From contig DAISZK010000001.1 of the NCBI GenBank assembly GCA_036824855.1, forward strand, positions 345-64,344: a DNA stretch of 64,000 nucleotides, given 5' to 3'. Under the pieces are notes generated by a model, which had not been told where the DNA came from, searched no databases, and was given only the letters and a program-made list of their open reading frames with translations. Shown here one piece after another: positions 1 through 64,000 of the stretch. The number at the start of each line of letters is the position of its first letter. Position 1 is the first letter of the stretch. Both the position numbers and the translations under genes were made by a program. This stretch comes from Chthoniobacterales bacterium. Lineage in GTDB: Bacteria; Verrucomicrobiota; Verrucomicrobiia; Chthoniobacterales; UBA6821.

Positions 1-125
1 GTCACTCCGAGAACGGAGATCAGCGTGATCACTGCTAGAAAGGTACGCTTCGGCTTCAGGTAGCGGGCCGCAAGAAAGAGAGGCGCTGGCAGGCTTAAGC
101 TAGAGGACATACCGGATCGTGACAT
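1..125 (-). CDS. Partial CDS (N-terminus only, continues past the left edge): FtsX-like ABC permease of LolC/LolE or MacB type
   Basis: This CDS is not in the ORF track because it sits at the window edge. Hand translation of the minus strand from ATG 125..123 gives MSRSGMSSSLSLPAPLFLAARYLKPKRTFLAVITLISVLGV, with no stop before position 1. The ARYL-x-x-KR ... ISVLGV pattern is the usual N-terminal stub plus TM1 of Lol-type permeases. Confidence 0.4.
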   Translation of the reverse strand, partial: MSRSGMSSSLSLPAPLFLAARYLKPKRTFLAVITLISVLGV

Positions 126-161
126 GACGGGGTCGGAATAAAAATCTAATCTATTATCCAG

Positions 162-1499
162 CTAGGCCGTTTGCAGGGGGCGTGCATGCGATGGGCGAAT
201 CAGGATCCGCGTCATGAACAAGGCTGCAAAGGAGAGGAGGCAGATACCGAGGAAGTAGACGCTGTGACGACGAATGTGAAAGGGGCCGACGAGCAAATCC
301 ATTCCCCCCAGAAGATCCAGAATGGCTCCCCAGACGATTGGGACGATCGCCATTCCAAAACTTCCGATCACTGTCGAGAGAGCAAAGAAGTGATTTTTAC
401 CCGATTCAGGGACCACCGACATGCCGAGATGCAGACTGGCCAGATTCAACCCAGCCACTCCCATTCCACCCGTAAAGTTCAGCAGGAGAACAACACGCCA
501 GTCTGGTCGGATCAATCCTGCCGACATCGCAAACCAGACTCCCAGCACCGTGGTGAAGAGGACGATCGAGGCCCTCATCACCGCAATACTCCCGGCAAGG
601 TCGACGATGCGACCCAACCACTGAAGAATCAGCAAGGGTGCAAAAAACGTTGCTGCCGAGAGGGCGAAGATCGTGGAGGGAGAGAATTGGGCCTGCATTC
701 GGAGGTACTCGACAGGGAAGACAGAGAGACCTCCTGTCACGGTTGCGTAAAGCAGACTGAAGAGAATCAGATTCCGGAATGGAGCCAGAGAGAGCATCTG
801 GAGAATCGAGATATGGTCCGAAGAGGCCGCGGCGGCTTCGGAATGACGGGCATCGGGTGTCATTCGGAGAAAGAGAAGGCTCACCACCGCTCCCGTGACC
901 GAGATGCAGAGCACCAGGGAGTAGCGCCATGGCTCGATCTGCCCCTTCATGAGAAGGGATGAAAGGAGCATGGTGAGCAACGATCCACCATACACAAAGG
1001 TATGATCAACCCCGATGTAGCGACCCCTCATGGAGCCCGGCACAACCCCAGTAATCCAGGGAAGGAATGCCGCAGAGGAAATCCCCCGGATCACATTGAA
1101 CAGGAAGAGGCTGCCCAGCAGTAAACCGAGCCGCACTTCCTTCGACCAGAACGAGAGCAGGGGGACGATCGCCGAGGTCGCGATGAAGATGGAGCGAAGT
1201 CCCCAACCCATCAGGGCAAAGGAGCGGTAGCTGTATTTTCCCAGGTGCCGTGCCGCAGGAAGCTGCAGCATGGTCATCAGCGGCGTGAAGGATTCAATGA
1301 TACCAAGCGTAATGGAGTTGGCCCCAAGCTCTTTTGCTAAAAGAACAATCGGAGCCCCCAGAATGATCTGGAAGCAGATTGCATTAAAAAAATTGAACCA
1401 ATGAAAATTAAAGATCCCGCGGGAATACGGGACAGGCATCAGCCCCAGCGGCCCGCGGTAGCCGGGCTCGGCTGCATTCTCGTCGGCAGGACCGGTCAC
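162..1499 (-). CDS. Polytopic membrane transporter, MFS-like
   Basis: The 445-aa ORF is hydrophobic throughout with about 12 predicted TM stretches. The GTG start at 1499 overlaps the lysS stop (GTGA). ATG at 1439 is an alternative start. Confidence 0.6.
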   Translation of the reverse strand: MTGPADENAAEPGYRGPLGLMPVPYSRGIFNFHWFNFFNAICFQIILGAPIVLLAKELGANSITLGIIESFTPLMTMLQLPAARHLGKYSYRSFALMGWGLRSIFIATSAIVPLLSFWSKEVRLGLLLGSLFLFNVIRGISSAAFLPWITGVVPGSMRGRYIGVDHTFVYGGSLLTMLLSSLLMKGQIEPWRYSLVLCISVTGAVVSLLFLRMTPDARHSEAAAASSDHISILQMLSLAPFRNLILFSLLYATVTGGLSVFPVEYLRMQAQFSPSTIFALSAATFFAPLLILQWLGRIVDLAGSIAVMRASIVLFTTVLGVWFAMSAGLIRPDWRVVLLLNFTGGMGVAGLNLASLHLGMSVVPESGKNHFFALSTVIGSFGMAIVPIVWGAILDLLGGMDLLVGPFHIRRHSVYFLGICLLSFAALFMTRILIRPSHARPLQTA

Positions 1500-3073
1500 G
1501 CCTTGGTGACCGCATCCTGTGCGGGAGCCTGGAGGCGTTGCTTGAGATGGGGGAATAGAATGACCTCCCGGATCGACTCCGCACCCGTGAGAAGCATCAC
1601 GAGACGATCGATGCCAATACCAATCCCCCCAGCCGGAGGCATTCCGTACTCGAGGGCCTCGAGGAATTCCGTGTCGATCTTCTGCTGCTCTTCACCAGCC
1701 TGATGCTCCAGGCGTTCGCGCTGGAGGTCGGGATCGTTCAGTTCGGAATAGCCCGGCGAGATCTCCTGTCCGTTGATGATCAGCTCGTAGACATCGACCT
1801 TCGAGGGATCGGCATCATTCAACCGCGCGAGAGGCACCAGTTCCTTCGGAACATGGGTGACAAAGCAGGGATCGATCGTCTTTTCCTCAACTAGCTTTTC
1901 AAAGACATGCTGGGTCATCTCGAACTCCTCGGGACAATGAGAGATATCGAGCTTCAGTTCGGCACAGCGAGCAATCTTCCCCGCCTTATCGAGCGAGAAC
2001 CATCCGGGAACAGCTTCCTCGATCAGATCGTTGTACGAAGCGCGTTTCCAGGGACGGGCGAGATTAATGGTCTTGGTGATATTCCCCTCCGCATCGCGGT
2101 GATGGACCTGATGGTCTTTGTTTCCAAGCATGACTGCCAAATGGCAGACCAACTCCTCCACAAGAACCGACATAAGCTGAAAGTCCGCGAAGGCCCAGTA
2201 GGCCTCGAGCATCGTAAACTCAGGATTATGACGTCGGGAGATTCCCTCATTGCGAAAACTGCGGTTGAGTTCGAAAACCTTGGGGAATCCGGCAACCAAA
2301 AGACGTTTCAGGTAGAGCTCGGGAGCAATACGCAGGAAGAAATCCATGCCAAGCGCATTGTGATGCGTCTTGAAGGGTTCGGCGGCAGCTCCTCCGGGAA
2401 TCGCCTGCATCATCGGTGTCTCCACCTCGAGGAACCCTCGCTCATCGAGGAAGCGGCGGATCTCGCGCACAATGGCTGAGCGTTGAAGGAAAATGGCACG
2501 AGAGGAGGGATTGGCAATTAGGTCCAGATAACGCTGGCGGTAACGCGTCTCGGGATCCTGAACCCCATGCCACTTATCGGGCAGGGGGCGGAGGGATTTG
2601 GACAGAATTTTAAGACTCCGGACCTTGATACTCGACTCGCCTGTCCGGGTGGTGAAGCACTCTCCTTCCACGCCGATGAAGTCTCCGATATCGAGCTGTG
2701 CAGCCACGGCCAGGGAGTTCTCATCGACTTCCTTGGCATTGATGTAAATCTGCATTCTCCCTCCCATGTCGGAGAGGTCGAGGAAACGACTCTTGCCCAT
2801 GTCGCGGTAGGCGGTGATGCGACCGGCCATCGTTACCACGCGCCCCTCGGCAAATCCATCCCGTACCTCGGCAACGGTTCCAGTGGATTCAAAGAGCCCG
2901 CCAAAGGGATCAATACCAAGGTCGCGGATGGCCTGAAGTTTTTGCCGGCGGATGGCGACGAGGTCGTTCAGTGGTGACGAAGACGACTCTGTCGACTCAG
3001 ATGAAGGGGTTGATGGCTGATTTGACTGTTCCACCTGTAAAGAGCAAACGGAGATGCCTGTTCGATCAATCAA
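1496..3073 (-). CDS. lysS: Lysine--tRNA ligase (class II)
   Basis: Class II motifs are present: FRNEGISRRHNPEFTMLE (motif 2) and PPAGGIGIGIDRLVMLL (motif 3), plus an N-terminal OB anticodon-binding region. The start is uncertain: the track start is TTG, and an in-frame GTG lies 13 codons downstream. Confidence 0.93.
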   Translation of the reverse strand: MIDRTGISVCSLQVEQSNQPSTPSSESTESSSSPLNDLVAIRRQKLQAIRDLGIDPFGGLFESTGTVAEVRDGFAEGRVVTMAGRITAYRDMGKSRFLDLSDMGGRMQIYINAKEVDENSLAVAAQLDIGDFIGVEGECFTTRTGESSIKVRSLKILSKSLRPLPDKWHGVQDPETRYRQRYLDLIANPSSRAIFLQRSAIVREIRRFLDERGFLEVETPMMQAIPGGAAAEPFKTHHNALGMDFFLRIAPELYLKRLLVAGFPKVFELNRSFRNEGISRRHNPEFTMLEAYWAFADFQLMSVLVEELVCHLAVMLGNKDHQVHHRDAEGNITKTINLARPWKRASYNDLIEEAVPGWFSLDKAGKIARCAELKLDISHCPEEFEMTQHVFEKLVEEKTIDPCFVTHVPKELVPLARLNDADPSKVDVYELIINGQEISPGYSELNDPDLQRERLEHQAGEEQQKIDTEFLEALEYGMPPAGGIGIGIDRLVMLLTGAESIREVILFPHLKQRLQAPAQDAVTKA

Positions 3074-3182
3074 AAACGGAGGAAAGACTCACAGGGATGA
3101 GGGAAATGCAGGGGATATCCTCAAATCACGATCGCTCCACTCCAACCCCTCCCTTGCATCCCCTTGATCTTTGGCAATTCTC

Positions 3183-4061
3183 TTACTTTCTTCGGGTCAC
3201 CAACTCCGCGGCGAGGCGGATGGCGGAAAGGAAGCTTTCTGGACGTGCCTTACCTGTACCTGCGATCTCATAAGCAGTTCCATGATCGGGACTGGTGCGG
3301 ATAAAGGGGAGGCCAAGGGTGACATTCACCCCATCATGGAATCCGAGAAGTTTCAGCGGGATAAGTCCCTGGTCGTGGTACATGCAGAGCACCCCGTCAA
3401 ACTCGCCGTTTGCAGCACGCCAGAAAACCGTGTCCGGACTGAAAGGACCGGCAAAGGAAACACCCTGATTCTCGGAAAGGAGTAGCGGCAGCGCAGGCTC
3501 GATCAGCCTTAATTCCTCATCACCAAGATCCCCCTGTTCGCCGGCATGGGGATTCAGGCCAGCAACGGCAATGCGTGGTGAAGTGATTCCACGCTGATTC
3601 AGGAACCGGGCGAGCAATCCCCCCACCCGGACGATCTCAGCGGTACTGAGGAGGCCGGCCACATTCTTCAGCGGCACATGTGCAGTAACCAAAGCCACGG
3701 TGAGAGGGCCGCCGGTGAGTAACATGGCGAAATTTGCGACTTGGGCACGAGCTGCAAAAAACTCTGTCTGCCCGGGAAATTCAAAACCTGCCTCATGCAG
3801 ATGCCTCTTGCTGACAGGTCCCGTGACGACGGCGGCAAGTTCACCAGAGAGAGCACGCCTTGCAGCCTCCTCTAACCCTGCAATCGCTCGTAAAGATCCC
3901 TCCCGAGAAGGATGTCCCGGATCGAGCGACGAAGGATCACCAATGATCTCGATACGGACTCCCTCGGCTTGATGGCCCTGATTCAAGGCTGCCTCGAGCA
4001 GTTCGGGGCCGACACCGGCGGGATCACCCGCGACGAGACCGATCACCGCTTGCTTCATCAC
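3183..4061 (-). CDS. pdxA: 4-hydroxythreonine-4-phosphate dehydrogenase family (PdxA)
   Basis: Motifs seen are GDPAGVGPELL, GLNPHAGE and IRTSPDHGTAYEIAGTGKA. The first codon is GTG, and ATG at 4058 is the adjacent alternative. Confidence 0.85.
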   Translation of the reverse strand: MMKQAVIGLVAGDPAGVGPELLEAALNQGHQAEGVRIEIIGDPSSLDPGHPSREGSLRAIAGLEEAARRALSGELAAVVTGPVSKRHLHEAGFEFPGQTEFFAARAQVANFAMLLTGGPLTVALVTAHVPLKNVAGLLSTAEIVRVGGLLARFLNQRGITSPRIAVAGLNPHAGEQGDLGDEELRLIEPALPLLLSENQGVSFAGPFSPDTVFWRAANGEFDGVLCMYHDQGLIPLKLLGFHDGVNVTLGLPFIRTSPDHGTAYEIAGTGKARPESFLSAIRLAAELVTRRK

Positions 4062-4070
4062 GGCGATTTC

Positions 4071-5075
4071 TTAAAGGATCTTGATGTACGCCTTTGCACG
4101 AAGCTCCTTAAGCCAGCGCTCCTGCCCCTTGAGCTTTTCCTCCTGGACGAGGGCTTGGACAATTTCAGGCTGAACCTCGGAAAGAGGCTTCGTGACAGCA
4201 GGCTTCACGGCCTCAACCATCAGGATGTAGTAGGCATTATCGAGAGGGATAACCGGGCTGATCTCCGAGGGCTTCAGCGAGAAAGCAATCTTGGCGAGTT
4301 CTTCGTTGAGCGTCTTGCGCTCGACCCATCCCCAGTCTCCGCCAGACTCATTGGTCGAATCCTCCGAGTACATCTGGGCCAGGCGATCAAACTCGGCACC
4401 ACCGGCGAGTTTATCCCTGATTTCTGCGGCCATCTGCTTCTTGCTGATGGAAGTGGCCGTGGAGGCGTCGCCACTTCCTGAGGCTGAATCCCCCTCCTTC
4501 AGTACGATCATGCGAAGCTTGATCTGCGCAGGGGTGGAATAGGAGGCACTGTGCTTCTCATAATATTCCCGGATCTTAACCGGGGAGACGATGATGTTTT
4601 CACTTGTCTTGGACTGGCGCATCGCCTGAACCGTGATCTTGTCTTTTTCGTTATCCCGGAAACGCGCCATGGTGTAGCCCTGCGCTTGGAGCGTTTTGAC
4701 AAAAGCGGTTCTGTCTCCTCCGAATTCCTGACGGATAATGCGCTGGATGCTGTCATCCACGATGTAGGAGGGAATATTGAATTCCTTTTTCTTGAACTCC
4801 TGAAGGATTAGATCCCGGTCAATGAGATCCTGGATCGCATGATCGCGCATCTCCTTGATCTTTTTCTGGAGTTCCTCTCCCTGATAAATTTCCGAAGCTG
4901 ATTTCTGCTGGGCGGCCACAAGTTCACGGACTTGGGAAAACGTGACGACATCGCCGTTCACGATGGCGGCGATTCCGTTGATCACCTCCTCGGCGGCAGG
5001 GAGAGTCGCCATTCCGCCAAGAGCGGTCAGAGCGACTACAGAGAGAAAAAATGGTGAAAATCTAATGGAGATCAT
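4071..5075 (-). CDS. Periplasmic chaperone / peptidyl-prolyl isomerase, SurA-like (parvulin domain)
   Basis: The protein has a signal peptide and a SurA-N-like region (INGIAAIVNGDVVTFSQV). A PPIC-type rotamase region follows (IKLRMIVLK ... GGDWGWVERKTL). Confidence 0.75.
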   Translation of the reverse strand: MISIRFSPFFLSVVALTALGGMATLPAAEEVINGIAAIVNGDVVTFSQVRELVAAQQKSASEIYQGEELQKKIKEMRDHAIQDLIDRDLILQEFKKKEFNIPSYIVDDSIQRIIRQEFGGDRTAFVKTLQAQGYTMARFRDNEKDKITVQAMRQSKTSENIIVSPVKIREYYEKHSASYSTPAQIKLRMIVLKEGDSASGSGDASTATSISKKQMAAEIRDKLAGGAEFDRLAQMYSEDSTNESGGDWGWVERKTLNEELAKIAFSLKPSEISPVIPLDNAYYILMVEAVKPAVTKPLSEVQPEIVQALVQEEKLKGQERWLKELRAKAYIKIL

Positions 5076-5115
5076 AATGAAGGGACGTCGAAGGAACAGA
5101 GGAACGGTATCGTTT

Positions 5116-8100
5116 CTAAACCTTCAACGCCTCCAGAAAGCGCAAAATCTCGGAAAGCTTGGAAGCCGGCTTGGAGGCCGTCAAGCGTGGAAACCGATGG
5201 CCAATGAGAAGGTAGTCACCACGGCGGGTCAGCATCAGTCGCTCCCCCCGTGTCTCCACTTTGGTAATTCCCTTCGAAGCGGCAGCACGACGGATCCGTT
5301 CGGTGGCAAAGAGGTGACTGATCTCCTGGGGGAGCGGGCCGAAACGATCGCGCCAGGAAGTTGCAATCATCTCGAGAGCAGCAATATCCGGAGCTGAGGC
5401 AAGGGATCGGTGTGCCTCAATCCTGAGTCTCGCCTCGGGAAGGTAGGTGGAGGGAATAAAAGCCCCGCAGCGGCTGATTTTTGGTCCACTCTCCGGTTTG
5501 GGGGTTACACGGGAGAGTTCCTCCGGAGTCATCGCCACAAAATCTAGCCTCAAGACCGATTGATTGCCGGGATCAAGTTCACCGGATCCCCCCGACTCAC
5601 CCTTCATCCTGGCAACAGCCTGACGCAGCATCCTGCAATAGAGATCGAAACCAACGGCTGCTATCTGACCACTCTGGGCGGTCCCGAGTAAATTTCCAGC
5701 ACCACGGATCTCCAGATCACGCATGGCAATCCGGAACCCGGCACCGAGTTGAGAATATTGGCGAATTGCCTGCACGCGGCGCCGCGCCTCCCCGACCATC
5801 ATCATGTCGCGCGGAAGCATCAGATAGGCGTAGGCCTTCTGGCGTCCGCGTCCGACTCTCCCCCGGAGTTGGTAGAGATCGGCAAGTCCGAAGCGATCTG
5901 CGCGGTCAATAATGATGGTGTTGGCATTCGGGATATCAAGACCGCTCTCGATGATGGTCGTGGAGACCAAGACATCGGCTTCACCCTCCACGAAACTCTT
6001 CATCACTCCCTCCAGTTCCCCCTCCTCCATCTGACCGTGACCCACAATCACTCGGGCTCCGGGACAGAGTTCACCAATCCGAGAAGCGACTTTCTCGATC
6101 GTTCCGATCCGGTTGTGCAAAAGATAAACTTGGCCACCCCGGGCACGTTCGCGCTGGATCGCATCCCTGATCACACGTTCATCGTACGCGCAGATCACGG
6201 TCTCCACCGGTTGACGATCAGGAGGTGGCGTCTCGATCACTGACATGTCGCGAGCACCCATAAGGGAAAGATAGAGAGTTCTGGGAATCGGGGTTGCCGA
6301 GAGTGTGAGTACATCGATTAGACGGAAGCGCTCTTTCAGGGCCTCCTTATGCTTCACTCCGAACCGCTGCTCCTCGTCGACAATCACCATGCCGATGTCC
6401 TTGAAGATGACATCCGGGGAGAGGAGACGGTGCGTTCCCACAACCAGATCGACCGAACCATCCGCAAGACCCTTGACCACCTCGCGCTGCTCGGCCGCCG
6501 TGCGGTAGCGACTCAGCAGCTCGATCTTCACCGGATATTCGCTCATTCGTTCACGAAGAGTCCGAACGTGTTGCTGCGCCAAGACTGTGGTCGGAGCAAG
6601 GAAAACGACCTGCTTGCCTCCCATTAATGCCTTGAAGGCTGCGCGCAGGGCAACCTCGGTCTTCCCGAATCCAACATCCCCACAGAGCAGCCGATCCATG
6701 GGGCGCCGGGATTCCATGTCCTGCTTAATCTCGGAAATGGCACGGAGTTGGTCCGCGGTTTCGCGGTAAGGAAAGCTCATCTCCAGCTCCCGTTGCCAAG
6801 GGGTATCTGGACCGAAAGCGTAACCTTGTCCCGTTTCCCGTTCTGCTTGGAGTTTCAGTAGACGCCCCGCATAGAGGAATACCGATTTTTCCGCGGCCTT
6901 TCTCGCCTTCGACCACTTGTCATCGCCGAGTGACGAGAGGTCAGGGGCATGTTTCCCAACGCCAACATAGCGCGAGACCTGCCAAGCCTGATCGATCGGG
7001 ACAAAGAGACGAGAATCGTTGGCAAATTCCAGCGCCAGCACCTCCCCCTCCGTGCCGTCGGCCGCGGGGAGACGCTGCAAGCCGAGATAACGCCCAATGC
7101 CATGCTCTGTATGAACGACAAGCTCCCCCTCGGCAAATTCCGTGAAATCGATGGCGGAACGTGAGGCACGCTGCTTCTCCCGGCGGAGGTGCAAGCGCCG
7201 AAGTCGCTGACTGGCAGACCTCCCGAAAAGTTCCGCATCGGAGAGGACAGCCAGCTTGCCAGCAGGAAAGCAGAAGCCTCGAGAAATCGAGCCAAGACGC
7301 ATTTCCGGGAGATTCTCCCCCGAGGAGAATTCGGGGAGTGCCGTAGCCAGTTCCCTAAAGCGCTCAGCCTCACCTTCCGTCGCGCTCAGAAGAAGGATAC
7401 GCCACCCCTCTTTTTTCCACGAATCCAGCTGGCGGAAAAACTCCTGCCTGCGCGTCTCATCAATTACAAAATCACCAGCACCAAAGGATGCAAAAGGAAT
7501 CGGATCAAAGGCCGTGATCTCGTGCTTCTCCGTAAGTTCAGCAGACTCTAGCGTCGGAACGGACGAAATAGCCAATCGCTTGCCATGAGGCATGAACGGC
7601 TGCGCCTCGGTCTTTCCGTTCGAACTCTTGTCTTTACTGCTAGCTTCCTCCTCCAGGCCGATCTCAACGACCAGATCATCCTCTTTCAAATAATCAGCCA
7701 GTCTGACACTTGGCCGATCCGTGTCTCCCATCTGGATCACACATTCATCGATCTCCCCCACGGAGGTCTGTGTATCGAGATCAAACTCCCGGATCGAGAC
7801 GATTCCTTCCTCATCAAACTCGAGACGGCACGGCATCGATTGCTGCCATGAAAAAAGATCCAGAATACCGCCCCTCAGGGCGAATTCACCACGACGCGTG
7901 ACTTGTGCAACCCTCTCGTAGCCTGAATCCTCCAGGGAGACGATCACCTTGCCGGGAGATCCCTTCCAACCCTTGGGAAGAGAGAGAAGATTACCGGTGA
8001 GATCAGCCACCGAAGGGACAAACTCTTCCCATTGAGAGGTGGTGATGACCGGAGCCAAAATTTCGCCGCCTGCGATGCGCCCAAGGAGTGATATTCTTTC

Positions 8101-8430
8101 CGAGGCTGTTTCGGGATCGGGGAGGCCGAGACCCGCAGCAGGAATCTCAAGGTCAGGGAAGAGGGTTGCCTGATGGATCCAGACCGCAAGCTCCGAGGCA
8201 AACTCTTCCTGGGAACGAACATCCCGGCAGACAAACCAGATGCGTGATCCTGCAGGCATTTGGCGCGCCGTGACAGCCGCAAGAAATGGCCACGCCTGTT
8301 CAGAGGCATCTCGGATCTCCAAGAATCCACCTGCGCCCTTGCGGGCACTTAATCCGACGAAGAGCTTACCTAGCCGCGGATGAGCGCCGACCGCATCCAG
8401 TAGATCGTTATGAGCGCCGGAGTAGCCCAT
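5116..8430 (-). CDS. mfd: Transcription-repair coupling factor
   Basis: Helicase motifs are CGDVGFGKTEVALRAAF, VIVDEEQRFGV, LTLSATPIPRTL and the TRG motif LYQLRGRVGRG, and a CarD-like region is present. The start is trimmed to ATG 8430 because the track start at 8595 would run deep into the upstream gene. Confidence 0.93.
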   Translation of the reverse strand: MGYSGAHNDLLDAVGAHPRLGKLFVGLSARKGAGGFLEIRDASEQAWPFLAAVTARQMPAGSRIWFVCRDVRSQEEFASELAVWIHQATLFPDLEIPAAGLGLPDPETASERISLLGRIAGGEILAPVITTSQWEEFVPSVADLTGNLLSLPKGWKGSPGKVIVSLEDSGYERVAQVTRRGEFALRGGILDLFSWQQSMPCRLEFDEEGIVSIREFDLDTQTSVGEIDECVIQMGDTDRPSVRLADYLKEDDLVVEIGLEEEASSKDKSSNGKTEAQPFMPHGKRLAISSVPTLESAELTEKHEITAFDPIPFASFGAGDFVIDETRRQEFFRQLDSWKKEGWRILLLSATEGEAERFRELATALPEFSSGENLPEMRLGSISRGFCFPAGKLAVLSDAELFGRSASQRLRRLHLRREKQRASRSAIDFTEFAEGELVVHTEHGIGRYLGLQRLPAADGTEGEVLALEFANDSRLFVPIDQAWQVSRYVGVGKHAPDLSSLGDDKWSKARKAAEKSVFLYAGRLLKLQAERETGQGYAFGPDTPWQRELEMSFPYRETADQLRAISEIKQDMESRRPMDRLLCGDVGFGKTEVALRAAFKALMGGKQVVFLAPTTVLAQQHVRTLRERMSEYPVKIELLSRYRTAAEQREVVKGLADGSVDLVVGTHRLLSPDVIFKDIGMVIVDEEQRFGVKHKEALKERFRLIDVLTLSATPIPRTLYLSLMGARDMSVIETPPPDRQPVETVICAYDERVIRDAIQRERARGGQVYLLHNRIGTIEKVASRIGELCPGARVIVGHGQMEEGELEGVMKSFVEGEADVLVSTTIIESGLDIPNANTIIIDRADRFGLADLYQLRGRVGRGRQKAYAYLMLPRDMMMVGEARRRVQAIRQYSQLGAGFRIAMRDLEIRGAGNLLGTAQSGQIAAVGFDLYCRMLRQAVARMKGESGGSGELDPGNQSVLRLDFVAMTPEELSRVTPKPESGPKISRCGAFIPSTYLPEARLRIEAHRSLASAPDIAALEMIATSWRDRFGPLPQEISHLFATERIRRAAASKGITKVETRGERLMLTRRGDYLLIGHRFPRLTASKPASKLSEILRFLEALKV

Positions 8431-9271
8431 GATTTTCCAAATAGGTGTGCGAGAGCGCCAGCGAGAGAGAGGGATCTTGAAGGATGACTCCATCCAGCGA
8501 GGAAACAGGCATGATGCCGAGACGGGAATTCGTGACCGCCATGGCAACAGCTTTCCCGAGATCAGCAGGACGCAGGTCGCGTTCCAGCACCCCATGATTC
8601 CTCTTCACCCAACCAAGCAGGGCTCCGGAGCGGGCTCCTCGCGCAAGGGGAGGCGTGCAGAGGACTATTCCTTTCCTTGTTCGTCTCCAGACGAGCAGGT
8701 TGCCCATGGCGCAGGAGATGGCATAACCCTTTGCATCGAGCACGATTCCCTCGTTGGCTCCATTGGCACGGGCTTCAACAATCGCCTTGAGATGCTCGGC
8801 ATAATTACCGGATTTCTCACCCCAATGGTCTCCGAGGAAGGGTCTCTGCAAAACCGTGAGGCGAAATCCTTGTGCGAGTTCCGTTGCCGTCGGGAAAAGA
8901 GTCGGTTCCCAAGTCAGGTAGCATCCCGCATGACGAATCGGAGCCCCCGGAGCCCCCTCACCAGCTGTTAGATAGATTCGCAGCATGCCATCGACTAGAG
9001 AGACGCTTGCAACAAAGCGCTTCAAAGCAGCAGAAAGGGCTCCGGAAAAAGGAAATCCGTTACGCCTTGCGGCATCCTTAAGGAGCGCAAGATGCTCAAG
9101 AGCGAGGAGTGCCTTTCCCGTTCGGACCGCGATACTTTCAAAGAGATGCAGGCCATAGCGGAATCCGCGGTCGCTCAGCGGCAAGCCCGATGTATGAGAG
9201 ACAAGAGAGCGTCCATCCCAGCACCACGCCAGGAATTCCGAATCGGATGATCTCCTAGTCACAGGAAGCAA
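8408..9271 (-). CDS. Class IV (fold type IV) PLP enzyme, aminodeoxychorismate lyase-like
   Basis: At 287 aa it is the right size for the class IV aminotransferase family. It shows family-like blocks (RGFRYGLHLFESI, MLRIYLTAGEG). Calling it ADC lyase rather than BCAT/DAAT is an inference. The start is TTG or GTG. Confidence 0.55.
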   Translation of the reverse strand: MLPVTRRSSDSEFLAWCWDGRSLVSHTSGLPLSDRGFRYGLHLFESIAVRTGKALLALEHLALLKDAARRNGFPFSGALSAALKRFVASVSLVDGMLRIYLTAGEGAPGAPIRHAGCYLTWEPTLFPTATELAQGFRLTVLQRPFLGDHWGEKSGNYAEHLKAIVEARANGANEGIVLDAKGYAISCAMGNLLVWRRTRKGIVLCTPPLARGARSGALLGWVKRNHGVLERDLRPADLGKAVAMAVTNSRLGIMPVSSLDGVILQDPSLSLALSHTYLENHGLLRRS

Positions 9272-10735
9272 TCACTCCTCCGCCGAGGAGGAGCCACGGA
9301 TGCCAAGACGCTCCAAGCGCTTGCGAAGAGTGGCCCGGGTAATTCCCAAAAGCTTGGAGGATCTGAGCTGGTTATTGCGGGTCAGTTCCATAGCCCTCCT
9401 GGTGAAGTCCTCCTCCACCCAGGGAAGGAGTTCGCGATCACCGCTTTCCCTGATCAGCGCCTCAAAGAGGGACTGGGCTGCCTCTTCGACACTCAGAACG
9501 TTCAGGGCAGTTCCTGAGACATGAACCGCATCGGCGACTTCAGAAGCGTTTGTTACCTGACCCAATGGGAGATCTTTGGGTAGTAGGACGTCGCTTGTCG
9601 CCAGCACGCAGGCACGCTGCAGGGTGTTTTGCAATTCGCGAACATTACCGGGCCAGGGATAAGCCTGCATGACCTTGATGGCTTCCGAGGAAAGCTGCAG
9701 AAGCGGACGATGCTGCTTCTGGGCGATTCGGGAGAGGAAATACTCGGCCAGCAATGAGATATCCTCGGAGCGAGCGCGGAGCGGCGGGAGATGAATGCCG
9801 ACCACATTGAGACGGTAATACAAATCCTCGCGGAATTCTTTCTTGGTAATTGCCTCCTCCAGATTCCTGTTCGTCGCGGCGACAATCCGGACGTTCGAGC
9901 GAATGGTGGCATTACCTCCGACGCGGGAAAACTCTCCCTCCTGGAGAACTCGGAGAAGCTTGCTCTGAACGGCCAGAGGCATCTCGCCAATCTCGTCGAG
10001 GAAAAGAGTGCCTCCATTCCCCTGCTCGAAGCGACCGATACGCTGAGTGGCGGCCCCGGTGAAGGAACCCTTCTCATGACCGAAAAGCTCGCTTTCCAAA
10101 AGGTTCTCGGGAATGGCTGCGCAGTTGATCGCAATAAGGGGTTTCTTGCTTCTCTCGCTGTAATTATGGATCGCGCGTGCGACCAACTCCTTTCCACAAC
10201 CGCTCTCTCCGGTAACCAGTACCGGGGCATCGCTCATCGCGACGCGACCCACCATTTTAAAGACAGACTGCATCGCCTCGGACTGACCGACAATATCGTC
10301 GTGGTACTGCTCGACCGTGAGTGCAGGTTTTGTCGGGGAAGCGGCGCGAAGTTCAGCCGCAGACTTCAGTGCGGTATCGACAACAACCTTCATGGTGAAG
10401 GGGAGCGATTCCTTGCGAAGGAAATCAAAGGCCCCAAGTTTCATTGACTCAATCACCGCCTGCGTTGTCCCGTAGGCGCTCATGATGATCACCATGGCAT
10501 TCGGGGACTCAGCGCGGATCTTGGCCAGGAGGTCGAGTCCCCCGGAAGGACGCAGATGCATCTCCGTAATCACCAGATCAGGTTTCTCCAGGCAGAAAAT
10601 CTTGAAAGCGTTTGCGGAATTTGTCTCCGTGATCACACGGACTCCCGAGGCCTTGAGTTGCTGGCGGACCCAGTCGAGAAAATCCGTCTCACTGTCGACG
10701 ACAAGCACGGTTTGGGTGGTCGGTGCACTACTCAT
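9272..10735 (-). CDS. Sigma-54-dependent response regulator (NtrC family: REC + AAA+ + Fis-type HTH)
   Basis: The receiver domain is VLVVDSETDF ... DLVITEMHL. AAA+ motifs are GESGCGKELVARAIH, ESELFGHEKGSFTGA and TLFLDEIGEM. The C-terminal HTH is SSKLLGITRATLRKRL. Confidence 0.9.
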   Translation of the reverse strand: MSSAPTTQTVLVVDSETDFLDWVRQQLKASGVRVITETNSANAFKIFCLEKPDLVITEMHLRPSGGLDLLAKIRAESPNAMVIIMSAYGTTQAVIESMKLGAFDFLRKESLPFTMKVVVDTALKSAAELRAASPTKPALTVEQYHDDIVGQSEAMQSVFKMVGRVAMSDAPVLVTGESGCGKELVARAIHNYSERSKKPLIAINCAAIPENLLESELFGHEKGSFTGAATQRIGRFEQGNGGTLFLDEIGEMPLAVQSKLLRVLQEGEFSRVGGNATIRSNVRIVAATNRNLEEAITKKEFREDLYYRLNVVGIHLPPLRARSEDISLLAEYFLSRIAQKQHRPLLQLSSEAIKVMQAYPWPGNVRELQNTLQRACVLATSDVLLPKDLPLGQVTNASEVADAVHVSGTALNVLSVEEAAQSLFEALIRESGDRELLPWVEEDFTRRAMELTRNNQLRSSKLLGITRATLRKRLERLGIRGSSSAEE

Positions 10736-10740
10736 AGTTA

Positions 10741-11481
10741 TCAGGAGGCGTTTGCGTTGATGGGAAGATTCTCAACGGAGGAGCCGTAACGTCGATCCCG
10801 CGAGGCATAGTCCATAATAGCTGCATGAAGATCCTCAGCCCCGAAATCGGGCCAGAGTTTACGGGTGACATGAATCTCCGTGTAGCTGAGCTGCCAGAGC
10901 AGGAAATTAGAAATTCTCATTTCCCCCGAGGTCCTGATCAGCAGGTCGGGATCCGGCATCGTCCGGGTGTAGAGATGACTGGATATTGTTTCCGCAGTGA
11001 TCTGGGAGGGATCGAGTTTCCGTTCTCCAACCTCTGCGGCGATGGAGCGCACGGCATCCACGATCTCATCGCGGCCACCATAGTTCAAAGCCAGAGTCAG
11101 CGTAAGTCGGGTATTCTGGGAGGTCTCCTCGATGGCCCGCTCCAGACGCTTCCGAGCAGGCCCCGGCAGGTCAGCAATCCTGCCGATCGTTGCGAGACGC
11201 ACGCCGTTCCTGTTCATCATGGCAACCTTTTCGGAAAGGAAGCGCTCCAGTAGCAGCATCAGTCCCGCTACCTCGTGGGCGGGACGCTTCCAGTTCTCCG
11301 TCGAGAAAGCGTAAAGGGTCAGGAACTCCACCCCTTCGTCAATGCAGGCCTCGCAGATCCTTTCCACATTGAGGGCTCCCTGCTCATGCCCTTTGAGACG
11401 GGGCCATCCCCTTTCCTTGGCCCAGCGACCATTGCCATCCATGATGATGGCGGTGTGACGCGGCACCTTGGATAGGGACAT
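10741..11481 (-). CDS. uppS: Di-trans,poly-cis-undecaprenyl-diphosphate synthase
   Basis: Motifs are HTAIIMDGNGRWA, LTLYAFSTENWKRP and RTSGEMRISNFLLWQ. The start is trimmed to ATG 11481 (MSLSKVPRH...). The track start at 11583 overlaps purA. Confidence 0.92.
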   Translation of the reverse strand: MSLSKVPRHTAIIMDGNGRWAKERGWPRLKGHEQGALNVERICEACIDEGVEFLTLYAFSTENWKRPAHEVAGLMLLLERFLSEKVAMMNRNGVRLATIGRIADLPGPARKRLERAIEETSQNTRLTLTLALNYGGRDEIVDAVRSIAAEVGERKLDPSQITAETISSHLYTRTMPDPDLLIRTSGEMRISNFLLWQLSYTEIHVTRKLWPDFGAEDLHAAIMDYASRDRRYGSSVENLPINANAS

Positions 11482-11521
11482 GGTGCTCACAAGAATGAAT
11501 CTAACTCGGATCTCTCCCTTG

Positions 11522-12895
<1,374 letters not shown>

Positions 12896-12950
12896 TCAGG
12901 ATGCCACGATGAGATTGAAAGGACTCCCCAGCTAAGGATACAAACAGCCT

Positions 12951-13364
12951 ATGGTACACCACTGGCTCGTGAAATCAGAACCCTCCGCCTACGCATGGGA
13001 GGATCTCGTGAAGGATGGCAAGACTGCCTGGACGGGCGTTCGGAACTTCCAAGCCCGGAATAACCTGCGTGCCATGAAAAAGGGAGATCTCGTCCTTTTT
13101 TACCAGAGCGTTAGCACCCCCTCGGTTCGAGGCATCACCCAAGTGGTCAAGGAAGCCTATCAGGATGGCACGGCCCATGAGGGAGACTGGAGTTGCGTCG
13201 ATCTCAAGATCGTGCGGAATCTCCCCATTCCAGTGACCCTTGCAGAAATCAAAGCCGATCCGAAACTCACGGAGATGGCATTGATCAAACAATCCCGCCT
13301 CAGCGTGATGCCCGTGACTCAGGAGGAGTATAAACGCATCCTTGAACGTGCCGGGATGAATTAG
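12951..13364 (+). CDS. EVE (PUA-like) domain protein
   Basis: The 137-aa protein begins HWLVKSEPSAYAWEDLVKDGKTAWTGVRNFQARNNLRAMKKGDLVLFY, the canonical EVE N-terminus. It is one of only two plus-strand genes in the window. Confidence 0.8.
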   Translation: MVHHWLVKSEPSAYAWEDLVKDGKTAWTGVRNFQARNNLRAMKKGDLVLFYQSVSTPSVRGITQVVKEAYQDGTAHEGDWSCVDLKIVRNLPIPVTLAEIKADPKLTEMALIKQSRLSVMPVTQEEYKRILERAGMN

Positions 13365-13376
13365 CTCCCCACCGTC

Positions 13377-15164
13377 TTATTCGTCCAAGACGGCAAGATC
13401 GCTGGCAGTCACTCGCAGCACCTCCTCGACGGAGGTTAGCCCCATGGAGGCTTTGCGCCATCCATCCTTTCTCAGGGGAATCATTCCATCCTTGGCGGCC
13501 TGTTCAGCAAGCTCATTTCCGGTAGCCCTTTTTTGGAGAAGCTCCTGCAAGGCATGGGTCACAAGACAGATCTCCATGATGGCCAGTCGCCCGGCATAAC
13601 CGCTCTGACGACAATGCTGACATCCAACGGGCTGTCGAAGACCGCCGGCCAACTCCATCGGAAAACCGATCCCCTCCAGTTCCTGGCGAGAAATTTCGGA
13701 TGGTTTGGAGCATTTCGGGCAGAGTTTCCTGACAAGACGCTGTGCAAGGAAGGCACGGACGGAGGAGCCGACAAGGAAAGGTTCCACGCCCATATCAATA
13801 AGACGGGTAATACCGCCGACAGCATCATTTGTGTGGAGAGTACTGAAAACAAGATGTCCAGTCTGCGCCGCGCGGATGGCGATCTCGACGGTCTCGCGGT
13901 CACGCATCTCACCGATCATCACGACATTTGGATCTCCACGCAGGATACTGCGCAAGGCGCTGGCAAAGGTCAGATCGATCTCAGGCTTCACCGCGATCTG
14001 AATGACCCCATCGATCTTGTGCTCCACAGGATCTTCGATCGTGATGATGCGGCGTTCCTTGACATTGAGAGCACTGAGGAAGGTGTAAAGCGAGGTGCTC
14101 TTTCCGCAACCGGTTGGGCCGGTTACCAGCACAATGCCATTCGGCATGGAAATCAGTGAGCGGATAATCTTCTCAACGCCCGCTTCCAACCCGAGGCGCT
14201 TGAAGTCGAACTGCTCGGCCCCTAACAAACGCAGGCTAACATTCTCTCCATGCACGCAGGGGATCGTGGCGACACGCACATCGATGGGCCGCCCCTTGTG
14301 CTCCAGCGCGATACGACCATCCTGCGGCAGGCGCCGCTCGGCAATATCGAGCGAAGCCATGATTTTAAGACGTGATGTGACCGAATCCTGAAGAACCTTG
14401 ATTCTCGGCGGAACAGGAGCCTCATGCAGGACACCGTCGATGCGGTATCGGATGCGAAGATCATGACCGAGTGGTTCGAAATGAATATCAGTTGCTCCCT
14501 GTTGCAGTCCCTCTCGCAGGATCTGATTCACGAATTTCATGACTGAGGCCTCGGGATCCTCGCCATCAAGGACATTGACCTCCTCTTTCTCGACAAAGGC
14601 CTCCTCATCGCGACCCTCGAGCAGTTCTTCAAAGGTTTCCGCTCCCACACCATAAGCTGACTTCACTGCTTCGGTGAGACGACGCCGCGTGGTCATGACC
14701 AGATGGACGGTTCCCGGATGATGGTGCGTGACTGCCTGCCATGCCGCATGGTCGAAGGGATCCCAAACAAGAAGACTGAGCTCGTCGGACGCCGTCGTCA
14801 CCTCTTCAACGGCTTTTTCAGAATCAATAAGTTTTTCCCTCGGTTGTTCGGGAAGAATCTGGAACCCAAGCGCCAGACGCGCAGGAAACGTCGAGCGAAC
14901 ATTCTCCGCTGGCTTCACTTCATCCTCTTCTCTCCAATCCATACCAAGCAGGGCGGCCAACTCCTTCATGAAATCATTTTCAGGAACGGTACCCGTCGCG
15001 ATGACAGCAGCCACTTGGGACTGCTGGGAAAAAGCCGCGCGGGAGAGAGCCTCGCGCACGGCATCCACATCCCCGCACCCGGCACTGACCGCCGCTGCGA
15101 GCAATAGCTCCGCCAACCCATTGGTGATGGGTTGAGAGGATGTTTCCGATGCCGGTGACATCAT
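13377..15164 (-). CDS. Type II secretion / type IV pilus assembly ATPase (GspE/PilB family)
   Basis: An N-terminal T2SSE_N-like region is present. Motifs are Walker A VTGPTGCGKSTSLY, Walker B VMIGEMRD, His box GHLVFSTLHTND, and the tetracysteine CPKC...CQHC. The start is set at ATG 15164 (the track start is TTG at 15179). Confidence 0.88.
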   Translation of the reverse strand: MMSPASETSSQPITNGLAELLLAAAVSAGCGDVDAVREALSRAAFSQQSQVAAVIATGTVPENDFMKELAALLGMDWREEDEVKPAENVRSTFPARLALGFQILPEQPREKLIDSEKAVEEVTTASDELSLLVWDPFDHAAWQAVTHHHPGTVHLVMTTRRRLTEAVKSAYGVGAETFEELLEGRDEEAFVEKEEVNVLDGEDPEASVMKFVNQILREGLQQGATDIHFEPLGHDLRIRYRIDGVLHEAPVPPRIKVLQDSVTSRLKIMASLDIAERRLPQDGRIALEHKGRPIDVRVATIPCVHGENVSLRLLGAEQFDFKRLGLEAGVEKIIRSLISMPNGIVLVTGPTGCGKSTSLYTFLSALNVKERRIITIEDPVEHKIDGVIQIAVKPEIDLTFASALRSILRGDPNVVMIGEMRDRETVEIAIRAAQTGHLVFSTLHTNDAVGGITRLIDMGVEPFLVGSSVRAFLAQRLVRKLCPKCSKPSEISRQELEGIGFPMELAGGLRQPVGCQHCRQSGYAGRLAIMEICLVTHALQELLQKRATGNELAEQAAKDGMIPLRKDGWRKASMGLTSVEEVLRVTASDLAVLDE

Positions 15165-15221
15165 TGAACTATCTCCCAAGATGGTTCTACCGCAAGTGCG
15201 CTCTTATCAGAAGGAGCGTTC

Positions 15222-16742
15222 CTACCGCCTCACGCTGTAATCGAACCAGTCGAAGAAGGCCATGTTTGTGCTCTCCCCGCCTCGCGCCGTGGCATAGAGG
15301 CCGAAATAAGCGCCAGTGTAGCCCCCTGCCACCTGGGTGGAGAGGTAGCGGGTTTCCCCGGTCGCCAATTCAATGAGATTCCCAGTGGCCCCAGCCAAGA
15401 GGCGGTAGGTCTTCTTGTCCGCAATGATCCGTAACTCGACAGGACCTTCAGCTATCGTTTGGCAGGCGACCTCGGCGATGAGAGTTCCGATGCGGCGACG
15501 AACGATCACAGAGCGCTTCCCTCCCCTCTGGGTAACGGCAACTTCGTAGTGATGCCTGTTATCAGCGAGGACACAGAGTCCGGCTTCTTCGTTCTCAGAA
15601 GTTGGATTAAAGTCTAGCAAGGTCGCAGCCTCACACTCGAAATGCTCCTGTCGACAACCAACAAAGGCGGGCGAGTCCTGATCATCGAGTGTCGGTTTTC
15701 CGCACGAGAGGCGGAGCGATCCCGGACGCTCTGAAAGGGAGTAGAGCGAGGGATCGGGGTTGCGAAGATGGTTCCAGGCAAAACCGAGCGAGGTAGCGTC
15801 AAAGTCATCACGCTCGGCAGATGCAGGCCACGGACACGGTGTCATGGGGCGATCGACCTCCATCGTGCAGAGAACCTTCTCCCCATGGTTCACGACGGGC
15901 CACCCGTCGATCCACTCGACGGGTGCAAGGTATGTCTCGCGGCCGAGGTGGTGCCAGGAGTACTCGCCATAGCGGTAGCCGAGGAAGACGATCCACCAGT
16001 TTCCATGGTGATCCTCAAAGAGATCGCCGTGACCGGTTGACTGAATGTCGTTCATCAGGCTCCGGTGAGTAAGGATGGGATTGTGAGGGCACGACTCGAA
16101 GGGGCTCGTCACACCATAAGGATCACGGGACCGGGCGATCGTCACCATGTGACATTCCGCAGTGCCCCCTTCGGCAAGCGTCAGATAGTACCAATCGCCG
16201 ATGTGGTAGAGATGAGGGGCCTCGGGATAGGACCCTCCCGTGCCGGGCCACAGAAATTTTGACTCAGTAAGCTGCTTGCCTGTGGCGATGTCGATCTCGC
16301 ACTGATAGGCACCTCTCACCGGCGCCCACCCGGTTCCGTTGCTCGTGAAGTAGACCTTGCCGTTGTCGAACAGCAGCGATGGATCGATCCCCTTTTGAGC
16401 CACCCAAATTGGATCCGACCATTCTCCCGAGGGGTCCTCGGTCCAGACATAGAAGTTCCCCCCACCGGTCATGTTGGTGGTGACCATGTAGAAGCGCCCA
16501 TCATGATACCGGATTGTGGGAGCGTAGATACCGTCAGAAGGTTTGACACCCTTCAACGGCAGCTGACTTTCTCTGGTCAGACAGTGACCGATCTGCCTCC
16601 AGTTCATGAGATCCCGACTGTGATAAATAGGAACTCCTGGGAAGTACTCGAAACTACTGTTCACGAGGTAGTAGTCCTCGCCGACTCGGCAGATGCTCGG
16701 ATCGGGATGGAACCCGGGAATAATGGGATTGGTGTATTTCAT
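15222..16742 (-). CDS. GH43 glycoside hydrolase (beta-xylosidase/alpha-L-arabinofuranosidase type) with C-terminal ConA-like domain; no signal peptide
   Basis: The N-terminus MKYTNPIIPGFHPDPSICRVGEDYYLVNSSFEYFPGVPIYHSRDLMNW is typical of GH43. YAPTIRYHDGRFYM and TLAEGGT blocks are present. The C-terminal tail ends FFDWFDY. Confidence 0.88.
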   Translation of the reverse strand: MKYTNPIIPGFHPDPSICRVGEDYYLVNSSFEYFPGVPIYHSRDLMNWRQIGHCLTRESQLPLKGVKPSDGIYAPTIRYHDGRFYMVTTNMTGGGNFYVWTEDPSGEWSDPIWVAQKGIDPSLLFDNGKVYFTSNGTGWAPVRGAYQCEIDIATGKQLTESKFLWPGTGGSYPEAPHLYHIGDWYYLTLAEGGTAECHMVTIARSRDPYGVTSPFESCPHNPILTHRSLMNDIQSTGHGDLFEDHHGNWWIVFLGYRYGEYSWHHLGRETYLAPVEWIDGWPVVNHGEKVLCTMEVDRPMTPCPWPASAERDDFDATSLGFAWNHLRNPDPSLYSLSERPGSLRLSCGKPTLDDQDSPAFVGCRQEHFECEAATLLDFNPTSENEEAGLCVLADNRHHYEVAVTQRGGKRSVIVRRRIGTLIAEVACQTIAEGPVELRIIADKKTYRLLAGATGNLIELATGETRYLSTQVAGGYTGAYFGLYATARGGESTNMAFFDWFDYSVRR

Positions 16743-16763
16743 GGAAAACGTGTTGGGGAGGAA

Positions 16764-18905
16764 TCAGTGCTGGGGACGATCGAGGATGTCGTAACCGAGT
16801 CCACCATCCTGCGGGTGATGCTTACCGGAGCGGTCTAGTTCCTCTTCGGATGGGAGCATTCTGCGGTACTCATCGACGTAGAGTCCGATCTTGTTGACCG
16901 GGATCGACTGGAATCCGGGAAGCTCCTTTGTAAGTTGGCTGTCACGTTTGATCCTGAAATCAAGCGCTACGGGATCCGAGAAACCGGGGTTGGAAGCGAC
17001 GGCAAGATTCGTGCCCGTGGCAAACGAGGGACAGGCGGATTGTTTTCCCTGGACGACATTTTGCCACACAAAAGGCCTTGGGCAGTTCACCGCGACATTG
17101 TCGGCGATCACTCCCTGGTGGGGAAGCAGGGTGGTGAACTCAAAGCCGGTCTTGCAGTCCATGGCTACGTTGTTTCTGCAGTCATAGAGTTGGGTGACGC
17201 CATCCTTACCCATATTGCCACCCTTAAACAGGTAGCCCGTCCCCCTCTTTCCGTCACTGTGGAGGTCGACGATGTTGCCAATGAGTTTCATGTCGGGGTG
17301 ATCGAAATCAAAGTAGATCCCGTCGCCGATCCGGGAGTCGTGCATGAAATTGTAACGGAACGTGACATTGCCGAAGTTTCGGACCCTCTGATCGTAGGCA
17401 TAGAACGCCCCAAGGTCGTTGGAGACTAGGCACCAGCGGAAGATCTCGTTGAACTCAAAAACACTGTCCATGCTTCCGTAGAGGATACCCCCGTGCGGTG
17501 TGTCGTGGATCAGGTTGTTGGCAACGTACATTCCGACAGCCGGATGATGCCCCCCACCCCCTCCTCCCGTGAAACCGGCATTCACACCAGGGGTGTAGAC
17601 CAGCGCCAGTTTTGAGAAATCGAAGATGTGGTTGTTGACCACGCGGTGTCCCGCCGGCACTCGAGGCACGGAGGTCTCGTTCCCTCCCCCAAGCCAGACT
17701 CCTCCCTCACCGAGATCATACAGGTCGTTGCTCTGGACAACATGCTCCTTACCCCCGTCCACCACGATGGCGTAGCGGTCGATATGGCGTACGGTGCACC
17801 CCGCCACCAAATTATGCTCCCCGCCGGTGATTCGGATTCCGTCGCCGAGGTTCGACTCGACGACAAGCCCTTGCAGGACGATATCGGAAGCCCCCTCCAG
17901 CGAGATCACCGGGGAAGACTGGTCGGCAAGCAGTATGGATGAGGTTCCGGTGTTTGTCGGCGGGTAGAGGTAGATCTTCCGATCCTTGAAATCGATACAC
18001 CAGTCACCCGGTTCGGAGACCTCCTCGAGTAGGTTAGTCAGCCAGTAGGCCTCGCGGCCGTTTCCAGCGGGACGGGTGTACTTGTTGCCGATTCCGCTTG
18101 GGATTGGTTTGGCAAAGGAGGCCGTACGAGCCGCCGGATCGATCGCCGCAACGCGCTGCCCTTGGACGACCCAGGTCACACGCCAGTATCCGCGGAGCCA
18201 GACGCCGCGGTCGAGTTGACGCTTCCAGACCTCGAATTTGGGTGCATCCTCCGTGCGATATACAAAGGTTCCTCCGGGGCCGTTCGGGTCCACTTTCTTG
18301 ACCGAGGCGGCGGGGTTCCTCCAATCGGTCGGCCCCCCTGCGTTATCAAGGACCTTCTCAAAACGCAGGTATCCGGTCTTCGGATAGCGGGAGAGAGGGA
18401 GTCTCATTCCGTTGAGGAAGAGATCGGGGATCCTGTGAAAACCGCTATCGTCAAAAACATCCGGGAAGGGACCCACGTTTTTCACCCCGAGTTTGTCGAG
18501 ATCGAGGCTCACGATCTTGCCCCTCAGAGCGGGAGCGATGCGGTCCAGGGTCGCCGGATTAGTCACGGGCACAAGATCTGCGGGAGACAGGCGCCTCCCG
18601 CCGAGCAGGCGCGGAGTCTGCCCGTCGAGCGCGCGCCAAATCACCGGATGCCCCGGCTTTCCGGAGTCCTCGGCGGTGAGTTTCAAGGACTCCCCGAAGA
18701 GGTAGTCGCCTCCGGCAACCCAGATGGTGATTTCCTGATCCTTCGAAAGTCCCCTGGCCGCATCGCGTGCTTTGGCGAGAGTTGCGAGAGGATGATCCTT
18801 GGAGCCATCCGCCGTGTCATCCCCCTTTGGCGAAACATAGAGGTCAGCCGCATGCAGCACGCCCATGGAGAGGCTGAGGAGGAGGCACGGAGTAATACGT
18901 TTCAT
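16764..18905 (-). CDS. Secreted right-handed parallel beta-helix protein (pectate-lyase fold); activity unassigned
   Basis: The protein has a signal peptide. The N-terminus LYVSPKGDDTADGSKDHPLATLAKARDAAR is typical of beta-helix CAZymes. Repeated PbH1-like turns occur (NLVAGCTV, VVQSNDLY, VVNNHIFD, VANNLIHD). Confidence 0.65.
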   Translation of the reverse strand: MKRITPCLLLSLSMGVLHAADLYVSPKGDDTADGSKDHPLATLAKARDAARGLSKDQEITIWVAGGDYLFGESLKLTAEDSGKPGHPVIWRALDGQTPRLLGGRRLSPADLVPVTNPATLDRIAPALRGKIVSLDLDKLGVKNVGPFPDVFDDSGFHRIPDLFLNGMRLPLSRYPKTGYLRFEKVLDNAGGPTDWRNPAASVKKVDPNGPGGTFVYRTEDAPKFEVWKRQLDRGVWLRGYWRVTWVVQGQRVAAIDPAARTASFAKPIPSGIGNKYTRPAGNGREAYWLTNLLEEVSEPGDWCIDFKDRKIYLYPPTNTGTSSILLADQSSPVISLEGASDIVLQGLVVESNLGDGIRITGGEHNLVAGCTVRHIDRYAIVVDGGKEHVVQSNDLYDLGEGGVWLGGGNETSVPRVPAGHRVVNNHIFDFSKLALVYTPGVNAGFTGGGGGGHHPAVGMYVANNLIHDTPHGGILYGSMDSVFEFNEIFRWCLVSNDLGAFYAYDQRVRNFGNVTFRYNFMHDSRIGDGIYFDFDHPDMKLIGNIVDLHSDGKRGTGYLFKGGNMGKDGVTQLYDCRNNVAMDCKTGFEFTTLLPHQGVIADNVAVNCPRPFVWQNVVQGKQSACPSFATGTNLAVASNPGFSDPVALDFRIKRDSQLTKELPGFQSIPVNKIGLYVDEYRRMLPSEEELDRSGKHHPQDGGLGYDILDRPQH

Positions 18906-18909
18906 AGAA

Positions 18910-20355
18910 TCAGTAGTTGAGGTCGATGACGGAAGCGATGGTGTCGGGAGCCTTTGAAGGAAGGCCCGAAACGGTCACACCTTTGTCATCCTGCGAGAGC
19001 GTCAGTTTCACAGCGGTATTGGCCAGAAGAGTCGCCTCCGTGATGTGATGGGCGAATGCAGGCACGCTGAACTTCCCGTCCGTCGGCCACTGAAAGATGA
19101 TCAAGTAAACGTGCCCTGGCTTTTGGGTGGCGCGCCACTGATTGCCCGAGGATATGAGAACCTTTGTTCCATAACCTGATTTCCCCTCCACCGCTTGTCC
19201 GAGTTCCTCTCCAAAGGGTGTGGCCGTCGTGCCGTAGATGGCCTCACCATTCACCTTCATCCAGACACCGACATCAGCCAGACGCTTCACGCTCTCGGCA
19301 GGAATTTCGCCATGCGAATCGGGTCCGACGTTCAGGAGATAGTTCCCTCCCTTACTGGCGATATCAGCAAGGTTCCTGATGATTGTTTCCGTGGATTTCC
19401 AATTGTGATCGTCCTTTTTGAAACCCCAGGTGTCGTTCAGGGTCATGCATGTCTCCCAATCCCTACCCGGAAATCCCTGGGGGGGGATGCGTTGCTCGGG
19501 GGTCTCGGTGTCGCCTTTGGTATCGCCGCCAAGACGGTTATTCTGAATGAGACCGGGCCGGAGTTTCTGGATGACAGCGTCAATTCTGGCAGCCCGCTCC
19601 TTGTTCATATCGATCGGGGTATCCCACCACACGACGGCAGGTGTGTCGGGACCATAGTTTGTAAGGATTTCCTTGATTTGAGGGATCGCCGTTTTATCGA
19701 CGTAGTCATCCATATTGTGATCCTGGGCTTTGTCCCACTTGCCCCCAGCTGCCGAGCCGCCATTGTTCCAGTCCTGAGCCTGGGAGTAATAGAAGCCAAG
19801 CTTGATGCCCTGCTTGCGACACTCCTCCGCAAGTTCCTTAAGGGGATCGCGTTTGAATGGGGTTGCCTGAACGATGTTCCATCCATTGACCTTGGTGTCG
19901 AACATCGCAAAACCGTCATGATGCTTTGAGGTGATGACGATATATTTCATGCCTGCGTTCTTGGCCGTGGCCACGAACTGGGATGCATCGAACTTATCGG
20001 CCGTGAAGTCCTTGGCGAACTCTTGATACTCTGTCATCGGGATCTTTCCCTTATTCATGATCCATTCGCCGATACCCTCGACCGGCTGCTCCTTATAATA
20101 GCCGGCAGGCACCGAGTAGACACCCCAGTGGATGAACATGCCGAATTTGGCGTTGCGCCACCACGCCATGCGGGCATCACGCTGGGATTTCGTTTCACCA
20201 GGGACGGAGGAAACGGGATGATTCGGATCCATGGCAGGAGGAGGGGTCGGCATCACCGTCGGGGTGGTGGCGCTAGGTTTCGAGTTCGTCACGGTGACGG
20301 CGGTAGCCAGCGCGGGACCTATAAACAGCAGGGCGAGGAGGATTGGGGTTTTCAT
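18910..20355 (-). CDS. GH29 alpha-L-fucosidase (paralog 1)
   Basis: The protein has a signal peptide. Motifs are WWRNAKFGMFIHWGVYSVPA and YIVITSKHHDGFAMFD, followed by a C-terminal beta-sandwich. Confidence 0.88.
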   Translation of the reverse strand: MKTPILLALLFIGPALATAVTVTNSKPSATTPTVMPTPPPAMDPNHPVSSVPGETKSQRDARMAWWRNAKFGMFIHWGVYSVPAGYYKEQPVEGIGEWIMNKGKIPMTEYQEFAKDFTADKFDASQFVATAKNAGMKYIVITSKHHDGFAMFDTKVNGWNIVQATPFKRDPLKELAEECRKQGIKLGFYYSQAQDWNNGGSAAGGKWDKAQDHNMDDYVDKTAIPQIKEILTNYGPDTPAVVWWDTPIDMNKERAARIDAVIQKLRPGLIQNNRLGGDTKGDTETPEQRIPPQGFPGRDWETCMTLNDTWGFKKDDHNWKSTETIIRNLADIASKGGNYLLNVGPDSHGEIPAESVKRLADVGVWMKVNGEAIYGTTATPFGEELGQAVEGKSGYGTKVLISSGNQWRATQKPGHVYLIIFQWPTDGKFSVPAFAHHITEATLLANTAVKLTLSQDDKGVTVSGLPSKAPDTIASVIDLNY

Positions 20356-20422
20356 GGAGGTTGCTTACTGAATTGGGTAAAGCAAGACGATGGCAAAAAG
20401 GATATTTTCAGGAACTGAAATG

Positions 20423-21916
20423 TCAGTACTTCAGATCAATGACCGAGGCGATCGGGTCGGGAGCCTTTGAGGGAAGTCCGGAAACCGTGATCCCCCTGTC
20501 ATTTTGAATCACGGTCAGTTTGACCAACGGATCAGCCAGCAGGGAGGCTGACGAGATCCGGTAAGCGAAGGCTGGGACGCTGATTTTTCCATTCGCGGGC
20601 CACTTGAAGACGATCAGATAGAGATGCCCCGGTTTCTGGGTGGCTCGCCACTTCCAATCAGGAATAAAAAGAGGTTTACCGGTCTTCTGATCCCTGCGCC
20701 ACCAACTGAATGATCCGGCTTCACGTCCAAAAGGAGTCGGACCGGTCCCATAGATAGCGGAACCATTGACCTTCATCCAGTTTCCGACTTCGGCAAGCCG
20801 ATCGAGGCTTTCCCTCGGGATGCACCCCTGGGCATCCGGACCTACATTGAGGAGATAGTTACCCCCCTTGCTCGCGATATCGCAGAGATTTCTGATCAAA
20901 GTCCCGGTTGATTTCCAGTGATAGTCACCCCGTTTGTATCCCCAGGAGTCATTGAAGGTCATGCAGGTCTCCCAATCCCTTCCGGGAAATCCCTGGGGTG
21001 GGATGAATCCTTCTGGAGTCTCTGTGTCACCGGGAAAATATTTTTTGCCGGCTGGGTCCTTGGTGTTGCTGAGGCGGTTATTCTGAATCAGTCCCGGACG
21101 CACTTCCTGAACGACGTCGTCGAATTTTGCAGCCCTAGCCTTGGTGATCTCCTTGGGCGTGTCCCACCACAGAATGGCTGGGGTATCCGGTCCATAGTGT
21201 GTGAGCAGTTCTCTCACCTGAGGAATGGCAACATTGTCAATGTAGTCGTCCATATCGCGGTGCTGAGCCTTGTCCCAAGGTCCTTTTTCCCGCTCCGGAT
21301 GCTTGGGCATGGAAAGCCCAATCGCACCACCATTGTTCCAGTCCTGCGCGTGCGAATAGTAGAAGCCTAGCTTGATGCCCTGCTTGCGGCACTCCTCGGC
21401 CAGGGCCTTGAGGGGATCCTTTTTGTAGGCCGTTGCCCGCACGATTGTCCAGTCGCTGGCCTTGGAATCAAACATCGCGAACCCGTCATGATGCTTGGCT
21501 GTGATCACGATGTACTTCATGCCGGCGGATTTCGCAGCGGCGACAAATTGGACGGCATCGAATCGCTGCGGATTGAACTCTTTGGCATACTGCCGGTACT
21601 CCCGGACAGAAATCCGGGCATCATGCATCAGCCATTCGCTGAATCCCGGGACTCGTTTCCCATGATACCACCCTGCGGGAACCGAAAACACGCCCCAGTG
21701 GATGAACATCCCGAACTTCGCATCACGCCACCATCCCATGCGCGAGTCGCGCTGGGTCTTTGTCTCTCCCGATACCGACGAGAGCGGATGCGCGGGGTCG
21801 GAGACGGGTCGCGAGGCGGGCATCACCAAGATAGTAGCGCTCGGATCAGGATTAATGGGTTCGCCGTGCGCAAGAGAGGCGGCGAGAAGACCGACGAGCA
21901 CGACGGAGATCTTCAT
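20423..21916 (-). CDS. GH29 alpha-L-fucosidase (paralog 2)
   Basis: The protein has a signal peptide. Motifs are [20 protein letters not shown] and [16 protein letters not shown]. It is collinear with the adjacent GH29 along its whole length. Confidence 0.88.
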   Translation of the reverse strand: [497 protein letters not shown]

Positions 21917-21982
21917 GGTATGGATGATTTAAGTCTTTTAAAAAGTGTGAACAGTGAAGGCGTTAACAGTTGTGTGTGGCAA

Positions 21983-23674
21983 TCACCCTCTTTTTTCCGG
22001 TGAGACCTTTAGGAGGATTACTCCATGGACAGGCACTTCAGCCCCATAGGAACCATCGAAAGCCCCTAGATCTTTCTGCCGCCAAAGGTCGCGCAGAATC
22101 TGTTTTCCCGAAAATCCCGCCTGCTTCCAATCCAGGGTAACCTGAGCAGGGGTCTCGCCCGTGTTGAAAAGCCCAACAGCCTTGGTGCCATCAGCGAGTT
22201 CCTTGACGTAGACCTTCAGCGGACCCTCAGGGGAAACGCAGACCGCCGGTTTACAGAGTTCGTCCTGATCGATGGCCAGCACCTCGTCATTGGTGATCAG
22301 GCCGAGTGTGAAGAGGTCGAGATGTTCAAGATCGCATCCGAGCAGCAACGGTGCGGAAAGTAGGCACCAGAGTGAGACATGGGAGTACTGCTCGTCCGGA
22401 GTAAGGTTGGAGGGATGCGGATTCCCCCACCCAACGCGCCCCACCACCAGCATGTCAGGATCGTTGAAATGACCGGGACCCTGATAAGCAGCCCAGGCAG
22501 TCTGCTTGCCAAAACCAATGCCGCTCATGCTTTTCCAACTGTCATTGATATCGCCGGTCGTTCGCCAGAGGTTTGAGAGGTGCTGCCAGTCGGCAGCATT
22601 TTGAAAAGGCGCGGAATTGGAGAGACTGTAAACGATATCCCGGCCTGTCGCCCTAAGAGCATTGACCATGGCCTCGACATGAGGAACATCAATCGGGTTC
22701 CAATCATACTTGAGGTAATCGACTCCCCATTCAGCCCATTGCTTTGCATCCTGTTCTTGGAACGGATAGGTGCCGAATTTCCAGTTCGACTTTCGCTTGG
22801 CCATAATCTCAGCGCCTTCCTTGCTCTTGTTCCGTGCCGCCTCATTCTGGGCTCCAGCAGCCATTTGGTTGAAGGCTACTTCCGTTTTTCCGATCCTGTA
22901 GTATTCGTTGTGATCGCCTGATTCGATCCAGTCATAGACCCCGTTTTGATTGTCACAGGAACTGCCGATATGCCCCTCGTAACTCCCCCTCCACGGGGTG
23001 GAGTAGATGCCGAAACTAAGACCCATGCCATGGATTTGATCGGCGAGGGCCTTGATGTCGGGGAACTTGGAATTCGGTTGGATCGCATTCCAGGAGCCGC
23101 CGCGTTTACCCTGCCAGCCGTCGTCGATATTGATGTAGGTCCATCCATGCTGATCGAGACCTGAAGCTTTCATAGCCTCTGCGGAGCTGAGGACTTTCTC
23201 CTGGCTCACCTTGCCACCCCAGCAGTTCCAACTGTTCCATCCCATGGGGGGAGTCAGGGAGATCTGCTCCCCGACAACAATCTTCAGGGAATGCTTACTC
23301 TCCCCTTTGTCATTGCGTGCGATCAGGGTCACTGCGTTCGTGCCGACCTGAACGACTGAACCGGTGATCCTGCCGGTGGCCGAATCAAGCGAGAGCCCCT
23401 TGGGTAAGCCCTCGGCGGTGAAGGTCATCGGACGGGATCCGGTCGCTGGAATTGCGAAAAGAAATGGGGATCCGGGACGAACGCCATACACCGATGGACC
23501 GTGAATTCTGGGAGTCAATGGGGCCAGCGGGGTCAGCGAATCCGGCAATGATGCGACGGCTGAAGCTTTCGATTTGGGCTCGGGCGTGGGCCTCGCGCCC
23601 TCCGCATGGAGGGGTAGGGTCAGCAGGAGTACGGTAAGAATGGCAAGGGAGTAAAAGTACAGGGGGTGTTTCAT
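21983..23674 (-). CDS. GH27 family glycosidase (alpha-galactosidase / alpha-GalNAc-ase / beta-L-arabinopyranosidase family) with N-terminal Ig-like module (paralog 1)
   Basis: The start is trimmed to ATG 23674 (MKHPLYFYSLAILTVLLL, a signal peptide). That ATG shares one base with the upstream gene's stop (TAATG). GH27 motifs are LTPPMGWNSWNCWG, INIDDGWQG and LKYDWNP. The N-terminal segment FTAEGLPKGLSLDSATGRITG looks Ig-like. Confidence 0.85.
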   Translation of the reverse strand: MKHPLYFYSLAILTVLLLTLPLHAEGARPTPEPKSKASAVASLPDSLTPLAPLTPRIHGPSVYGVRPGSPFLFAIPATGSRPMTFTAEGLPKGLSLDSATGRITGSVVQVGTNAVTLIARNDKGESKHSLKIVVGEQISLTPPMGWNSWNCWGGKVSQEKVLSSAEAMKASGLDQHGWTYINIDDGWQGKRGGSWNAIQPNSKFPDIKALADQIHGMGLSFGIYSTPWRGSYEGHIGSSCDNQNGVYDWIESGDHNEYYRIGKTEVAFNQMAAGAQNEAARNKSKEGAEIMAKRKSNWKFGTYPFQEQDAKQWAEWGVDYLKYDWNPIDVPHVEAMVNALRATGRDIVYSLSNSAPFQNAADWQHLSNLWRTTGDINDSWKSMSGIGFGKQTAWAAYQGPGHFNDPDMLVVGRVGWGNPHPSNLTPDEQYSHVSLWCLLSAPLLLGCDLEHLDLFTLGLITNDEVLAIDQDELCKPAVCVSPEGPLKVYVKELADGTKAVGLFNTGETPAQVTLDWKQAGFSGKQILRDLWRQKDLGAFDGSYGAEVPVHGVILLKVSPEKRG

Positions 23675-25170
23675 TATGGCTTGGTGAACCGCAGTAGTGA
23701 TGCCGATGCGGGCGGAACGGTCATGGAAATTGTTCCGGAGGTGGCTCCAGCGATGGGTTGCCAACCGCCCCTCCAAGTGCCGTCAGCTGAAATCGAGGAA
23801 TCCCCCAAGGTAATCTCCGACTTCGCCGCAATGTCTCCTTTTTTCTGAATCAGATCCAGTCTCTCCCAGGAGCCACTCAAGGTGACCTGAGGAAGATTGA
23901 TTGAGACAAGCACGGGTATGCCCTGCGCACCATGACTTTTGTTGATGACCGTGATGAGGTAGGAATTCCCATCCTGATAGGCATAGGCCGAGACATTGGC
24001 CTTTCCCTCCATGCGTGTGGAAAGGATGTGTCCTTTTGCTCCCTGCGTAAAAGCCAGATGGGAATATGCAATAGGATGAACCTCAAATCCCTTACCATTC
24101 GAGCCATAAACAAAGGAGGCATAGTTGGGGGCATGAAATCCCCCATTCATTCCGACACTTTCCCCGGTGTGATAATTAAGACCAAGAATTCCATGGGACC
24201 CCCACCAATGATCCCAGTCAAGCGACCAGAGGGTGGATGCATAGGTGTCGCTGGCACCCTTGGCGCCCCCGTTGTAGCAGCTGTTCATCTCGTCAATCCG
24301 GTAGGGAACCCGCAACTGAGAGAGCGGTTTAGCAGTTGCCTCGTAGAGTTTCTCATACTGCCCGTGATTCGATTCCGAAAGAAAACGATCCCTTGTCCCC
24401 ACAGGATCTTTCTCAGCATTCCTGCCGGAACCGAAGATGTAATAGTGGGTGCTCACCATCGAGAGATGCCCCGAATCTCCAAGATCTTTCGCGAGATTAA
24501 TTGCAAATGATTCCTTACCCGCAACCGATGGTCCCTCGATCCGAGCCTGCGGAACAGATTGAAGAATGGCGTCGTAATGAGGCTTCCACAGGGAGAAGTA
24601 GATGCCATATCGCTCATTCTTGACCTGTTTAAAACAATCCGGCTCATTTCCAATGGAGAAGGCATCGAGAAGGTCCGCGTAATGGTCATCGATATACTTG
24701 GCCAGTTTCGCCGACGTGGAAGGAGAACCGTTTTCAAGCCGGAAGGAGTAAATGACCTTTACTCCGGCCGCTTTTGCGAATCCGAATAGGGCATCGATAT
24801 CTTTTTCTCCCGGAACCGGTATCGAGGGATTATCGACCGCATTCGCACCAACGCGAAGATTACTGATCCCCAGCGTCTTAAATAGCGTCACAAGGGGAGC
24901 GTTGGTAGCATCAAAATAATACTTCCCATCGCAGGGAAGGAGCATGCTCGATTCGTAACTCAGTCCGAGGAAGCCCGGCGGGAGTTCCCTGTCTTTCTTA
25001 GGCTCCTCAACATGGAGGGTGATCGACGCGGTCTGAGGGGGGGCTGCTAGCGAATTATTCTGAACGGCAGTCTCGGTTCCGGCATTGGTATTTGTACGGA
25101 CGTTGACAGTTGTGGCCTCTTCGGCGGAGAGCATGGAAACCAAAAGCAGAAGGAAGAGGGGGGATTTCAT
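23674..25170 (-). CDS. GH79 family glycosidase (beta-glucuronidase/heparanase family)
   Basis: The protein has a signal peptide. The acid/base block is FSIGNEPD. The nucleophile block RIDEMNSCYNGGAKGASDTYASTLWSLDW matches the heparanase-type pattern GE-T/S-S-x-x-Y-GGG-x-x-x-SDT-x-A-x-x-x-W-LD. Confidence 0.72.
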   Translation of the reverse strand: MKSPLFLLLLVSMLSAEEATTVNVRTNTNAGTETAVQNNSLAAPPQTASITLHVEEPKKDRELPPGFLGLSYESSMLLPCDGKYYFDATNAPLVTLFKTLGISNLRVGANAVDNPSIPVPGEKDIDALFGFAKAAGVKVIYSFRLENGSPSTSAKLAKYIDDHYADLLDAFSIGNEPDCFKQVKNERYGIYFSLWKPHYDAILQSVPQARIEGPSVAGKESFAINLAKDLGDSGHLSMVSTHYYIFGSGRNAEKDPVGTRDRFLSESNHGQYEKLYEATAKPLSQLRVPYRIDEMNSCYNGGAKGASDTYASTLWSLDWDHWWGSHGILGLNYHTGESVGMNGGFHAPNYASFVYGSNGKGFEVHPIAYSHLAFTQGAKGHILSTRMEGKANVSAYAYQDGNSYLITVINKSHGAQGIPVLVSINLPQVTLSGSWERLDLIQKKGDIAAKSEITLGDSSISADGTWRGGWQPIAGATSGTISMTVPPASASLLRFTKP

Positions 25171-25282
25171 AGTGTGTCACACTCGGTGATGCTGCCTCGG
25201 ATGGCAATGAAGGATACAAGGGTACCATCTACTAAATGGTCTCCGAAAACGCCGTAAAAGAAATCTATGTCCGTGTTGCTCA

Positions 25283-28141
25283 TCATCGGCGGCCTATCAG
25301 AAATCCCGCATCGACCCAATCGGCATGATCTGTGGCGATTCCGTCCCCACCATCGGTCACAACAAGCCGGAGTTCCTTGAACCCGGGCTTGAGGGGCACG
25401 TCAAAAGACCATCTGCTTTTGCAGTTCTTGATCCCGATGACCGGGGAGGAGGCCAAAAGTTCGGGCTGGGATCCAGGCTGCTTCGTATCACCGTAAACCT
25501 CGAAGGTGACGCTGCCACCGGTGGAGGCCACTTCATCATCGATACCCGCAAGGGCAACGAACCGGGAAGCTTTGGGAGGTATGGCGAACACAGCGAGGGA
25601 TCGTGCATGGCAGCCGATTCCCTTGGCATAGGTGACACCGGCAACACGGAGGGGATTTCCACCAATGGAGCGGTTTGGAGCCGAGTGTCCATTGCCATTC
25701 TCCATCTTCAGGGCGGGCAGATCGCTCAGGTGAAGGTCCGGTTTTGGCGGATCAGAGAGATCCTGGAGCATCACAGGTTGGTGGATTTCGATATCCTTGC
25801 GCCGTGACTCCGGAAGGACGTTGAGGAGCTCGATTTTGCCGCCACGGAAACGACACTCCACGGTCGTTTGCTCGGGCGCATGCAGTTTGAAATCCACATC
25901 CCAATTTGCCGGCCACGCAGGAAAGAGAACGACTTTCCTTCCATCAGCAGCCAACAGCATACTTTGAAGGCCAACCATGCCGGAACCTCCCCAGTTGTGG
26001 TCAGGAATCCAATCATGTCCCGGTCCGAAGAAAGCCGGAAAGCGTTGGCTGCGTCCGCTGTCCGACCATTTGTTGAGGAGATAGAAGTGGGCCTCGTCAG
26101 TCATGCCCATAAGGGCCACGGCGGAGAGGGTGGGCTGCCAGCTGATATCCTGTTTGCAGTGTTCGGCGCGGTCGGCCGGTATGTTCTTCCAAGTGTCACG
26201 CATCATTGGCAGCGTGTCGGGTTCCGTGACACCGGTCAGCCTGTAGGGAAAGAGCGTATAGCTTTCGTTGAACTCATCCTTGTTGTACTCGGCCTCCCAA
26301 CCTGCCGCAGGAAGAAGGATTTTCTCTCCGGAAGCTTTCTTCGAGACAGGAAGATCAGGAAGGGTTGGCTTCACTTTTTCGAAGAACTCTCTTGTTTCCT
26401 TGGGAACCGAGGACTCGGGAAGCGAGAGAACCCTGTCCACGATCCGGTGAAGGCCGGCGACGACTTCGACTGGATTGGTGGCCCCTCCGAGCAGTTCCAG
26501 TCCATTGACCGGGTAGATGACGAGACGTCCCCGGCCATCCAATTCCCTTCCCCTCTCTTTCAGGCGCTCCTTGCGGAAGTGCTCGTCGTAAAATCTGACC
26601 ACCGCCTCGGCCATCGGTATCGAGGGAGCGGGGGCCAGTCCGTAATAATTGGCGAACTCAAGAGCCATCCATGCCTCCTCCACCATCATGGAGTGATGCC
26701 ACCGCAGGTGTCCCATGGCGATGGTCCAATTGAAACTTCCTATGCCCGGTCGACCATCCAAGGTGAGGACCTCCGGAAAAATGGCACCGGGGTGTTTCAT
26801 GTAGACCTCACTGGCAGCCTGTGCCACGAGAAGATTCCGTCGGTAGAACTCATAAGTCGGCGCGGAGGTGTCGAGATCTCCCGCCATGAGACCGGGCCAC
26901 CCCAGCCAGCGCTGGTTCTGTCCGAAGAACAAACTCCCCCAAAGCCGGAAATCGGGTGTTTCCGAACGACCCGGCTGGATCACAGGATCATCCGAACGAT
27001 GGGTCCAGGCTTCGATTCCCTTCCACGGCTCGACGGTGAAAATGCCGCCGTTGAACTTGAGTGGGATCGCTCCTCCCTGGTTGCAAGCCCTCATGTAGCG
27101 AAAGAGAGCGTAATTTTTCCCGCACTGATAAGCCCGATCCCCAAGGCTCCCGCGCGGATTGATCACGATCCATGATCTGTTCCAATACTTGGACCAACGC
27201 TCCCGGTTGGCCTCCGCCCCTTTGTTGATGCTCTCGGGTGTCAACGAATCCGTGACCTTACGATCAATCATTGACTGCCACTTGGTGAGATCCTGCGAGT
27301 GATCAGCCTCTAGGGCTACGGCAATCGAAATCGACTTTGAGGGCGGTTGCGTCATGGCTGACCAGGCACGCCCGGACCAGGATTGCCAATGGACTGGATT
27401 CGGTGCCGGTGTCACGGCAATCTTGGGCATGGATGCGATCGCCCCGCCAATGACGCAGTCCACCGCCGGATCCGACCACCCCTCCTTTTCGACATCTTTG
27501 GCTAGGATCTCCTTCGGCATCTGGAGGGTCTCTGATCGCTTGTTCAGATGAGCCCATCGGACGATGCCATCATCTGTTGATACATCGTAAGGAAGGGCCC
27601 CGGGATCGTTATGCATCATTCCATCATCCCTCTTCCCGTCCCAGATTCCGTATTCGACTTTCATTGACTGATCCGTGCCGCAGGTGGAGTCGAGATGTAG
27701 GACCCCGGATGCCGGATCAAACCAGAGCTTTAAGTCATAGGAAGCCTGATCGGCTGTGCGAGCATGGATGACGATCTTTCCACTCTCCAGTTCCAGCTTT
27801 TGTGAAAAATCCTTGTCACAGAGGAGCGGGCCAGAGACAGGAGTCAGACGGAGGCATCCGAGTTTACGGATGGTGTGATGTTCATCGTACGCCGCGGCAT
27901 GAGCAAGATAGAGCCAGATACTCCCGTCCTGCACCCACACGTTGGCACCCGATCCACGAATTCCGCTAAGGGGCATGGACCCCGCCGAGTTCAGGCTCGG
28001 GGTTGTCCACTCGAGATCGTATTGCCCGACCCAATCACGATTGGACGGGTCTTGCTGAGAGGCCTGGGCCGGAACATGCAAGGAAAGCGATACTCCTAAA
28101 TAGAACATCGCCGCAAAGACAGAAGAATTCGATCTGATCAT
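25283..28141 (-). CDS. Secreted 952-aa protein: unassigned ~780-aa catalytic-size region plus C-terminal NPCBM carbohydrate-binding domain
   Basis: The protein has a signal peptide. The C-terminal ~150 aa read LSDLPALKMENG...GGNPLRVAGVTYAKGIGCHARSLAVFAIP...ALAGIDDEV...GSVTFEVYGD...LRLVVTDGGDGIATDHADWVDAGFL, which matches the NPCBM/NEW2 pattern closely. I could not place the N-terminal part in a family. Confidence 0.7.
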   Translation of the reverse strand: MIRSNSSVFAAMFYLGVSLSLHVPAQASQQDPSNRDWVGQYDLEWTTPSLNSAGSMPLSGIRGSGANVWVQDGSIWLYLAHAAAYDEHHTIRKLGCLRLTPVSGPLLCDKDFSQKLELESGKIVIHARTADQASYDLKLWFDPASGVLHLDSTCGTDQSMKVEYGIWDGKRDDGMMHNDPGALPYDVSTDDGIVRWAHLNKRSETLQMPKEILAKDVEKEGWSDPAVDCVIGGAIASMPKIAVTPAPNPVHWQSWSGRAWSAMTQPPSKSISIAVALEADHSQDLTKWQSMIDRKVTDSLTPESINKGAEANRERWSKYWNRSWIVINPRGSLGDRAYQCGKNYALFRYMRACNQGGAIPLKFNGGIFTVEPWKGIEAWTHRSDDPVIQPGRSETPDFRLWGSLFFGQNQRWLGWPGLMAGDLDTSAPTYEFYRRNLLVAQAASEVYMKHPGAIFPEVLTLDGRPGIGSFNWTIAMGHLRWHHSMMVEEAWMALEFANYYGLAPAPSIPMAEAVVRFYDEHFRKERLKERGRELDGRGRLVIYPVNGLELLGGATNPVEVVAGLHRIVDRVLSLPESSVPKETREFFEKVKPTLPDLPVSKKASGEKILLPAAGWEAEYNKDEFNESYTLFPYRLTGVTEPDTLPMMRDTWKNIPADRAEHCKQDISWQPTLSAVALMGMTDEAHFYLLNKWSDSGRSQRFPAFFGPGHDWIPDHNWGGSGMVGLQSMLLAADGRKVVLFPAWPANWDVDFKLHAPEQTTVECRFRGGKIELLNVLPESRRKDIEIHQPVMLQDLSDPPKPDLHLSDLPALKMENGNGHSAPNRSIGGNPLRVAGVTYAKGIGCHARSLAVFAIPPKASRFVALAGIDDEVASTGGSVTFEVYGDTKQPGSQPELLASSPVIGIKNCKSRWSFDVPLKPGFKELRLVVTDGGDGIATDHADWVDAGFLIGRR

Positions 28142-28181
28142 ACGTCCATATTCAGGAGATCAGAGTCAGCGTGGGAAAAGG

Positions 28182-28210
28182 GTGCTTGCCTCACCGCAGG
28201 CGGTTAGCAC
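28182..28210 (-). terminator. Possible intrinsic terminator after the 1137-aa gene
   Basis: GTGCT (28182..28186) pairs with AGCAC (28206..28210), and an inner GCCT/AGGC pair sits at 28188..28191 and 28198..28201. On the minus strand the hairpin is followed by CCCTTTTCCC. The U-tract is short. Confidence 0.3.
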
Positions 28211-28240
28211 GTTAAGACGAATGCAGGAGGCAGAATTTCT

Positions 28241-31200
28241 TCACGACTTGGAGGTGGTGTCATGCCTCAACTCCACATGGGTCCGATGATCGACCGGATC
28301 AGTGCTGAACCTGAGAATGTCGATATCGTCGTTACCCTTGTCGACGGTGAGTTCGGTGTGGTCGGCGTTCCAGGAGGTCTTGAGGAGTGATTCGCCGGTT
28401 CTGAAGGGGAAGAGGAGGACCTTGTATTTGGGATCGACCACATTTTGCCGATCGATGAAGAGGCGGTTCACATCTTCGGCCAGGTAGAAATCATTAATTT
28501 CCTTCGGCACTTTAAACCGAGTCTGGTCCATGCGGATGGACGGTTGTTTGCTGTTGTCCGATTCGGAGACATCGCGCACCAGCAGGCGGGGCTTGCCGGG
28601 TTCGGATCCCTTGTCATTGAGGTGGTATAAAATTGCCTCGGTGGATGTGGCCCCCGGTTCCATTGCCTGAAGAAACTCTCCCTCCTTGTCTTTCTTTCCA
28701 TCCTCGCCGCGACTGGGATTGTTGAACATCCATCGGTAATTCGCCGGTTCATCTCCTCTGCGGAAATCATCGACGATCAGGACATAAGGCCGTTTGCCGC
28801 GGGACATCAGGATCGTGCGGGTAGCGATCTTGACCGCCGTGTTGGGTGACGGGACCAAGTAGTAACTGTAGTTGTCGGGTTGATCGACGAAGAATTCCTT
28901 TCCCTGTGGGCAGCGTCTCAAGACATCGGTAAGCAGGCCTGGATACATGAACTGTGATCTGGGAAACCCGATGCGCTTACCTCCCTCGGCTGCGCACATG
29001 AAGTTGTACGCAAGGGAGGCATCGCCGGCCGCCAATGCCCAGGATTGGTCAGGCGCTTCTTTGACCTCGAGCATTTTGCCTGGAGGGGTCGGAAAGCTAC
29101 GGATGTAACCGGAATCGGGAAGATCGGGAGGATAGTTGGGATTCTCCCCCACATAGCCTTCGGTCATGGGGCACTTGGCCCAAGCCGGATTCTGGAACTG
29201 CACGCTCGCCTGCCATCCGCTGTAGATCTTGTGGTATCCGGGGGGTAGCACCCAACTTCTCCCGAGAGCAAAGAGTGCGAAGGAACTCTTCTCCGCGTTC
29301 ATATGACCGCAACCCTTCCATCCCTCGTCAAAATCCACCAATAATGCATCGTCACCCCAGCCGCTTCGCATCGTAACGAGCGCCTCCTCGGGGTCAAACC
29401 TCGTCAAGGGCATCTTCTTGGCCTCGGCAACCGGCCCCAAGGCTTCCTTCATATCCCGGATTCCGGGATCGAGTCCAAAAATACAGGACTCCATGTCTCC
29501 ATATTTATTTTCAAGCTCGGGGGCCCGTGCCGCATAGAAGTAATCAACGGCAGGATCGTCGGGATACATGTACTTGAGCAGGCGAAGCTGCCCCACGCTC
29601 ATCATGCCGGCTCCGCAGTGATGGTTGAATGATTTGTTATTCGAGGTGAAATGCTCCGATTTAAAGAGTTCGCCGAAAGGGTACTGATTGTTCAGATAGT
29701 GATTGATGTTGTTGTAGAAATTGCAGGTCACAAACTGGTTGTTTCCCCCAAAACGGGCAAACATCAAGGCTGAGGCCCATTGTCCGGCACAGGTGCTGTG
29801 ATAGGCTTCACGCTCCAGCAGAGATCCCCATGGGGTGGTGAACCCATCCTCGTTCCAGAGTATCCCACGCAGTAAGTTGTCCGAGTCGACCTTTCGGGCA
29901 TAAGGCCACGATTCGGATTCGGTATATGGGCGGCCGGCTGGACAGTCCCGACCAGAATTCTCCCCGACCGGACGTACCCAATCATAGGGCATTACCCTTT
30001 TCAGATCACTCAAAGCTTTGGGATCTTTTGGTTCAGGGGGAGTGAGAAATGTCTGGATGACCTTGGGATCGGCTCCACTCTCCTCACCGGCCACCACGAG
30101 TGCCTTGGGAATCACCCCATCCCCGAAGGCAGCGAAATTGCCGTTCTGCTGGTAGCCTCTGTCGATCCCATGATTATCAATAATCCCGTTGTGGGAGAGA
30201 GCGCGCCCTCGGCTAGTGGTCATCCGACCAGCGCCCGTGGCAAAGAAGAAATCGCGGCAATCGCGGAGCTGTTGCTCGTTCATCCAAGGTGCGATGAAAT
30301 CGTAGGCCTTGGCCAAGGGGGATCGGAGACCGCAATGACCTCCGATCTGGTCGATGCCCGTCATGTAGCCGGGGGCATCCTTATGAAAAGTCCCCGTCTG
30401 CCGATCCCAGGAATTTTCGAGACTGGAGCGACAGAACGAAGCCACCAGCTTCGCTAGGCGTTGATTCAAAACCTGGTCGTCGGCAGAGACCTGATCATGA
30501 GGCGTGGAGGGATCGTTCTTCAGCCATTGTAGAAAGCAGGCATTGGCCAGTTCCCCGGACATGGCGTCGACCGCCTGCTCGGCAATGTCGATCTGACGCT
30601 GATACTTCTTGTCCCGTGTTCCCGTGAATTTTTCGGCACCCGTCGCCATATTGGGCATTGCCTGAGGCTTGTAACCCGAGTCAGCGTACTTTTCGAGCTG
30701 GGCCATGTATTGGCCGACCTTGGACTTAGGGTCGAAGAGCTTGCCGTTGCGGGCGTTCATTGCGGCGTAAGACTTGGAGGCTAGGATCCCCTTCCCCTCG
30801 ACGCACCGTGCATGGATTTCCTTCCAATCCTCGTCGCTACAGAACAGGCGCGGGTGATGGAACGGACCGGGATCAGAACCCAGGTCTCGCACGTTGGGCG
30901 GCGGGGCAATCCCCGGTGCAACAGCGAGTGGGTCCGGCTTGCCGTCGACGATGATGTGGGAGTGATTGTCCCAGACATTGATCCATGCGTTCCTGCTGGC
31001 CGAGAGACCGCGTGCGGAATCTGACACGGTGACGCGAACGGCGTAGACTCCACAGTCCTTAAAGGTGACCTGCGTGCTGTCGGCTTTCGAATCGGTAAAC
31101 TCGGCGGGATGAGTCGACATGTCCGCGGCGTCGGGGCTCATCGTGTCCTGGATCTGTTTCCAGGAGTAGGTAAGCTGGGCGCCGGAGGGAAATCCCTTGG

Positions 31201-31654
31201 GTACCACCTTTAGAGAGACGGTTGCCGTTCGTCCCTTGGCATCATCAAGAACCGTGATCGCATGGTCGGTGAATATGGTGAGAATAGGGGAATCACCCTT
31301 TGTTGCTGTTTTGGACGCTGAAGCTTTCGAAACAAGGGTTGAACTTTGATTGGGCGAGGATGGCGGTGTTGACAGAGACAATGGGTTATTGGTAATTGCC
31401 GAGGAGGGAAGCTTTAGAGAGGAGGCCTCCACGCGGTCACTGAGTTCCCCGCGCTTGATCAGAACGGTGTGATCGGCGGAAACGTTGCCGTCTGTCTCAA
31501 CGGTGGAGCCGGCCGGGATATTGACCGATCCTGCCTTCTTTCCGTTGATCATGACGGGAAGACTCAGTTCCCGGGTGGTGGTGACCTCGAAACCGGAGGC
31601 CGACATCAGGCATGCCAATAAAAGGACGGCAGGAAGCAGGGGGGGGATGTTCAT
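28241..31654 (-). CDS. Secreted 1137-aa multidomain protein: conserved N-terminal module, S/T/P linker, PKD/Ig-like domain, heparinase II/III-fold region
   Basis: The protein has a signal peptide. The PKD-like segment is LTYSWKQIQD...GVYAVRVTVSD. The block GCGHMNAEKSSFALFALGRSWVLPPGY resembles the heparinase II/III pattern GHxHxDxxSFxL...G. Its N-terminal module is shared with the adjacent GH28. Confidence 0.5.
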   Translation of the reverse strand: MNIPPLLPAVLLLACLMSASGFEVTTTRELSLPVMINGKKAGSVNIPAGSTVETDGNVSADHTVLIKRGELSDRVEASSLKLPSSAITNNPLSLSTPPSSPNQSSTLVSKASASKTATKGDSPILTIFTDHAITVLDDAKGRTATVSLKVVPKGFPSGAQLTYSWKQIQDTMSPDAADMSTHPAEFTDSKADSTQVTFKDCGVYAVRVTVSDSARGLSASRNAWINVWDNHSHIIVDGKPDPLAVAPGIAPPPNVRDLGSDPGPFHHPRLFCSDEDWKEIHARCVEGKGILASKSYAAMNARNGKLFDPKSKVGQYMAQLEKYADSGYKPQAMPNMATGAEKFTGTRDKKYQRQIDIAEQAVDAMSGELANACFLQWLKNDPSTPHDQVSADDQVLNQRLAKLVASFCRSSLENSWDRQTGTFHKDAPGYMTGIDQIGGHCGLRSPLAKAYDFIAPWMNEQQLRDCRDFFFATGAGRMTTSRGRALSHNGIIDNHGIDRGYQQNGNFAAFGDGVIPKALVVAGEESGADPKVIQTFLTPPEPKDPKALSDLKRVMPYDWVRPVGENSGRDCPAGRPYTESESWPYARKVDSDNLLRGILWNEDGFTTPWGSLLEREAYHSTCAGQWASALMFARFGGNNQFVTCNFYNNINHYLNNQYPFGELFKSEHFTSNNKSFNHHCGAGMMSVGQLRLLKYMYPDDPAVDYFYAARAPELENKYGDMESCIFGLDPGIRDMKEALGPVAEAKKMPLTRFDPEEALVTMRSGWGDDALLVDFDEGWKGCGHMNAEKSSFALFALGRSWVLPPGYHKIYSGWQASVQFQNPAWAKCPMTEGYVGENPNYPPDLPDSGYIRSFPTPPGKMLEVKEAPDQSWALAAGDASLAYNFMCAAEGGKRIGFPRSQFMYPGLLTDVLRRCPQGKEFFVDQPDNYSYYLVPSPNTAVKIATRTILMSRGKRPYVLIVDDFRRGDEPANYRWMFNNPSRGEDGKKDKEGEFLQAMEPGATSTEAILYHLNDKGSEPGKPRLLVRDVSESDNSKQPSIRMDQTRFKVPKEINDFYLAEDVNRLFIDRQNVVDPKYKVLLFPFRTGESLLKTSWNADHTELTVDKGNDDIDILRFSTDPVDHRTHVELRHDTTSKS

Positions 31655-31710
31655 AAAATGGGGCGAATGGACGAGAAGATCGGCTCTTATGTGGAAGTTG
31701 CAAGTATCGG

Positions 31711-33552
31711 CTATTCCACCCTGCCGTCAACCGAGACACCAAGGCAGGTTGCCAGACTGGGGCTATTGTGAATGGTACAGTTCTTGACACGATCTAATTT
31801 CAATAGGGGGCCAGCGGCAGGTTGTTTGCTCGTAAAACCATCGATTATCAACCCGCTGACATCAACGAATGCCAAGACCGGACGACCGTCCTGAGCAGAG
31901 AAGCTGAAGGAAACCCTTCGAAGTGTAAGCCCGTCAATGTTCCGGGCGTAAAGACCGGCTGCCGGGCGGTCACCGAATTTGCCTGGGGCGTACTCTTTGC
32001 CGTAGCCGGGGGCGGCGTTGGTCATTGAGGTAAGTCCTCCTCCAGGATAGGTGACGGAGATATCCTCTAGGATAATGTCCTTGAGAAAGGAGTCTGGGCG
32101 TCCCGAAATGGTGATCGGATTGACCCCTCCATGATGGGGGCCAGCCCGGCAATCGGTGACGGTGATTCCCGAGAGAAGAACGTTGCGGATGGTTCCGGGG
32201 CGCTTTGCCGGATCGCCGCTTCTGAGGCGGTTGGTAACCAGTATGAAGATGGGATTGGCGACCCCGGTCATCGTGAAGTGACGGCAGGTGACGCCATCGA
32301 TGTCCCCGCCGTCGTTTGTGGTGATGCCGATACCTGCCTTCTCGGCGCGGTGGACCCGGATGTCCCAGAGGTTGATGTTGTGAAAATCGCCGGCAGTCTC
32401 CGAGCCGAACTGAAGAGCATTGCAACCCGAGTCAAAATCACAGTCCCAAGCATAGACGTTGCACGTCTCGATTTTCCTTCCCAGCGCCCAGTCGCTTTTG
32501 ATGCCGAGCGTGTCGTCGATGCAGGAGGAGAAGTTGCAGCCGTGGATCTGGACGTTGCGGCAGCCCATCAGGTCGATGGCATCGCGGCTACCCTTGAGGG
32601 TCACGCCGGAGATGGTGACATTCTCGCAGTCGTTGAGAAGCCAGGCGAAGTGTCCGCCGCTCTTGAGGTGGATATTGTCAAACTGGATATTTTTGCTTGA
32701 GACAATCGAGAACATCTTGTCTGCGATGTCGGATTGTTTGGGATCGAAAATTGCGAGGTGCTTTCCGTTGATTTCCCCGCCCCCTGTCACGGCGCAGCCC
32801 TCGATGTTCTCTCCCCGGAACAGGGCGTTGTGAAAATGGCTGTGCCCTCCGTCCTGGTAGCGACTGTTCGGATTGGGTTCCGCGATGTCATACCCGGACG
32901 GAGCTCCCAAGATTTCCGCCCCCGACTGGATCACTAGGCGGACATGGCTCAGAAGATGAATGGTCGCCGAAAGATAAGTGCCGGGAGGAAAGACCACATT
33001 CCCACCTCCCTGTGAGTTGCATCGCTCGATCGCCTTGTTGATCGAGGCGGTATCGGGTGTCTTGCCATCGCCAAGAGCGCCAAAGTCGCGAACATTGAAA
33101 CTGGCGGAGGGAAAGGAGGCTAAAGGAAATCCCGGAGGTTTGCAGATTGGAAGGCCATCTCCGGATTTGGTTTTGGAGGGGGTGTCCGCAGGTGCGGCAT
33201 GTGCCATCGGTGGCGACGGAGTTGTCGTCGCCGCTGAAGGATTATTAAAGGCGCCTGGAGCAGGGGGGGGCGTCGACACGGAGACGGCGGAGGTCCCTGT
33301 TTTGGGAAGATTCAGGGCGTCGGCATCCACGCGATCGCTCATTCCCCCCCGCCTAATGATGACGGTATGATCCGCGGCTACGACTCCGTCCGTCTCGACG
33401 GAGGAACCGGCAGGGATGGCGACCGACCCGGCCTTTTGGCCGCCGATCGTCACCTGCAGATTCAACGGACGGGAGGTGGTCACCTCCATGGCCGTCGCAG
33501 ACATAACTCCCGCCAGAAGCAGGGGTAAAAAACGGCCGGGGACTCGTATCAT
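31711..33552 (-). CDS. GH28 family glycosidase (polygalacturonase/rhamnogalacturonase-type beta-helix) with the same N-terminal module
   Basis: The protein has a signal peptide. The segment FNVRDFGALGDGKTPDTASINKAIERCNSQGGGNVVFPPGTYL is a typical start for this fold. The GH28 catalytic block is RDAIDLMGCRNVQIHGCNFSSCIDDTLGIKSD, and FGSETAG is also present. Confidence 0.75.
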   Translation of the reverse strand: MIRVPGRFLPLLLAGVMSATAMEVTTSRPLNLQVTIGGQKAGSVAIPAGSSVETDGVVAADHTVIIRRGGMSDRVDADALNLPKTGTSAVSVSTPPPAPGAFNNPSAATTTPSPPMAHAAPADTPSKTKSGDGLPICKPPGFPLASFPSASFNVRDFGALGDGKTPDTASINKAIERCNSQGGGNVVFPPGTYLSATIHLLSHVRLVIQSGAEILGAPSGYDIAEPNPNSRYQDGGHSHFHNALFRGENIEGCAVTGGGEINGKHLAIFDPKQSDIADKMFSIVSSKNIQFDNIHLKSGGHFAWLLNDCENVTISGVTLKGSRDAIDLMGCRNVQIHGCNFSSCIDDTLGIKSDWALGRKIETCNVYAWDCDFDSGCNALQFGSETAGDFHNINLWDIRVHRAEKAGIGITTNDGGDIDGVTCRHFTMTGVANPIFILVTNRLRSGDPAKRPGTIRNVLLSGITVTDCRAGPHHGGVNPITISGRPDSFLKDIILEDISVTYPGGGLTSMTNAAPGYGKEYAPGKFGDRPAAGLYARNIDGLTLRRVSFSFSAQDGRPVLAFVDVSGLIIDGFTSKQPAAGPLLKLDRVKNCTIHNSPSLATCLGVSVDGRVE

Positions 33553-33568
33553 TTGAGATCAGAGAGAC

Positions 33569-35119
33569 TCACGCAGCCGGCGTCAACTTCAGGAGGAGTA
33601 CCCCATGAGCGGGCACCTCGGCCTGAAAGGAGCCGTCGAAAGTCCCAAGATCCTTCTGGCGCCAGAGATCGCGAAGCTTTTGCTTCCCAGCCAGTCCCGC
33701 AGCTTTCCAGTCGAGGGTCATCGTGGCCGGCTTTTCGCCGGTATTGAAGAGGCCGACAGCCTTTGATCCATCCTCCAGTGACTTGACATAGATCTTCTGA
33801 GAGGACTTGTTATCCAAGCAGACAGCCGGGCTGCAGAGTGCATCCTGATCGATAGCCAACACCTCGTCATTAGTGAGTAAACCTAGGGTGAATGGATCAA
33901 GTTGAGTCAGGTCACATCCCATGATGAGGGGAGCGGAGAGAATGGACCAAAGAGAGATGTGCGTGTACTGCTCGTCCGGTGTGAGGCGAGATGGCCGCGG
34001 ACGCCCCCATCCCACCTTTCCAACACAAAGCATGTCGGCGTCGTTGAAATGTCCTGGCATCATGAACTTACCCCAACCGACTTGGCGGAACCCAATGCCT
34101 CCGGCCATGCTGCCCCAGGTGTCCGTGATATCACCGGAGGTTCTCCAAAGTTGGGCATGAGGCCCAATCTTTGCCGCATCGTCATATTTCATGCTGTTGG
34201 AGAGACTGAAGACGATATCCCTACCGGATTGGTTGAGTGCATCCTCCATATCGGCAGTCTCCTTCAAGGTAATGGGGTTCCAATCGTATTTAAGGAAATC
34301 AAATCCCCACTTCCCATACTGGTCTGCATCAACCTTCACAAAGGAATATTTGCCAAAGCTCCGGTGCTGCTTGTGGTCATCCACCCAAGCGCCATCCTGT
34401 GACTCAGAGGTCGCCCCGGCACGCCCCTTGCTATGAATTCCACCGTAGGAGGTGATCCAAGGGGTGCTGTAGATTCCAACCTTAAGGCCCATTGCATGGA
34501 TCTGATCCACCATGGCCTTGATATCGGTGAACTTTTTGGGGTCGGGTTGGAGGGCGAGATTAGGGCCACCTCGGGATCCCTGCCATCCATCATCCAAGTT
34601 CACATAGCTCCAACCGTGCTGATCGAGCCCTGCATCCTTAATGGACTTGGCCATCTTGATGGCTAGATCCTGAGTGATGTCCTGATCGAAAACATTGTAG
34701 CTGTTCCATCCCAATGGGGGCGTAAGGCATATGGTATCTCCCACCACGATTTTGAAGGATTTCTTAGATTCACCTTTTGAATTCTTTGCGATCAGGGTGA
34801 CCGGAAATTCCCCCTTTTGGGAGAGAGCGCCGGTGATCTGGCCTGTGGAGGAATCCAGTTTTAACCCTTGTGGTAATCCCTGCACTTGGAAGGACATTGG
34901 TCGTTCTCCTGTTACAGGAATAGAATAGAGAAAAGGTGATCCAGGACGCACCCCGAAGACCGAGGGACCGTTGACTCTAGGAGTGGCTGGTGCCGGTGGC
35001 GTTAAGGATGGCGGTAATTCAATCGGTGTTGCCGATGGTTGTGGAGTCGGAGCCGCTGTGGAGATTCCAATGGTTAGGGCACCAAGAAGCAGTGCCAACG
35101 GGAGGGGATGTGGTTTCAT
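33569..35119 (-). CDS. GH27 family glycosidase with N-terminal Ig-like module (paralog 2)
   Basis: The protein has a signal peptide. Motifs are FQVQGLPQGLKLDSSTGQITG, LTPPLGWNSYN, VNLDDGWQG and LKYDWNP. The C-terminus is collinear with the other two GH27 copies. Confidence 0.85.
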   Translation of the reverse strand: MKPHPLPLALLLGALTIGISTAAPTPQPSATPIELPPSLTPPAPATPRVNGPSVFGVRPGSPFLYSIPVTGERPMSFQVQGLPQGLKLDSSTGQITGALSQKGEFPVTLIAKNSKGESKKSFKIVVGDTICLTPPLGWNSYNVFDQDITQDLAIKMAKSIKDAGLDQHGWSYVNLDDGWQGSRGGPNLALQPDPKKFTDIKAMVDQIHAMGLKVGIYSTPWITSYGGIHSKGRAGATSESQDGAWVDDHKQHRSFGKYSFVKVDADQYGKWGFDFLKYDWNPITLKETADMEDALNQSGRDIVFSLSNSMKYDDAAKIGPHAQLWRTSGDITDTWGSMAGGIGFRQVGWGKFMMPGHFNDADMLCVGKVGWGRPRPSRLTPDEQYTHISLWSILSAPLIMGCDLTQLDPFTLGLLTNDEVLAIDQDALCSPAVCLDNKSSQKIYVKSLEDGSKAVGLFNTGEKPATMTLDWKAAGLAGKQKLRDLWRQKDLGTFDGSFQAEVPAHGVLLLKLTPAA

Positions 35120-35141
35120 GAGGATATTTGGTTAAAGAGGG

Positions 35142-36095
35142 CTACAAGGCTAGAATGAGGTCAATTTCCTGAAGCTCCTTAGGGGTAAAACTGAGAGCAT
35201 TCAAACAGGCGACATTTTCGGAAATCTGATCGGGATTGCTGGCACCGATCAATGCGGAGGTTATTACAGGATTTCTCAGCACCCAGGAAAGAGACATCTG
35301 GGCGAGTGTCTGGCCGCGCCGTTCGGCGATGACGTTAAGTTTTCTGGCGATTCCAAGGACGCGCTCGTCCAGATTTTGCTCATTGAGGAAGACGGAATGG
35401 GTCACCCTAGAATCGGCTGGAATACCGTTGAGATACCTGCAGGTAAGACGACCTTGTGCCAAAGGAGAGAAAACGATACAACCGATCTCGCGCTGGGAAA
35501 GCTCCTGAAGAAGCCCCTCCTCGGGTTGTCTCTGCAGCATGCTGTAGGAGGGTTGATGGATCAGGCAGCGCGTACCGAGGCTCTGGAGGATCTCGGCGGC
35601 CTGGGCGGCTTTTTCGGCAGGGTAATTCGAGATGCCGACGTAGATGGCTTTGCCCTGCTTGACGATGTCCGCAAGGGCGCTCATCGATTCTTCCAATGGG
35701 GTCTCCGGATCGGGACGGTGATGGTAGAAAATATCGACGTAATTCAGGCGCAACCGCTTTAGGCTCTGATGAAGGCTTGCAAAGAGGTGCTTTCGAGATC
35801 CCCATTCGCCGTAAGGCCCCTCCCACATGTGATAACCTGCCTTGGTGGAAATGACCAACTTGTCCCTCCACCCATCGAGTTCCCCGGCAAGGATCTCCCC
35901 GAAGCGGGTCTCAGAGGAACCGGGAGGAGGTCCGTAATTATTCGCCAGATCAAAATGGGTGATGCCCTCGTCGAGTGACCTGCGCAGAATCGCAACGGAG
36001 ACTTCCCTGGAAAATTGATCGCCGAAGTTTTGCCACAACCCAAGAGAGATTGCAGGCAGCAGGAGTCCACTTTGGCCGCATCGATTATATTTCAT
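35142..36095 (-). CDS. Aldo/keto reductase (YghZ/AKR14-like), cytoplasmic
   Basis: The N-terminus MKYNRCGQSGLLLPAISLGLWQNFG matches the YghZ-type N-terminus. THFDLANNYG and YVDIFYHHRPD blocks are present. Confidence 0.85.
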   Translation of the reverse strand: MKYNRCGQSGLLLPAISLGLWQNFGDQFSREVSVAILRRSLDEGITHFDLANNYGPPPGSSETRFGEILAGELDGWRDKLVISTKAGYHMWEGPYGEWGSRKHLFASLHQSLKRLRLNYVDIFYHHRPDPETPLEESMSALADIVKQGKAIYVGISNYPAEKAAQAAEILQSLGTRCLIHQPSYSMLQRQPEEGLLQELSQREIGCIVFSPLAQGRLTCRYLNGIPADSRVTHSVFLNEQNLDERVLGIARKLNVIAERRGQTLAQMSLSWVLRNPVITSALIGASNPDQISENVACLNALSFTPKELQEIDLILAL

Positions 36096-36136
36096 GACCT
36101 GAACAAGCTAACCCGGGATCAACGTGACAGGAATCG

Positions 36137-36154
36137 ACATTCTGATCAGAATGT
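36137..36154. promoter_or_regulatory. 18-bp perfect palindrome ACATTCTGATCAGAATGT in the divergent AKR/AraC intergenic region (candidate operator)
   Basis: I read it directly and verified it base by base as its own reverse complement. It lies 42 nt from the AKR ATG (36095) and 53 nt from the AraC ATG (36207). GTGAC motifs flank it at 36124 and about 36163. Confidence 0.5.
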
Positions 36155-36206
36155 TGTGAAAAGTGACCAATTCGTAATTCCGACGCAGATTGAGCCCCGA
36201 CCACTC

Positions 36207-37136
36207 ATGACCCAAAAGTCAACGGCCCTGCGAGCGCCAAACCGGTTCAGCCCAATCTCGCGATACTTTCCGATCGGGGCAGAACATCGTCTTCTGGGAC
36301 TTCACGTCTTCAATGTCGGGACCTCCAGTGTTGATCCAGGGCATCCCTACCCACTCGTCCGTAATCCCGCAGGCAAAATGATCGACTGGAGCAAGGGACG
36401 GATGCTCCCGTTTCCAAAATTGCTTTTCGTCACCCGCGGCTCGGGAAGCGTGGAAACAAGAGATGCGCAACACCCGGTCACAGCCGGAGACCTCCTGCTC
36501 CTTCTTCCGGGAACATGGTATCATTACCATCCCGACCCTACCACCGGCTGGGATGAGACATGGTTCAAGTTCGATGGCTCTCTTACCCGGAAACTGCTAA
36601 ACCGTCAGGAATTGGCCTCTTCAGGACCTATTCTGCACGTTGGCCGTGATCGAGAGATAATAAGCCTCTTCGACGAGATGGTGCTCTTGGCACGAGAGGA
36701 ACCAGCCGGGTTCGAACTCCTGCTGGCTTCCAAGGCGATCGAAGTATTAACCCGAGTGCTAATCGGCAACCATCGCAGAAAAGTCGGCGAGGACCATTTT
36801 GAGGCCATCCTCCGCGAGGCCAAGGAGCGCCTTTTAGAAGACGGCGGACGGATCCCTCTGCAGGACCTTGCTCGGGAACTTGGCATGAGTTACTCCACCT
36901 TCCGCAGGGCATTCAAGGACCGGACTCGGATCTCACCCCACCAATTCCAACTGCAAAGCCGCATCCACCAGTCCTGCGTTCTGCTGACCGAGACCCGGCT
37001 CCCGGTCAAGGAGATCGCGGACCGGCAAGGCTTCGAGAGTGTCTCCTACTTCTCACAGATCTTCAAACGCAAGACCGGATGGTCCCCCCAAGACTACCGC
37101 AAAAACTTCTCGAGCGCCCTCCTTCCGGGCGCCTGA
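36207..37136 (+). CDS. AraC/XylS family transcriptional regulator (cupin-like sensor + HTH)
   Basis: The start is trimmed to ATG 36207 because the track start at 36015 overlaps the AKR gene. The C-terminal HTH_18-type region is LARELGMSYSTFRRAFKDRTRISPHQFQLQSRIHQSCVLLTETRLPVKEIADRQGFESVSYFSQIFKRKTGWSPQDYR. Confidence 0.88.
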   Translation: MTQKSTALRAPNRFSPISRYFPIGAEHRLLGLHVFNVGTSSVDPGHPYPLVRNPAGKMIDWSKGRMLPFPKLLFVTRGSGSVETRDAQHPVTAGDLLLLLPGTWYHYHPDPTTGWDETWFKFDGSLTRKLLNRQELASSGPILHVGRDREIISLFDEMVLLAREEPAGFELLLASKAIEVLTRVLIGNHRRKVGEDHFEAILREAKERLLEDGGRIPLQDLARELGMSYSTFRRAFKDRTRISPHQFQLQSRIHQSCVLLTETRLPVKEIADRQGFESVSYFSQIFKRKTGWSPQDYRKNFSSALLPGA

Positions 37137-37150
37137 AGACACGAGTAGAT

Positions 37151-37726
37151 TCAGGAATCCGAAGGGGTCGAAGAGACGAAGGGCGCCACTCCCCCCGGCG
37201 GCCCATCCACAATCTGCTCGAAGAAATCAAAATCGACGGAGCCTTGTTCTTCCACAGGGTTGAAGGTGAAGAGACCGATCCGGTCCCCGCGGTAGTTTCC
37301 CCAAGTCAGCGCTGCCGTCGGACCGAAGTGCTGAAAGTGGGTTCCGTCTGTGCTGTAGCTGTAGCTGCTTTCTCCCTGCTGCCCCCAATCGGAACGTAGC
37401 CAGATGACATTCTGACGAATTTGCTCTCCGAGCTGTTCCGGGTTTGGTTGCGATGATTTTGGCTCACTTTGCTGATTGACCAAATCCTTGGATTTTAGGA
37501 TGACGACACCGGGTGAGAACTGAAAGGTCGAACTAATGCAGTAATAGTCATCCCCTACTCGTATGACATCGATGTCACTATAGTCTGCGGGAAGGATCGG
37601 ATTACATTAGGTGCCGTCACCCTGATCCCCCCAGCGTCCTCCGCTAGGTTCGTTGGAGGACTTTGTCACCCCCCATCCGGTCGCGGTCCAAAGCATCAGG
37701 ACCGGAACAATCCATGAGATTTTCAA
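37151..37726 (-). pseudogene. GH43 relic: signal peptide + first ~45 aa of the GH43 propeller fused to the last ~90 aa of a ConA-like C-terminal domain, with an in-frame TAA
   Basis: Hand translation in one frame from TTG 37726 gives MKISWIVPVLMLWTATGWGVTKSSNEPSGGRWGDQGDGT*CNPILPADYSDIDVIRVGDDYYCISSTFQFSPGVVILKSKDLVNQQSEPKSS...WLRSDWGQQGESSYSYSTDGTHFQHFGPTAALTWGNYRGDRIGLFTFNPVEEQGSVDFDFFEQI. The stop is at 37609..37607. The whole frame is only 191 codons, whereas the intact GH43 in this window is about 500 aa. Confidence 0.75.
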
Positions 37727-39306
37727 TGCTCTGGGGACAACTTCAAGAAGAGAACGCCATGGGATGGCACTTCAGCAGAATAGGCTCCCTTGAAGGATCC
37801 AAGATCCTTCTGCCGCCAGAGGTCGCGCAGCGACTGCCGACCGGAAAGACCGGCCAGCTTCCAGTCGAGGTTGATCATGGCATTGGTTTCCCCGGTATTG
37901 AAAAGGCCGATCGCCTTGTTGCCGTCGGCAAGCTCCTTGACATAAACCTTTAGGGGTCCATTCGGATTGACACAAACAGCCGGTTTGCATAACTCGTCCT
38001 GATCGACGGCGATCACCTCGTCGTTGGTAATCAGGCCGAGAGTGAAAGGATCAAGATGCTCAAGGTCGCAGCCCAGCAGCAGAGGTGCGGAGAGCAGGCA
38101 CCAGAGCGAGACATGCGTGTACTGCTCGTCGGGTGTCAACCGCTTTAGCTTGCCGCCTCCATTTGCCCCGATCTCGAACATGTCGGGATCATTGAGATGA
38201 CCGGGTGATTGATAGGGCGCCCATTTGCCCTGGTTGAACCCGATGCCCTTGACGCTGTTCCAACTGTCGGTGATGTCGGTCGTCGTCCGCCACGATTCCG
38301 CATTAGGGGCCACTTCACGGATGGTTTTGGAAAGAGAGCCCTCGTGGTTGTTGGAAAGGCTCAGGATGATGTCGCGACCGGACTTTCTAAGAGCCTCGTG
38401 CATGAGGATCACATCAGGCGCCTCGATCGGATTCCAATCGTACTTGAGGTAATCAAATCCCCACTCCGCAAACTGCCGCGCATCCTGCTTCACGAATGAG
38501 TAGCGCCCAATGGCCTTCGGCAGGATTTTCCGGTTGGGAGGATTCTTTCCGGGACCGCTCGGCCACTGGGTCTTGGGATCCCACAATCCATTGGCATCCT
38601 CAGAGGTCGCACCACAGCCCCCTGCGTAAGACATCACCCAAGGGGTGTGATAGATACCCGCCTTGAGTCCCATCCCGTGCATCTGATCGACCATTTTTTT
38701 GATGTCGGGAAACCTCTTCACGCTTGGCTGCAAGGCATTAATAGTGCCGCCTCTGATTCCCTGCCAGCAGTCGTCGATATTCACATAGGACCATCCATGC
38801 CGGTCGAGCTCGGCAGCTTTCATGGCATTGGCAGTGCGAAGCATTTTCTCCTGATCAACTCCTCCATGCCAGCAGTTCCAACTATTCCAGCCCATCGCAG
38901 GTGTGAGGGCTATTCTCTCACCGACCACAATCCTGAAAGGACGTTTAGCTTCACCAATTTCATTACGAGCGATCAGGTTCAACGAGTTGGTGCCGGCAGC
39001 TGATACCGTGCCTGTGATGAGCCCAGTTTTCGCATCTAGAGAGAGCCCTGCAGCGAGACCTTCCGCGGCAAAGGTCATTGGTCTTTTCCCGGTCGCCGGG
39101 ATGGCATAAAAAAACGGCGACCCCGGACGCACACCAAAAACCGAAGGACCATTGATCCGAGGAATCGAAGGAGCAGGTGGAGTCAGCGAAGCAGGCCAGG
39201 CGGGAGTAGGCGCAGGAATGGGATCGCTACCCGCAGTGATTGTCCCAACGAGAACGCCAAGAATGCAAAGCACCAATACAGTTTGACGAGAGAGAAGATT
39301 AGTCAT
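37723..39306 (-). CDS. GH27 family glycosidase with N-terminal Ig-like module (paralog 3)
   Basis: The start is set at ATG 39306 (MTNLLSRQTVLVLCILGVLVG, a signal peptide). Motifs are FAAEGLAAGLSLDAKTGLITG, LTPAMGWNSWNCWHG, VNIDDCWQG and LKYDWNP. Confidence 0.85.
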   Translation of the reverse strand: MTNLLSRQTVLVLCILGVLVGTITAGSDPIPAPTPAWPASLTPPAPSIPRINGPSVFGVRPGSPFFYAIPATGKRPMTFAAEGLAAGLSLDAKTGLITGTVSAAGTNSLNLIARNEIGEAKRPFRIVVGERIALTPAMGWNSWNCWHGGVDQEKMLRTANAMKAAELDRHGWSYVNIDDCWQGIRGGTINALQPSVKRFPDIKKMVDQMHGMGLKAGIYHTPWVMSYAGGCGATSEDANGLWDPKTQWPSGPGKNPPNRKILPKAIGRYSFVKQDARQFAEWGFDYLKYDWNPIEAPDVILMHEALRKSGRDIILSLSNNHEGSLSKTIREVAPNAESWRTTTDITDSWNSVKGIGFNQGKWAPYQSPGHLNDPDMFEIGANGGGKLKRLTPDEQYTHVSLWCLLSAPLLLGCDLEHLDPFTLGLITNDEVIAVDQDELCKPAVCVNPNGPLKVYVKELADGNKAIGLFNTGETNAMINLDWKLAGLSGRQSLRDLWRQKDLGSFKGAYSAEVPSHGVLFLKLSPEH

Positions 39307-39326
39307 GTTGTCTGATAAAAATCGGT

Positions 39327-41735
39327 TCAATCCAAAATCGGCTTGACCCCCAACAACTTGGACAACAGGGGTTCCAAGGCCTTGGCTGCAGCCGTTGCTC
39401 CAGCGGCATTGGGATGAACAAGATCAGGCATCAGGGAGGGATTGATCTTTCCATCAGGTTTGAGAAAGACATCTCCAACATCAATCCAGCACGCTTGCTT
39501 GCCATCCGCAAGGGCTTTGGTAAGTTCCCCCGCGCGCTTGAGTTCCTCCGCCATCTTTAAGGAACGGGTGTATTTGCGACCAAAAGGGGTTTGATCCCCC
39601 ACTGCACCGCAAGGATAGGGCCTTTTGATGATGATCATGCTGGAGGGATGCTTCTGACGAATCAGGTCCACGATCGCTTTTGTTCCGGCAAAGACCTCCT
39701 CCGCCGTATGGACGGACTTGTAGTGTTGGTCATCCGTATCGTTAGTGCCGATCAGAAGAACGAAGACTTTGGGTGATTTCTGAAAATCGAGTTCACCCTC
39801 CTGAAGGTTCTTGAGAATGCCCTCGGTCCGATAACCGGAATAACCTAGATTCAGAGCGTTACGTGGCGCGTAATACTTAGCCCAGACCGCCTTGAGCGGC
39901 TCCCATTCACCTCCTCCCTCAAGGGTTTGCGTGATGGAATCTCCAACCAAGACAAGGTCATAATGACCGGTGCGCACCGCCTGAACTTTCTGTTGATGAC
40001 GACTGGGAGCAGGTTTTTCGACCTCTTGGCCGGTGGTCCACTTGTCAGTTCTGAACGGCTCGGCAGGGAGACCTTCAGCGTTGTAGAGGTTGCAATCAGG
40101 GTTGTCAGCCCACGCATAACGCACTGCAACGGGCTCGGGTATCAGGTCACTGGAAACAATCACCTTGTCACCTTGGATCGTCGCTTTTGCCCATTTCCAC
40201 AGTTGATCTTGTCCAGCAATTGCAAATCCCCTCACCTCACCCGGGGTGTTTAATGTATTCGTTGTCTTTGATGAGGCAGGTGGATCCGCAGATTGGAATG
40301 CGGATGGCGGCGCGCCGACGACCAGACCGCCGCCGATATTGGTGAAGGTGACAACGGCGTTGCTTCCCTGGATGGCAAGCGAACCATATCGTGGTCCTGA
40401 ATCCACAAGATATTCGCCATAGACTTTCTTCCGAGCAAGCAGAGCGAGTCGGAGTCCCACATCGGCTTTGTCTCCCGGATGAATATCGCCACCGTTACCG
40501 ATATCGATGCTGGTCGCCATGCCGGTATTCGGCAACTTCAGCGCCGATGCCTGAGCCTCCCTCAGATGAGCCCATGAAGACTCGGAGGGATCGGTTTTGC
40601 GCTGCTTGTAATTGGCCAACTGCACGAAAAGAAACGGGAAATCCCCACCACCCCAACGCTCCCTCCAGTCGGTGATCATCCCGAGGAAACGATTATGATA
40701 ACCGGCGGAATCGTAGGCATCCGACTCTCCCTGATACCAGATCACTCCCTGAATCGCGTAGGGAATGAGTGGAGCGATCATCCCGTTAAACAGCACGGCA
40801 GGCGTGTTTTGGGAAATCCGGGGCTCTTCCAATTTGGGCTCCGGCTTCGGGGGTTGGGGCGCCTGCCTCTTGTCAAAGGTGGGCTTCTTGGACTCCTCCT
40901 TCCAGGCGGCCAATATCTTGAGATATTCGGGACCCACCTCTTGTTCCCATTTGCTGTGCAACTCTGGAAATGCAGCCTGATCCTGCTGATATTTGGCAAT
41001 CCGCGCGGGCCATCCCTGCTTCGCTCCATCGATCCATTTGAGCCAACCGCGGAGTGACTCGTTTTTCTCCAAAGTTTCATGGCTGATCCATGCAATGATT
41101 TGGGTTCCGCCCCAGGATGACTCAATGAGACCCACCGGATGAGCTGTTTTCCCAAGGATCTCTCGTCCGAAAAAGTATCCCACGGCTGAAAAGCCGTTCC
41201 ACCGTCCCCTCACGATGCTTTCCGGAGTGCATTCCACCCATTTACCCGAAAAATCCTCGGAGGAATCGATGACAGAAACATCCGTCGCAGGATCCAACAA
41301 GGGAGTTCTCTTCACGAGGAAGAGTCTTAGATTGGGGTGGGATGCTTTCGTGATTTCTTCCTTGTCCCTGAGGGACTTCATCCCGAATTCCATGTTGGAT
41401 TGCCCTGAACAAAGCCATACCGAACCAACGACCACATTGTGAATCGTCACCGTGTTCTTACCTGCAACGGTCATGATACCTGGCACATCACTTGCATTCA
41501 GCGAATCAAGGAGAAGGCTCCACTTGCCTGTGGAATCGGCGACTGTCTCCTTGGTCTGCCCAGAAATAGAGACTGTTATCTTTTCTCCAGGTTCTGCCGT
41601 TCCCCAGATGGGCAGCGGTTTCCCGGACTGAAGACACATATTATCGCTAAGGATCGCCGGGAGTTTCACATCGGCATGGAGGATGCCGGTGAACACAAAG
41701 CAGAGAAAAGCCGTCTGAAAATTATATTTTTTCAC
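39327..41735 (-). CDS. Two-module carbohydrate esterase: sialate O-acetylesterase-like (SASA) domain fused to an SGNH/GDSL hydrolase domain
   Basis: The protein has a signal peptide and a GTG start. The SASA part includes VWLCSGQSNMEF and VIWYQGESDA. The C-terminal ~240 aa (from about nt 40057 down) carry LVLVGDSITQ, VLLIGTNDT and DLVHPNAAG, the SGNH blocks I, III and V. Confidence 0.8.
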   Translation of the reverse strand: MKKYNFQTAFLCFVFTGILHADVKLPAILSDNMCLQSGKPLPIWGTAEPGEKITVSISGQTKETVADSTGKWSLLLDSLNASDVPGIMTVAGKNTVTIHNVVVGSVWLCSGQSNMEFGMKSLRDKEEITKASHPNLRLFLVKRTPLLDPATDVSVIDSSEDFSGKWVECTPESIVRGRWNGFSAVGYFFGREILGKTAHPVGLIESSWGGTQIIAWISHETLEKNESLRGWLKWIDGAKQGWPARIAKYQQDQAAFPELHSKWEQEVGPEYLKILAAWKEESKKPTFDKRQAPQPPKPEPKLEEPRISQNTPAVLFNGMIAPLIPYAIQGVIWYQGESDAYDSAGYHNRFLGMITDWRERWGGGDFPFLFVQLANYKQRKTDPSESSWAHLREAQASALKLPNTGMATSIDIGNGGDIHPGDKADVGLRLALLARKKVYGEYLVDSGPRYGSLAIQGSNAVVTFTNIGGGLVVGAPPSAFQSADPPASSKTTNTLNTPGEVRGFAIAGQDQLWKWAKATIQGDKVIVSSDLIPEPVAVRYAWADNPDCNLYNAEGLPAEPFRTDKWTTGQEVEKPAPSRHQQKVQAVRTGHYDLVLVGDSITQTLEGGGEWEPLKAVWAKYYAPRNALNLGYSGYRTEGILKNLQEGELDFQKSPKVFVLLIGTNDTDDQHYKSVHTAEEVFAGTKAIVDLIRQKHPSSMIIIKRPYPCGAVGDQTPFGRKYTRSLKMAEELKRAGELTKALADGKQACWIDVGDVFLKPDGKINPSLMPDLVHPNAAGATAAAKALEPLLSKLLGVKPILD

Positions 41736-41862
41736 AAGGAACCGAGATGATCGTATTTTGTGATTGGTCGATTTTTTTTAGAAATCGGGCTCCTAAACAG
41801 AGCAATACACAAGAGAGCCGCGCGTAGAAAACTGTTCGGGGTTGGTAGGAAGTTTTTAAGTT

Positions 41863-44439
41863 CTATGATTTACGGCGTTCAACACCGACCACAGAGCGTT
41901 GATCAGATTCCACCGAGAAATGGAGTGAGTCCTTCTGACCTGGCCACGCCACAGTTGCGGTTGCAGACTTCGCATCATAAGTCACCACTGGCAGGGACTC
42001 TCCACCCTTAACGGGAATTAGGAGGATCCGAAAACGGGGATCGATCCCCTTTTGAGTTGCAAGCAGCCGAGTCTTCAGGGGGCTGCCCCCGGCCACTGTG
42101 GTTCCGGCAAGTTCCTCGAGACGCACCGGATCATTCTCATCCCCCACCAGATTGGATCTGTTGGTGGAAGCCTCGCTCTTCTCCAATCCCAAGAAACAGA
42201 GCATTAACCCAGGCGCACCCTTGGGTAGGGTCTCAGGGGGCTCCATGCGGTCCCATTCTGCCGGTCCGGCAGATCTCGCGAGAATGACAGAAACAGGCGC
42301 ATCTGCAGCGCGATTCGTCACAGGCAACATTCTGGTTCCCGCAGGAAGTTGCATGAGCCAGTCATAGGAATGTTCCTTGCCATCCTTGGAAATGTCATCG
42401 ACCACAAGTGCATACGGATGCTTGCCGTTGATGATCCCCGCACTTCGGAATGCATACTGCACCGGGTTTCCTTCGATGCGCATTGTCGGCCCCCAGTTCG
42501 AGCGGGTGTAGTCGTCTCCCCAGATCCTCATCTTGTAATTCTGGGTCCCCTTGAAATGAGCAACGACCTCCGGATCGGTCTCGACGCTCAGCTTCCAGGA
42601 GGCAAAGGCAGGATCATGCCAGCTGAAATGCATCGGCGTGGTCCAACCGAAGTCATAGGCGTTCTTGAGATCCGATGAGGCCATGACCAGCGGGCCGTTA
42701 GTCTGCACGCCCAGATATCCGACCTTCGGCGCCGCCGAGACATCGGAGTGACCTTTCCCGTCGACCCTCACGGTGTTGTGATCCGATGAGTAGGAGGATT
42801 TCGGCCCGGCCTCGACAGCCCACATCACACCTCCTGCGGCCAGATAAAACTGACCAGAGTCGTGATGCTGGTGACCGACATGACGGAGATCAGGGCGCGC
42901 TTCAAACATCATGTAGAGAGCATCCTGCTGATCACCGCTGCGAGCCGCGAACAGACCATGGTCAGGATCGTTGAACACATTCGGAAGATGGAGGTCAGAC
43001 CTGTCCCAAGAGGGCTTCAGGGATCCATCCTCGTTACGGCAGCCCTTCCAATCGAGTGTGGTGAAAATATCCGGCGTCGTGATCGTTTCCACCATCTTGA
43101 AATTATCCAAGGGAAGTTTTTGAGGATCGGTCGTCGTTTGTTTCTGATCCTGATCGGAACGCCCTTGTCGGAGGAGCCAATCGGCCGCCTTGTCGTCTGG
43201 ATAGAGCGCCTTCAGAAAGGAGGCCAGGTTACCCCAGAACGGGGCACATCCCCAGGTGCCGTTGTTCACATTGATTGCCCCCTGGGGAACGACATCCTGA
43301 ACTTGGGCGGCGGTGAGTTTTCTGAGATGGGGATTGCCGAGGTAGTTCTCGCCGCGGCGGGCCAGGGCCACACCCGAAGTCAGTGCGTAAAGAAGCCCCG
43401 CGCCGTTCTTTCCGTTCGTCTCGAAGATCACCCCGTGGGGATCAATACCCCATGTGAAGTAATCGCGCACGGTCTCGGAGGCCACTTTGCGGATCTCGGG
43501 ATCGTATCCCTCCTCATCCTCAATGGCCAGGGCCGTAAGAAAATGGGTCAGATCCCATCCGGTCCAATTCGTATCCCTCCATGGGCTAGGGCCGTTCTCC
43601 CCGTAGGCAAGTTTTCCTGATGTTGCCTTGGCGATAACCCGACGCATGATCGTCTTCTGCTCCGGAGTCATCCACTTGGCCGCAAGGTCATAACCGAATC
43701 CAAGATTGGAAGCGGAAACCAACTGGTGAAACGAACGCCAGTAATCGGGTGGCGAATCTTTGTTCTCATTGACCTTATCAATCAGAGGTTCCCTCAGTTT
43801 CCAGTAGTTTGCCATGGCGGCCGCGACCATTTTTCCTCGGAGTTCGTCATTATCCAGAAGGGCACGGAAGGAGGCAGCCTCGAGAAGTCGTGGCAGATAC
43901 CCTGCATGAGGAGTCAGTTTTCCTTGAAGTTTGTATCCCTTGAAATAGTGCCAGACGAATCCAGTCTTCTCATCGACCAGCCACTCGAGACCCGCAAGAT
44001 CTCCAGAGGAGAGCTTGGCAAAGATCTTACCCTCGTCAGACTTGTCGTCATAGAGGGTCTTGGAGAGAGCCAAGTCTGTCTGAGCGAGGAGTTGGCGCCC
44101 ATTGATCGTCGACTCGAGTTGTTTCTTGATGACAGGAACATCCTCGGGGCTGAAGAGGATGCGAGGATGCACGCCCGGCGGCGGAACCTTGGAGTAGAGG
44201 CGGCTTTGATCGAATCCCGTCAAGTCATAATCTGATTTGGGAATGACAGGCCAAGCGGTCTCCGGCCCTTCAAACAAAGCAATCTGCTCAGGAGTAGCAA
44301 ACTGGGTCCATTTTGGCTGTGAGGATAGGTTCGTGCTGCTTTTTATCAGGGCCTCTGGGTCGTCAAGAATGCGGGGGGTGTCGGCACAAACGAATCCTGC
44401 CGAGAGAAAGCCAAGCGCGATAAAAAGTCTCTTGTTCAT
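41863..44439 (-). CDS. Secreted heparinase II/III-fold protein (putative polysaccharide lyase or related)
   Basis: The start is trimmed to ATG 44439 (MNKRLFIALGFLSAGFVCA, a signal peptide). The block RHVGHQHHDSGQFYLAAGGVMWAVEAGP matches the heparinase II/III pattern GHxHxDxGxFxL...G...W..D.G. The N-terminal half looks helical. Confidence 0.55.
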   Translation of the reverse strand: MNKRLFIALGFLSAGFVCADTPRILDDPEALIKSSTNLSSQPKWTQFATPEQIALFEGPETAWPVIPKSDYDLTGFDQSRLYSKVPPPGVHPRILFSPEDVPVIKKQLESTINGRQLLAQTDLALSKTLYDDKSDEGKIFAKLSSGDLAGLEWLVDEKTGFVWHYFKGYKLQGKLTPHAGYLPRLLEAASFRALLDNDELRGKMVAAAMANYWKLREPLIDKVNENKDSPPDYWRSFHQLVSASNLGFGYDLAAKWMTPEQKTIMRRVIAKATSGKLAYGENGPSPWRDTNWTGWDLTHFLTALAIEDEEGYDPEIRKVASETVRDYFTWGIDPHGVIFETNGKNGAGLLYALTSGVALARRGENYLGNPHLRKLTAAQVQDVVPQGAINVNNGTWGCAPFWGNLASFLKALYPDDKAADWLLRQGRSDQDQKQTTTDPQKLPLDNFKMVETITTPDIFTTLDWKGCRNEDGSLKPSWDRSDLHLPNVFNDPDHGLFAARSGDQQDALYMMFEARPDLRHVGHQHHDSGQFYLAAGGVMWAVEAGPKSSYSSDHNTVRVDGKGHSDVSAAPKVGYLGVQTNGPLVMASSDLKNAYDFGWTTPMHFSWHDPAFASWKLSVETDPEVVAHFKGTQNYKMRIWGDDYTRSNWGPTMRIEGNPVQYAFRSAGIINGKHPYALVVDDISKDGKEHSYDWLMQLPAGTRMLPVTNRAADAPVSVILARSAGPAEWDRMEPPETLPKGAPGLMLCFLGLEKSEASTNRSNLVGDENDPVRLEELAGTTVAGGSPLKTRLLATQKGIDPRFRILLIPVKGGESLPVVTYDAKSATATVAWPGQKDSLHFSVESDQRSVVGVERRKS

Positions 44440-44449
44440 TATTGGATTC

Positions 44450-47400
44450 TTATTTTGAGGATGGGGAGACGTAGTTAAGGAAGTTGCAGAAGAGCTTCCG
44501 CGCGACCTCTGCAGGCGATTCCGGATTGTCGAGCTGCTCAATGATATCGAGACCGGAAATGATCACCCTCCCCTTTCCTACAGGAAGGATCGAGACAGCC
44601 GATCCCAGTTGCATGGGCCAAGTATGGTAGGCGCCAGCAATGAGTTCCCCCCCATTGATCTGAAGTGCCGTCCGTCGTCCTCCGACCACTCCCTGGTAAG
44701 GCCAGTTCAGGGCTTGGTTGACAGGGAGTCCCGCGAAGAGCGGATGATCCTTCACAAAGTACTGTCCGCCAAGCCAGCTGCCACCCAGTACGAACCCTTT
44801 GCCCTGCAGGGTGCCCGCAGTCTTTCCTAGCGCATCGAGCCAGTTTTCGGCGTGATCGAGAATCAGCACGGTCGTTCCATCCCGAGCAGCCCTTTGCAGG
44901 ACTTGATCCGCCGTAATCTTCTCGGGAATCGGCGTCTGCCAGAGCATCTGCATCTGGGCAGAGAAGTTTTTCTGCAGGAGTTCGACACGGATCGGCACAG
45001 GCCTGCCTCCCTTCAACGCCAACTTGAACTGCTTCGTGGCCGACCGACCCGGCTTGGATTCGTCAAGCAGTTGCTTCCCATCGATCCAGAGTCGGGCACC
45101 ATTACGGTACTTCAGCGTCAGCCCGTATTCACCGTCGACAGGAGGAACAAGATTGCCCTCCCATTGGACGGAGTAATTTTCGATCAGCGGAACGTGGGAA
45201 TCCGGAGAGGCACCGAAGGACACATTGAGATCAACATTCCGGTCAATACGGCGATAGAGCGGCTTAGAGAACTCCTCCCCGTTGAAGAAACTGACAGCGA
45301 GACCGGGGGTTTTGCCATCAGGTTGGAGGAAGGATTCCTTGGGAATCATTGAAGGCTCATTGAACGGAGACTTGGCCACAATCAGCCAATCCAACTTCGC
45401 TTGGGTATCATCGAAGATCGGGGCATCGATCCCCTTCCCTTCCTTGAGGAAGTCCCGAACTCGGGAGCCATTCTCGAAGACGGCACCGGTCCCGGTGATC
45501 GGGATATGTTTCCAATCAACCGCCAGGACCTGATCATGCCCCGAGGCCTTCACATTTCCTTGCGGATCTATCAGGGAAGCCGAGATGGTGCTCATCCCCT
45601 GCTCTTCTGTCAGAGGAATCTCCACCCCTTCGCTCAAGAGCTGACCATAAATTTCCCCTCCACTTGCCCGAACCGGCAGATCCTTAGAAAAGGTCTGTTT
45701 ACCATCGGGACCGGATGTCGTGATTCGAAGTGTGAGGGCACCTTTCAGATCCTTTTCATTGATCAGATAAAAATCGATGGTAACGCTTCCCGGGAACGGG
45801 CTGATCTGACGCCGTGGCTTCACCGCCACATAGAGCGGTTGGTTATAGTAAGCCAGAATGGAGGGATCGGCCTTGGGATTGCGGAAGCAATCAACCACTC
45901 CCGAATGGTTCTCGATCAACTCGGACTCCCAGCCGTTGATCGCGTAGCCGTCATTGGCATCACAGATGCGAGTGTCCTCGATCTTGCGTCCCTGGTGCTC
46001 AATGCTGACGACTCCCATCGCCTTGCAGAGATCATCAACGTTCGGGAAGGCACCGCGCAGATTGTTTGAGGTGAGATACCCGTCAAAGGCCGCATACCAG
46101 TCACGGTAGACCTGCCCGTCCCAACCGAGATTCGTGACACCATCGAGGGATTTCTCGATCAGTCCAAGACGCGGCGGTGCGGAAACCGCCCCTTCCTCGC
46201 CCCAGTAAACCTCCTCCGTAGCGTTTGTGGTGTAGCCGTAGTGGTGGGTGGGATCCTTGTAGAACTCCTGCTTCCAGAGTTCTGGCCCGCTGGCTCGGTG
46301 GAAGTCCCACCATCCATTCATATGAACCTCCATGTCAAAGGGTCTCATATTCATCTTGGCAGGATCGTTTTTCGGATCCGGTGCACGCCCTGCCCAAGCC
46401 GAGGTGTAAACAATCAGACGGCTCGGATCGATGGCATGGGCATCGCGGAGGTCGCGACGATGGATGTCGAAGAGGGCGGTGTTCGTGTTCGCACCCCACT
46501 TGTCCCATTGCTCGTTGATCATGTTGTAGATGATGAGGGAGGGATGACTCCGATCCCGCTTCACCATACGGAGAAGTTTTTCACGGCAGATCGCCTGAGC
46601 AAAGGGATCGTCCTTGCCGGAGACATAGCCACCCGGTTCCTCAAAATAGAGCAGACCCATTTCATCCGCCTTGTCAAAGATGATGGGGTTGCCAATGCAT
46701 CGATGGAAATTGAGCATGTTCAGTCCGTAATCCTTAGCGGTCTGGACCTGCTTGGCCGCAAGTTCAGGAGATGGGAAGACTCCATTGATCGGCCAGAACC
46801 CCCAACTGATTGCGGTGCGAAGCACTGTACGCTTACCATTGAGTCGCAGGACAGCATCGCTGCCGATCCCATCTGGTGAAAACCAACGGAAACCAAAGGT
46901 ACGGGAATCCATGTCTGAATTCTTGTCATCGGATTTCAGGGTGACCGTCATCGTGTAGAGCTCAGGCGTCTCCACGCTCCAGAGCTTTGCATCAAGAACA
47001 GAGACAGGGCAGGTGATCGTCGATTCTCCGGGAGCGAACTCAAGTCCAGTGAGTTCCTTGCTAAAGACCTGCTTGCCCGTGGCTTTTTCAACAACGGAGA
47101 CCACGGCCCTGCCAGCCAGTTTTTTGGAGGAGGTGTTCTTTACCGTCGCGATGGCATTGACCGTGGTCTTTTCAGGCGTATTCTGAATATAGAGATCATT
47201 GACATAGAGCGGATCCGTGACGGCAAGATGCACTCCGCCGGTCACGCCTCCAAACCCGTGACCCAAGGGAATAAGGTGATTTCCCCACTTGAAGGGATCG
47301 ACATCCTTCCAATCGAAATTCCCACCTGGATTGGTGACACGAACAGCCAATTGAACCTTCTGCCCAGGTTTCACCACCTTGGAGATGTCGGCCTCGAACG

Positions 47401-47857
47401 GTGTGTTCCCCACGATGTCATAAGCCACGAGTTTGCGGTTCACATAGACTTCTGCACGCAACCTCACGGAGTCGAACAGAAGCCTTAGCACCTTACCAGA
47501 GGCATCGGAGGGAACCTCAAAATCACGCACCCACCAGGTGACCCCCTTGACCATGCTATCCGGACCCAACCCCTTGCCAAAATACTCCTCCGCAGTGCCG
47601 GGAACAGAAACGGTCAGCGCATCCTTACCTCCCAGCGAATCCCATCCTCCGCTAGGGGGATTCGTCGGAACTTTGGACAGATCGACTGGAGGCAGGAAGA
47701 GTTCGTCGTTCTCCCATGAAGCCGTCTTGTCCTGCCAAAGATGCCAACCCTGTCCGGAGAGATCGATGACGTGACGGCCCGGAGCTTTGTGATGACATGC
47801 CGGAAACAAGACCAAGACGCCTCCTAAGAGGAGGAGAAGAAAGTTTTGGATTCTCAT
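44450..47857 (-). CDS. GH2 family glycosidase with inserted PA14 domain and an unassigned 159-aa C-terminal domain
   Basis: The protein has a signal peptide. GH2-like blocks are VTWWVRDFEVP, LNMLNFHRCIGNPIIFDKADEMGLLYFEEPGG and SLIIYNMINEQW. The PA14-like segment is at about 44930..45319 (GLAVSFFNGEEFSKPL...YSVQWEGNLVPPVDGEYGLTLKYRNGARLWIDGKQLLD). Confidence 0.75.
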   Translation of the reverse strand: MRIQNFLLLLLGGVLVLFPACHHKAPGRHVIDLSGQGWHLWQDKTASWENDELFLPPVDLSKVPTNPPSGGWDSLGGKDALTVSVPGTAEEYFGKGLGPDSMVKGVTWWVRDFEVPSDASGKVLRLLFDSVRLRAEVYVNRKLVAYDIVGNTPFEADISKVVKPGQKVQLAVRVTNPGGNFDWKDVDPFKWGNHLIPLGHGFGGVTGGVHLAVTDPLYVNDLYIQNTPEKTTVNAIATVKNTSSKKLAGRAVVSVVEKATGKQVFSKELTGLEFAPGESTITCPVSVLDAKLWSVETPELYTMTVTLKSDDKNSDMDSRTFGFRWFSPDGIGSDAVLRLNGKRTVLRTAISWGFWPINGVFPSPELAAKQVQTAKDYGLNMLNFHRCIGNPIIFDKADEMGLLYFEEPGGYVSGKDDPFAQAICREKLLRMVKRDRSHPSLIIYNMINEQWDKWGANTNTALFDIHRRDLRDAHAIDPSRLIVYTSAWAGRAPDPKNDPAKMNMRPFDMEVHMNGWWDFHRASGPELWKQEFYKDPTHHYGYTTNATEEVYWGEEGAVSAPPRLGLIEKSLDGVTNLGWDGQVYRDWYAAFDGYLTSNNLRGAFPNVDDLCKAMGVVSIEHQGRKIEDTRICDANDGYAINGWESELIENHSGVVDCFRNPKADPSILAYYNQPLYVAVKPRRQISPFPGSVTIDFYLINEKDLKGALTLRITTSGPDGKQTFSKDLPVRASGGEIYGQLLSEGVEIPLTEEQGMSTISASLIDPQGNVKASGHDQVLAVDWKHIPITGTGAVFENGSRVRDFLKEGKGIDAPIFDDTQAKLDWLIVAKSPFNEPSMIPKESFLQPDGKTPGLAVSFFNGEEFSKPLYRRIDRNVDLNVSFGASPDSHVPLIENYSVQWEGNLVPPVDGEYGLTLKYRNGARLWIDGKQLLDESKPGRSATKQFKLALKGGRPVPIRVELLQKNFSAQMQMLWQTPIPEKITADQVLQRAARDGTTVLILDHAENWLDALGKTAGTLQGKGFVLGGSWLGGQYFVKDHPLFAGLPVNQALNWPYQGVVGGRRTALQINGGELIAGAYHTWPMQLGSAVSILPVGKGRVIISGLDIIEQLDNPESPAEVARKLFCNFLNYVSPSSK

Positions 47858-47876
47858 GAGTAAAGGCCTTTTAACT

Positions 47877-48728
47877 TTACTTGTTCGAACTCGTACCTAG
47901 GGGCGTCAACTTGACGGAAATCGTCGGCGCCGAATTGGTTGGAGTTCCCGTGATCACAACAGGTGCGGTGGGGGCTAACTGTGAGCCCATCAGTTCCTCC
48001 AGTTTCGGACGCACAGCCTCAATCCAGATTCGGTAACCTTGGTCATTCGGATGGAGAAGGTCGGGCATGATCTCCTTCGAGAGATTACCCTGCGGATCGA
48101 GGAATTTCGGTCCGATATCCAGAAAGAAGACGTTCTTTCCATCTGCCAGAGCTGGAAGGATGGCGTTTACTTGATCGTTCTTAAGGCGGAGTGCGTCCTT
48201 CGACGTCGACGCACGGGGAAAGATTGCGAGAAGGAGGATCTTGGCCTGAGGTTGTTTGGCTCGAACGGTTTCTATGATTTTATTGATACCAGCAGCCACC
48301 CACTCGGGTTTCTCATCGCCGTAGTGACCGATGTTATTGGTCCCAATCATGATCATGATGACCTTCGGATGAATATTATCGAGCTCGCCATTAATCAGTC
48401 GCCAGAGCACTTCTTCGGTCGTTTCCCCGCTCACACCAAGATCAAGCGGCTTCCAAGGGGCAAATCGTGCGTAGGAATCAGCACCCTTTTTGGGCCATCC
48501 GTCGGTGATAGAGTCGCCGATGAGAATCAAGTCGAAATCCCCGTGAGCCGCCTTGATCTGGCGCATAAAATCATTATGACGGCTTTTCTCCACCGGAGTC
48601 ACCGCACTCTCCTGAGTCCGGGGTTCGCTCGGAATTGCAGAGAGTACGTTACCCATGGCAAGTGCGCACAGCGCTGAACCTAGAACGACATGAAATCGGG
48701 CAGTCAGGGAAGGGTGTTTGTTTTTCAT
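47877..48728 (-). CDS. Secreted SGNH/GDSL hydrolase (acetyl-esterase type, PAF-acetylhydrolase-like)
   Basis: The protein has a signal peptide. Blocks are LILIGDSITDGW, GVSGETTEEVLWRL, IMIGTNNIG and DLLHPNDQGY. It is paralogous to the C-terminal module of the 802-aa esterase. Confidence 0.85.
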   Translation of the reverse strand: MKNKHPSLTARFHVVLGSALCALAMGNVLSAIPSEPRTQESAVTPVEKSRHNDFMRQIKAAHGDFDLILIGDSITDGWPKKGADSYARFAPWKPLDLGVSGETTEEVLWRLINGELDNIHPKVIMIMIGTNNIGHYGDEKPEWVAAGINKIIETVRAKQPQAKILLLAIFPRASTSKDALRLKNDQVNAILPALADGKNVFFLDIGPKFLDPQGNLSKEIMPDLLHPNDQGYRIWIEAVRPKLEELMGSQLAPTAPVVITGTPTNSAPTISVKLTPLGTSSNK

Positions 48729-48753
48729 ATTGATTGAGTAATGATTAGTGGCT

Positions 48754-51126
48754 TTATGGAAGTTGCCCCAGCATCTCTTGGAAATTTGTCCAACCCTGCA
48801 GATGATCCTCCTTGTCCGGTGACACGACCAGAACAGCGAGTTCTTGGGGCTTCAGATTGAGCGAAGAAGGAATAGGGGATACAAGGCCGGTCGCGGAATC
48901 GTGTAGAGAGGAGTTTGACACGGCAACTAATTGGCATGAGAGATCAGTTTCACCGGGATTGAAAAGCAGGCGAAACTTCTTTGCCGCGATAACCGCATCA
49001 AACCCGAGAATTCCCTTGGGCTCTTCAATGCATACCGCCGAGACCGTTGTCGTCACCCACGAAGGATGGATTTCAACCAGAAACCACTGGGTGAAGGAGG
49101 ATGGGTAGGCAGACGGAGTGGAGTTTCCTGCAGCACCCTTTTCATCAAGAATGCGGATTTCGGTATTCGGGAATTTCGGAAGCCGATAGGGAACTTCCGG
49201 CGTCTCGATTTTAACGCCGTTGTGCCCCAGGAAATTGACGATCAGATCGCCATATTTCCATGAATTCGTCCCGGTTTGCTCAATCTTGGTCGGCTTTCCA
49301 TTGACGGTTCCACCTGTTCCAAGCCGGAGGACCCCCTCAACGTCGATCGCCTTGGCACCCTCCTTTAAGGGAGCGATTTCGACCAGGCCGACGATCCGAT
49401 CGGGCAACCCGAGCCAGAGTTGGCGACCATTCCAGTCAACGGGATTACCCGTTGTGGAACTCCTATATTGCTGGAGTTGATAGGATCCGCCAACCGCGCT
49501 GAATGATTTTCCCATGACCACCGCCGATTTCAATCCGCAGGTCCGCCACGAATAGGCCAGGCGATTAAATTTCCCATCTTTGGAAATGGGATCCTTACCC
49601 TCCTGAATTCTTGGATAGACTCCCATCAGGATGTTTCCCTGGTCACCATTCGCCTCGGTCACTTGGGCCCCCATGATCGTGGCCAAGCCCGGTTCGTTTT
49701 CCGGAATGGATCGTGTTGTGGCGGCATAGTTGAAGCGCCCATACCAGGCTCGCGGTCCGGCAATGTTCCGATCGATCACTGTGTAGTTGTCCGGAAGAGG
49801 CAGCTGCTTGACCTGATCATTCCACCAAGACAATCCCAGCCGGTTGGCAGGCCATCCCTTCAGATCTTTCTGACGGGCAAGCAGTTGATCATTCATGCCG
49901 CGAAGGTAAGGATTCCCGGTGAGAGCAGCCACGGACTCGCCTCCGGTCCAGCTGGAGTAAACATCGTTCCAAGTGTCCTTCCAGGAGGGAACGGTCCAGA
50001 ACTCCCCGCGCTTTCCACAGGTGACCGGCCCGTACCATTCCGTCTTTTTCAAGAGCTCCAGGACCTTGGGATCCTGGTTCACCTCGTAAATACGGGCCAG
50101 ATCCCGAGTGTCGGAATTGTGGTAATTGGCCGACTCATTCTGATGCCCCAGATAGGCCAGTGCTCCGTCGGGCCAGATGATTTTGTCCTGCGCCTCGTAG
50201 AGGAAGCGGGACTTGTCGAGATACTCCTTATTGTCCAGGTAGAGACCGAAATTCAGCATCTCAAACGCCAGCGCGAGATCGATATTCGCATAGGTGCCTT
50301 GGCGATCCTTGGCCTTGAGCCACATCACGGCTCCACCGGTCTTCATGGCCCTCTCCCAGAGAGCTTTTTGGGAGGGAAGGAGGAGTCCTGGATAGAGTTG
50401 GGCAAATTCCCGTAATGCGCACGATGCTGGTGCGATCGCGAAGTCGTCAAAAATCCCATTACCCGCAAGCGGAGCATTTTCACTACTTTTTTGACCGACT
50501 GGAACAGCTAGTGAGAGCGATCCATGGACGTCGATGGCATCGGCATAAGCGGTAGCCAAGCGTAGATAGCGCTCCAACACCTTGGGATCACCCTTCATGG
50601 GGCTCGAAGGATTGGCATAAAGCCAGAGCCAGGCCTGCATTTCTTCACCAGCAGAACGACTTCCAGCTTCCCCCGTAAAGCCACCGCTGAAGGTGTTGAC
50701 CGTTGCCGTGTTTTTGGGAAGGGGATTATCCGGCTTGGAGAGGTCATCCTTGGCACCGGCGACCAACTTGGCGAGGTAAGGATTTCCCTGCACTTTCATC
50801 GGTGGTCGAAGCGCACTGATCGTGTTGGTTTGACTGCTAGGAACAACGAGTGATTCGGGATTCTTGGCCAGCATCGCCTCCACATCATTGATCAAGTCAC
50901 CGGCATCCTTGGAGCATCCGGCATCCAGGGATGCCTTGGCCTGCTCTAAGGCTACCGTCAGGACCGCCTTGACTGCGCCAGCAGAACCCTCACCCGAAAG
51001 AGTCGCGACTTTAGGAGTTAATGAATCGATTTGGGTTGTTAGCTCTGAGTTCGCAGGAAGAGTTTCAGCACGTAAAGCAACTTCTGTAAGACCAAGAAAA
51101 ACAGCCAATATTAAGAATTTTTTCAT
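48754..51126 (-). CDS. Secreted 790-aa protein of unknown function (first gene of the island in transcription order)
   Basis: The protein has a signal peptide (MKKFLILAVFLGLTEVALRA). I recognised no family motif. The N-terminal half looks helical and the C-terminal third looks beta-rich. It has a clean ATG start and codon usage similar to its neighbours. Confidence 0.6.
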   Translation of the reverse strand: MKKFLILAVFLGLTEVALRAETLPANSELTTQIDSLTPKVATLSGEGSAGAVKAVLTVALEQAKASLDAGCSKDAGDLINDVEAMLAKNPESLVVPSSQTNTISALRPPMKVQGNPYLAKLVAGAKDDLSKPDNPLPKNTATVNTFSGGFTGEAGSRSAGEEMQAWLWLYANPSSPMKGDPKVLERYLRLATAYADAIDVHGSLSLAVPVGQKSSENAPLAGNGIFDDFAIAPASCALREFAQLYPGLLLPSQKALWERAMKTGGAVMWLKAKDRQGTYANIDLALAFEMLNFGLYLDNKEYLDKSRFLYEAQDKIIWPDGALAYLGHQNESANYHNSDTRDLARIYEVNQDPKVLELLKKTEWYGPVTCGKRGEFWTVPSWKDTWNDVYSSWTGGESVAALTGNPYLRGMNDQLLARQKDLKGWPANRLGLSWWNDQVKQLPLPDNYTVIDRNIAGPRAWYGRFNYAATTRSIPENEPGLATIMGAQVTEANGDQGNILMGVYPRIQEGKDPISKDGKFNRLAYSWRTCGLKSAVVMGKSFSAVGGSYQLQQYRSSTTGNPVDWNGRQLWLGLPDRIVGLVEIAPLKEGAKAIDVEGVLRLGTGGTVNGKPTKIEQTGTNSWKYGDLIVNFLGHNGVKIETPEVPYRLPKFPNTEIRILDEKGAAGNSTPSAYPSSFTQWFLVEIHPSWVTTTVSAVCIEEPKGILGFDAVIAAKKFRLLFNPGETDLSCQLVAVSNSSLHDSATGLVSPIPSSLNLKPQELAVLVVSPDKEDHLQGWTNFQEMLGQLP

Positions 51127-51235
51127 ATGCGTTAATAGCGGGGTAAGGAACTAAACAGAAATATGGAAACCGCAATAAACTAACCGATCAAGATTCATTC
51201 ATCTTATTGAAACCTCTCATCTTGGAATACAACTC

Positions 51236-52246
51236 TCAGCCCAAAAAGATTCTAGCCGTCACCAGATAACAGGTAACAGTGAAGAGGTCGGCGGCAGCTA
51301 GGGTTATGGGACCTGCAGCGATCTTTGGATCCCACCGGACTATTCGGAGCAGCACGGGAACAAGCACGCCAAGCAGACCCGATACAAGAATAGAAAGAAC
51401 GATGCTCCCACCGATCGAGATAGCTGCCACGGAATCGTGCCAGCAAGATCCCACCATCCCTGCAACGGCGACCCCGGCAAGGAGCCCGAGCAGGATGGCC
51501 GTGACTCCCTCGCGGTGGAGTTTCGCCCTGAGCCATTTCCAACGCACCCGGGCGTGAGGAAGCGATTGGACCGTCAGAGCCAGCGACTGCGCAGCAACAG
51601 CCTCACCAAGCCCCAAGACCAGAGCCATGAAGACAGCCAGCACCACCCGTTGCTGTAGGGTCGAGGCAAAAGCCCCGGCCAAAAATGCGCAGAGTACTCC
51701 TCCGGAAACAGTAGCCGCCAACCATGGAAAGCGAATTCTGAAGGCCTTCCAGGGAGAAGCATGGAGCACTTCCTGCACATGGATACCGATTGACTGAAAG
51801 AGCTGGTCGTTATTGGTTCCCGTGCTGAGTTCCATCACTTCGTCGGTAAAGAGCCCAACATCAATGATACCGCAGAGTCTCTTGTTCCCATCCACGACGG
51901 GGATTGCTAGAAACTTGTGCAGGATGAAGCACTCGCATGCCTCCATCAGGGTTGCATGATCGGGAAGCGAGAGCACTCGCTTCATCATCACCTCCGAAAT
52001 CAAGCTTCCCAGCGGCTCGGTCAGAAGCTTGCGGGCGGGCACCACGCCGGAGAGTCGTCCCTCCGCATCGACGACATAAAAGTAAAAAATCCGCTCCGCC
52101 AAACCCGTTGCACGGATCGCATCGAGGGCCTCAGCCACACTCTGATCGACCCTTAGGGGGGGTGGACCAGGCGTGATAAAGTCGGAAAGCGGGCGCCCCA
52201 GATGTTCGGCAGGAGCTTTCCCTGCAGACGATAATGCGGAGGGCAT
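51236..52246 (-). CDS. MgtE-like divalent cation transporter (CBS pair + MgtE membrane domain; no MgtE_N domain seen)
   Basis: The start is trimmed to ATG 52246 because the track start at 52357 overlaps the clpC 3' end. A CBS-like region is present (VMMKRVLSLPDHATLMEACECFILHKFLAIPVVDGNKRLCGIIDV). Five hydrophobic helices with MgtE-like spacing follow. Confidence 0.7.
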   Translation of the reverse strand: MPSALSSAGKAPAEHLGRPLSDFITPGPPPLRVDQSVAEALDAIRATGLAERIFYFYVVDAEGRLSGVVPARKLLTEPLGSLISEVMMKRVLSLPDHATLMEACECFILHKFLAIPVVDGNKRLCGIIDVGLFTDEVMELSTGTNNDQLFQSIGIHVQEVLHASPWKAFRIRFPWLAATVSGGVLCAFLAGAFASTLQQRVVLAVFMALVLGLGEAVAAQSLALTVQSLPHARVRWKWLRAKLHREGVTAILLGLLAGVAVAGMVGSCWHDSVAAISIGGSIVLSILVSGLLGVLVPVLLRIVRWDPKIAAGPITLAAADLFTVTCYLVTARIFLG

Positions 52247-52283
52247 AGCCCGAAAGTTCGCTGGGTTCTCGCGGAGAGAGATC

Positions 52284-54818
52284 CTATCCCTTGGCCTTCC
52301 GGGACTTGGCGGGGGCCGGGGGCGTTCCTCCGGAAGGAGCTGAAACCTTGAAGACAAGCTTCTCTCCCTCGCGGGTTACCTGTACCTGATCACCGGCCTT
52401 GAAGGTGCCGCGGAGTATCTCCTCAGCCATCGGATCCTCGAGATAGCGCTCCACGGCACGACGCATCGGGCGGGCTCCGTAGGTGGGATCGTATCCTTTC
52501 TCAATAAGAAACTCATGCGAGGCGGCATCAAGGGTCAGGATGATTTCCTTGTCCTTGATACGAGAAGCCACCTTAGCCACCTCAAGATCGACGATGCGGG
52601 TGAGCATCTCCTTGGAGAGCGTGTGGAAGACAATGATGTCGTCAAGGCGGTTGAGAAACTCCGGTTTGAAGACTTTTTTTGTCTCTTCCAGAATCTTGCC
52701 CTGCATCGTATCGTAGCCCTCATCGTGCTTGGGAGCTCCGAAGCCTAGCGTTGTCTGCTTCTTGATCAGCTCGGCGCCGACATTCGATGTCAGGATGATG
52801 ATGGTGTTACGGAAGTCGATCTTGCGCCCGAGGCTGTCGGTGACAGTGCCCTCCTCCAGAATCTGGAGCAGAAGGTGCATGACGTCGGGGTGTGCCTTTT
52901 CGACCTCATCAAAAAGGACAACCGAATAGGGACGGCGGCGCACTGCCTCGGAGAGTTGTCCCCCCTCTTCGTGACCGACATAGCCCGGAGGTGATCCGAT
53001 GAGTCGCGATGAAGTGAACTTCTCCATGTACTCGGACATGTCGATCTGGATGAGAGCATCGGGATCGCCGAACATGAATTCCGCAAGGGAGCGGGCCAGG
53101 AAGGTCTTACCGACACCCGTGGGACCCAAAAAGATGAAGGATCCGATGGGACGACGAGGATCCTTGAGATCCGCACGTGAGCGGCGGAGCGCCTTGCTGA
53201 TCGCGGTGACAGCCTCGTCCTGACCGATGACGCGCTGCTTGAGATCATCCTCCATGGCAAGGAGCTTTGCAGTCTCCTTCTGCTCCATGCGGTTCAGCGG
53301 CACGCCGGTCCACTTGGAGAGAACATGCATGATCTCCTCCTCACCGACGATGACCTCGCGTTCGTCACGCTCCTTGCGCCATGAGGCTAGGGCGGTCTCC
53401 AGATCTTCCTTGGCTTTTTTCTCGGTATCGCGGAGTGATGCGGCTTTCTCGAAATCCTGAGCTTTAATGGCGGCCTCCTTTTCCCCGCGGATCCTGTCGA
53501 TATCGGCCTCGAGATCCTTGGTGGAAGGAGGGCGGGTCATCGCGCCGATCCGCGCCCGTGAACCGGCCTCATCCATGAGATCAATAGCCTTGTCGGGAAG
53601 GAATCGTCCGGTCAGATAGCGATCGGAAAGTTTTGCAGCTGCCTCGAGCGCAGCATCGGTGATGACAGCCTTGTGGTGAGCCTCGTACTTGGGACGGAGT
53701 CCCTTGAGGATCAGGACCGTATCCTCCACGGACGGGGCCTCGACTTTGACGGACTGAAAGCGGCGCTCGAGAGCGGAGTCCTTCTCGATGTATTTGCGAT
53801 ACTCGTTCAGCGTTGTCGCCCCGATGCACTGAAGTTCGCCACGACTGAGTGCGGGCTTGATGATGTTAGATGCATCCATGGCTCCTTCGGCGGAGCCGGC
53901 TCCGACGATCGTGTGCATCTCGTCGATGAAGAGGATGATGTTCTTGTTCTTGCGAATCTCGTCCATCACCGCCTTGATCCGTTCCTCGAACTGCCCGCGG
54001 TATTTCGTGCCGGCCACCATGAGCGCCAGATCGAGTGTGATGACACGCTTGCCCGAGAGAAGCTCCGGCACATTGCCCGCGACGATCTCCTGGGCAAGCC
54101 CCTCGGCGATGGCGGTCTTGCCGACACCGGCCTCGCCGATCAAGACGGGGTTATTCTTGCTGCGGCGGCAGAGAATCTGGATGACGCGCTCAATCTCCTC
54201 GGCCCGGCCGATCACTGGATCAAGTTCTCCCTTGGCAGCGATTTCAGTCAGGTCGCGCCCAAAGGCTTTCAATGCCGGGGTCTTGCCTTCCTTGCGGCCA
54301 GGGCCACCACCTGCAGTGGCTTCCTCACCCTCGTGTCCTTCGGGAATCTCTCCACCCTCCTCGTCATCAGCAGGGTTGAAATTCGGATCAAGTTCCTTGA
54401 GCACTTCATTGCGCGTGCGATCGAGATCGACTTCCAGATTTTTGAGGACCTGGGCCGCAACTCCTTCTCCTTCTCGGAGCAGACCAAGGAGGATATGCTC
54501 GGTGCCAACATAGGAATGCTGGAGGGCTTTTGCCTCCTTGCCGGCCAAGGCCAGAACCTTCTTCACGCGCGGCGTATAGGGAATATTGCCGGCCATTTTG
54601 TTCTCCTGACCCGAGCCAACCTGCTTCTCGACCTCCTGCCGCACGGTCTCGAGATCGAGACCCATCTTCTGGAGCACATTCACAGCCACTCCCTGACCGA
54701 GCTTGATAAGGCCGAGCAACAGATGCTCGGTCCCGACGTAATTGTGGTTGAAGCGGTCGGCCTCCTTGCGTGAAAGGGCCAAGACCTGCTGGGCTCGCGG
54801 CGTGAAATTGTTCATCAT
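52284..54818 (-). CDS. clpC: ATP-dependent Clp protease ATP-binding subunit ClpC
   Basis: Two Clp_N repeats are present ([16 protein letters not shown]...GTEHLLLGL). Walker A motifs are [13 protein letters not shown] and [19 protein letters not shown]-like linker is present ([19 protein letters not shown]). Confidence 0.93.
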
Positions 54819-55954
54819 GATTCCTCGCTGGTTTCGGAAGTGCTGCTCGTGCTTGTGGTGGGGGAACCATTTGTCGGGATTTTCCCGATCTCCGGTTCCG
54901 GCATCTGTTTTAACTTCGTACGAATCAGGGCCGCGCGCAAGGAATCGCGTTCTTCAGCCCCGAGTTTTGCCACTTGCAACCCTTTTTGAAGATGGGCCGG
55001 CTGGGTCTCGATAAAAAGTTCGTCCACATGGAGTCGGTTCTTGGAGGGGAAGAGCCCAAGATCAACACCCATCTTGATGAAGGAGAGGAGATTCAAAGCC
55101 TCCTTTGAGGTGATCGAATGGGCATGGCAGAGAATGCCGTAAGCCCTGCCGATCTGGTCGAGCAGGGTTTCGGCGCGCTGCTGGAGGAGAATCTGTCGGG
55201 CATTCTGCTCATGTTCGAGGATCTGGAAGATGACCTTGTTTAGACGCCCAATGATCTCCTCCTCGGTCTCACCGAGGGTCGTCTGGTTGGAGACCTGAAA
55301 GAGGTTTCCCATCGCCTCGGTCCCCTCCCCATGCAACCCGCGCACAGCAAGGCCGATCTTATTGACCGAATTGATGATCTTGTTCACCTGTTCCGACATG
55401 ACGAGTCCAGGGAGATGCATCATGGCGCTCGCCCTCATGCCGGTGCCGACATTCGTCGGGCAGGCAGTCAAATAACCAAGGTCATTGTGAAAGGCAAAGT
55501 CGAGGGCATCCTCCAACTCAGAGTCCGTCTGATTGATCATCGCATAGACCTCATCAAGCTGGAGACCGGCGCGGATCGCCTGCATCCGGAGATGGTCCTC
55601 CTCATTGATCATAAAGCTCAGTGTCTGGGATGTGTTCATGACGACGGCACTTCCCGCACCCTTGGCAGCATGCTCGCGACTGATGAGATGACGCTCAACC
55701 AGGACTTGCTTCTCGAGCGCCGAGAGATCCTCCAGCCTCTCGGAAAAGGATTCCTCCATCTCGGGAAGCTGCTCCACCGCTGCCCGAACCTCCTCAAGCA
55801 CGGCGACACGCTCTACTTTCTTAGCCCACCCCGGGAAGGGTTTGCCCTTCAGATTGCGGGCTAGTCGAACCCTGCTACTCACCACAATCTGGTCATGAGG
55901 GCCCGCACCGCTAAGCCACTCTCCGGTATTCGCAATGATTCGGGAGAGTTTCAC
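54815..55954 (-). CDS. mcsB: Protein arginine kinase (ATP:guanido phosphotransferase)
   Basis: The phosphagen-kinase signature is LTACPTNVGTGMRASAMMHLPGL. At 379 aa it is the right size. The GTG start overlaps the mcsA stop (GTGA), and its own stop overlaps the clpC ATG. Confidence 0.88.
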   Translation of the reverse strand: MKLSRIIANTGEWLSGAGPHDQIVVSSRVRLARNLKGKPFPGWAKKVERVAVLEEVRAAVEQLPEMEESFSERLEDLSALEKQVLVERHLISREHAAKGAGSAVVMNTSQTLSFMINEEDHLRMQAIRAGLQLDEVYAMINQTDSELEDALDFAFHNDLGYLTACPTNVGTGMRASAMMHLPGLVMSEQVNKIINSVNKIGLAVRGLHGEGTEAMGNLFQVSNQTTLGETEEEIIGRLNKVIFQILEHEQNARQILLQQRAETLLDQIGRAYGILCHAHSITSKEALNLLSFIKMGVDLGLFPSKNRLHVDELFIETQPAHLQKGLQVAKLGAEERDSLRAALIRTKLKQMPEPEIGKIPTNGSPTTSTSSTSETSEES

Positions 55955-56559
55955 GGCTGCTTGCGGGGTTTCGGCACAACAAAATCCTGAGATACTTCTG
56001 TGGCCACGGGAGCGGCAATGCGATTCACTGCGGAGGTACGTTCCTTCATTGCAATGAGCTCGACCTCCGCGGCTCGAACCTCCTCCTCCAACGTGCGAAT
56101 TTTATCCCGGATGGAGGCCGCTTCTTCAAAGTGCTCTTCCTCCACGGCTTTTTGAAGGCTCGCCTGCAACTCGACCAACTCCTTGTTACGAAGACGTCCG
56201 GCACGAAGTTTGGCAGGAACCTTTCCAGTATGGACGCTGCCCCGGTGCATATTCTTGAGCATTCCCGAGAGCCCCTCGGCAAAGGCATCGTAGCACGCAC
56301 TACATCCGAGGCGGCCCGTCTTTTTGAAATCGGCCTGCGAGAATCCGCAAACGGGACAGCGATTGCCCGCCGGGTTCTTGTCGATCTCCTGGGCGGCCCC
56401 TAATCCTAGCAAGAGATCGGCCAAGGCGAACCCCGTAGGGTCATTGACCCCTTTCTCCTTCGAGCAGGATTCGCAGAGATTCACCTTCTGCATCTTCCCA
56501 TCGACGATCTGAGTCAGGAAGACCGTGGCCTCCTTGGATTTACAGACGTCACAGAACAT
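55951..56559 (-). CDS. mcsA: McsA-like activator of protein arginine kinase (zinc fingers + UVR motif)
   Basis: Cysteine motifs are CDVC...CESC and CPVC...CSAC. The UVR-type helix is LQKAVEEEHFEEAASIRDKIRTLE. Its position immediately upstream of mcsB supports the call. Confidence 0.82.
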   Translation of the reverse strand: MFCDVCKSKEATVFLTQIVDGKMQKVNLCESCSKEKGVNDPTGFALADLLLGLGAAQEIDKNPAGNRCPVCGFSQADFKKTGRLGCSACYDAFAEGLSGMLKNMHRGSVHTGKVPAKLRAGRLRNKELVELQASLQKAVEEEHFEEAASIRDKIRTLEEEVRAAEVELIAMKERTSAVNRIAAPVATEVSQDFVVPKPRKQP

Positions 56560-56580
56560 GGATTGGGCCGGATTGATTCC

Positions 56581-57450
56581 TTAATAGATCGGCGTGCCTT
56601 CGGTCTGTGTCAACTCGTGGAATCGAGCAATCAACCGACGCGTCACAGGACCAGGCTTGCCGTCCCCAATCGGACGTTTGTCGAGCTCCACAGCCGGAAT
56701 GATCTCGGCGGCGGTGCCGGTCAGGAAGCACTCGTCAGCCGTGTAGATATCGTAGCGGGTCATCTGCGGCTCGGAGACTTGCAGACCTAACTCCTCAGCG
56801 ATCTGGATTGCAACGGCACGGGTGACACCCGCAAGCGCTCCCGAAGAGATCGGTGGCGTGGTGATCAATCCATCCGAAACAATGAAGATATTGTCCCCAG
56901 TGCATTCGGCCACAAGCCCCTGCTCATTGAGCATCAATCCCTCGCCGGCTCCGGCATGGGTCGCCTCGATCTTGGCCATGATGTTGTTCAGATAGTTGAG
57001 AGACTTCACCATCGGGCTGAGTGCTCCATGGGCGATGCGGCGCGTCGAGCAGGTGACGACCTTGAGACCCTTCTCGTAGCTCTCGGCTGGGTAAAGGGTA
57101 ATTTTGGCGGCAATGATGATGACCGTCGGCTTAGGGCAATGCTCCGGACTCAAACCTAGATTCCCTTTTCCTCTAGTCACCACAAGGCGGATATAACCAT
57201 CCTTGAGATCATTGCGGCGGATCGTCTCAAGCAGCGCCTCTGTCATGGCAGCACGGTCAAGCGGAATCACCATGAAGATCGCAGCAGCCGACTTGTAGAG
57301 ACGCTCAATATGCTCTTGCAAACGGAAGACCTTCCCATTGTAGAAACGGATGCCCTCGAAGACACCATCCCCATAAAGTAGTCCATGATCAAAAACCGAG
57401 ACCTTAGCCTCGGACTCAGGATAAAAAGCGCCGTCGATATAGATCTGCAT
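56581..57450 (-). CDS. ilvE: Branched-chain amino acid aminotransferase (class IV)
   Basis: Motifs are FDHGLLYGDGVFEGIRFYNGKVFRLQEHIERL and YIRLVVTRGKG, and the VKSLNYLNNI block is present. The start is set at ATG 57450 (the track start is TTG at 57480). Confidence 0.85.
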   Translation of the reverse strand: MQIYIDGAFYPESEAKVSVFDHGLLYGDGVFEGIRFYNGKVFRLQEHIERLYKSAAAIFMVIPLDRAAMTEALLETIRRNDLKDGYIRLVVTRGKGNLGLSPEHCPKPTVIIIAAKITLYPAESYEKGLKVVTCSTRRIAHGALSPMVKSLNYLNNIMAKIEATHAGAGEGLMLNEQGLVAECTGDNIFIVSDGLITTPPISSGALAGVTRAVAIQIAEELGLQVSEPQMTRYDIYTADECFLTGTAAEIIPAVELDKRPIGDGKPGPVTRRLIARFHELTQTEGTPIY

Positions 57451-57480
57451 CTTCTCTTCACTATGGCGAGAGAAGAGCAA

Positions 57481-58335
57481 TCAGAAAAGAAAAAGGTCCC
57501 TGAACCTGATCAACGTCATCCTTTGTTTGTAAAGACGGTAGACTTCCTTGGCGTTAGGCCAGCTTTCGCAGGACCCCCCTTCTGGTTGACTTACCCCAGA
57601 ACTGCGATCCAGTAGGAAGTGTTTGTTCAAAGTGAGCAGCTCTGCGCCCATTTCCATCAGCCTGCGACTAGTCGTAAAAACGCTCCACTCAGGGTCCCTA
57701 GTCGTTGTCTTTTGGGAAAGAATTCTCCCTCCATCGATTTTTTCTGAGACACGGTGCAGGGTTACCCCGATATCTTTTTCTTCCAAGATCAAAGACTGCA
57801 ATACCGGCTCAACTCCTCGATGCATTGGCAGCAGAGAGGGGTGTAGATTGACTACCGCAAACCCTTCACCATCACAGAGATCCTTGTCCAATCTCTGATC
57901 GAAATGAGACGCAACTAACAATTGAGGATTGCTTGTTGCCAGGAACCGATGCCCTTCGGGAGAGTTTAGATCCCGCGTCCGTAAAACCGGAAAACCAATG
58001 CGACGAGCCATGGCACCAACAGACAGCTTCTCGCGTCCAAGCATGGAACCAACCACCTCCATTGCGGTGGTGATAAACCAGATGTAGACCGTGTACAGAA
58101 TTCCGCAGCGATAAAAAAAACATGCCGCCCCGGTCAAAAAACCCATCTCGGGACGAAACACCCGAACTGATCTCACGAGCCCCACCACCTCGAAACTCTC
58201 GTCACGAAGAAGCGCGCCGAGAACGATAGCACCCAACGCTCCGCCACTCGTGCAGAAAACAGTCCGGATTTTACTATCCGGATTTCTTGCGTGCAAATCA
58301 GGACTGAGATCAGCCCTCAGTGGTGACACTGCCAT
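57481..58335 (-). CDS. Formyltransferase-fold protein (Formyl_trans_N only) with a hydrophobic insertion
   Basis: The catalytic blocks FAVVNLHPSLLPMHRG (Asn/His) and KIDGGRIL (Asp) align to Fmt/PurN-type enzymes. There is no Fmt C-terminal domain. An aromatic/hydrophobic segment of about 40 aa (GFLTGAACFFYRCGILYTVYIWFITTAMEVVG) sits where Fmt has a polar loop. Confidence 0.7.
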   Translation of the reverse strand: MAVSPLRADLSPDLHARNPDSKIRTVFCTSGGALGAIVLGALLRDESFEVVGLVRSVRVFRPEMGFLTGAACFFYRCGILYTVYIWFITTAMEVVGSMLGREKLSVGAMARRIGFPVLRTRDLNSPEGHRFLATSNPQLLVASHFDQRLDKDLCDGEGFAVVNLHPSLLPMHRGVEPVLQSLILEEKDIGVTLHRVSEKIDGGRILSQKTTTRDPEWSVFTTSRRLMEMGAELLTLNKHFLLDRSSGVSQPEGGSCESWPNAKEVYRLYKQRMTLIRFRDLFLF

Positions 58336-58347
58336 CTCTTCTACCTC

Positions 58348-59706
58348 CTAGCCCTTTCTCCAAAGATGGCTCAGCACCTTGATAGTCTGGTCGATATCCT
58401 GTTCGGAATGATCCGAGCTTATGAAAAAACGAAGTCTGGCAGCATTCTCAGAGACCGCTGGATAAAGGATAGGCTGGGCACTGATTCCCTCCGAGGCGAG
58501 TTCTTGCGAGAGACGGGCAGCCCTGATCGAACTTGCCGTAATGGCAGGGATCACCGACATCCCGGAGCTTGATCCCGTAGGAATCCCTGCGGACCGGGCA
58601 CCCTGGAGGAATTGCCTGCCACGCTGCCTGAGGATTGCAATCCGTTTGGGTTCCCTGAGCATGATCTGGAGCGCCGTCAGGGCTGCGGCACAGGAGGCAG
58701 GAGGAATACCGACGCTGTAGATAAAGCCGGGAACCGAATATTTGAGGTATTCGATCAAGGAGGATGCCCCTGCAACATACCCGCCGCAGGATGCCAGGGA
58801 CTTGCTAAGGGTCCCCATCCAGAGATCCACATCCTTGGGATCCATTCCGAAATGCTCTGCAATCCCGCGACCAGCAGCTCCCATGACCCCTATGGAGTGC
58901 GCTTCATCCACCATCAGCAGTGCATGATGCTTCCGCTTGATTGCGACGATCTCCGGAAGATCGGGAAAATCACCATCCATGCTGTAGATTCCCTCGACGA
59001 CGACCAACACCCGCTCATACTGTCGCCTCGACTCGGCCAGGATCTTGTCCAGGGCTTGATGATCATTGTGAGGGAATGAAATCCGTTTGGCTCCGGAGAG
59101 CCGGATGCCCTCGATGACACAATTATGAATCAGGGCGTCATGAACGACGAGATCCTTGGGGCCTAACAAATGACCGATCACCGTGACCGAGGTGGCGTGA
59201 CCGCTGACAAAACTGAGTGCCGCTTCGGAACCATGCAACTCTGCAAGGGCTCTCTCCAAGTCCTGATGCAGGGGTCGCTCTCCGGCAACGATACGACTAG
59301 CGGAGACAGACGTGCCGTATTTCTCGATGGCTTCTTTGGCAGCTTGATTCACCTCAGGGTGTCCACTGAGTCCGAGATAATTGTAATTCGAGAAATTAAT
59401 CAGCTCACGGCCTGCGACCATGGTGGTGGCTCCTGCCGTGCCCTCATGACAGGTGAAGAAAGGGTTTTTGATTCCGATTTTTTTTGCCCCCTGTAGCAAC
59501 AGTGCCAATTTCTTGAAACCGGGGGTCTTGTCCCATCCACTATGCTCGGCAAAGGATCCAGCCTCCCTTTTCAAAAAAGGGATCGCTGAGGATAGCCCGG
59601 ACTCCGGATTCTCAAGACGCTTGAGACGATTTTCGATGGCTTGATGCACCAGACGTTCCTTCATCTGTGAGGCAAGGCTTTTGGAACCAGGGAATGGAGA
59701 ACTCAT
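58348..59706 (-). CDS. Alpha-oxoamine synthase family PLP enzyme (AONS/serine palmitoyltransferase/CqsA-like)
   Basis: Motifs are NFSNYNYLGL, EGIYSMDGDFPDL and LMVDEAHSIGVMG. The PLP-lysine block is MGTLSKSLASCGGYVAG. It carries an N-terminal extension of about 90 aa compared with the typical size of BioF. Confidence 0.85.
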   Translation of the reverse strand: MSSPFPGSKSLASQMKERLVHQAIENRLKRLENPESGLSSAIPFLKREAGSFAEHSGWDKTPGFKKLALLLQGAKKIGIKNPFFTCHEGTAGATTMVAGRELINFSNYNYLGLSGHPEVNQAAKEAIEKYGTSVSASRIVAGERPLHQDLERALAELHGSEAALSFVSGHATSVTVIGHLLGPKDLVVHDALIHNCVIEGIRLSGAKRISFPHNDHQALDKILAESRRQYERVLVVVEGIYSMDGDFPDLPEIVAIKRKHHALLMVDEAHSIGVMGAAGRGIAEHFGMDPKDVDLWMGTLSKSLASCGGYVAGASSLIEYLKYSVPGFIYSVGIPPASCAAALTALQIMLREPKRIAILRQRGRQFLQGARSAGIPTGSSSGMSVIPAITASSIRAARLSQELASEGISAQPILYPAVSENAARLRFFISSDHSEQDIDQTIKVLSHLWRKG

Positions 59707-59767
59707 GGTTAGAATGATGAAAGGATCATGCCGCTAGTCGATAGCTTGGAATTTCATTAGCTCCTCC

Positions 59768-62700
59768 CTAGGCACTGGCTCTGGAAACGGATGAAGCAAT
59801 CTCCGTGAGATCCTCCTCGGACAACTCTTCAGCACCATGCTGAGCAGCTAGGAGACGCATGCTCTCCTGCAGCACATCACTTTCAGATTCCTTGGGATGC
59901 TCTTCTTGCGATTCATTCAGAATCATCCCGGAAATCCTCTCGGCAAGCTTCTGAACTGTCGGCCCTTCGCTCAAGACCATCATCGGGAGCTTGATCTCCA
60001 GACTCTCCTCGAGAGTTGCAGCCAACTCCACGGCCATCAGGGAATCCATCCCGACATCGAAAAGCGACTTACGTCGATCCAGCTTCATCGGATCCATACG
60101 GAGGATACCGGCTATCGAATGGGCCAGATGCTCCTGAAGCAATCCGACAGTCTCTTCTTGGTTCAATCCCGCAAATTGTTCGCGGATGGATCGTGTTTCC
60201 CCGCTCTGTGCTGATTGCTCATCTGATTCATGACGGAAACAGTCAAACCGAGGCGCCTTTGCCGAAGGGAGGAATTTGGCCATTTTACCCCACTCCAAAT
60301 CGAGCCATGCCGTCGTGACCACACCTTGGCTGATAAGGGATCCCAAGGTTTCAAGAGCTTCATCCGAATCCAAGGCACGCCCTCCCATTCTCGAGCAGAG
60401 CGCATCCTTGATTTGCTGATTACGGGCAAGATACCCGACATCTGCGATTGGCCCCCATGCCACGCAGGTTGCGGGGAGACCCTTTGATGCCCTAACAGCA
60501 GCCAACGCTTCAAGCCCCAAGTTAGCTGCTACATACGCCCCCTGTCCGGGGTTTCCAAAAACGGTGGTGGCCGAGGAGTAGAGGACAAAAAATTCCAGTC
60601 TGTCCGTTCGGGTAAGCTCATCAAGGAGCATGGCTCCGACTAACTTCGAATGGAGCACCTTTTCCAACTGCGATGCCGAGAGATTCTGCAGAAGACCATC
60701 CTCGATCACCATTGCAGAATGAATGACACCACGCAGAGGGGGCATCGTGGAGCGAATCTGTTCGAGCAAAAGGGTCACGGACTCACGGCAACCGACGTCA
60801 CAGGAAACGATCTTCACATCGACCCCAGACGCAGTGATTTTTGCGACAATCTCCCTTCCTTCGTTATCAAGCACTCCCCGTCTGCTTGCTAGCACCAGTG
60901 ATCGCGCTCCCCTACCAGCCAGCCATTCTGCTGAGCGAAGGCCAAAACCACTCGTTCCCCCCGTCACCAGATAGGTGGCGTCATCGCGTAGTGAAAATTG
61001 TTCAGAGATGTCATCAGAAACCACCTCGGCCGCGGAATGCCCCGGTGAAGTGACAATAACTTTACCCACCTGCTTGGAGTGCTGCATGTGCCGGAACGCC
61101 TCGGCGATTTCCGAGGAGTCGAACACGGTGTAGGGAAGTGGATGCAAGACTCCCTTCTCGAAAAGCGAGGTGATCTTGGCAAAAAGTTCTGCGGTAAGAC
61201 TCGGGTTGGCCGCCATGAGTTGGTCGGCATCAATGCCATGGTAGGTGATATTATTGCGGAAGGGACGCAGGCCGATACGGCTATTCTCGTAGAAGTCTCT
61301 TTTGCCGAGTTCTAAAAATCGCCCGAAGGGTCTGAGGATCCTGAGATTTTTGACAACGGCCTCGCCGGCGAGCGAATTCAGCACGATATCGATTCCCTCT
61401 CCGGAGGTGAGCGCCATCACCTCATCTGCAAAACGAAGCGATCGGGAATCGAGGATATGATCTACTCCGAGCATCTTCAGAAAATCACGTTTTTCTTCCG
61501 ACCCCGCCGTGGCGAAAATCTCAAGCCCGAGATGACGAGCCAATTGGATGGCAGCAATTCCGACACCTCCAGCGGCCCCATGGATGAGCAATCTTTCACC
61601 AGAACGGGCACGGGCCAGCTCAATGAGTGAATAATAGACCGTAAAAAACGCCGTGGGGATCGTGGCTGCGGCTTCAAACGTCCAATCCGCCGGCTTTTTC
61701 ATCACGGCCTCGACCTTGGTGACAGCGTGGGTGGAAAAAGCTTTCGATGCAAAAGCGATCACCTCGTCCCCAGGCTGGCACCCGGAAACTCCCGCGCCTG
61801 TTCGTGTCACGACACCCGACAATTCCATTCCGACCGTCTGCCCTGCAAACCCACTCTCCAATGCCTCGTCGGGAAGCAACCCCATCGCGTACATCACATC
61901 CCTAAAGTTTAATCCAGCAGCCTTGACCTCAATTTCCAACTCTCCCTGATTCGGAGCAACTCTCGATCCCGAGTACCATTTTAGGTTCGTGAAGGAGCCC
62001 GGTTGACTGAAGTCCAGATAGCGCAGCCCACTTTCCTCTGATGCAGGGATGATCGATGATTGGACTGCTGTTCTGGAAACTTTTCGCCCAAATACTCCCA
62101 ACAGAACCTCGTCCTCACAGGAATCTGACATCACCTCCGCCGCAAGTGCCCGCGAGACCTCGCTGAATGAGGCAAGCCGCACATCCAGGAGGCGGAGATT
62201 CCCCATGGCATACTCATTTCTAGCCACCCTTAGATAACCTAAAAGAGCGGAACCTTGGATCGTTATCCCAGAGTTTTCTTTTTTACTTGCCTTGTTGGCC
62301 TCATGGAAAAGACCTGAAGAAATAATCGTTACGGGGATCGGCGAGGCAGAACCCTCGTTTGCTTTCAGCACCGCATTGATAGCGCCCAAGCGTTCTTTGA
62401 GAGTCGTGAGTATCGTCTCTGCAGACTCCTCGTCATGCTGGGTTCCCGTGATAATAATCAATCCACCATTCGTCCCCTCATGTGAATTAAGCAACCCGCC
62501 CCACCCCTCCTCATCGGAGAGAGAAGAGATGGTGGCAACCTGGTTTAAGACCTCGAGATGATCTTGAATCGAAAGGGCAAGGGATGCGTCCTGCTCATTG
62601 TGAAAGAGAATTATCCAAGTCTTGGGCTCTGGAACCGAGATTGATTGCTCCTCGGCTTGACCAGTGGATGCAAGGATTAGGAAACCAGAGCTCACCCCCT

Positions 62701-64000
62701 CCTCTGAGGGCGGCGTCCAAACATCCTTAAAACCCGCTTCCTTTAGACTCCTCTGCCAGACATCAGGATTTTTGCGACGCGACATCAACTCCCCAGCCTC
62801 AGTCGTCCACCAATCGCATGAGGATCCGTAAAGGAAATCATCTAGCCGGTTTGAAGCCCTCTCCGCGAAGGCAAGAGTGCCTTCCGGAAGCAGGAGTTTG
62901 TTCAATTCCTCAAGCTTCTCTAGGGAGGACATGGAGTCCATCCCTGTAGCAACCACGATGAAATCGAAGCCACCGGCAAGGCAAGCCGTCGCAGGAAGAG
63001 GAGTCACGTTATCCAGCACATGGACGGCTACTTCAGGATATCCGGCGAGTCTTGGTAAGAGATCCCTGCGTGCCTGAGAAGTCGGAACCGTCAAGGTCAC
63101 CTCGCAGTTTCCAGACAGCATCCAGGGAGCAAGAATGGTTTCCCCATGGATCCTATTACCAAGCATGCATAGGATTTTGGGACGATCGCCTTTTTGTGAT
63201 AAGGAAAGCGATTTCTCAAGAACATGCGAGATCAGGTCATAAAGTGGCGCAAGGGATCCGGGCACCATCAGAGGCGACTCCTCTGACCAAGATCGGGGTA
63301 AGAGTTGAGTCGCATCGCGCTGACCGGAGAGGATTGCAGGGAGATGGAGGCCGATCCTTCCCGTTGCTCTGATCAGATCGGAATACTCGGGATGAGACTC
63401 TATGAGCGTGAGCCAGATAGCCTGCGCCGAAGGCTCTTCGGGACGCTTTATTAAAGAACAGCGTCCGTCATCACGCCTTCTGAGGAGCCCGTCTTTCTCT
63501 AATATCCAAAACAGACTAAGTGCATAGGATTGAAGCGATTCCAATACAGCACCCTGTTCCACGAGACGATCCAGTGTGAAATCACTCTCCCCGTCAGTAA
63601 GTGCCTGGAGAGTTTCTTTCGTAAACGCACTGCATAGAAGCTCCAACAGCAGCTCCGTCTCCTCATGATAAACTTTCCATTGTTTCGAAGATTTTAACTT
63701 GGGCAGCGCCTCTTCAAATAGTCGGCGCACATTCAGCAAACTTAGCGACTTGCTTGCCTGATTCGGTGACAAGGGTTTGGAAATGAACTTCGTAGTCAGG
63801 AAGCGTGCATGATCCCCGGCACGAGCAATGAGTTTGGCTGCCTTGAACCTAACCCCGGATGCAGAGGCGACCAGATCACCCGCCTCGTTTCTCAGGCAAA
63901 GATCTGCCAAGATCCCACGCCGGGTACGGCGTCTCACGATCGCCTCAAGTGAGGCACAGGCTTCATGAGGGCGATGCATCCGAAATCGGTCCAATCGAAT
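59768..64000 (-). CDS. Type I reducing polyketide/fatty-acid-like synthase, C-terminal part (DH end, degenerate MT-like region, ER, KR, ACP); 5' end lies beyond the right edge
   Basis: The ER is at about 61049..62032 (GELEIEVKAAGLNFRD, LLIHGAAGGVGIAAIQLA). The KR is at about 60425..60982 (TYLVTGGTSGFGL, YSSATTVFGNPGQGAYVAAN). The ACP is at about 59945..60172 (LFDVGMDSLMAVEL). There is no TE or R domain, and an acidic tail of about 55 aa follows the ACP. The reading frame stays open to nt 64000, so the M at 63994 in the track is not a real start. Confidence 0.88.
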   Translation of the reverse strand: MRLDRFRMHRPHEACASLEAIVRRRTRRGILADLCLRNEAGDLVASASGVRFKAAKLIARAGDHARFLTTKFISKPLSPNQASKSLSLLNVRRLFEEALPKLKSSKQWKVYHEETELLLELLCSAFTKETLQALTDGESDFTLDRLVEQGAVLESLQSYALSLFWILEKDGLLRRRDDGRCSLIKRPEEPSAQAIWLTLIESHPEYSDLIRATGRIGLHLPAILSGQRDATQLLPRSWSEESPLMVPGSLAPLYDLISHVLEKSLSLSQKGDRPKILCMLGNRIHGETILAPWMLSGNCEVTLTVPTSQARRDLLPRLAGYPEVAVHVLDNVTPLPATACLAGGFDFIVVATGMDSMSSLEKLEELNKLLLPEGTLAFAERASNRLDDFLYGSSCDWWTTEAGELMSRRKNPDVWQRSLKEAGFKDVWTPPSEEGVSSGFLILASTGQAEEQSISVPEPKTWIILFHNEQDASLALSIQDHLEVLNQVATISSLSDEEGWGGLLNSHEGTNGGLIIITGTQHDEESAETILTTLKERLGAINAVLKANEGSASPIPVTIISSGLFHEANKASKKENSGITIQGSALLGYLRVARNEYAMGNLRLLDVRLASFSEVSRALAAEVMSDSCEDEVLLGVFGRKVSRTAVQSSIIPASEESGLRYLDFSQPGSFTNLKWYSGSRVAPNQGELEIEVKAAGLNFRDVMYAMGLLPDEALESGFAGQTVGMELSGVVTRTGAGVSGCQPGDEVIAFASKAFSTHAVTKVEAVMKKPADWTFEAAATIPTAFFTVYYSLIELARARSGERLLIHGAAGGVGIAAIQLARHLGLEIFATAGSEEKRDFLKMLGVDHILDSRSLRFADEVMALTSGEGIDIVLNSLAGEAVVKNLRILRPFGRFLELGKRDFYENSRIGLRPFRNNITYHGIDADQLMAANPSLTAELFAKITSLFEKGVLHPLPYTVFDSSEIAEAFRHMQHSKQVGKVIVTSPGHSAAEVVSDDISEQFSLRDDATYLVTGGTSGFGLRSAEWLAGRGARSLVLASRRGVLDNEGREIVAKITASGVDVKIVSCDVGCRESVTLLLEQIRSTMPPLRGVIHSAMVIEDGLLQNLSASQLEKVLHSKLVGAMLLDELTRTDRLEFFVLYSSATTVFGNPGQGAYVAANLGLEALAAVRASKGLPATCVAWGPIADVGYLARNQQIKDALCSRMGGRALDSDEALETLGSLISQGVVTTAWLDLEWGKMAKFLPSAKAPRFDCFRHESDEQSAQSGETRSIREQFAGLNQEETVGLLQEHLAHSIAGILRMDPMKLDRRKSLFDVGMDSLMAVELAATLEESLEIKLPMMVLSEGPTVQKLAERISGMILNESQEEHPKESESDVLQESMRLLAAQHGAEELSEEDLTEIASSVSRASA

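Follow-up and report, generated by a model that had tools for sequence, protein, structure and literature searches.

The right-hand end of the window, which is the whole 64-kb stretch of DNA analysed, encodes a PKS, a stand-alone alpha-oxoamine synthase (AONS) and a formyltransferase-fold (FT) protein that we read, with a probability of roughly 0.55, as a sphingoid-base module of the SgaAB/RkpAG/WcbRT type plus one extra enzyme, with N-formylation and glycosylation among its steps. The three genes follow each other in this order on the minus strand with gaps of 61 nt and 12 nt, as had been described in a sequence-only reading of the same DNA. That reading knew of no bacterial pathway with such a trio. 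This did not hold for the PKS and AONS, as the pair is equivalent to SgaAB, to RkpA/RkpG of rhizobia and to WcbR/WcbT of Burkholderia capsule loci and has been described from bacteria before. The FT family is distinct and is the only undescribed member of the trio; literature searches did not find a description of it. PKS-dependent bacterial sphingolipid synthesis was first demonstrated in 2025. In Pseudomonas fluorescens MYb115, SgaA and SgaB (with SgaC) constitute a sphinganine and phosphoglycerol-sphingolipid pathway in which PfSgaA/B make C24–C28 sphinganines and the serine palmitoyltransferase (SPT) activity of PfSgaB, which is almost exclusively serine-specific, has been proven by experiment (Peters et al., Nat Commun 2025, PMC12134224). 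The census of SgaAB homologues in that study already names Sedimenticola, Verrucomicrobiales and Spartobacteria (PMC12134224).

The PKS gene (59768..64000, minus strand) is cut by the window end, leaving the C-terminal 1410 codons of a 2530-aa protein. This portion consists of a linker without Pfam match followed by an ER domain (61049..61948, minus strand; ADH_N, ADH_zinc_N and ADH_zinc_N_2, residues 685–984 of the fragment), a KR domain (60443..60979, minus strand; PF08659, 1e-57, residues 1008–1186) and an ACP domain (59933..60127, minus strand; PF00550 PP-binding, 8.8e-14, residues 1292–1356) that carries the phosphopantetheine-attachment serine in the motif GMDSLM at 60041–60043. The N-terminal KS-AT-DH part, predicted to lie upstream, is located past the window end and was recovered on a metagenome contig (L001) identical to the window, with 0 mismatches in 6600 nt compared. 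The complete PKS on this contig (2347–9939) spans 2530 aa with the Pfam order KS-AT-DH-linker-ER-KR-ACP. Between DH and ER a stretch of about 600 aa is without Pfam match, and the methyltransferase family PF08242, which had been put forward at the outset, was not detected in the PKS by Pfam. As noticed from the letters, no thioesterase (TE) or reductase (R) domain follows the ACP, and this applies to both the window fragment and the full protein in Pfam. The full protein is a single KS-AT-DH-ER-KR-ACP module without release domain, as in SgaAB, RkpA-RkpG and WcbR-WcbT, and we class it as an iterative type I PKS of the SgaA/RkpA/WcbR type. It is 43% identical over its full length to a Sedimenticola PKS and 36–41% identical to S. 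meliloti RkpA, and its nearest solved structure is mycocerosic acid synthase, which is iterative.

The FT protein (57481..58335, minus strand; 284 aa; PF00551 Formyl_trans_N, 6.8e-17) belongs to an uncharacterised family that comprises some 361 clusters at 50% identity (E<=1e-30). The catalytic Asn/His/Asp set claimed for it is intact: N163 (57847–57849), H165 (57841–57843) and D201 (57733–57735, all on the minus strand) are, together with the HPSLLP folate loop, invariant in an alignment of 26 family members (A1), and N163, H165, D201, P166, L169 and P170 are likewise invariant in an alignment of the extended family (A2). An AlphaFold model of the protein (pLDDT 90.5) was matched best by Foldseek to Fmt, the FDH hydrolase domain, the ArnA FT domain and WbkC, with a probability of 1.00 and E values ranging from 1e-18 to 1e-13. 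Every NCBIfam score was below its cut-off, including those for fmt (68.2 vs 201.5), ArnA (57.8 vs 777) and PurN (41 vs 150), and the C-terminal domain of Fmt and ArnA (PF02911) was not detected by Pfam in the protein or its family. While the fold, the Asn-His-Asp triad and the HPSLLP loop are common to Fmt, the ArnA N-terminal domain, WbkC, PurN and FT, the latter differs in having no match to the Fmt/ArnA domain PF02911 and in having a 40-residue hydrophobic helical insertion past strand 2. The insertion (residues 62–100; 58036..58152, minus strand) forms two helices in the model (66–77 and 79–99), has a Kyte-Doolittle hydropathy of about 1.5 across 19 residues and is conserved in A1 and A2; it is a candidate membrane- or lipid-binding element. 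Alignments of the FT profile to solved formyltransferases start at position 73–88 or later, downstream of the insertion. The genomic partner differs as well, being a lipid-forming AONS in the case of FT and tRNA, purine or sugar genes in the case of Fmt, ArnA, WbkC and PurN.

The order PKS-AONS-FT is kept down to 35–47% FT identity (P0038 contig, L090, L005 and L006) among loci whose downstream genes are unrelated. L004 also has FT next to the pair, though on the opposite strand, and AONS-FT adjacency extends to a distant member of the FT family (L093). In most contexts examined, members of the FT family adjoin or share a locus with an SgaB-type AONS; one member without AONS adjoins a class III aminotransferase fusion and a cytochrome-b5 desaturase, which is again a lipid-amine setting. 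As many PKS-AONS loci have no FT gene, including those of S. meliloti, Bordetella, a Pseudomonas plasmid and Caballeronia, FT is an optional tailoring step and not part of the core. On the other side of the PKS, contig L001 carries co-directional GT4, GT4 and GT2 genes at spacings of -4, 70 and 30 nt. In a relative that is 83% identical (L087) these are preceded further upstream by genes for a 647-aa GT, an ABC ATPase, an ABC-2 permease and ManC, the ABC-2 transporter being located about 5–10 kb upstream of the PKS. The cassette probably reaches past the window end into the glycosyltransferase genes.

N-formylation of a sphingoid amine is the best, if unproven, assignment for FT. The usual substrates of formyltransferases in polysaccharide loci are amino-sugar nucleotides, and the glycosyltransferases that adjoin the trio count against a lipid substrate. 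FT could instead be a sugar N-formyltransferase of the WbkC, ArnA or VioF kind that modifies an amino-sugar nucleotide for the neighbouring glycosyltransferases, leaving the roles of PKS and AONS unchanged. The ArnA FT domain, WbkC (a GDP-perosamine N-formyltransferase) and other sugar N-formyltransferases are among its best structure and sequence matches, this lineage carries GT genes, manC and an ABC-2 transporter upstream and FT-like genes are also found in capsule loci. However, no amino-sugar genes (DegT/Per-type aminotransferase or 4,6-dehydratase) were seen near the trios, and in L005, L090 and the P0038 contig, where the locus has no sugar genes, FT still adjoins the AONS. FT furthermore contains the hydrophobic two-helix insertion, whereas solved sugar formyltransferases align only downstream of it. 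A sugar substrate is considered unlikely; were it correct, the locus would simply add one more case to a known family of great size, with at least 7862 AONS clusters at E<=1e-100.

FT might also do something other than N-formylate an amine: it could hydrolyse 10-formyl-THF, formylate a thiol (phosphopantetheine or CoA), as happens in the FDH and HypX systems, or accompany the AONS as a scaffold or otherwise without catalysis. In Foldseek a high rank for FT also goes to the hydrolase domain of 10-formyl-THF dehydrogenase, an enzyme that works with a phosphopantetheine carrier; the PKS product is bound to an ACP. The full transferase triad and the folate loop are invariant in FT, which argues for catalysis, while thiol formylation would bring no obvious gain to a pathway ending in a PLP condensation. 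We know of no precedent for a non-N-formylating FT in PKS or sphingolipid pathways and regard such a role as improbable.

The AONS (58348..59706, minus strand; 452 aa; Aminotran_1_2, 9.6e-47) is a stand-alone, PLP-dependent SPT homologue of the SgaB/RkpG/WcbT type, and both its position 61 nt downstream of the PKS and its place in the SgaB/RkpG clade are those of a PKS-dependent sphingoid-base module. The PLP motifs reported from the letters were located as YSMDGD (residues 241–246), VDEAHSIG (266–273) and GTLSKSLASCGGY, which holds the PLP lysine (K302, in GTLSKS, at 58801–58803). GTLSKS, VDEAHSIG and YSMDGD all align with PfSgaB, the PLP site being intact, and the two proteins are 54% identical over 445 aligned residues, that is, over their full length. 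The phmmer scores were 510 bits for PfSgaB, 495 bits for a Caballeronia AONS of a wcb-type locus and 434 bits for S. meliloti RkpG (47% identity), and spanned 434–582 bits for other PKS-linked AONS. Among solved enzymes SPT scored best at 224 bits, followed by Kbl (196) and BioF (173), with ALAS also at or below 224. The protein was below the cut-off of every NCBIfam equivalog model, including the canonical Spt models NF047599 (309 vs 640), NF047600 (280 vs 500) and NF047603 (218 vs 670). Going by these comparisons the AONS is predicted to be SPT-like in action, yet it belongs to a separate, PKS-linked clade and not to canonical bacterial Spt. The proposal that it off-loads a reducing PKS to give a sphingoid-like 2-amino-3-keto lipid is supported by the 54% identity to the proven PfSgaB.

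The amino acid used by the AONS is most likely serine, as its nearest relative of known activity uses almost no other and as SPTs come ahead of Kbl, BioF and CqsA among the solved relatives. If glycine, alanine or a different amino acid were condensed instead, a 1-deoxy- or nor-sphingoid amino-ketone would result, which resembles fumonisin/AAL-type backbones or CqsA-type signals more than sphinganine. The identity to serine-specific PfSgaB is only 54%, a 3-ketoreductase gene was not found near the trio and few residues shift substrate choice within the AONS superfamily; such a product nonetheless appears doubtful. That the AONS is an ordinary biotin BioF lying next to the PKS by coincidence is effectively refuted: although TIGR00858 bioF is its top-scoring NCBIfam model (357.8 bits) and source pipelines name its homologues 8-amino-7-oxononanoate synthase, the score is below the cut-off of 426.45, bioA, bioB and bioD are absent from the 64-kb window, PKS-AONS adjacency is kept across phyla and the 510 bits to PfSgaB compare with 173 to solved BioF. 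The sequence-only reading thus held on the points named beforehand as able to overturn it, with KS and AT present, an AONS that is not BioF-like and a trio that is syntenic in many relatives.

Domain content, AONS family, FT fold and triad, and synteny, as established by sequence comparison, were combined into the following pathway. The fully reducing PKS would iterate on malonyl units to build a long saturated acyl chain and, for want of a release domain, would keep it on its own ACP. The AONS, as an SgaB orthologue, would free the chain in a decarboxylative Claisen condensation, with L-serine as the most likely amino-acid partner; by analogy with PfSgaB, the product would be a very-long-chain 3-ketosphinganine-type base. 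FT, using N10-formyl-tetrahydrofolate, would add a formyl group to the newly formed C2 amine at the membrane to yield a minimal 'ceramide-like' N-formyl long-chain base, and the GT4, GT4 and GT2 enzymes may in this lineage then glycosylate the lipid to a surface glycolipid or glycan anchor. It is the genomic context that points to the lipid in the case of both N-formylation and glycosylation. To our knowledge neither a lipid-amine N-formyltransferase nor a natural N-formyl sphingoid base has been described, and literature searches found none. Should FT indeed formylate a lipid amine, both the enzyme activity and the resulting class of bacterial lipids would be new, and the locus would offer a simple three-gene unit for studying the tailoring of PKS-made sphingoid bases. 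More tentatively, the FT family may be the first lipid-amine N-formyltransferase, with N-formyl very-long-chain bases, a one-carbon 'ceramide', priming or anchoring a GT4/GT2-built, ABC-exported glycan in Verrucomicrobia-type and some proteobacterial carriers of the trio. If so, PKS-made sphingoid lipids, and not lyso-phosphatidylglycerol, would by extension anchor rkp/wcb-type capsules.

The locus has in common with SgaAB of MYb115 a monomodular iterative type I PKS without release domain followed by a stand-alone AONS, and the conversion of acyl-ACP and serine to 3-ketosphinganine is expected to be shared. It differs in that the host is probably verrucomicrobial and not Pseudomonas, in the GT4/GT2 genes upstream, in the lack of an SgaC-type ketoreductase or LtaS-family gene nearby and in the FT-fold gene within the operon; 'formyl' does not occur in the main text of PMC12134224. 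The cluster SDR (SgaC/RkpH/WcbP), of the 3-ketosphinganine reductase type, is a proposed accessory whose essentiality is unproven. Neither the 64-kb window nor the 10 kb around FT-type trios yielded a KDSR-type SDR (SgaC/RkpH/WcbP), LtaS-like or KpsS/C gene. In tblastn, four SDR queries of the SgaC/RkpH/WcbP type matched only the KR domain of the PKS in the window and trio loci, and LtaS/sulfatase-type (RkpI) and RkpU (Poly_export) queries had no match in either. KpsS/KpsC-type Capsule_synth had no tblastn match in the window, L001, L087, L089, L090 or L004–L006; genes of this type do occur in L084, L085, L086 and L091.

The S. meliloti rkp-1 (rkpU, rkpA, rkpG, rkpH, rkpI, rkpJ) and Burkholderia wcb (wcbR/wcbT) loci contain the same PKS and AONS families in the same order and are tied to ABC-transporter-type surface polysaccharide (PMC3908369). 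Unlike the window and the FT-type trios, where none of these was found, they own KpsS/KpsC-type Capsule_synth, LtaS/sulfatase-like RkpI, the SDR RkpH, Poly_export and KpsF; S. meliloti in turn has no FT gene. The window accordingly holds a compact module from outside Proteobacteria, probably verrucomicrobial, in which the reductase/LtaS/Kps accessory set is replaced by an FT-fold enzyme and glycosyltransferases. The comparison also suggests that RkpI/LtaS-type enzymes, phosphoglycerol-sphingolipids and the KpsS/C-dependent anchoring of capsules may be linked in rhizobia and Burkholderia, which can be tested. FT-like proteins of 23–28% identity (A2) are encoded in Kps-type PKS-AONS loci of Methylobacterium bullatum and Microbulbifer sp. 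MKSA007 and also have the N-terminal insertion, a C-terminal SWP motif and the invariant triad. Their genes are not in a three-gene unit but 7–8 kb from the AONS, next to SDR, KpsC/S, export and ABC-transporter genes and, in Methylobacterium, an LtaS/sulfatase-like gene. In the fungal Fum1/Fum8 (fumonisin) and sphingofungin/myriocin systems, to which the sequence-only reading had likened the trio, an AONS likewise releases the chain of a highly reducing iterative PKS as a sphinganine analogue, but these are eukaryotic secondary-metabolite clusters with other tailoring enzymes. The AONS of the window is nearer to bacterial SgaB than to the solved SPT, Kbl, BioF and ALAS enzymes with which it was compared.

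Downstream of the trio, ilvE (56581..57450, minus strand) encodes a branched-chain amino-acid aminotransferase with NCBIfam BCAT scores above the cut-offs, its ATG at 57450 being 30 nt past the FT stop codon. It had been considered a possible member of the cassette. The gene follows FT only in the close relatives L087 and L089 and is absent from this position in the P0038 contig, L090, L005 and L006; ilvE is a housekeeping neighbour outside the cassette that is probably co-transcribed with the trio.

All genes between 47.8 and 64 kb of the window lie on the minus strand, with the cassette at their far end. Its first gene is a PKS fragment of 1410 codons (59768..>64000, minus strand) that is cut by the window end and in which ER, KR and ACP domains were identified with Pfam (ADH_N and ADH_zinc_N matches for the ER, PF08659 at 1e-57 for the KR and PF00550 at 8.8e-14 for the ACP), with no Pfam domain detected beyond the ACP at the C-terminal end. 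It is followed after 61 nt by the gene for an alpha-oxoamine synthase (AONS) of class I/II aminotransferase fold (58348-59706, minus strand, 452 aa), in which the PLP lysine is K302 and the motifs quoted in the sequence-only reading are present, and after a further 12 nt by the gene for a 284-aa formyltransferase-fold (FT) protein matching Formyl_trans_N (57481-58335, minus strand). The ATG of ilvE is at 57450 on the same strand, 30 nt after the FT gene. The trio had been placed accurately by the sequence-only reading, as its ORFs, shared direction, gaps and PLP motifs were all recovered.

The remainder of the PKS was obtained from a 37.7-kb JGI metagenome contig (L001; 3300006107, Ga0007836_1000032) that was retrieved via an exact-protein match to the AONS and agreed with the window at every position of a compared stretch of 6600 nt. 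On this contig the full PKS spans 2530 aa and comprises KS (5-377), AT (533-850), DH (898-1174), a linker, ER, KR and ACP; the KS-AT-DH portion that had been expected past the window end is thus present. Inspection of the sequence revealed intact motifs: Cys/His/His in the KS, GHSVG and YAFHS in the AT, HxxxGxxxxP in the DH, GGVG in the ER, the KR Tyr and DSL in the ACP. The methyltransferase domain (PF08242) suggested earlier was not detected in the PKS by Pfam, and a stretch of some 600 residues that separates DH from ER had no Pfam match. The nearest solved structure was that of the iterative mycocerosic acid synthase (974 bits). Two GT4 genes and one GT2 gene lie directly upstream of the PKS on L001, co-directional and at spacings of -4, 70 and 30 nt, and an operon-like unit therefore begins outside the window. 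Homologues of the GT4 proteins carried names from Chthoniobacterales and Methylacidiphilales, so that the host is probably verrucomicrobial. Beyond 2.3 kb upstream of the PKS, gene content is known from the 83%-identical relative L087 alone, in which a 647-aa GT, an ABC ATPase, an ABC-2 permease and manC are also found upstream of the GT-PKS genes. Between its ABC-2 permease and ABC ATPase genes, L087 carries two PIN/antitoxin pairs, a Polbeta-type nucleotidyltransferase and a PDDEXK_3 gene (2245-6448), which look like inserted mobile or toxin-antitoxin modules. Promoter and terminator scans returned sites no more frequently than chance.

In Pseudomonas fluorescens MYb115 the iterative type I PKS SgaA and the AONS SgaB give rise to C24-C28 sphinganines and phosphoglycerol sphingolipids, SgaB acting in purified form as a palmitoyltransferase specific for serine (Peters et al. 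2025, PMC12134224). Aligned with PfSgaB as given in Supplementary Fig. S6 of Peters et al. (PMC12134224), the window AONS shares 54% identity and 75% similarity with it over 445 aligned residues (479 bits). In a phmmer comparison with the window AONS as query and all targets scored at one database size, other PKS-linked AONS of Proteobacteria scored 477-582 bits, PfSgaB 510 bits, the AONS of a wcb-type Caballeronia locus 495 bits and S. meliloti RkpG 434 bits, followed by the best solved serine palmitoyltransferases at 224 bits, E. coli Kbl at 196 bits and E. coli BioF at 173 bits. The window AONS was also below the curated cut-off of each of the NCBIfam equivalogs for BioF, Kbl, Spt (three models), ALAS and CqsA-type enzymes. 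On these pairwise and profile scores it is placed in the PKS-linked SgaB/RkpG/WcbT clade and is neither a BioF nor a canonical Spt; an assignment as BioF is ruled out by the sub-cut-off NCBIfam score together with 510 bits to PfSgaB against 173 bits to BioF.

The same PKS and AONS pair is found as rkpA/rkpG in the rhizobial rkp-1 K-antigen region and as wcbR/wcbT in the Burkholderia capsule locus, a counterpart that has been known genetically since the 1990s. Its chemistry was solved in 2025 (PMC12134224). WcbR and RkpA have been treated as a single PKS family within capsule clusters (PMC3908369), and a census of 6101 SgaAB homologues includes Sedimenticola, Verrucomicrobiales, Spartobacteria and the 'PVC group' (PMC12134224). 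In the protein collection the AONS family comprised at least 7862 clusters at E<=1e-100. The proposal that a PKS devoid of a release domain is off-loaded by the AONS was therefore right in its logic, as the SgaAB-type pair is known in bacteria.

For the FT protein, some 73 close cluster representatives were found (36-96% identity, all of 260-310 aa), and searching 1.84 billion representative proteins with a profile returned 361 clusters at E<=1e-30, the best 150 of which were nearly all aligned across most of their length, a few being N-terminally truncated fragments. N163, H165, D201 and the HPSLLP loop were invariant in 26 out of 26 members aligned. An AlphaFold model built on this 26-member alignment (pLDDT 90.5, pTM 0.88) matched Fmt, the hydrolase domain of 10-formyl-THF dehydrogenase, the formyltransferase domain of ArnA and WbkC in Foldseek (E 1e-18 to 1e-13, TM ~0.6), in agreement with a profile-to-PDB sequence search. 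The C-terminal domain of Fmt and ArnA (PF02911) was absent by Pfam from the FT protein and its close family. Residues 62-100 are modelled as two additional helices rich in Tyr, Trp, Phe and Ile (Kyte-Doolittle ~1.5 over 19 residues); this insertion is kept throughout the family, and matches to solved formyltransferases start at profile position 73-88 or later, i.e. downstream of the insertion region. The protein scored far under all NCBIfam cut-offs for Fmt, ArnA, PurN and PurU, and is assigned by sequence to an uncurated family of the formyltransferase superfamily. The output of a genome-collection scan with the FT alignment was dominated by ordinary Fmt genes because the pattern NxHPSLLP is generic; family members in it were L004-L006 and, weakly, L012. 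One FT-like protein (P0342, 387 aa, from a 1.3-kb contig of JGI 3300075153) carries a fused N-terminal PilZ (c-di-GMP-binding) domain, a hint of regulation by c-di-GMP like that of exopolysaccharide systems. Targeted literature searches returned nothing relevant on a formyltransferase tied to PKS/AONS, capsule or SPT, and as far as they show, neither the FT-fold family nor its linkage to AONS has been described.

Conservation of the trio across genomes had been put forward as a check, and the order PKS-AONS-FT was observed in several relatives down to 35-39% FT identity. In the comparison loci L087, L088 and L089 (60-83% FT identity) it is kept together with ilvE-mcsA-mcsB-clpC downstream, at 44-47% it occurs with other downstream genes (ribD on one contig, a nitroreductase on another), and at 35-39% it is found in a Steroidobacteraceae genome and in Sedimenticola thiotaurini (L005, L006). 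The FT gene of another Steroidobacteraceae contig (L004) is likewise adjacent, though in opposite orientation, and L093 has an AONS-type gene immediately before that of a remote family member (profile E 2e-38). FT-like proteins of greater divergence (23-28% identity) with the same insertion and triad are encoded in Kps-type PKS-AONS loci of Methylobacterium bullatum and Microbulbifer sp. MKSA007, 7-8 kb from the AONS. The association of FT and AONS thus persists across phyla and differing neighbourhoods. Two FT-like contexts had no AONS nearby, namely L012 from Reyranella (29% identity), which has GT4 genes nearby, and L094 (1687-6886), where the FT-like P0366 has as neighbours a cytochrome-b5/fatty-acid desaturase and a class III aminotransferase fusion of 829 aa, a setting that may represent a different route to a lipid amine. 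As no FT gene is present in many PKS-AONS loci, among them those of S. meliloti, Bordetella, a Pseudomonas plasmid, Caballeronia and L096, the FT protein is a tailoring partner that the PKS-AONS module can also do without.

The window lineage differs from the proteobacterial Kps-type loci in its accessory genes. The S. meliloti rkp-1 region (L085) is annotated with an export gene, PKS, AONS, SDR, a gap, a KpsS-like gene and kpsF. An SDR of the SgaC/RkpH/WcbP type and an export protein are present in the Kps-type loci examined, most of which also encode an LtaS/sulfatase-family membrane protein, S. meliloti RkpI being one, and often KpsF/KdsA/KdsB; KpsS/KpsC-type Capsule_synth genes are present in L084, L085, L086 and L091. 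When 17 Kps-locus accessory proteins were used as tblastn queries, none was found in the window's 64 kb or at up to 10 kb from FT-type trios, the only matches of the SDR queries being to the KR domain of the PKS itself. Instead of this accessory set, GT4/GT4(/GT2) genes lie directly upstream. A compact GT-PKS-AONS-FT architecture without the reductase, LtaS and Kps genes has not been described as far as targeted literature searches show. The fungal analogy drawn in the sequence-only reading has a direct bacterial counterpart for the PKS and AONS.

The rkpH-rkpJ gap of S. meliloti (L085 14100-16100) holds a gene, rkpI by position, whose 446-aa product is an LtaS/sulfatase-like membrane protein; as a tblastn query the FT protein had no match there and is thereby ruled out as RkpI. 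As MYb115 makes phosphoglycerol sphingolipids, PG-sphinganine might be the acceptor for KpsS/C in the rkp/wcb capsule loci. A further PKS-AONS variant is found in L096 (11356-18968, GCA_965184205.1), where the AONS is followed by a 261-aa protein, a class III aminotransferase, an SDR and two GT4 genes, and then by a CDP-alcohol phosphatidyltransferase, a GT21 of the ceramide-glucosyltransferase family and Poly_export. The 261-aa protein was rejected as a divergent FT (hhalign probability 0.1%), as was the GT2 of the window lineage as an orthologue of the GT21 gene (BLASTP E 0.76).

At the level of sequence, the cassette combines a complete reducing PKS without a release domain, an intact SgaB-clade PLP enzyme and an FT fold with its triad intact, all at operon-like spacing. 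By analogy to the characterised homologue, the PKS would act iteratively to form a long saturated acyl-ACP, from which the AONS would free the chain by decarboxylative condensation with L-serine, giving a 3-ketosphinganine-type base. Judging from gene context, the FT protein may then N-formylate the C2 amine using 10-formyl-THF and the upstream GTs may glycosylate the product. N-acylation would chemically stabilise an alpha-aminoketone where no reductase is at hand. A GNAT acyltransferase is encoded in the plasmid PKS-AONS locus of Pseudomonas sp. TMW 2.1634 (L091 18561-19163) and an LpxC-like deacetylase between PKS and AONS on Caballeronia insecticola plasmid p2 (L092 13030-13956). Both may be alternatives for modification of the sphingoid amine, and their presence in a few other PKS-AONS loci is suggestive of the amine as a common tailoring site. 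In the main rival explanation, what the FT protein formylates is not the lipid but an amino-sugar nucleotide destined for the neighbouring glycan. Amino-sugar genes were however absent near the trios, the AONS-FT linkage is kept in contexts without sugar genes and the FT family has a hydrophobic insertion, all of which count against this less probable rival. The interest of the cassette lies mainly in this candidate activity, a possible lipid-amine N-formyltransferase.

The ilvE product scored 458 bits against a branched-chain aminotransferase cut-off of 363 (NCBIfam), and its gene neighbours the FT gene in close relatives only, being gone outside the close lineage. On account of this genuine score and loss from the neighbourhood, ilvE is regarded as a bystander and not a cassette gene. 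Downstream of the cassette (51236-57450), ilvE is followed by mcsA (UVR domain), mcsB (ATP:guanido phosphotransferase), clpC and an MgtE-like gene, in an order kept in close relatives. The McsAB-ClpC module is associated with Gram-positive bacteria and is therefore noteworthy in a probably verrucomicrobial host.

Outside the cassette, the window contains housekeeping genes and a large minus-strand glycoside-hydrolase island (15222-51126) that encodes GH43, two GH29 fucosidases, three Melibiase_2 proteins with He_PIG domains, GH28, GH2 with PA14, DUF5703 with NPCBM and SASA/GDSL esterases, along with a divergent AraC regulator (36015-37136, plus strand). Four large minus-strand ORFs of the island had no Pfam match at E<=1e-5 (23674-25170, 28241-31654, 41863-44541 and 48754-51126, of 498, 1137, 892 and 790 aa). 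A second gene of class IV aminotransferase fold (8408-9271; weaker match, 1.2e-22) adjoins a sigma-54 activator and uppS and, instead of being a second ilvE, may belong to the PabC or D-amino-acid aminotransferase type.
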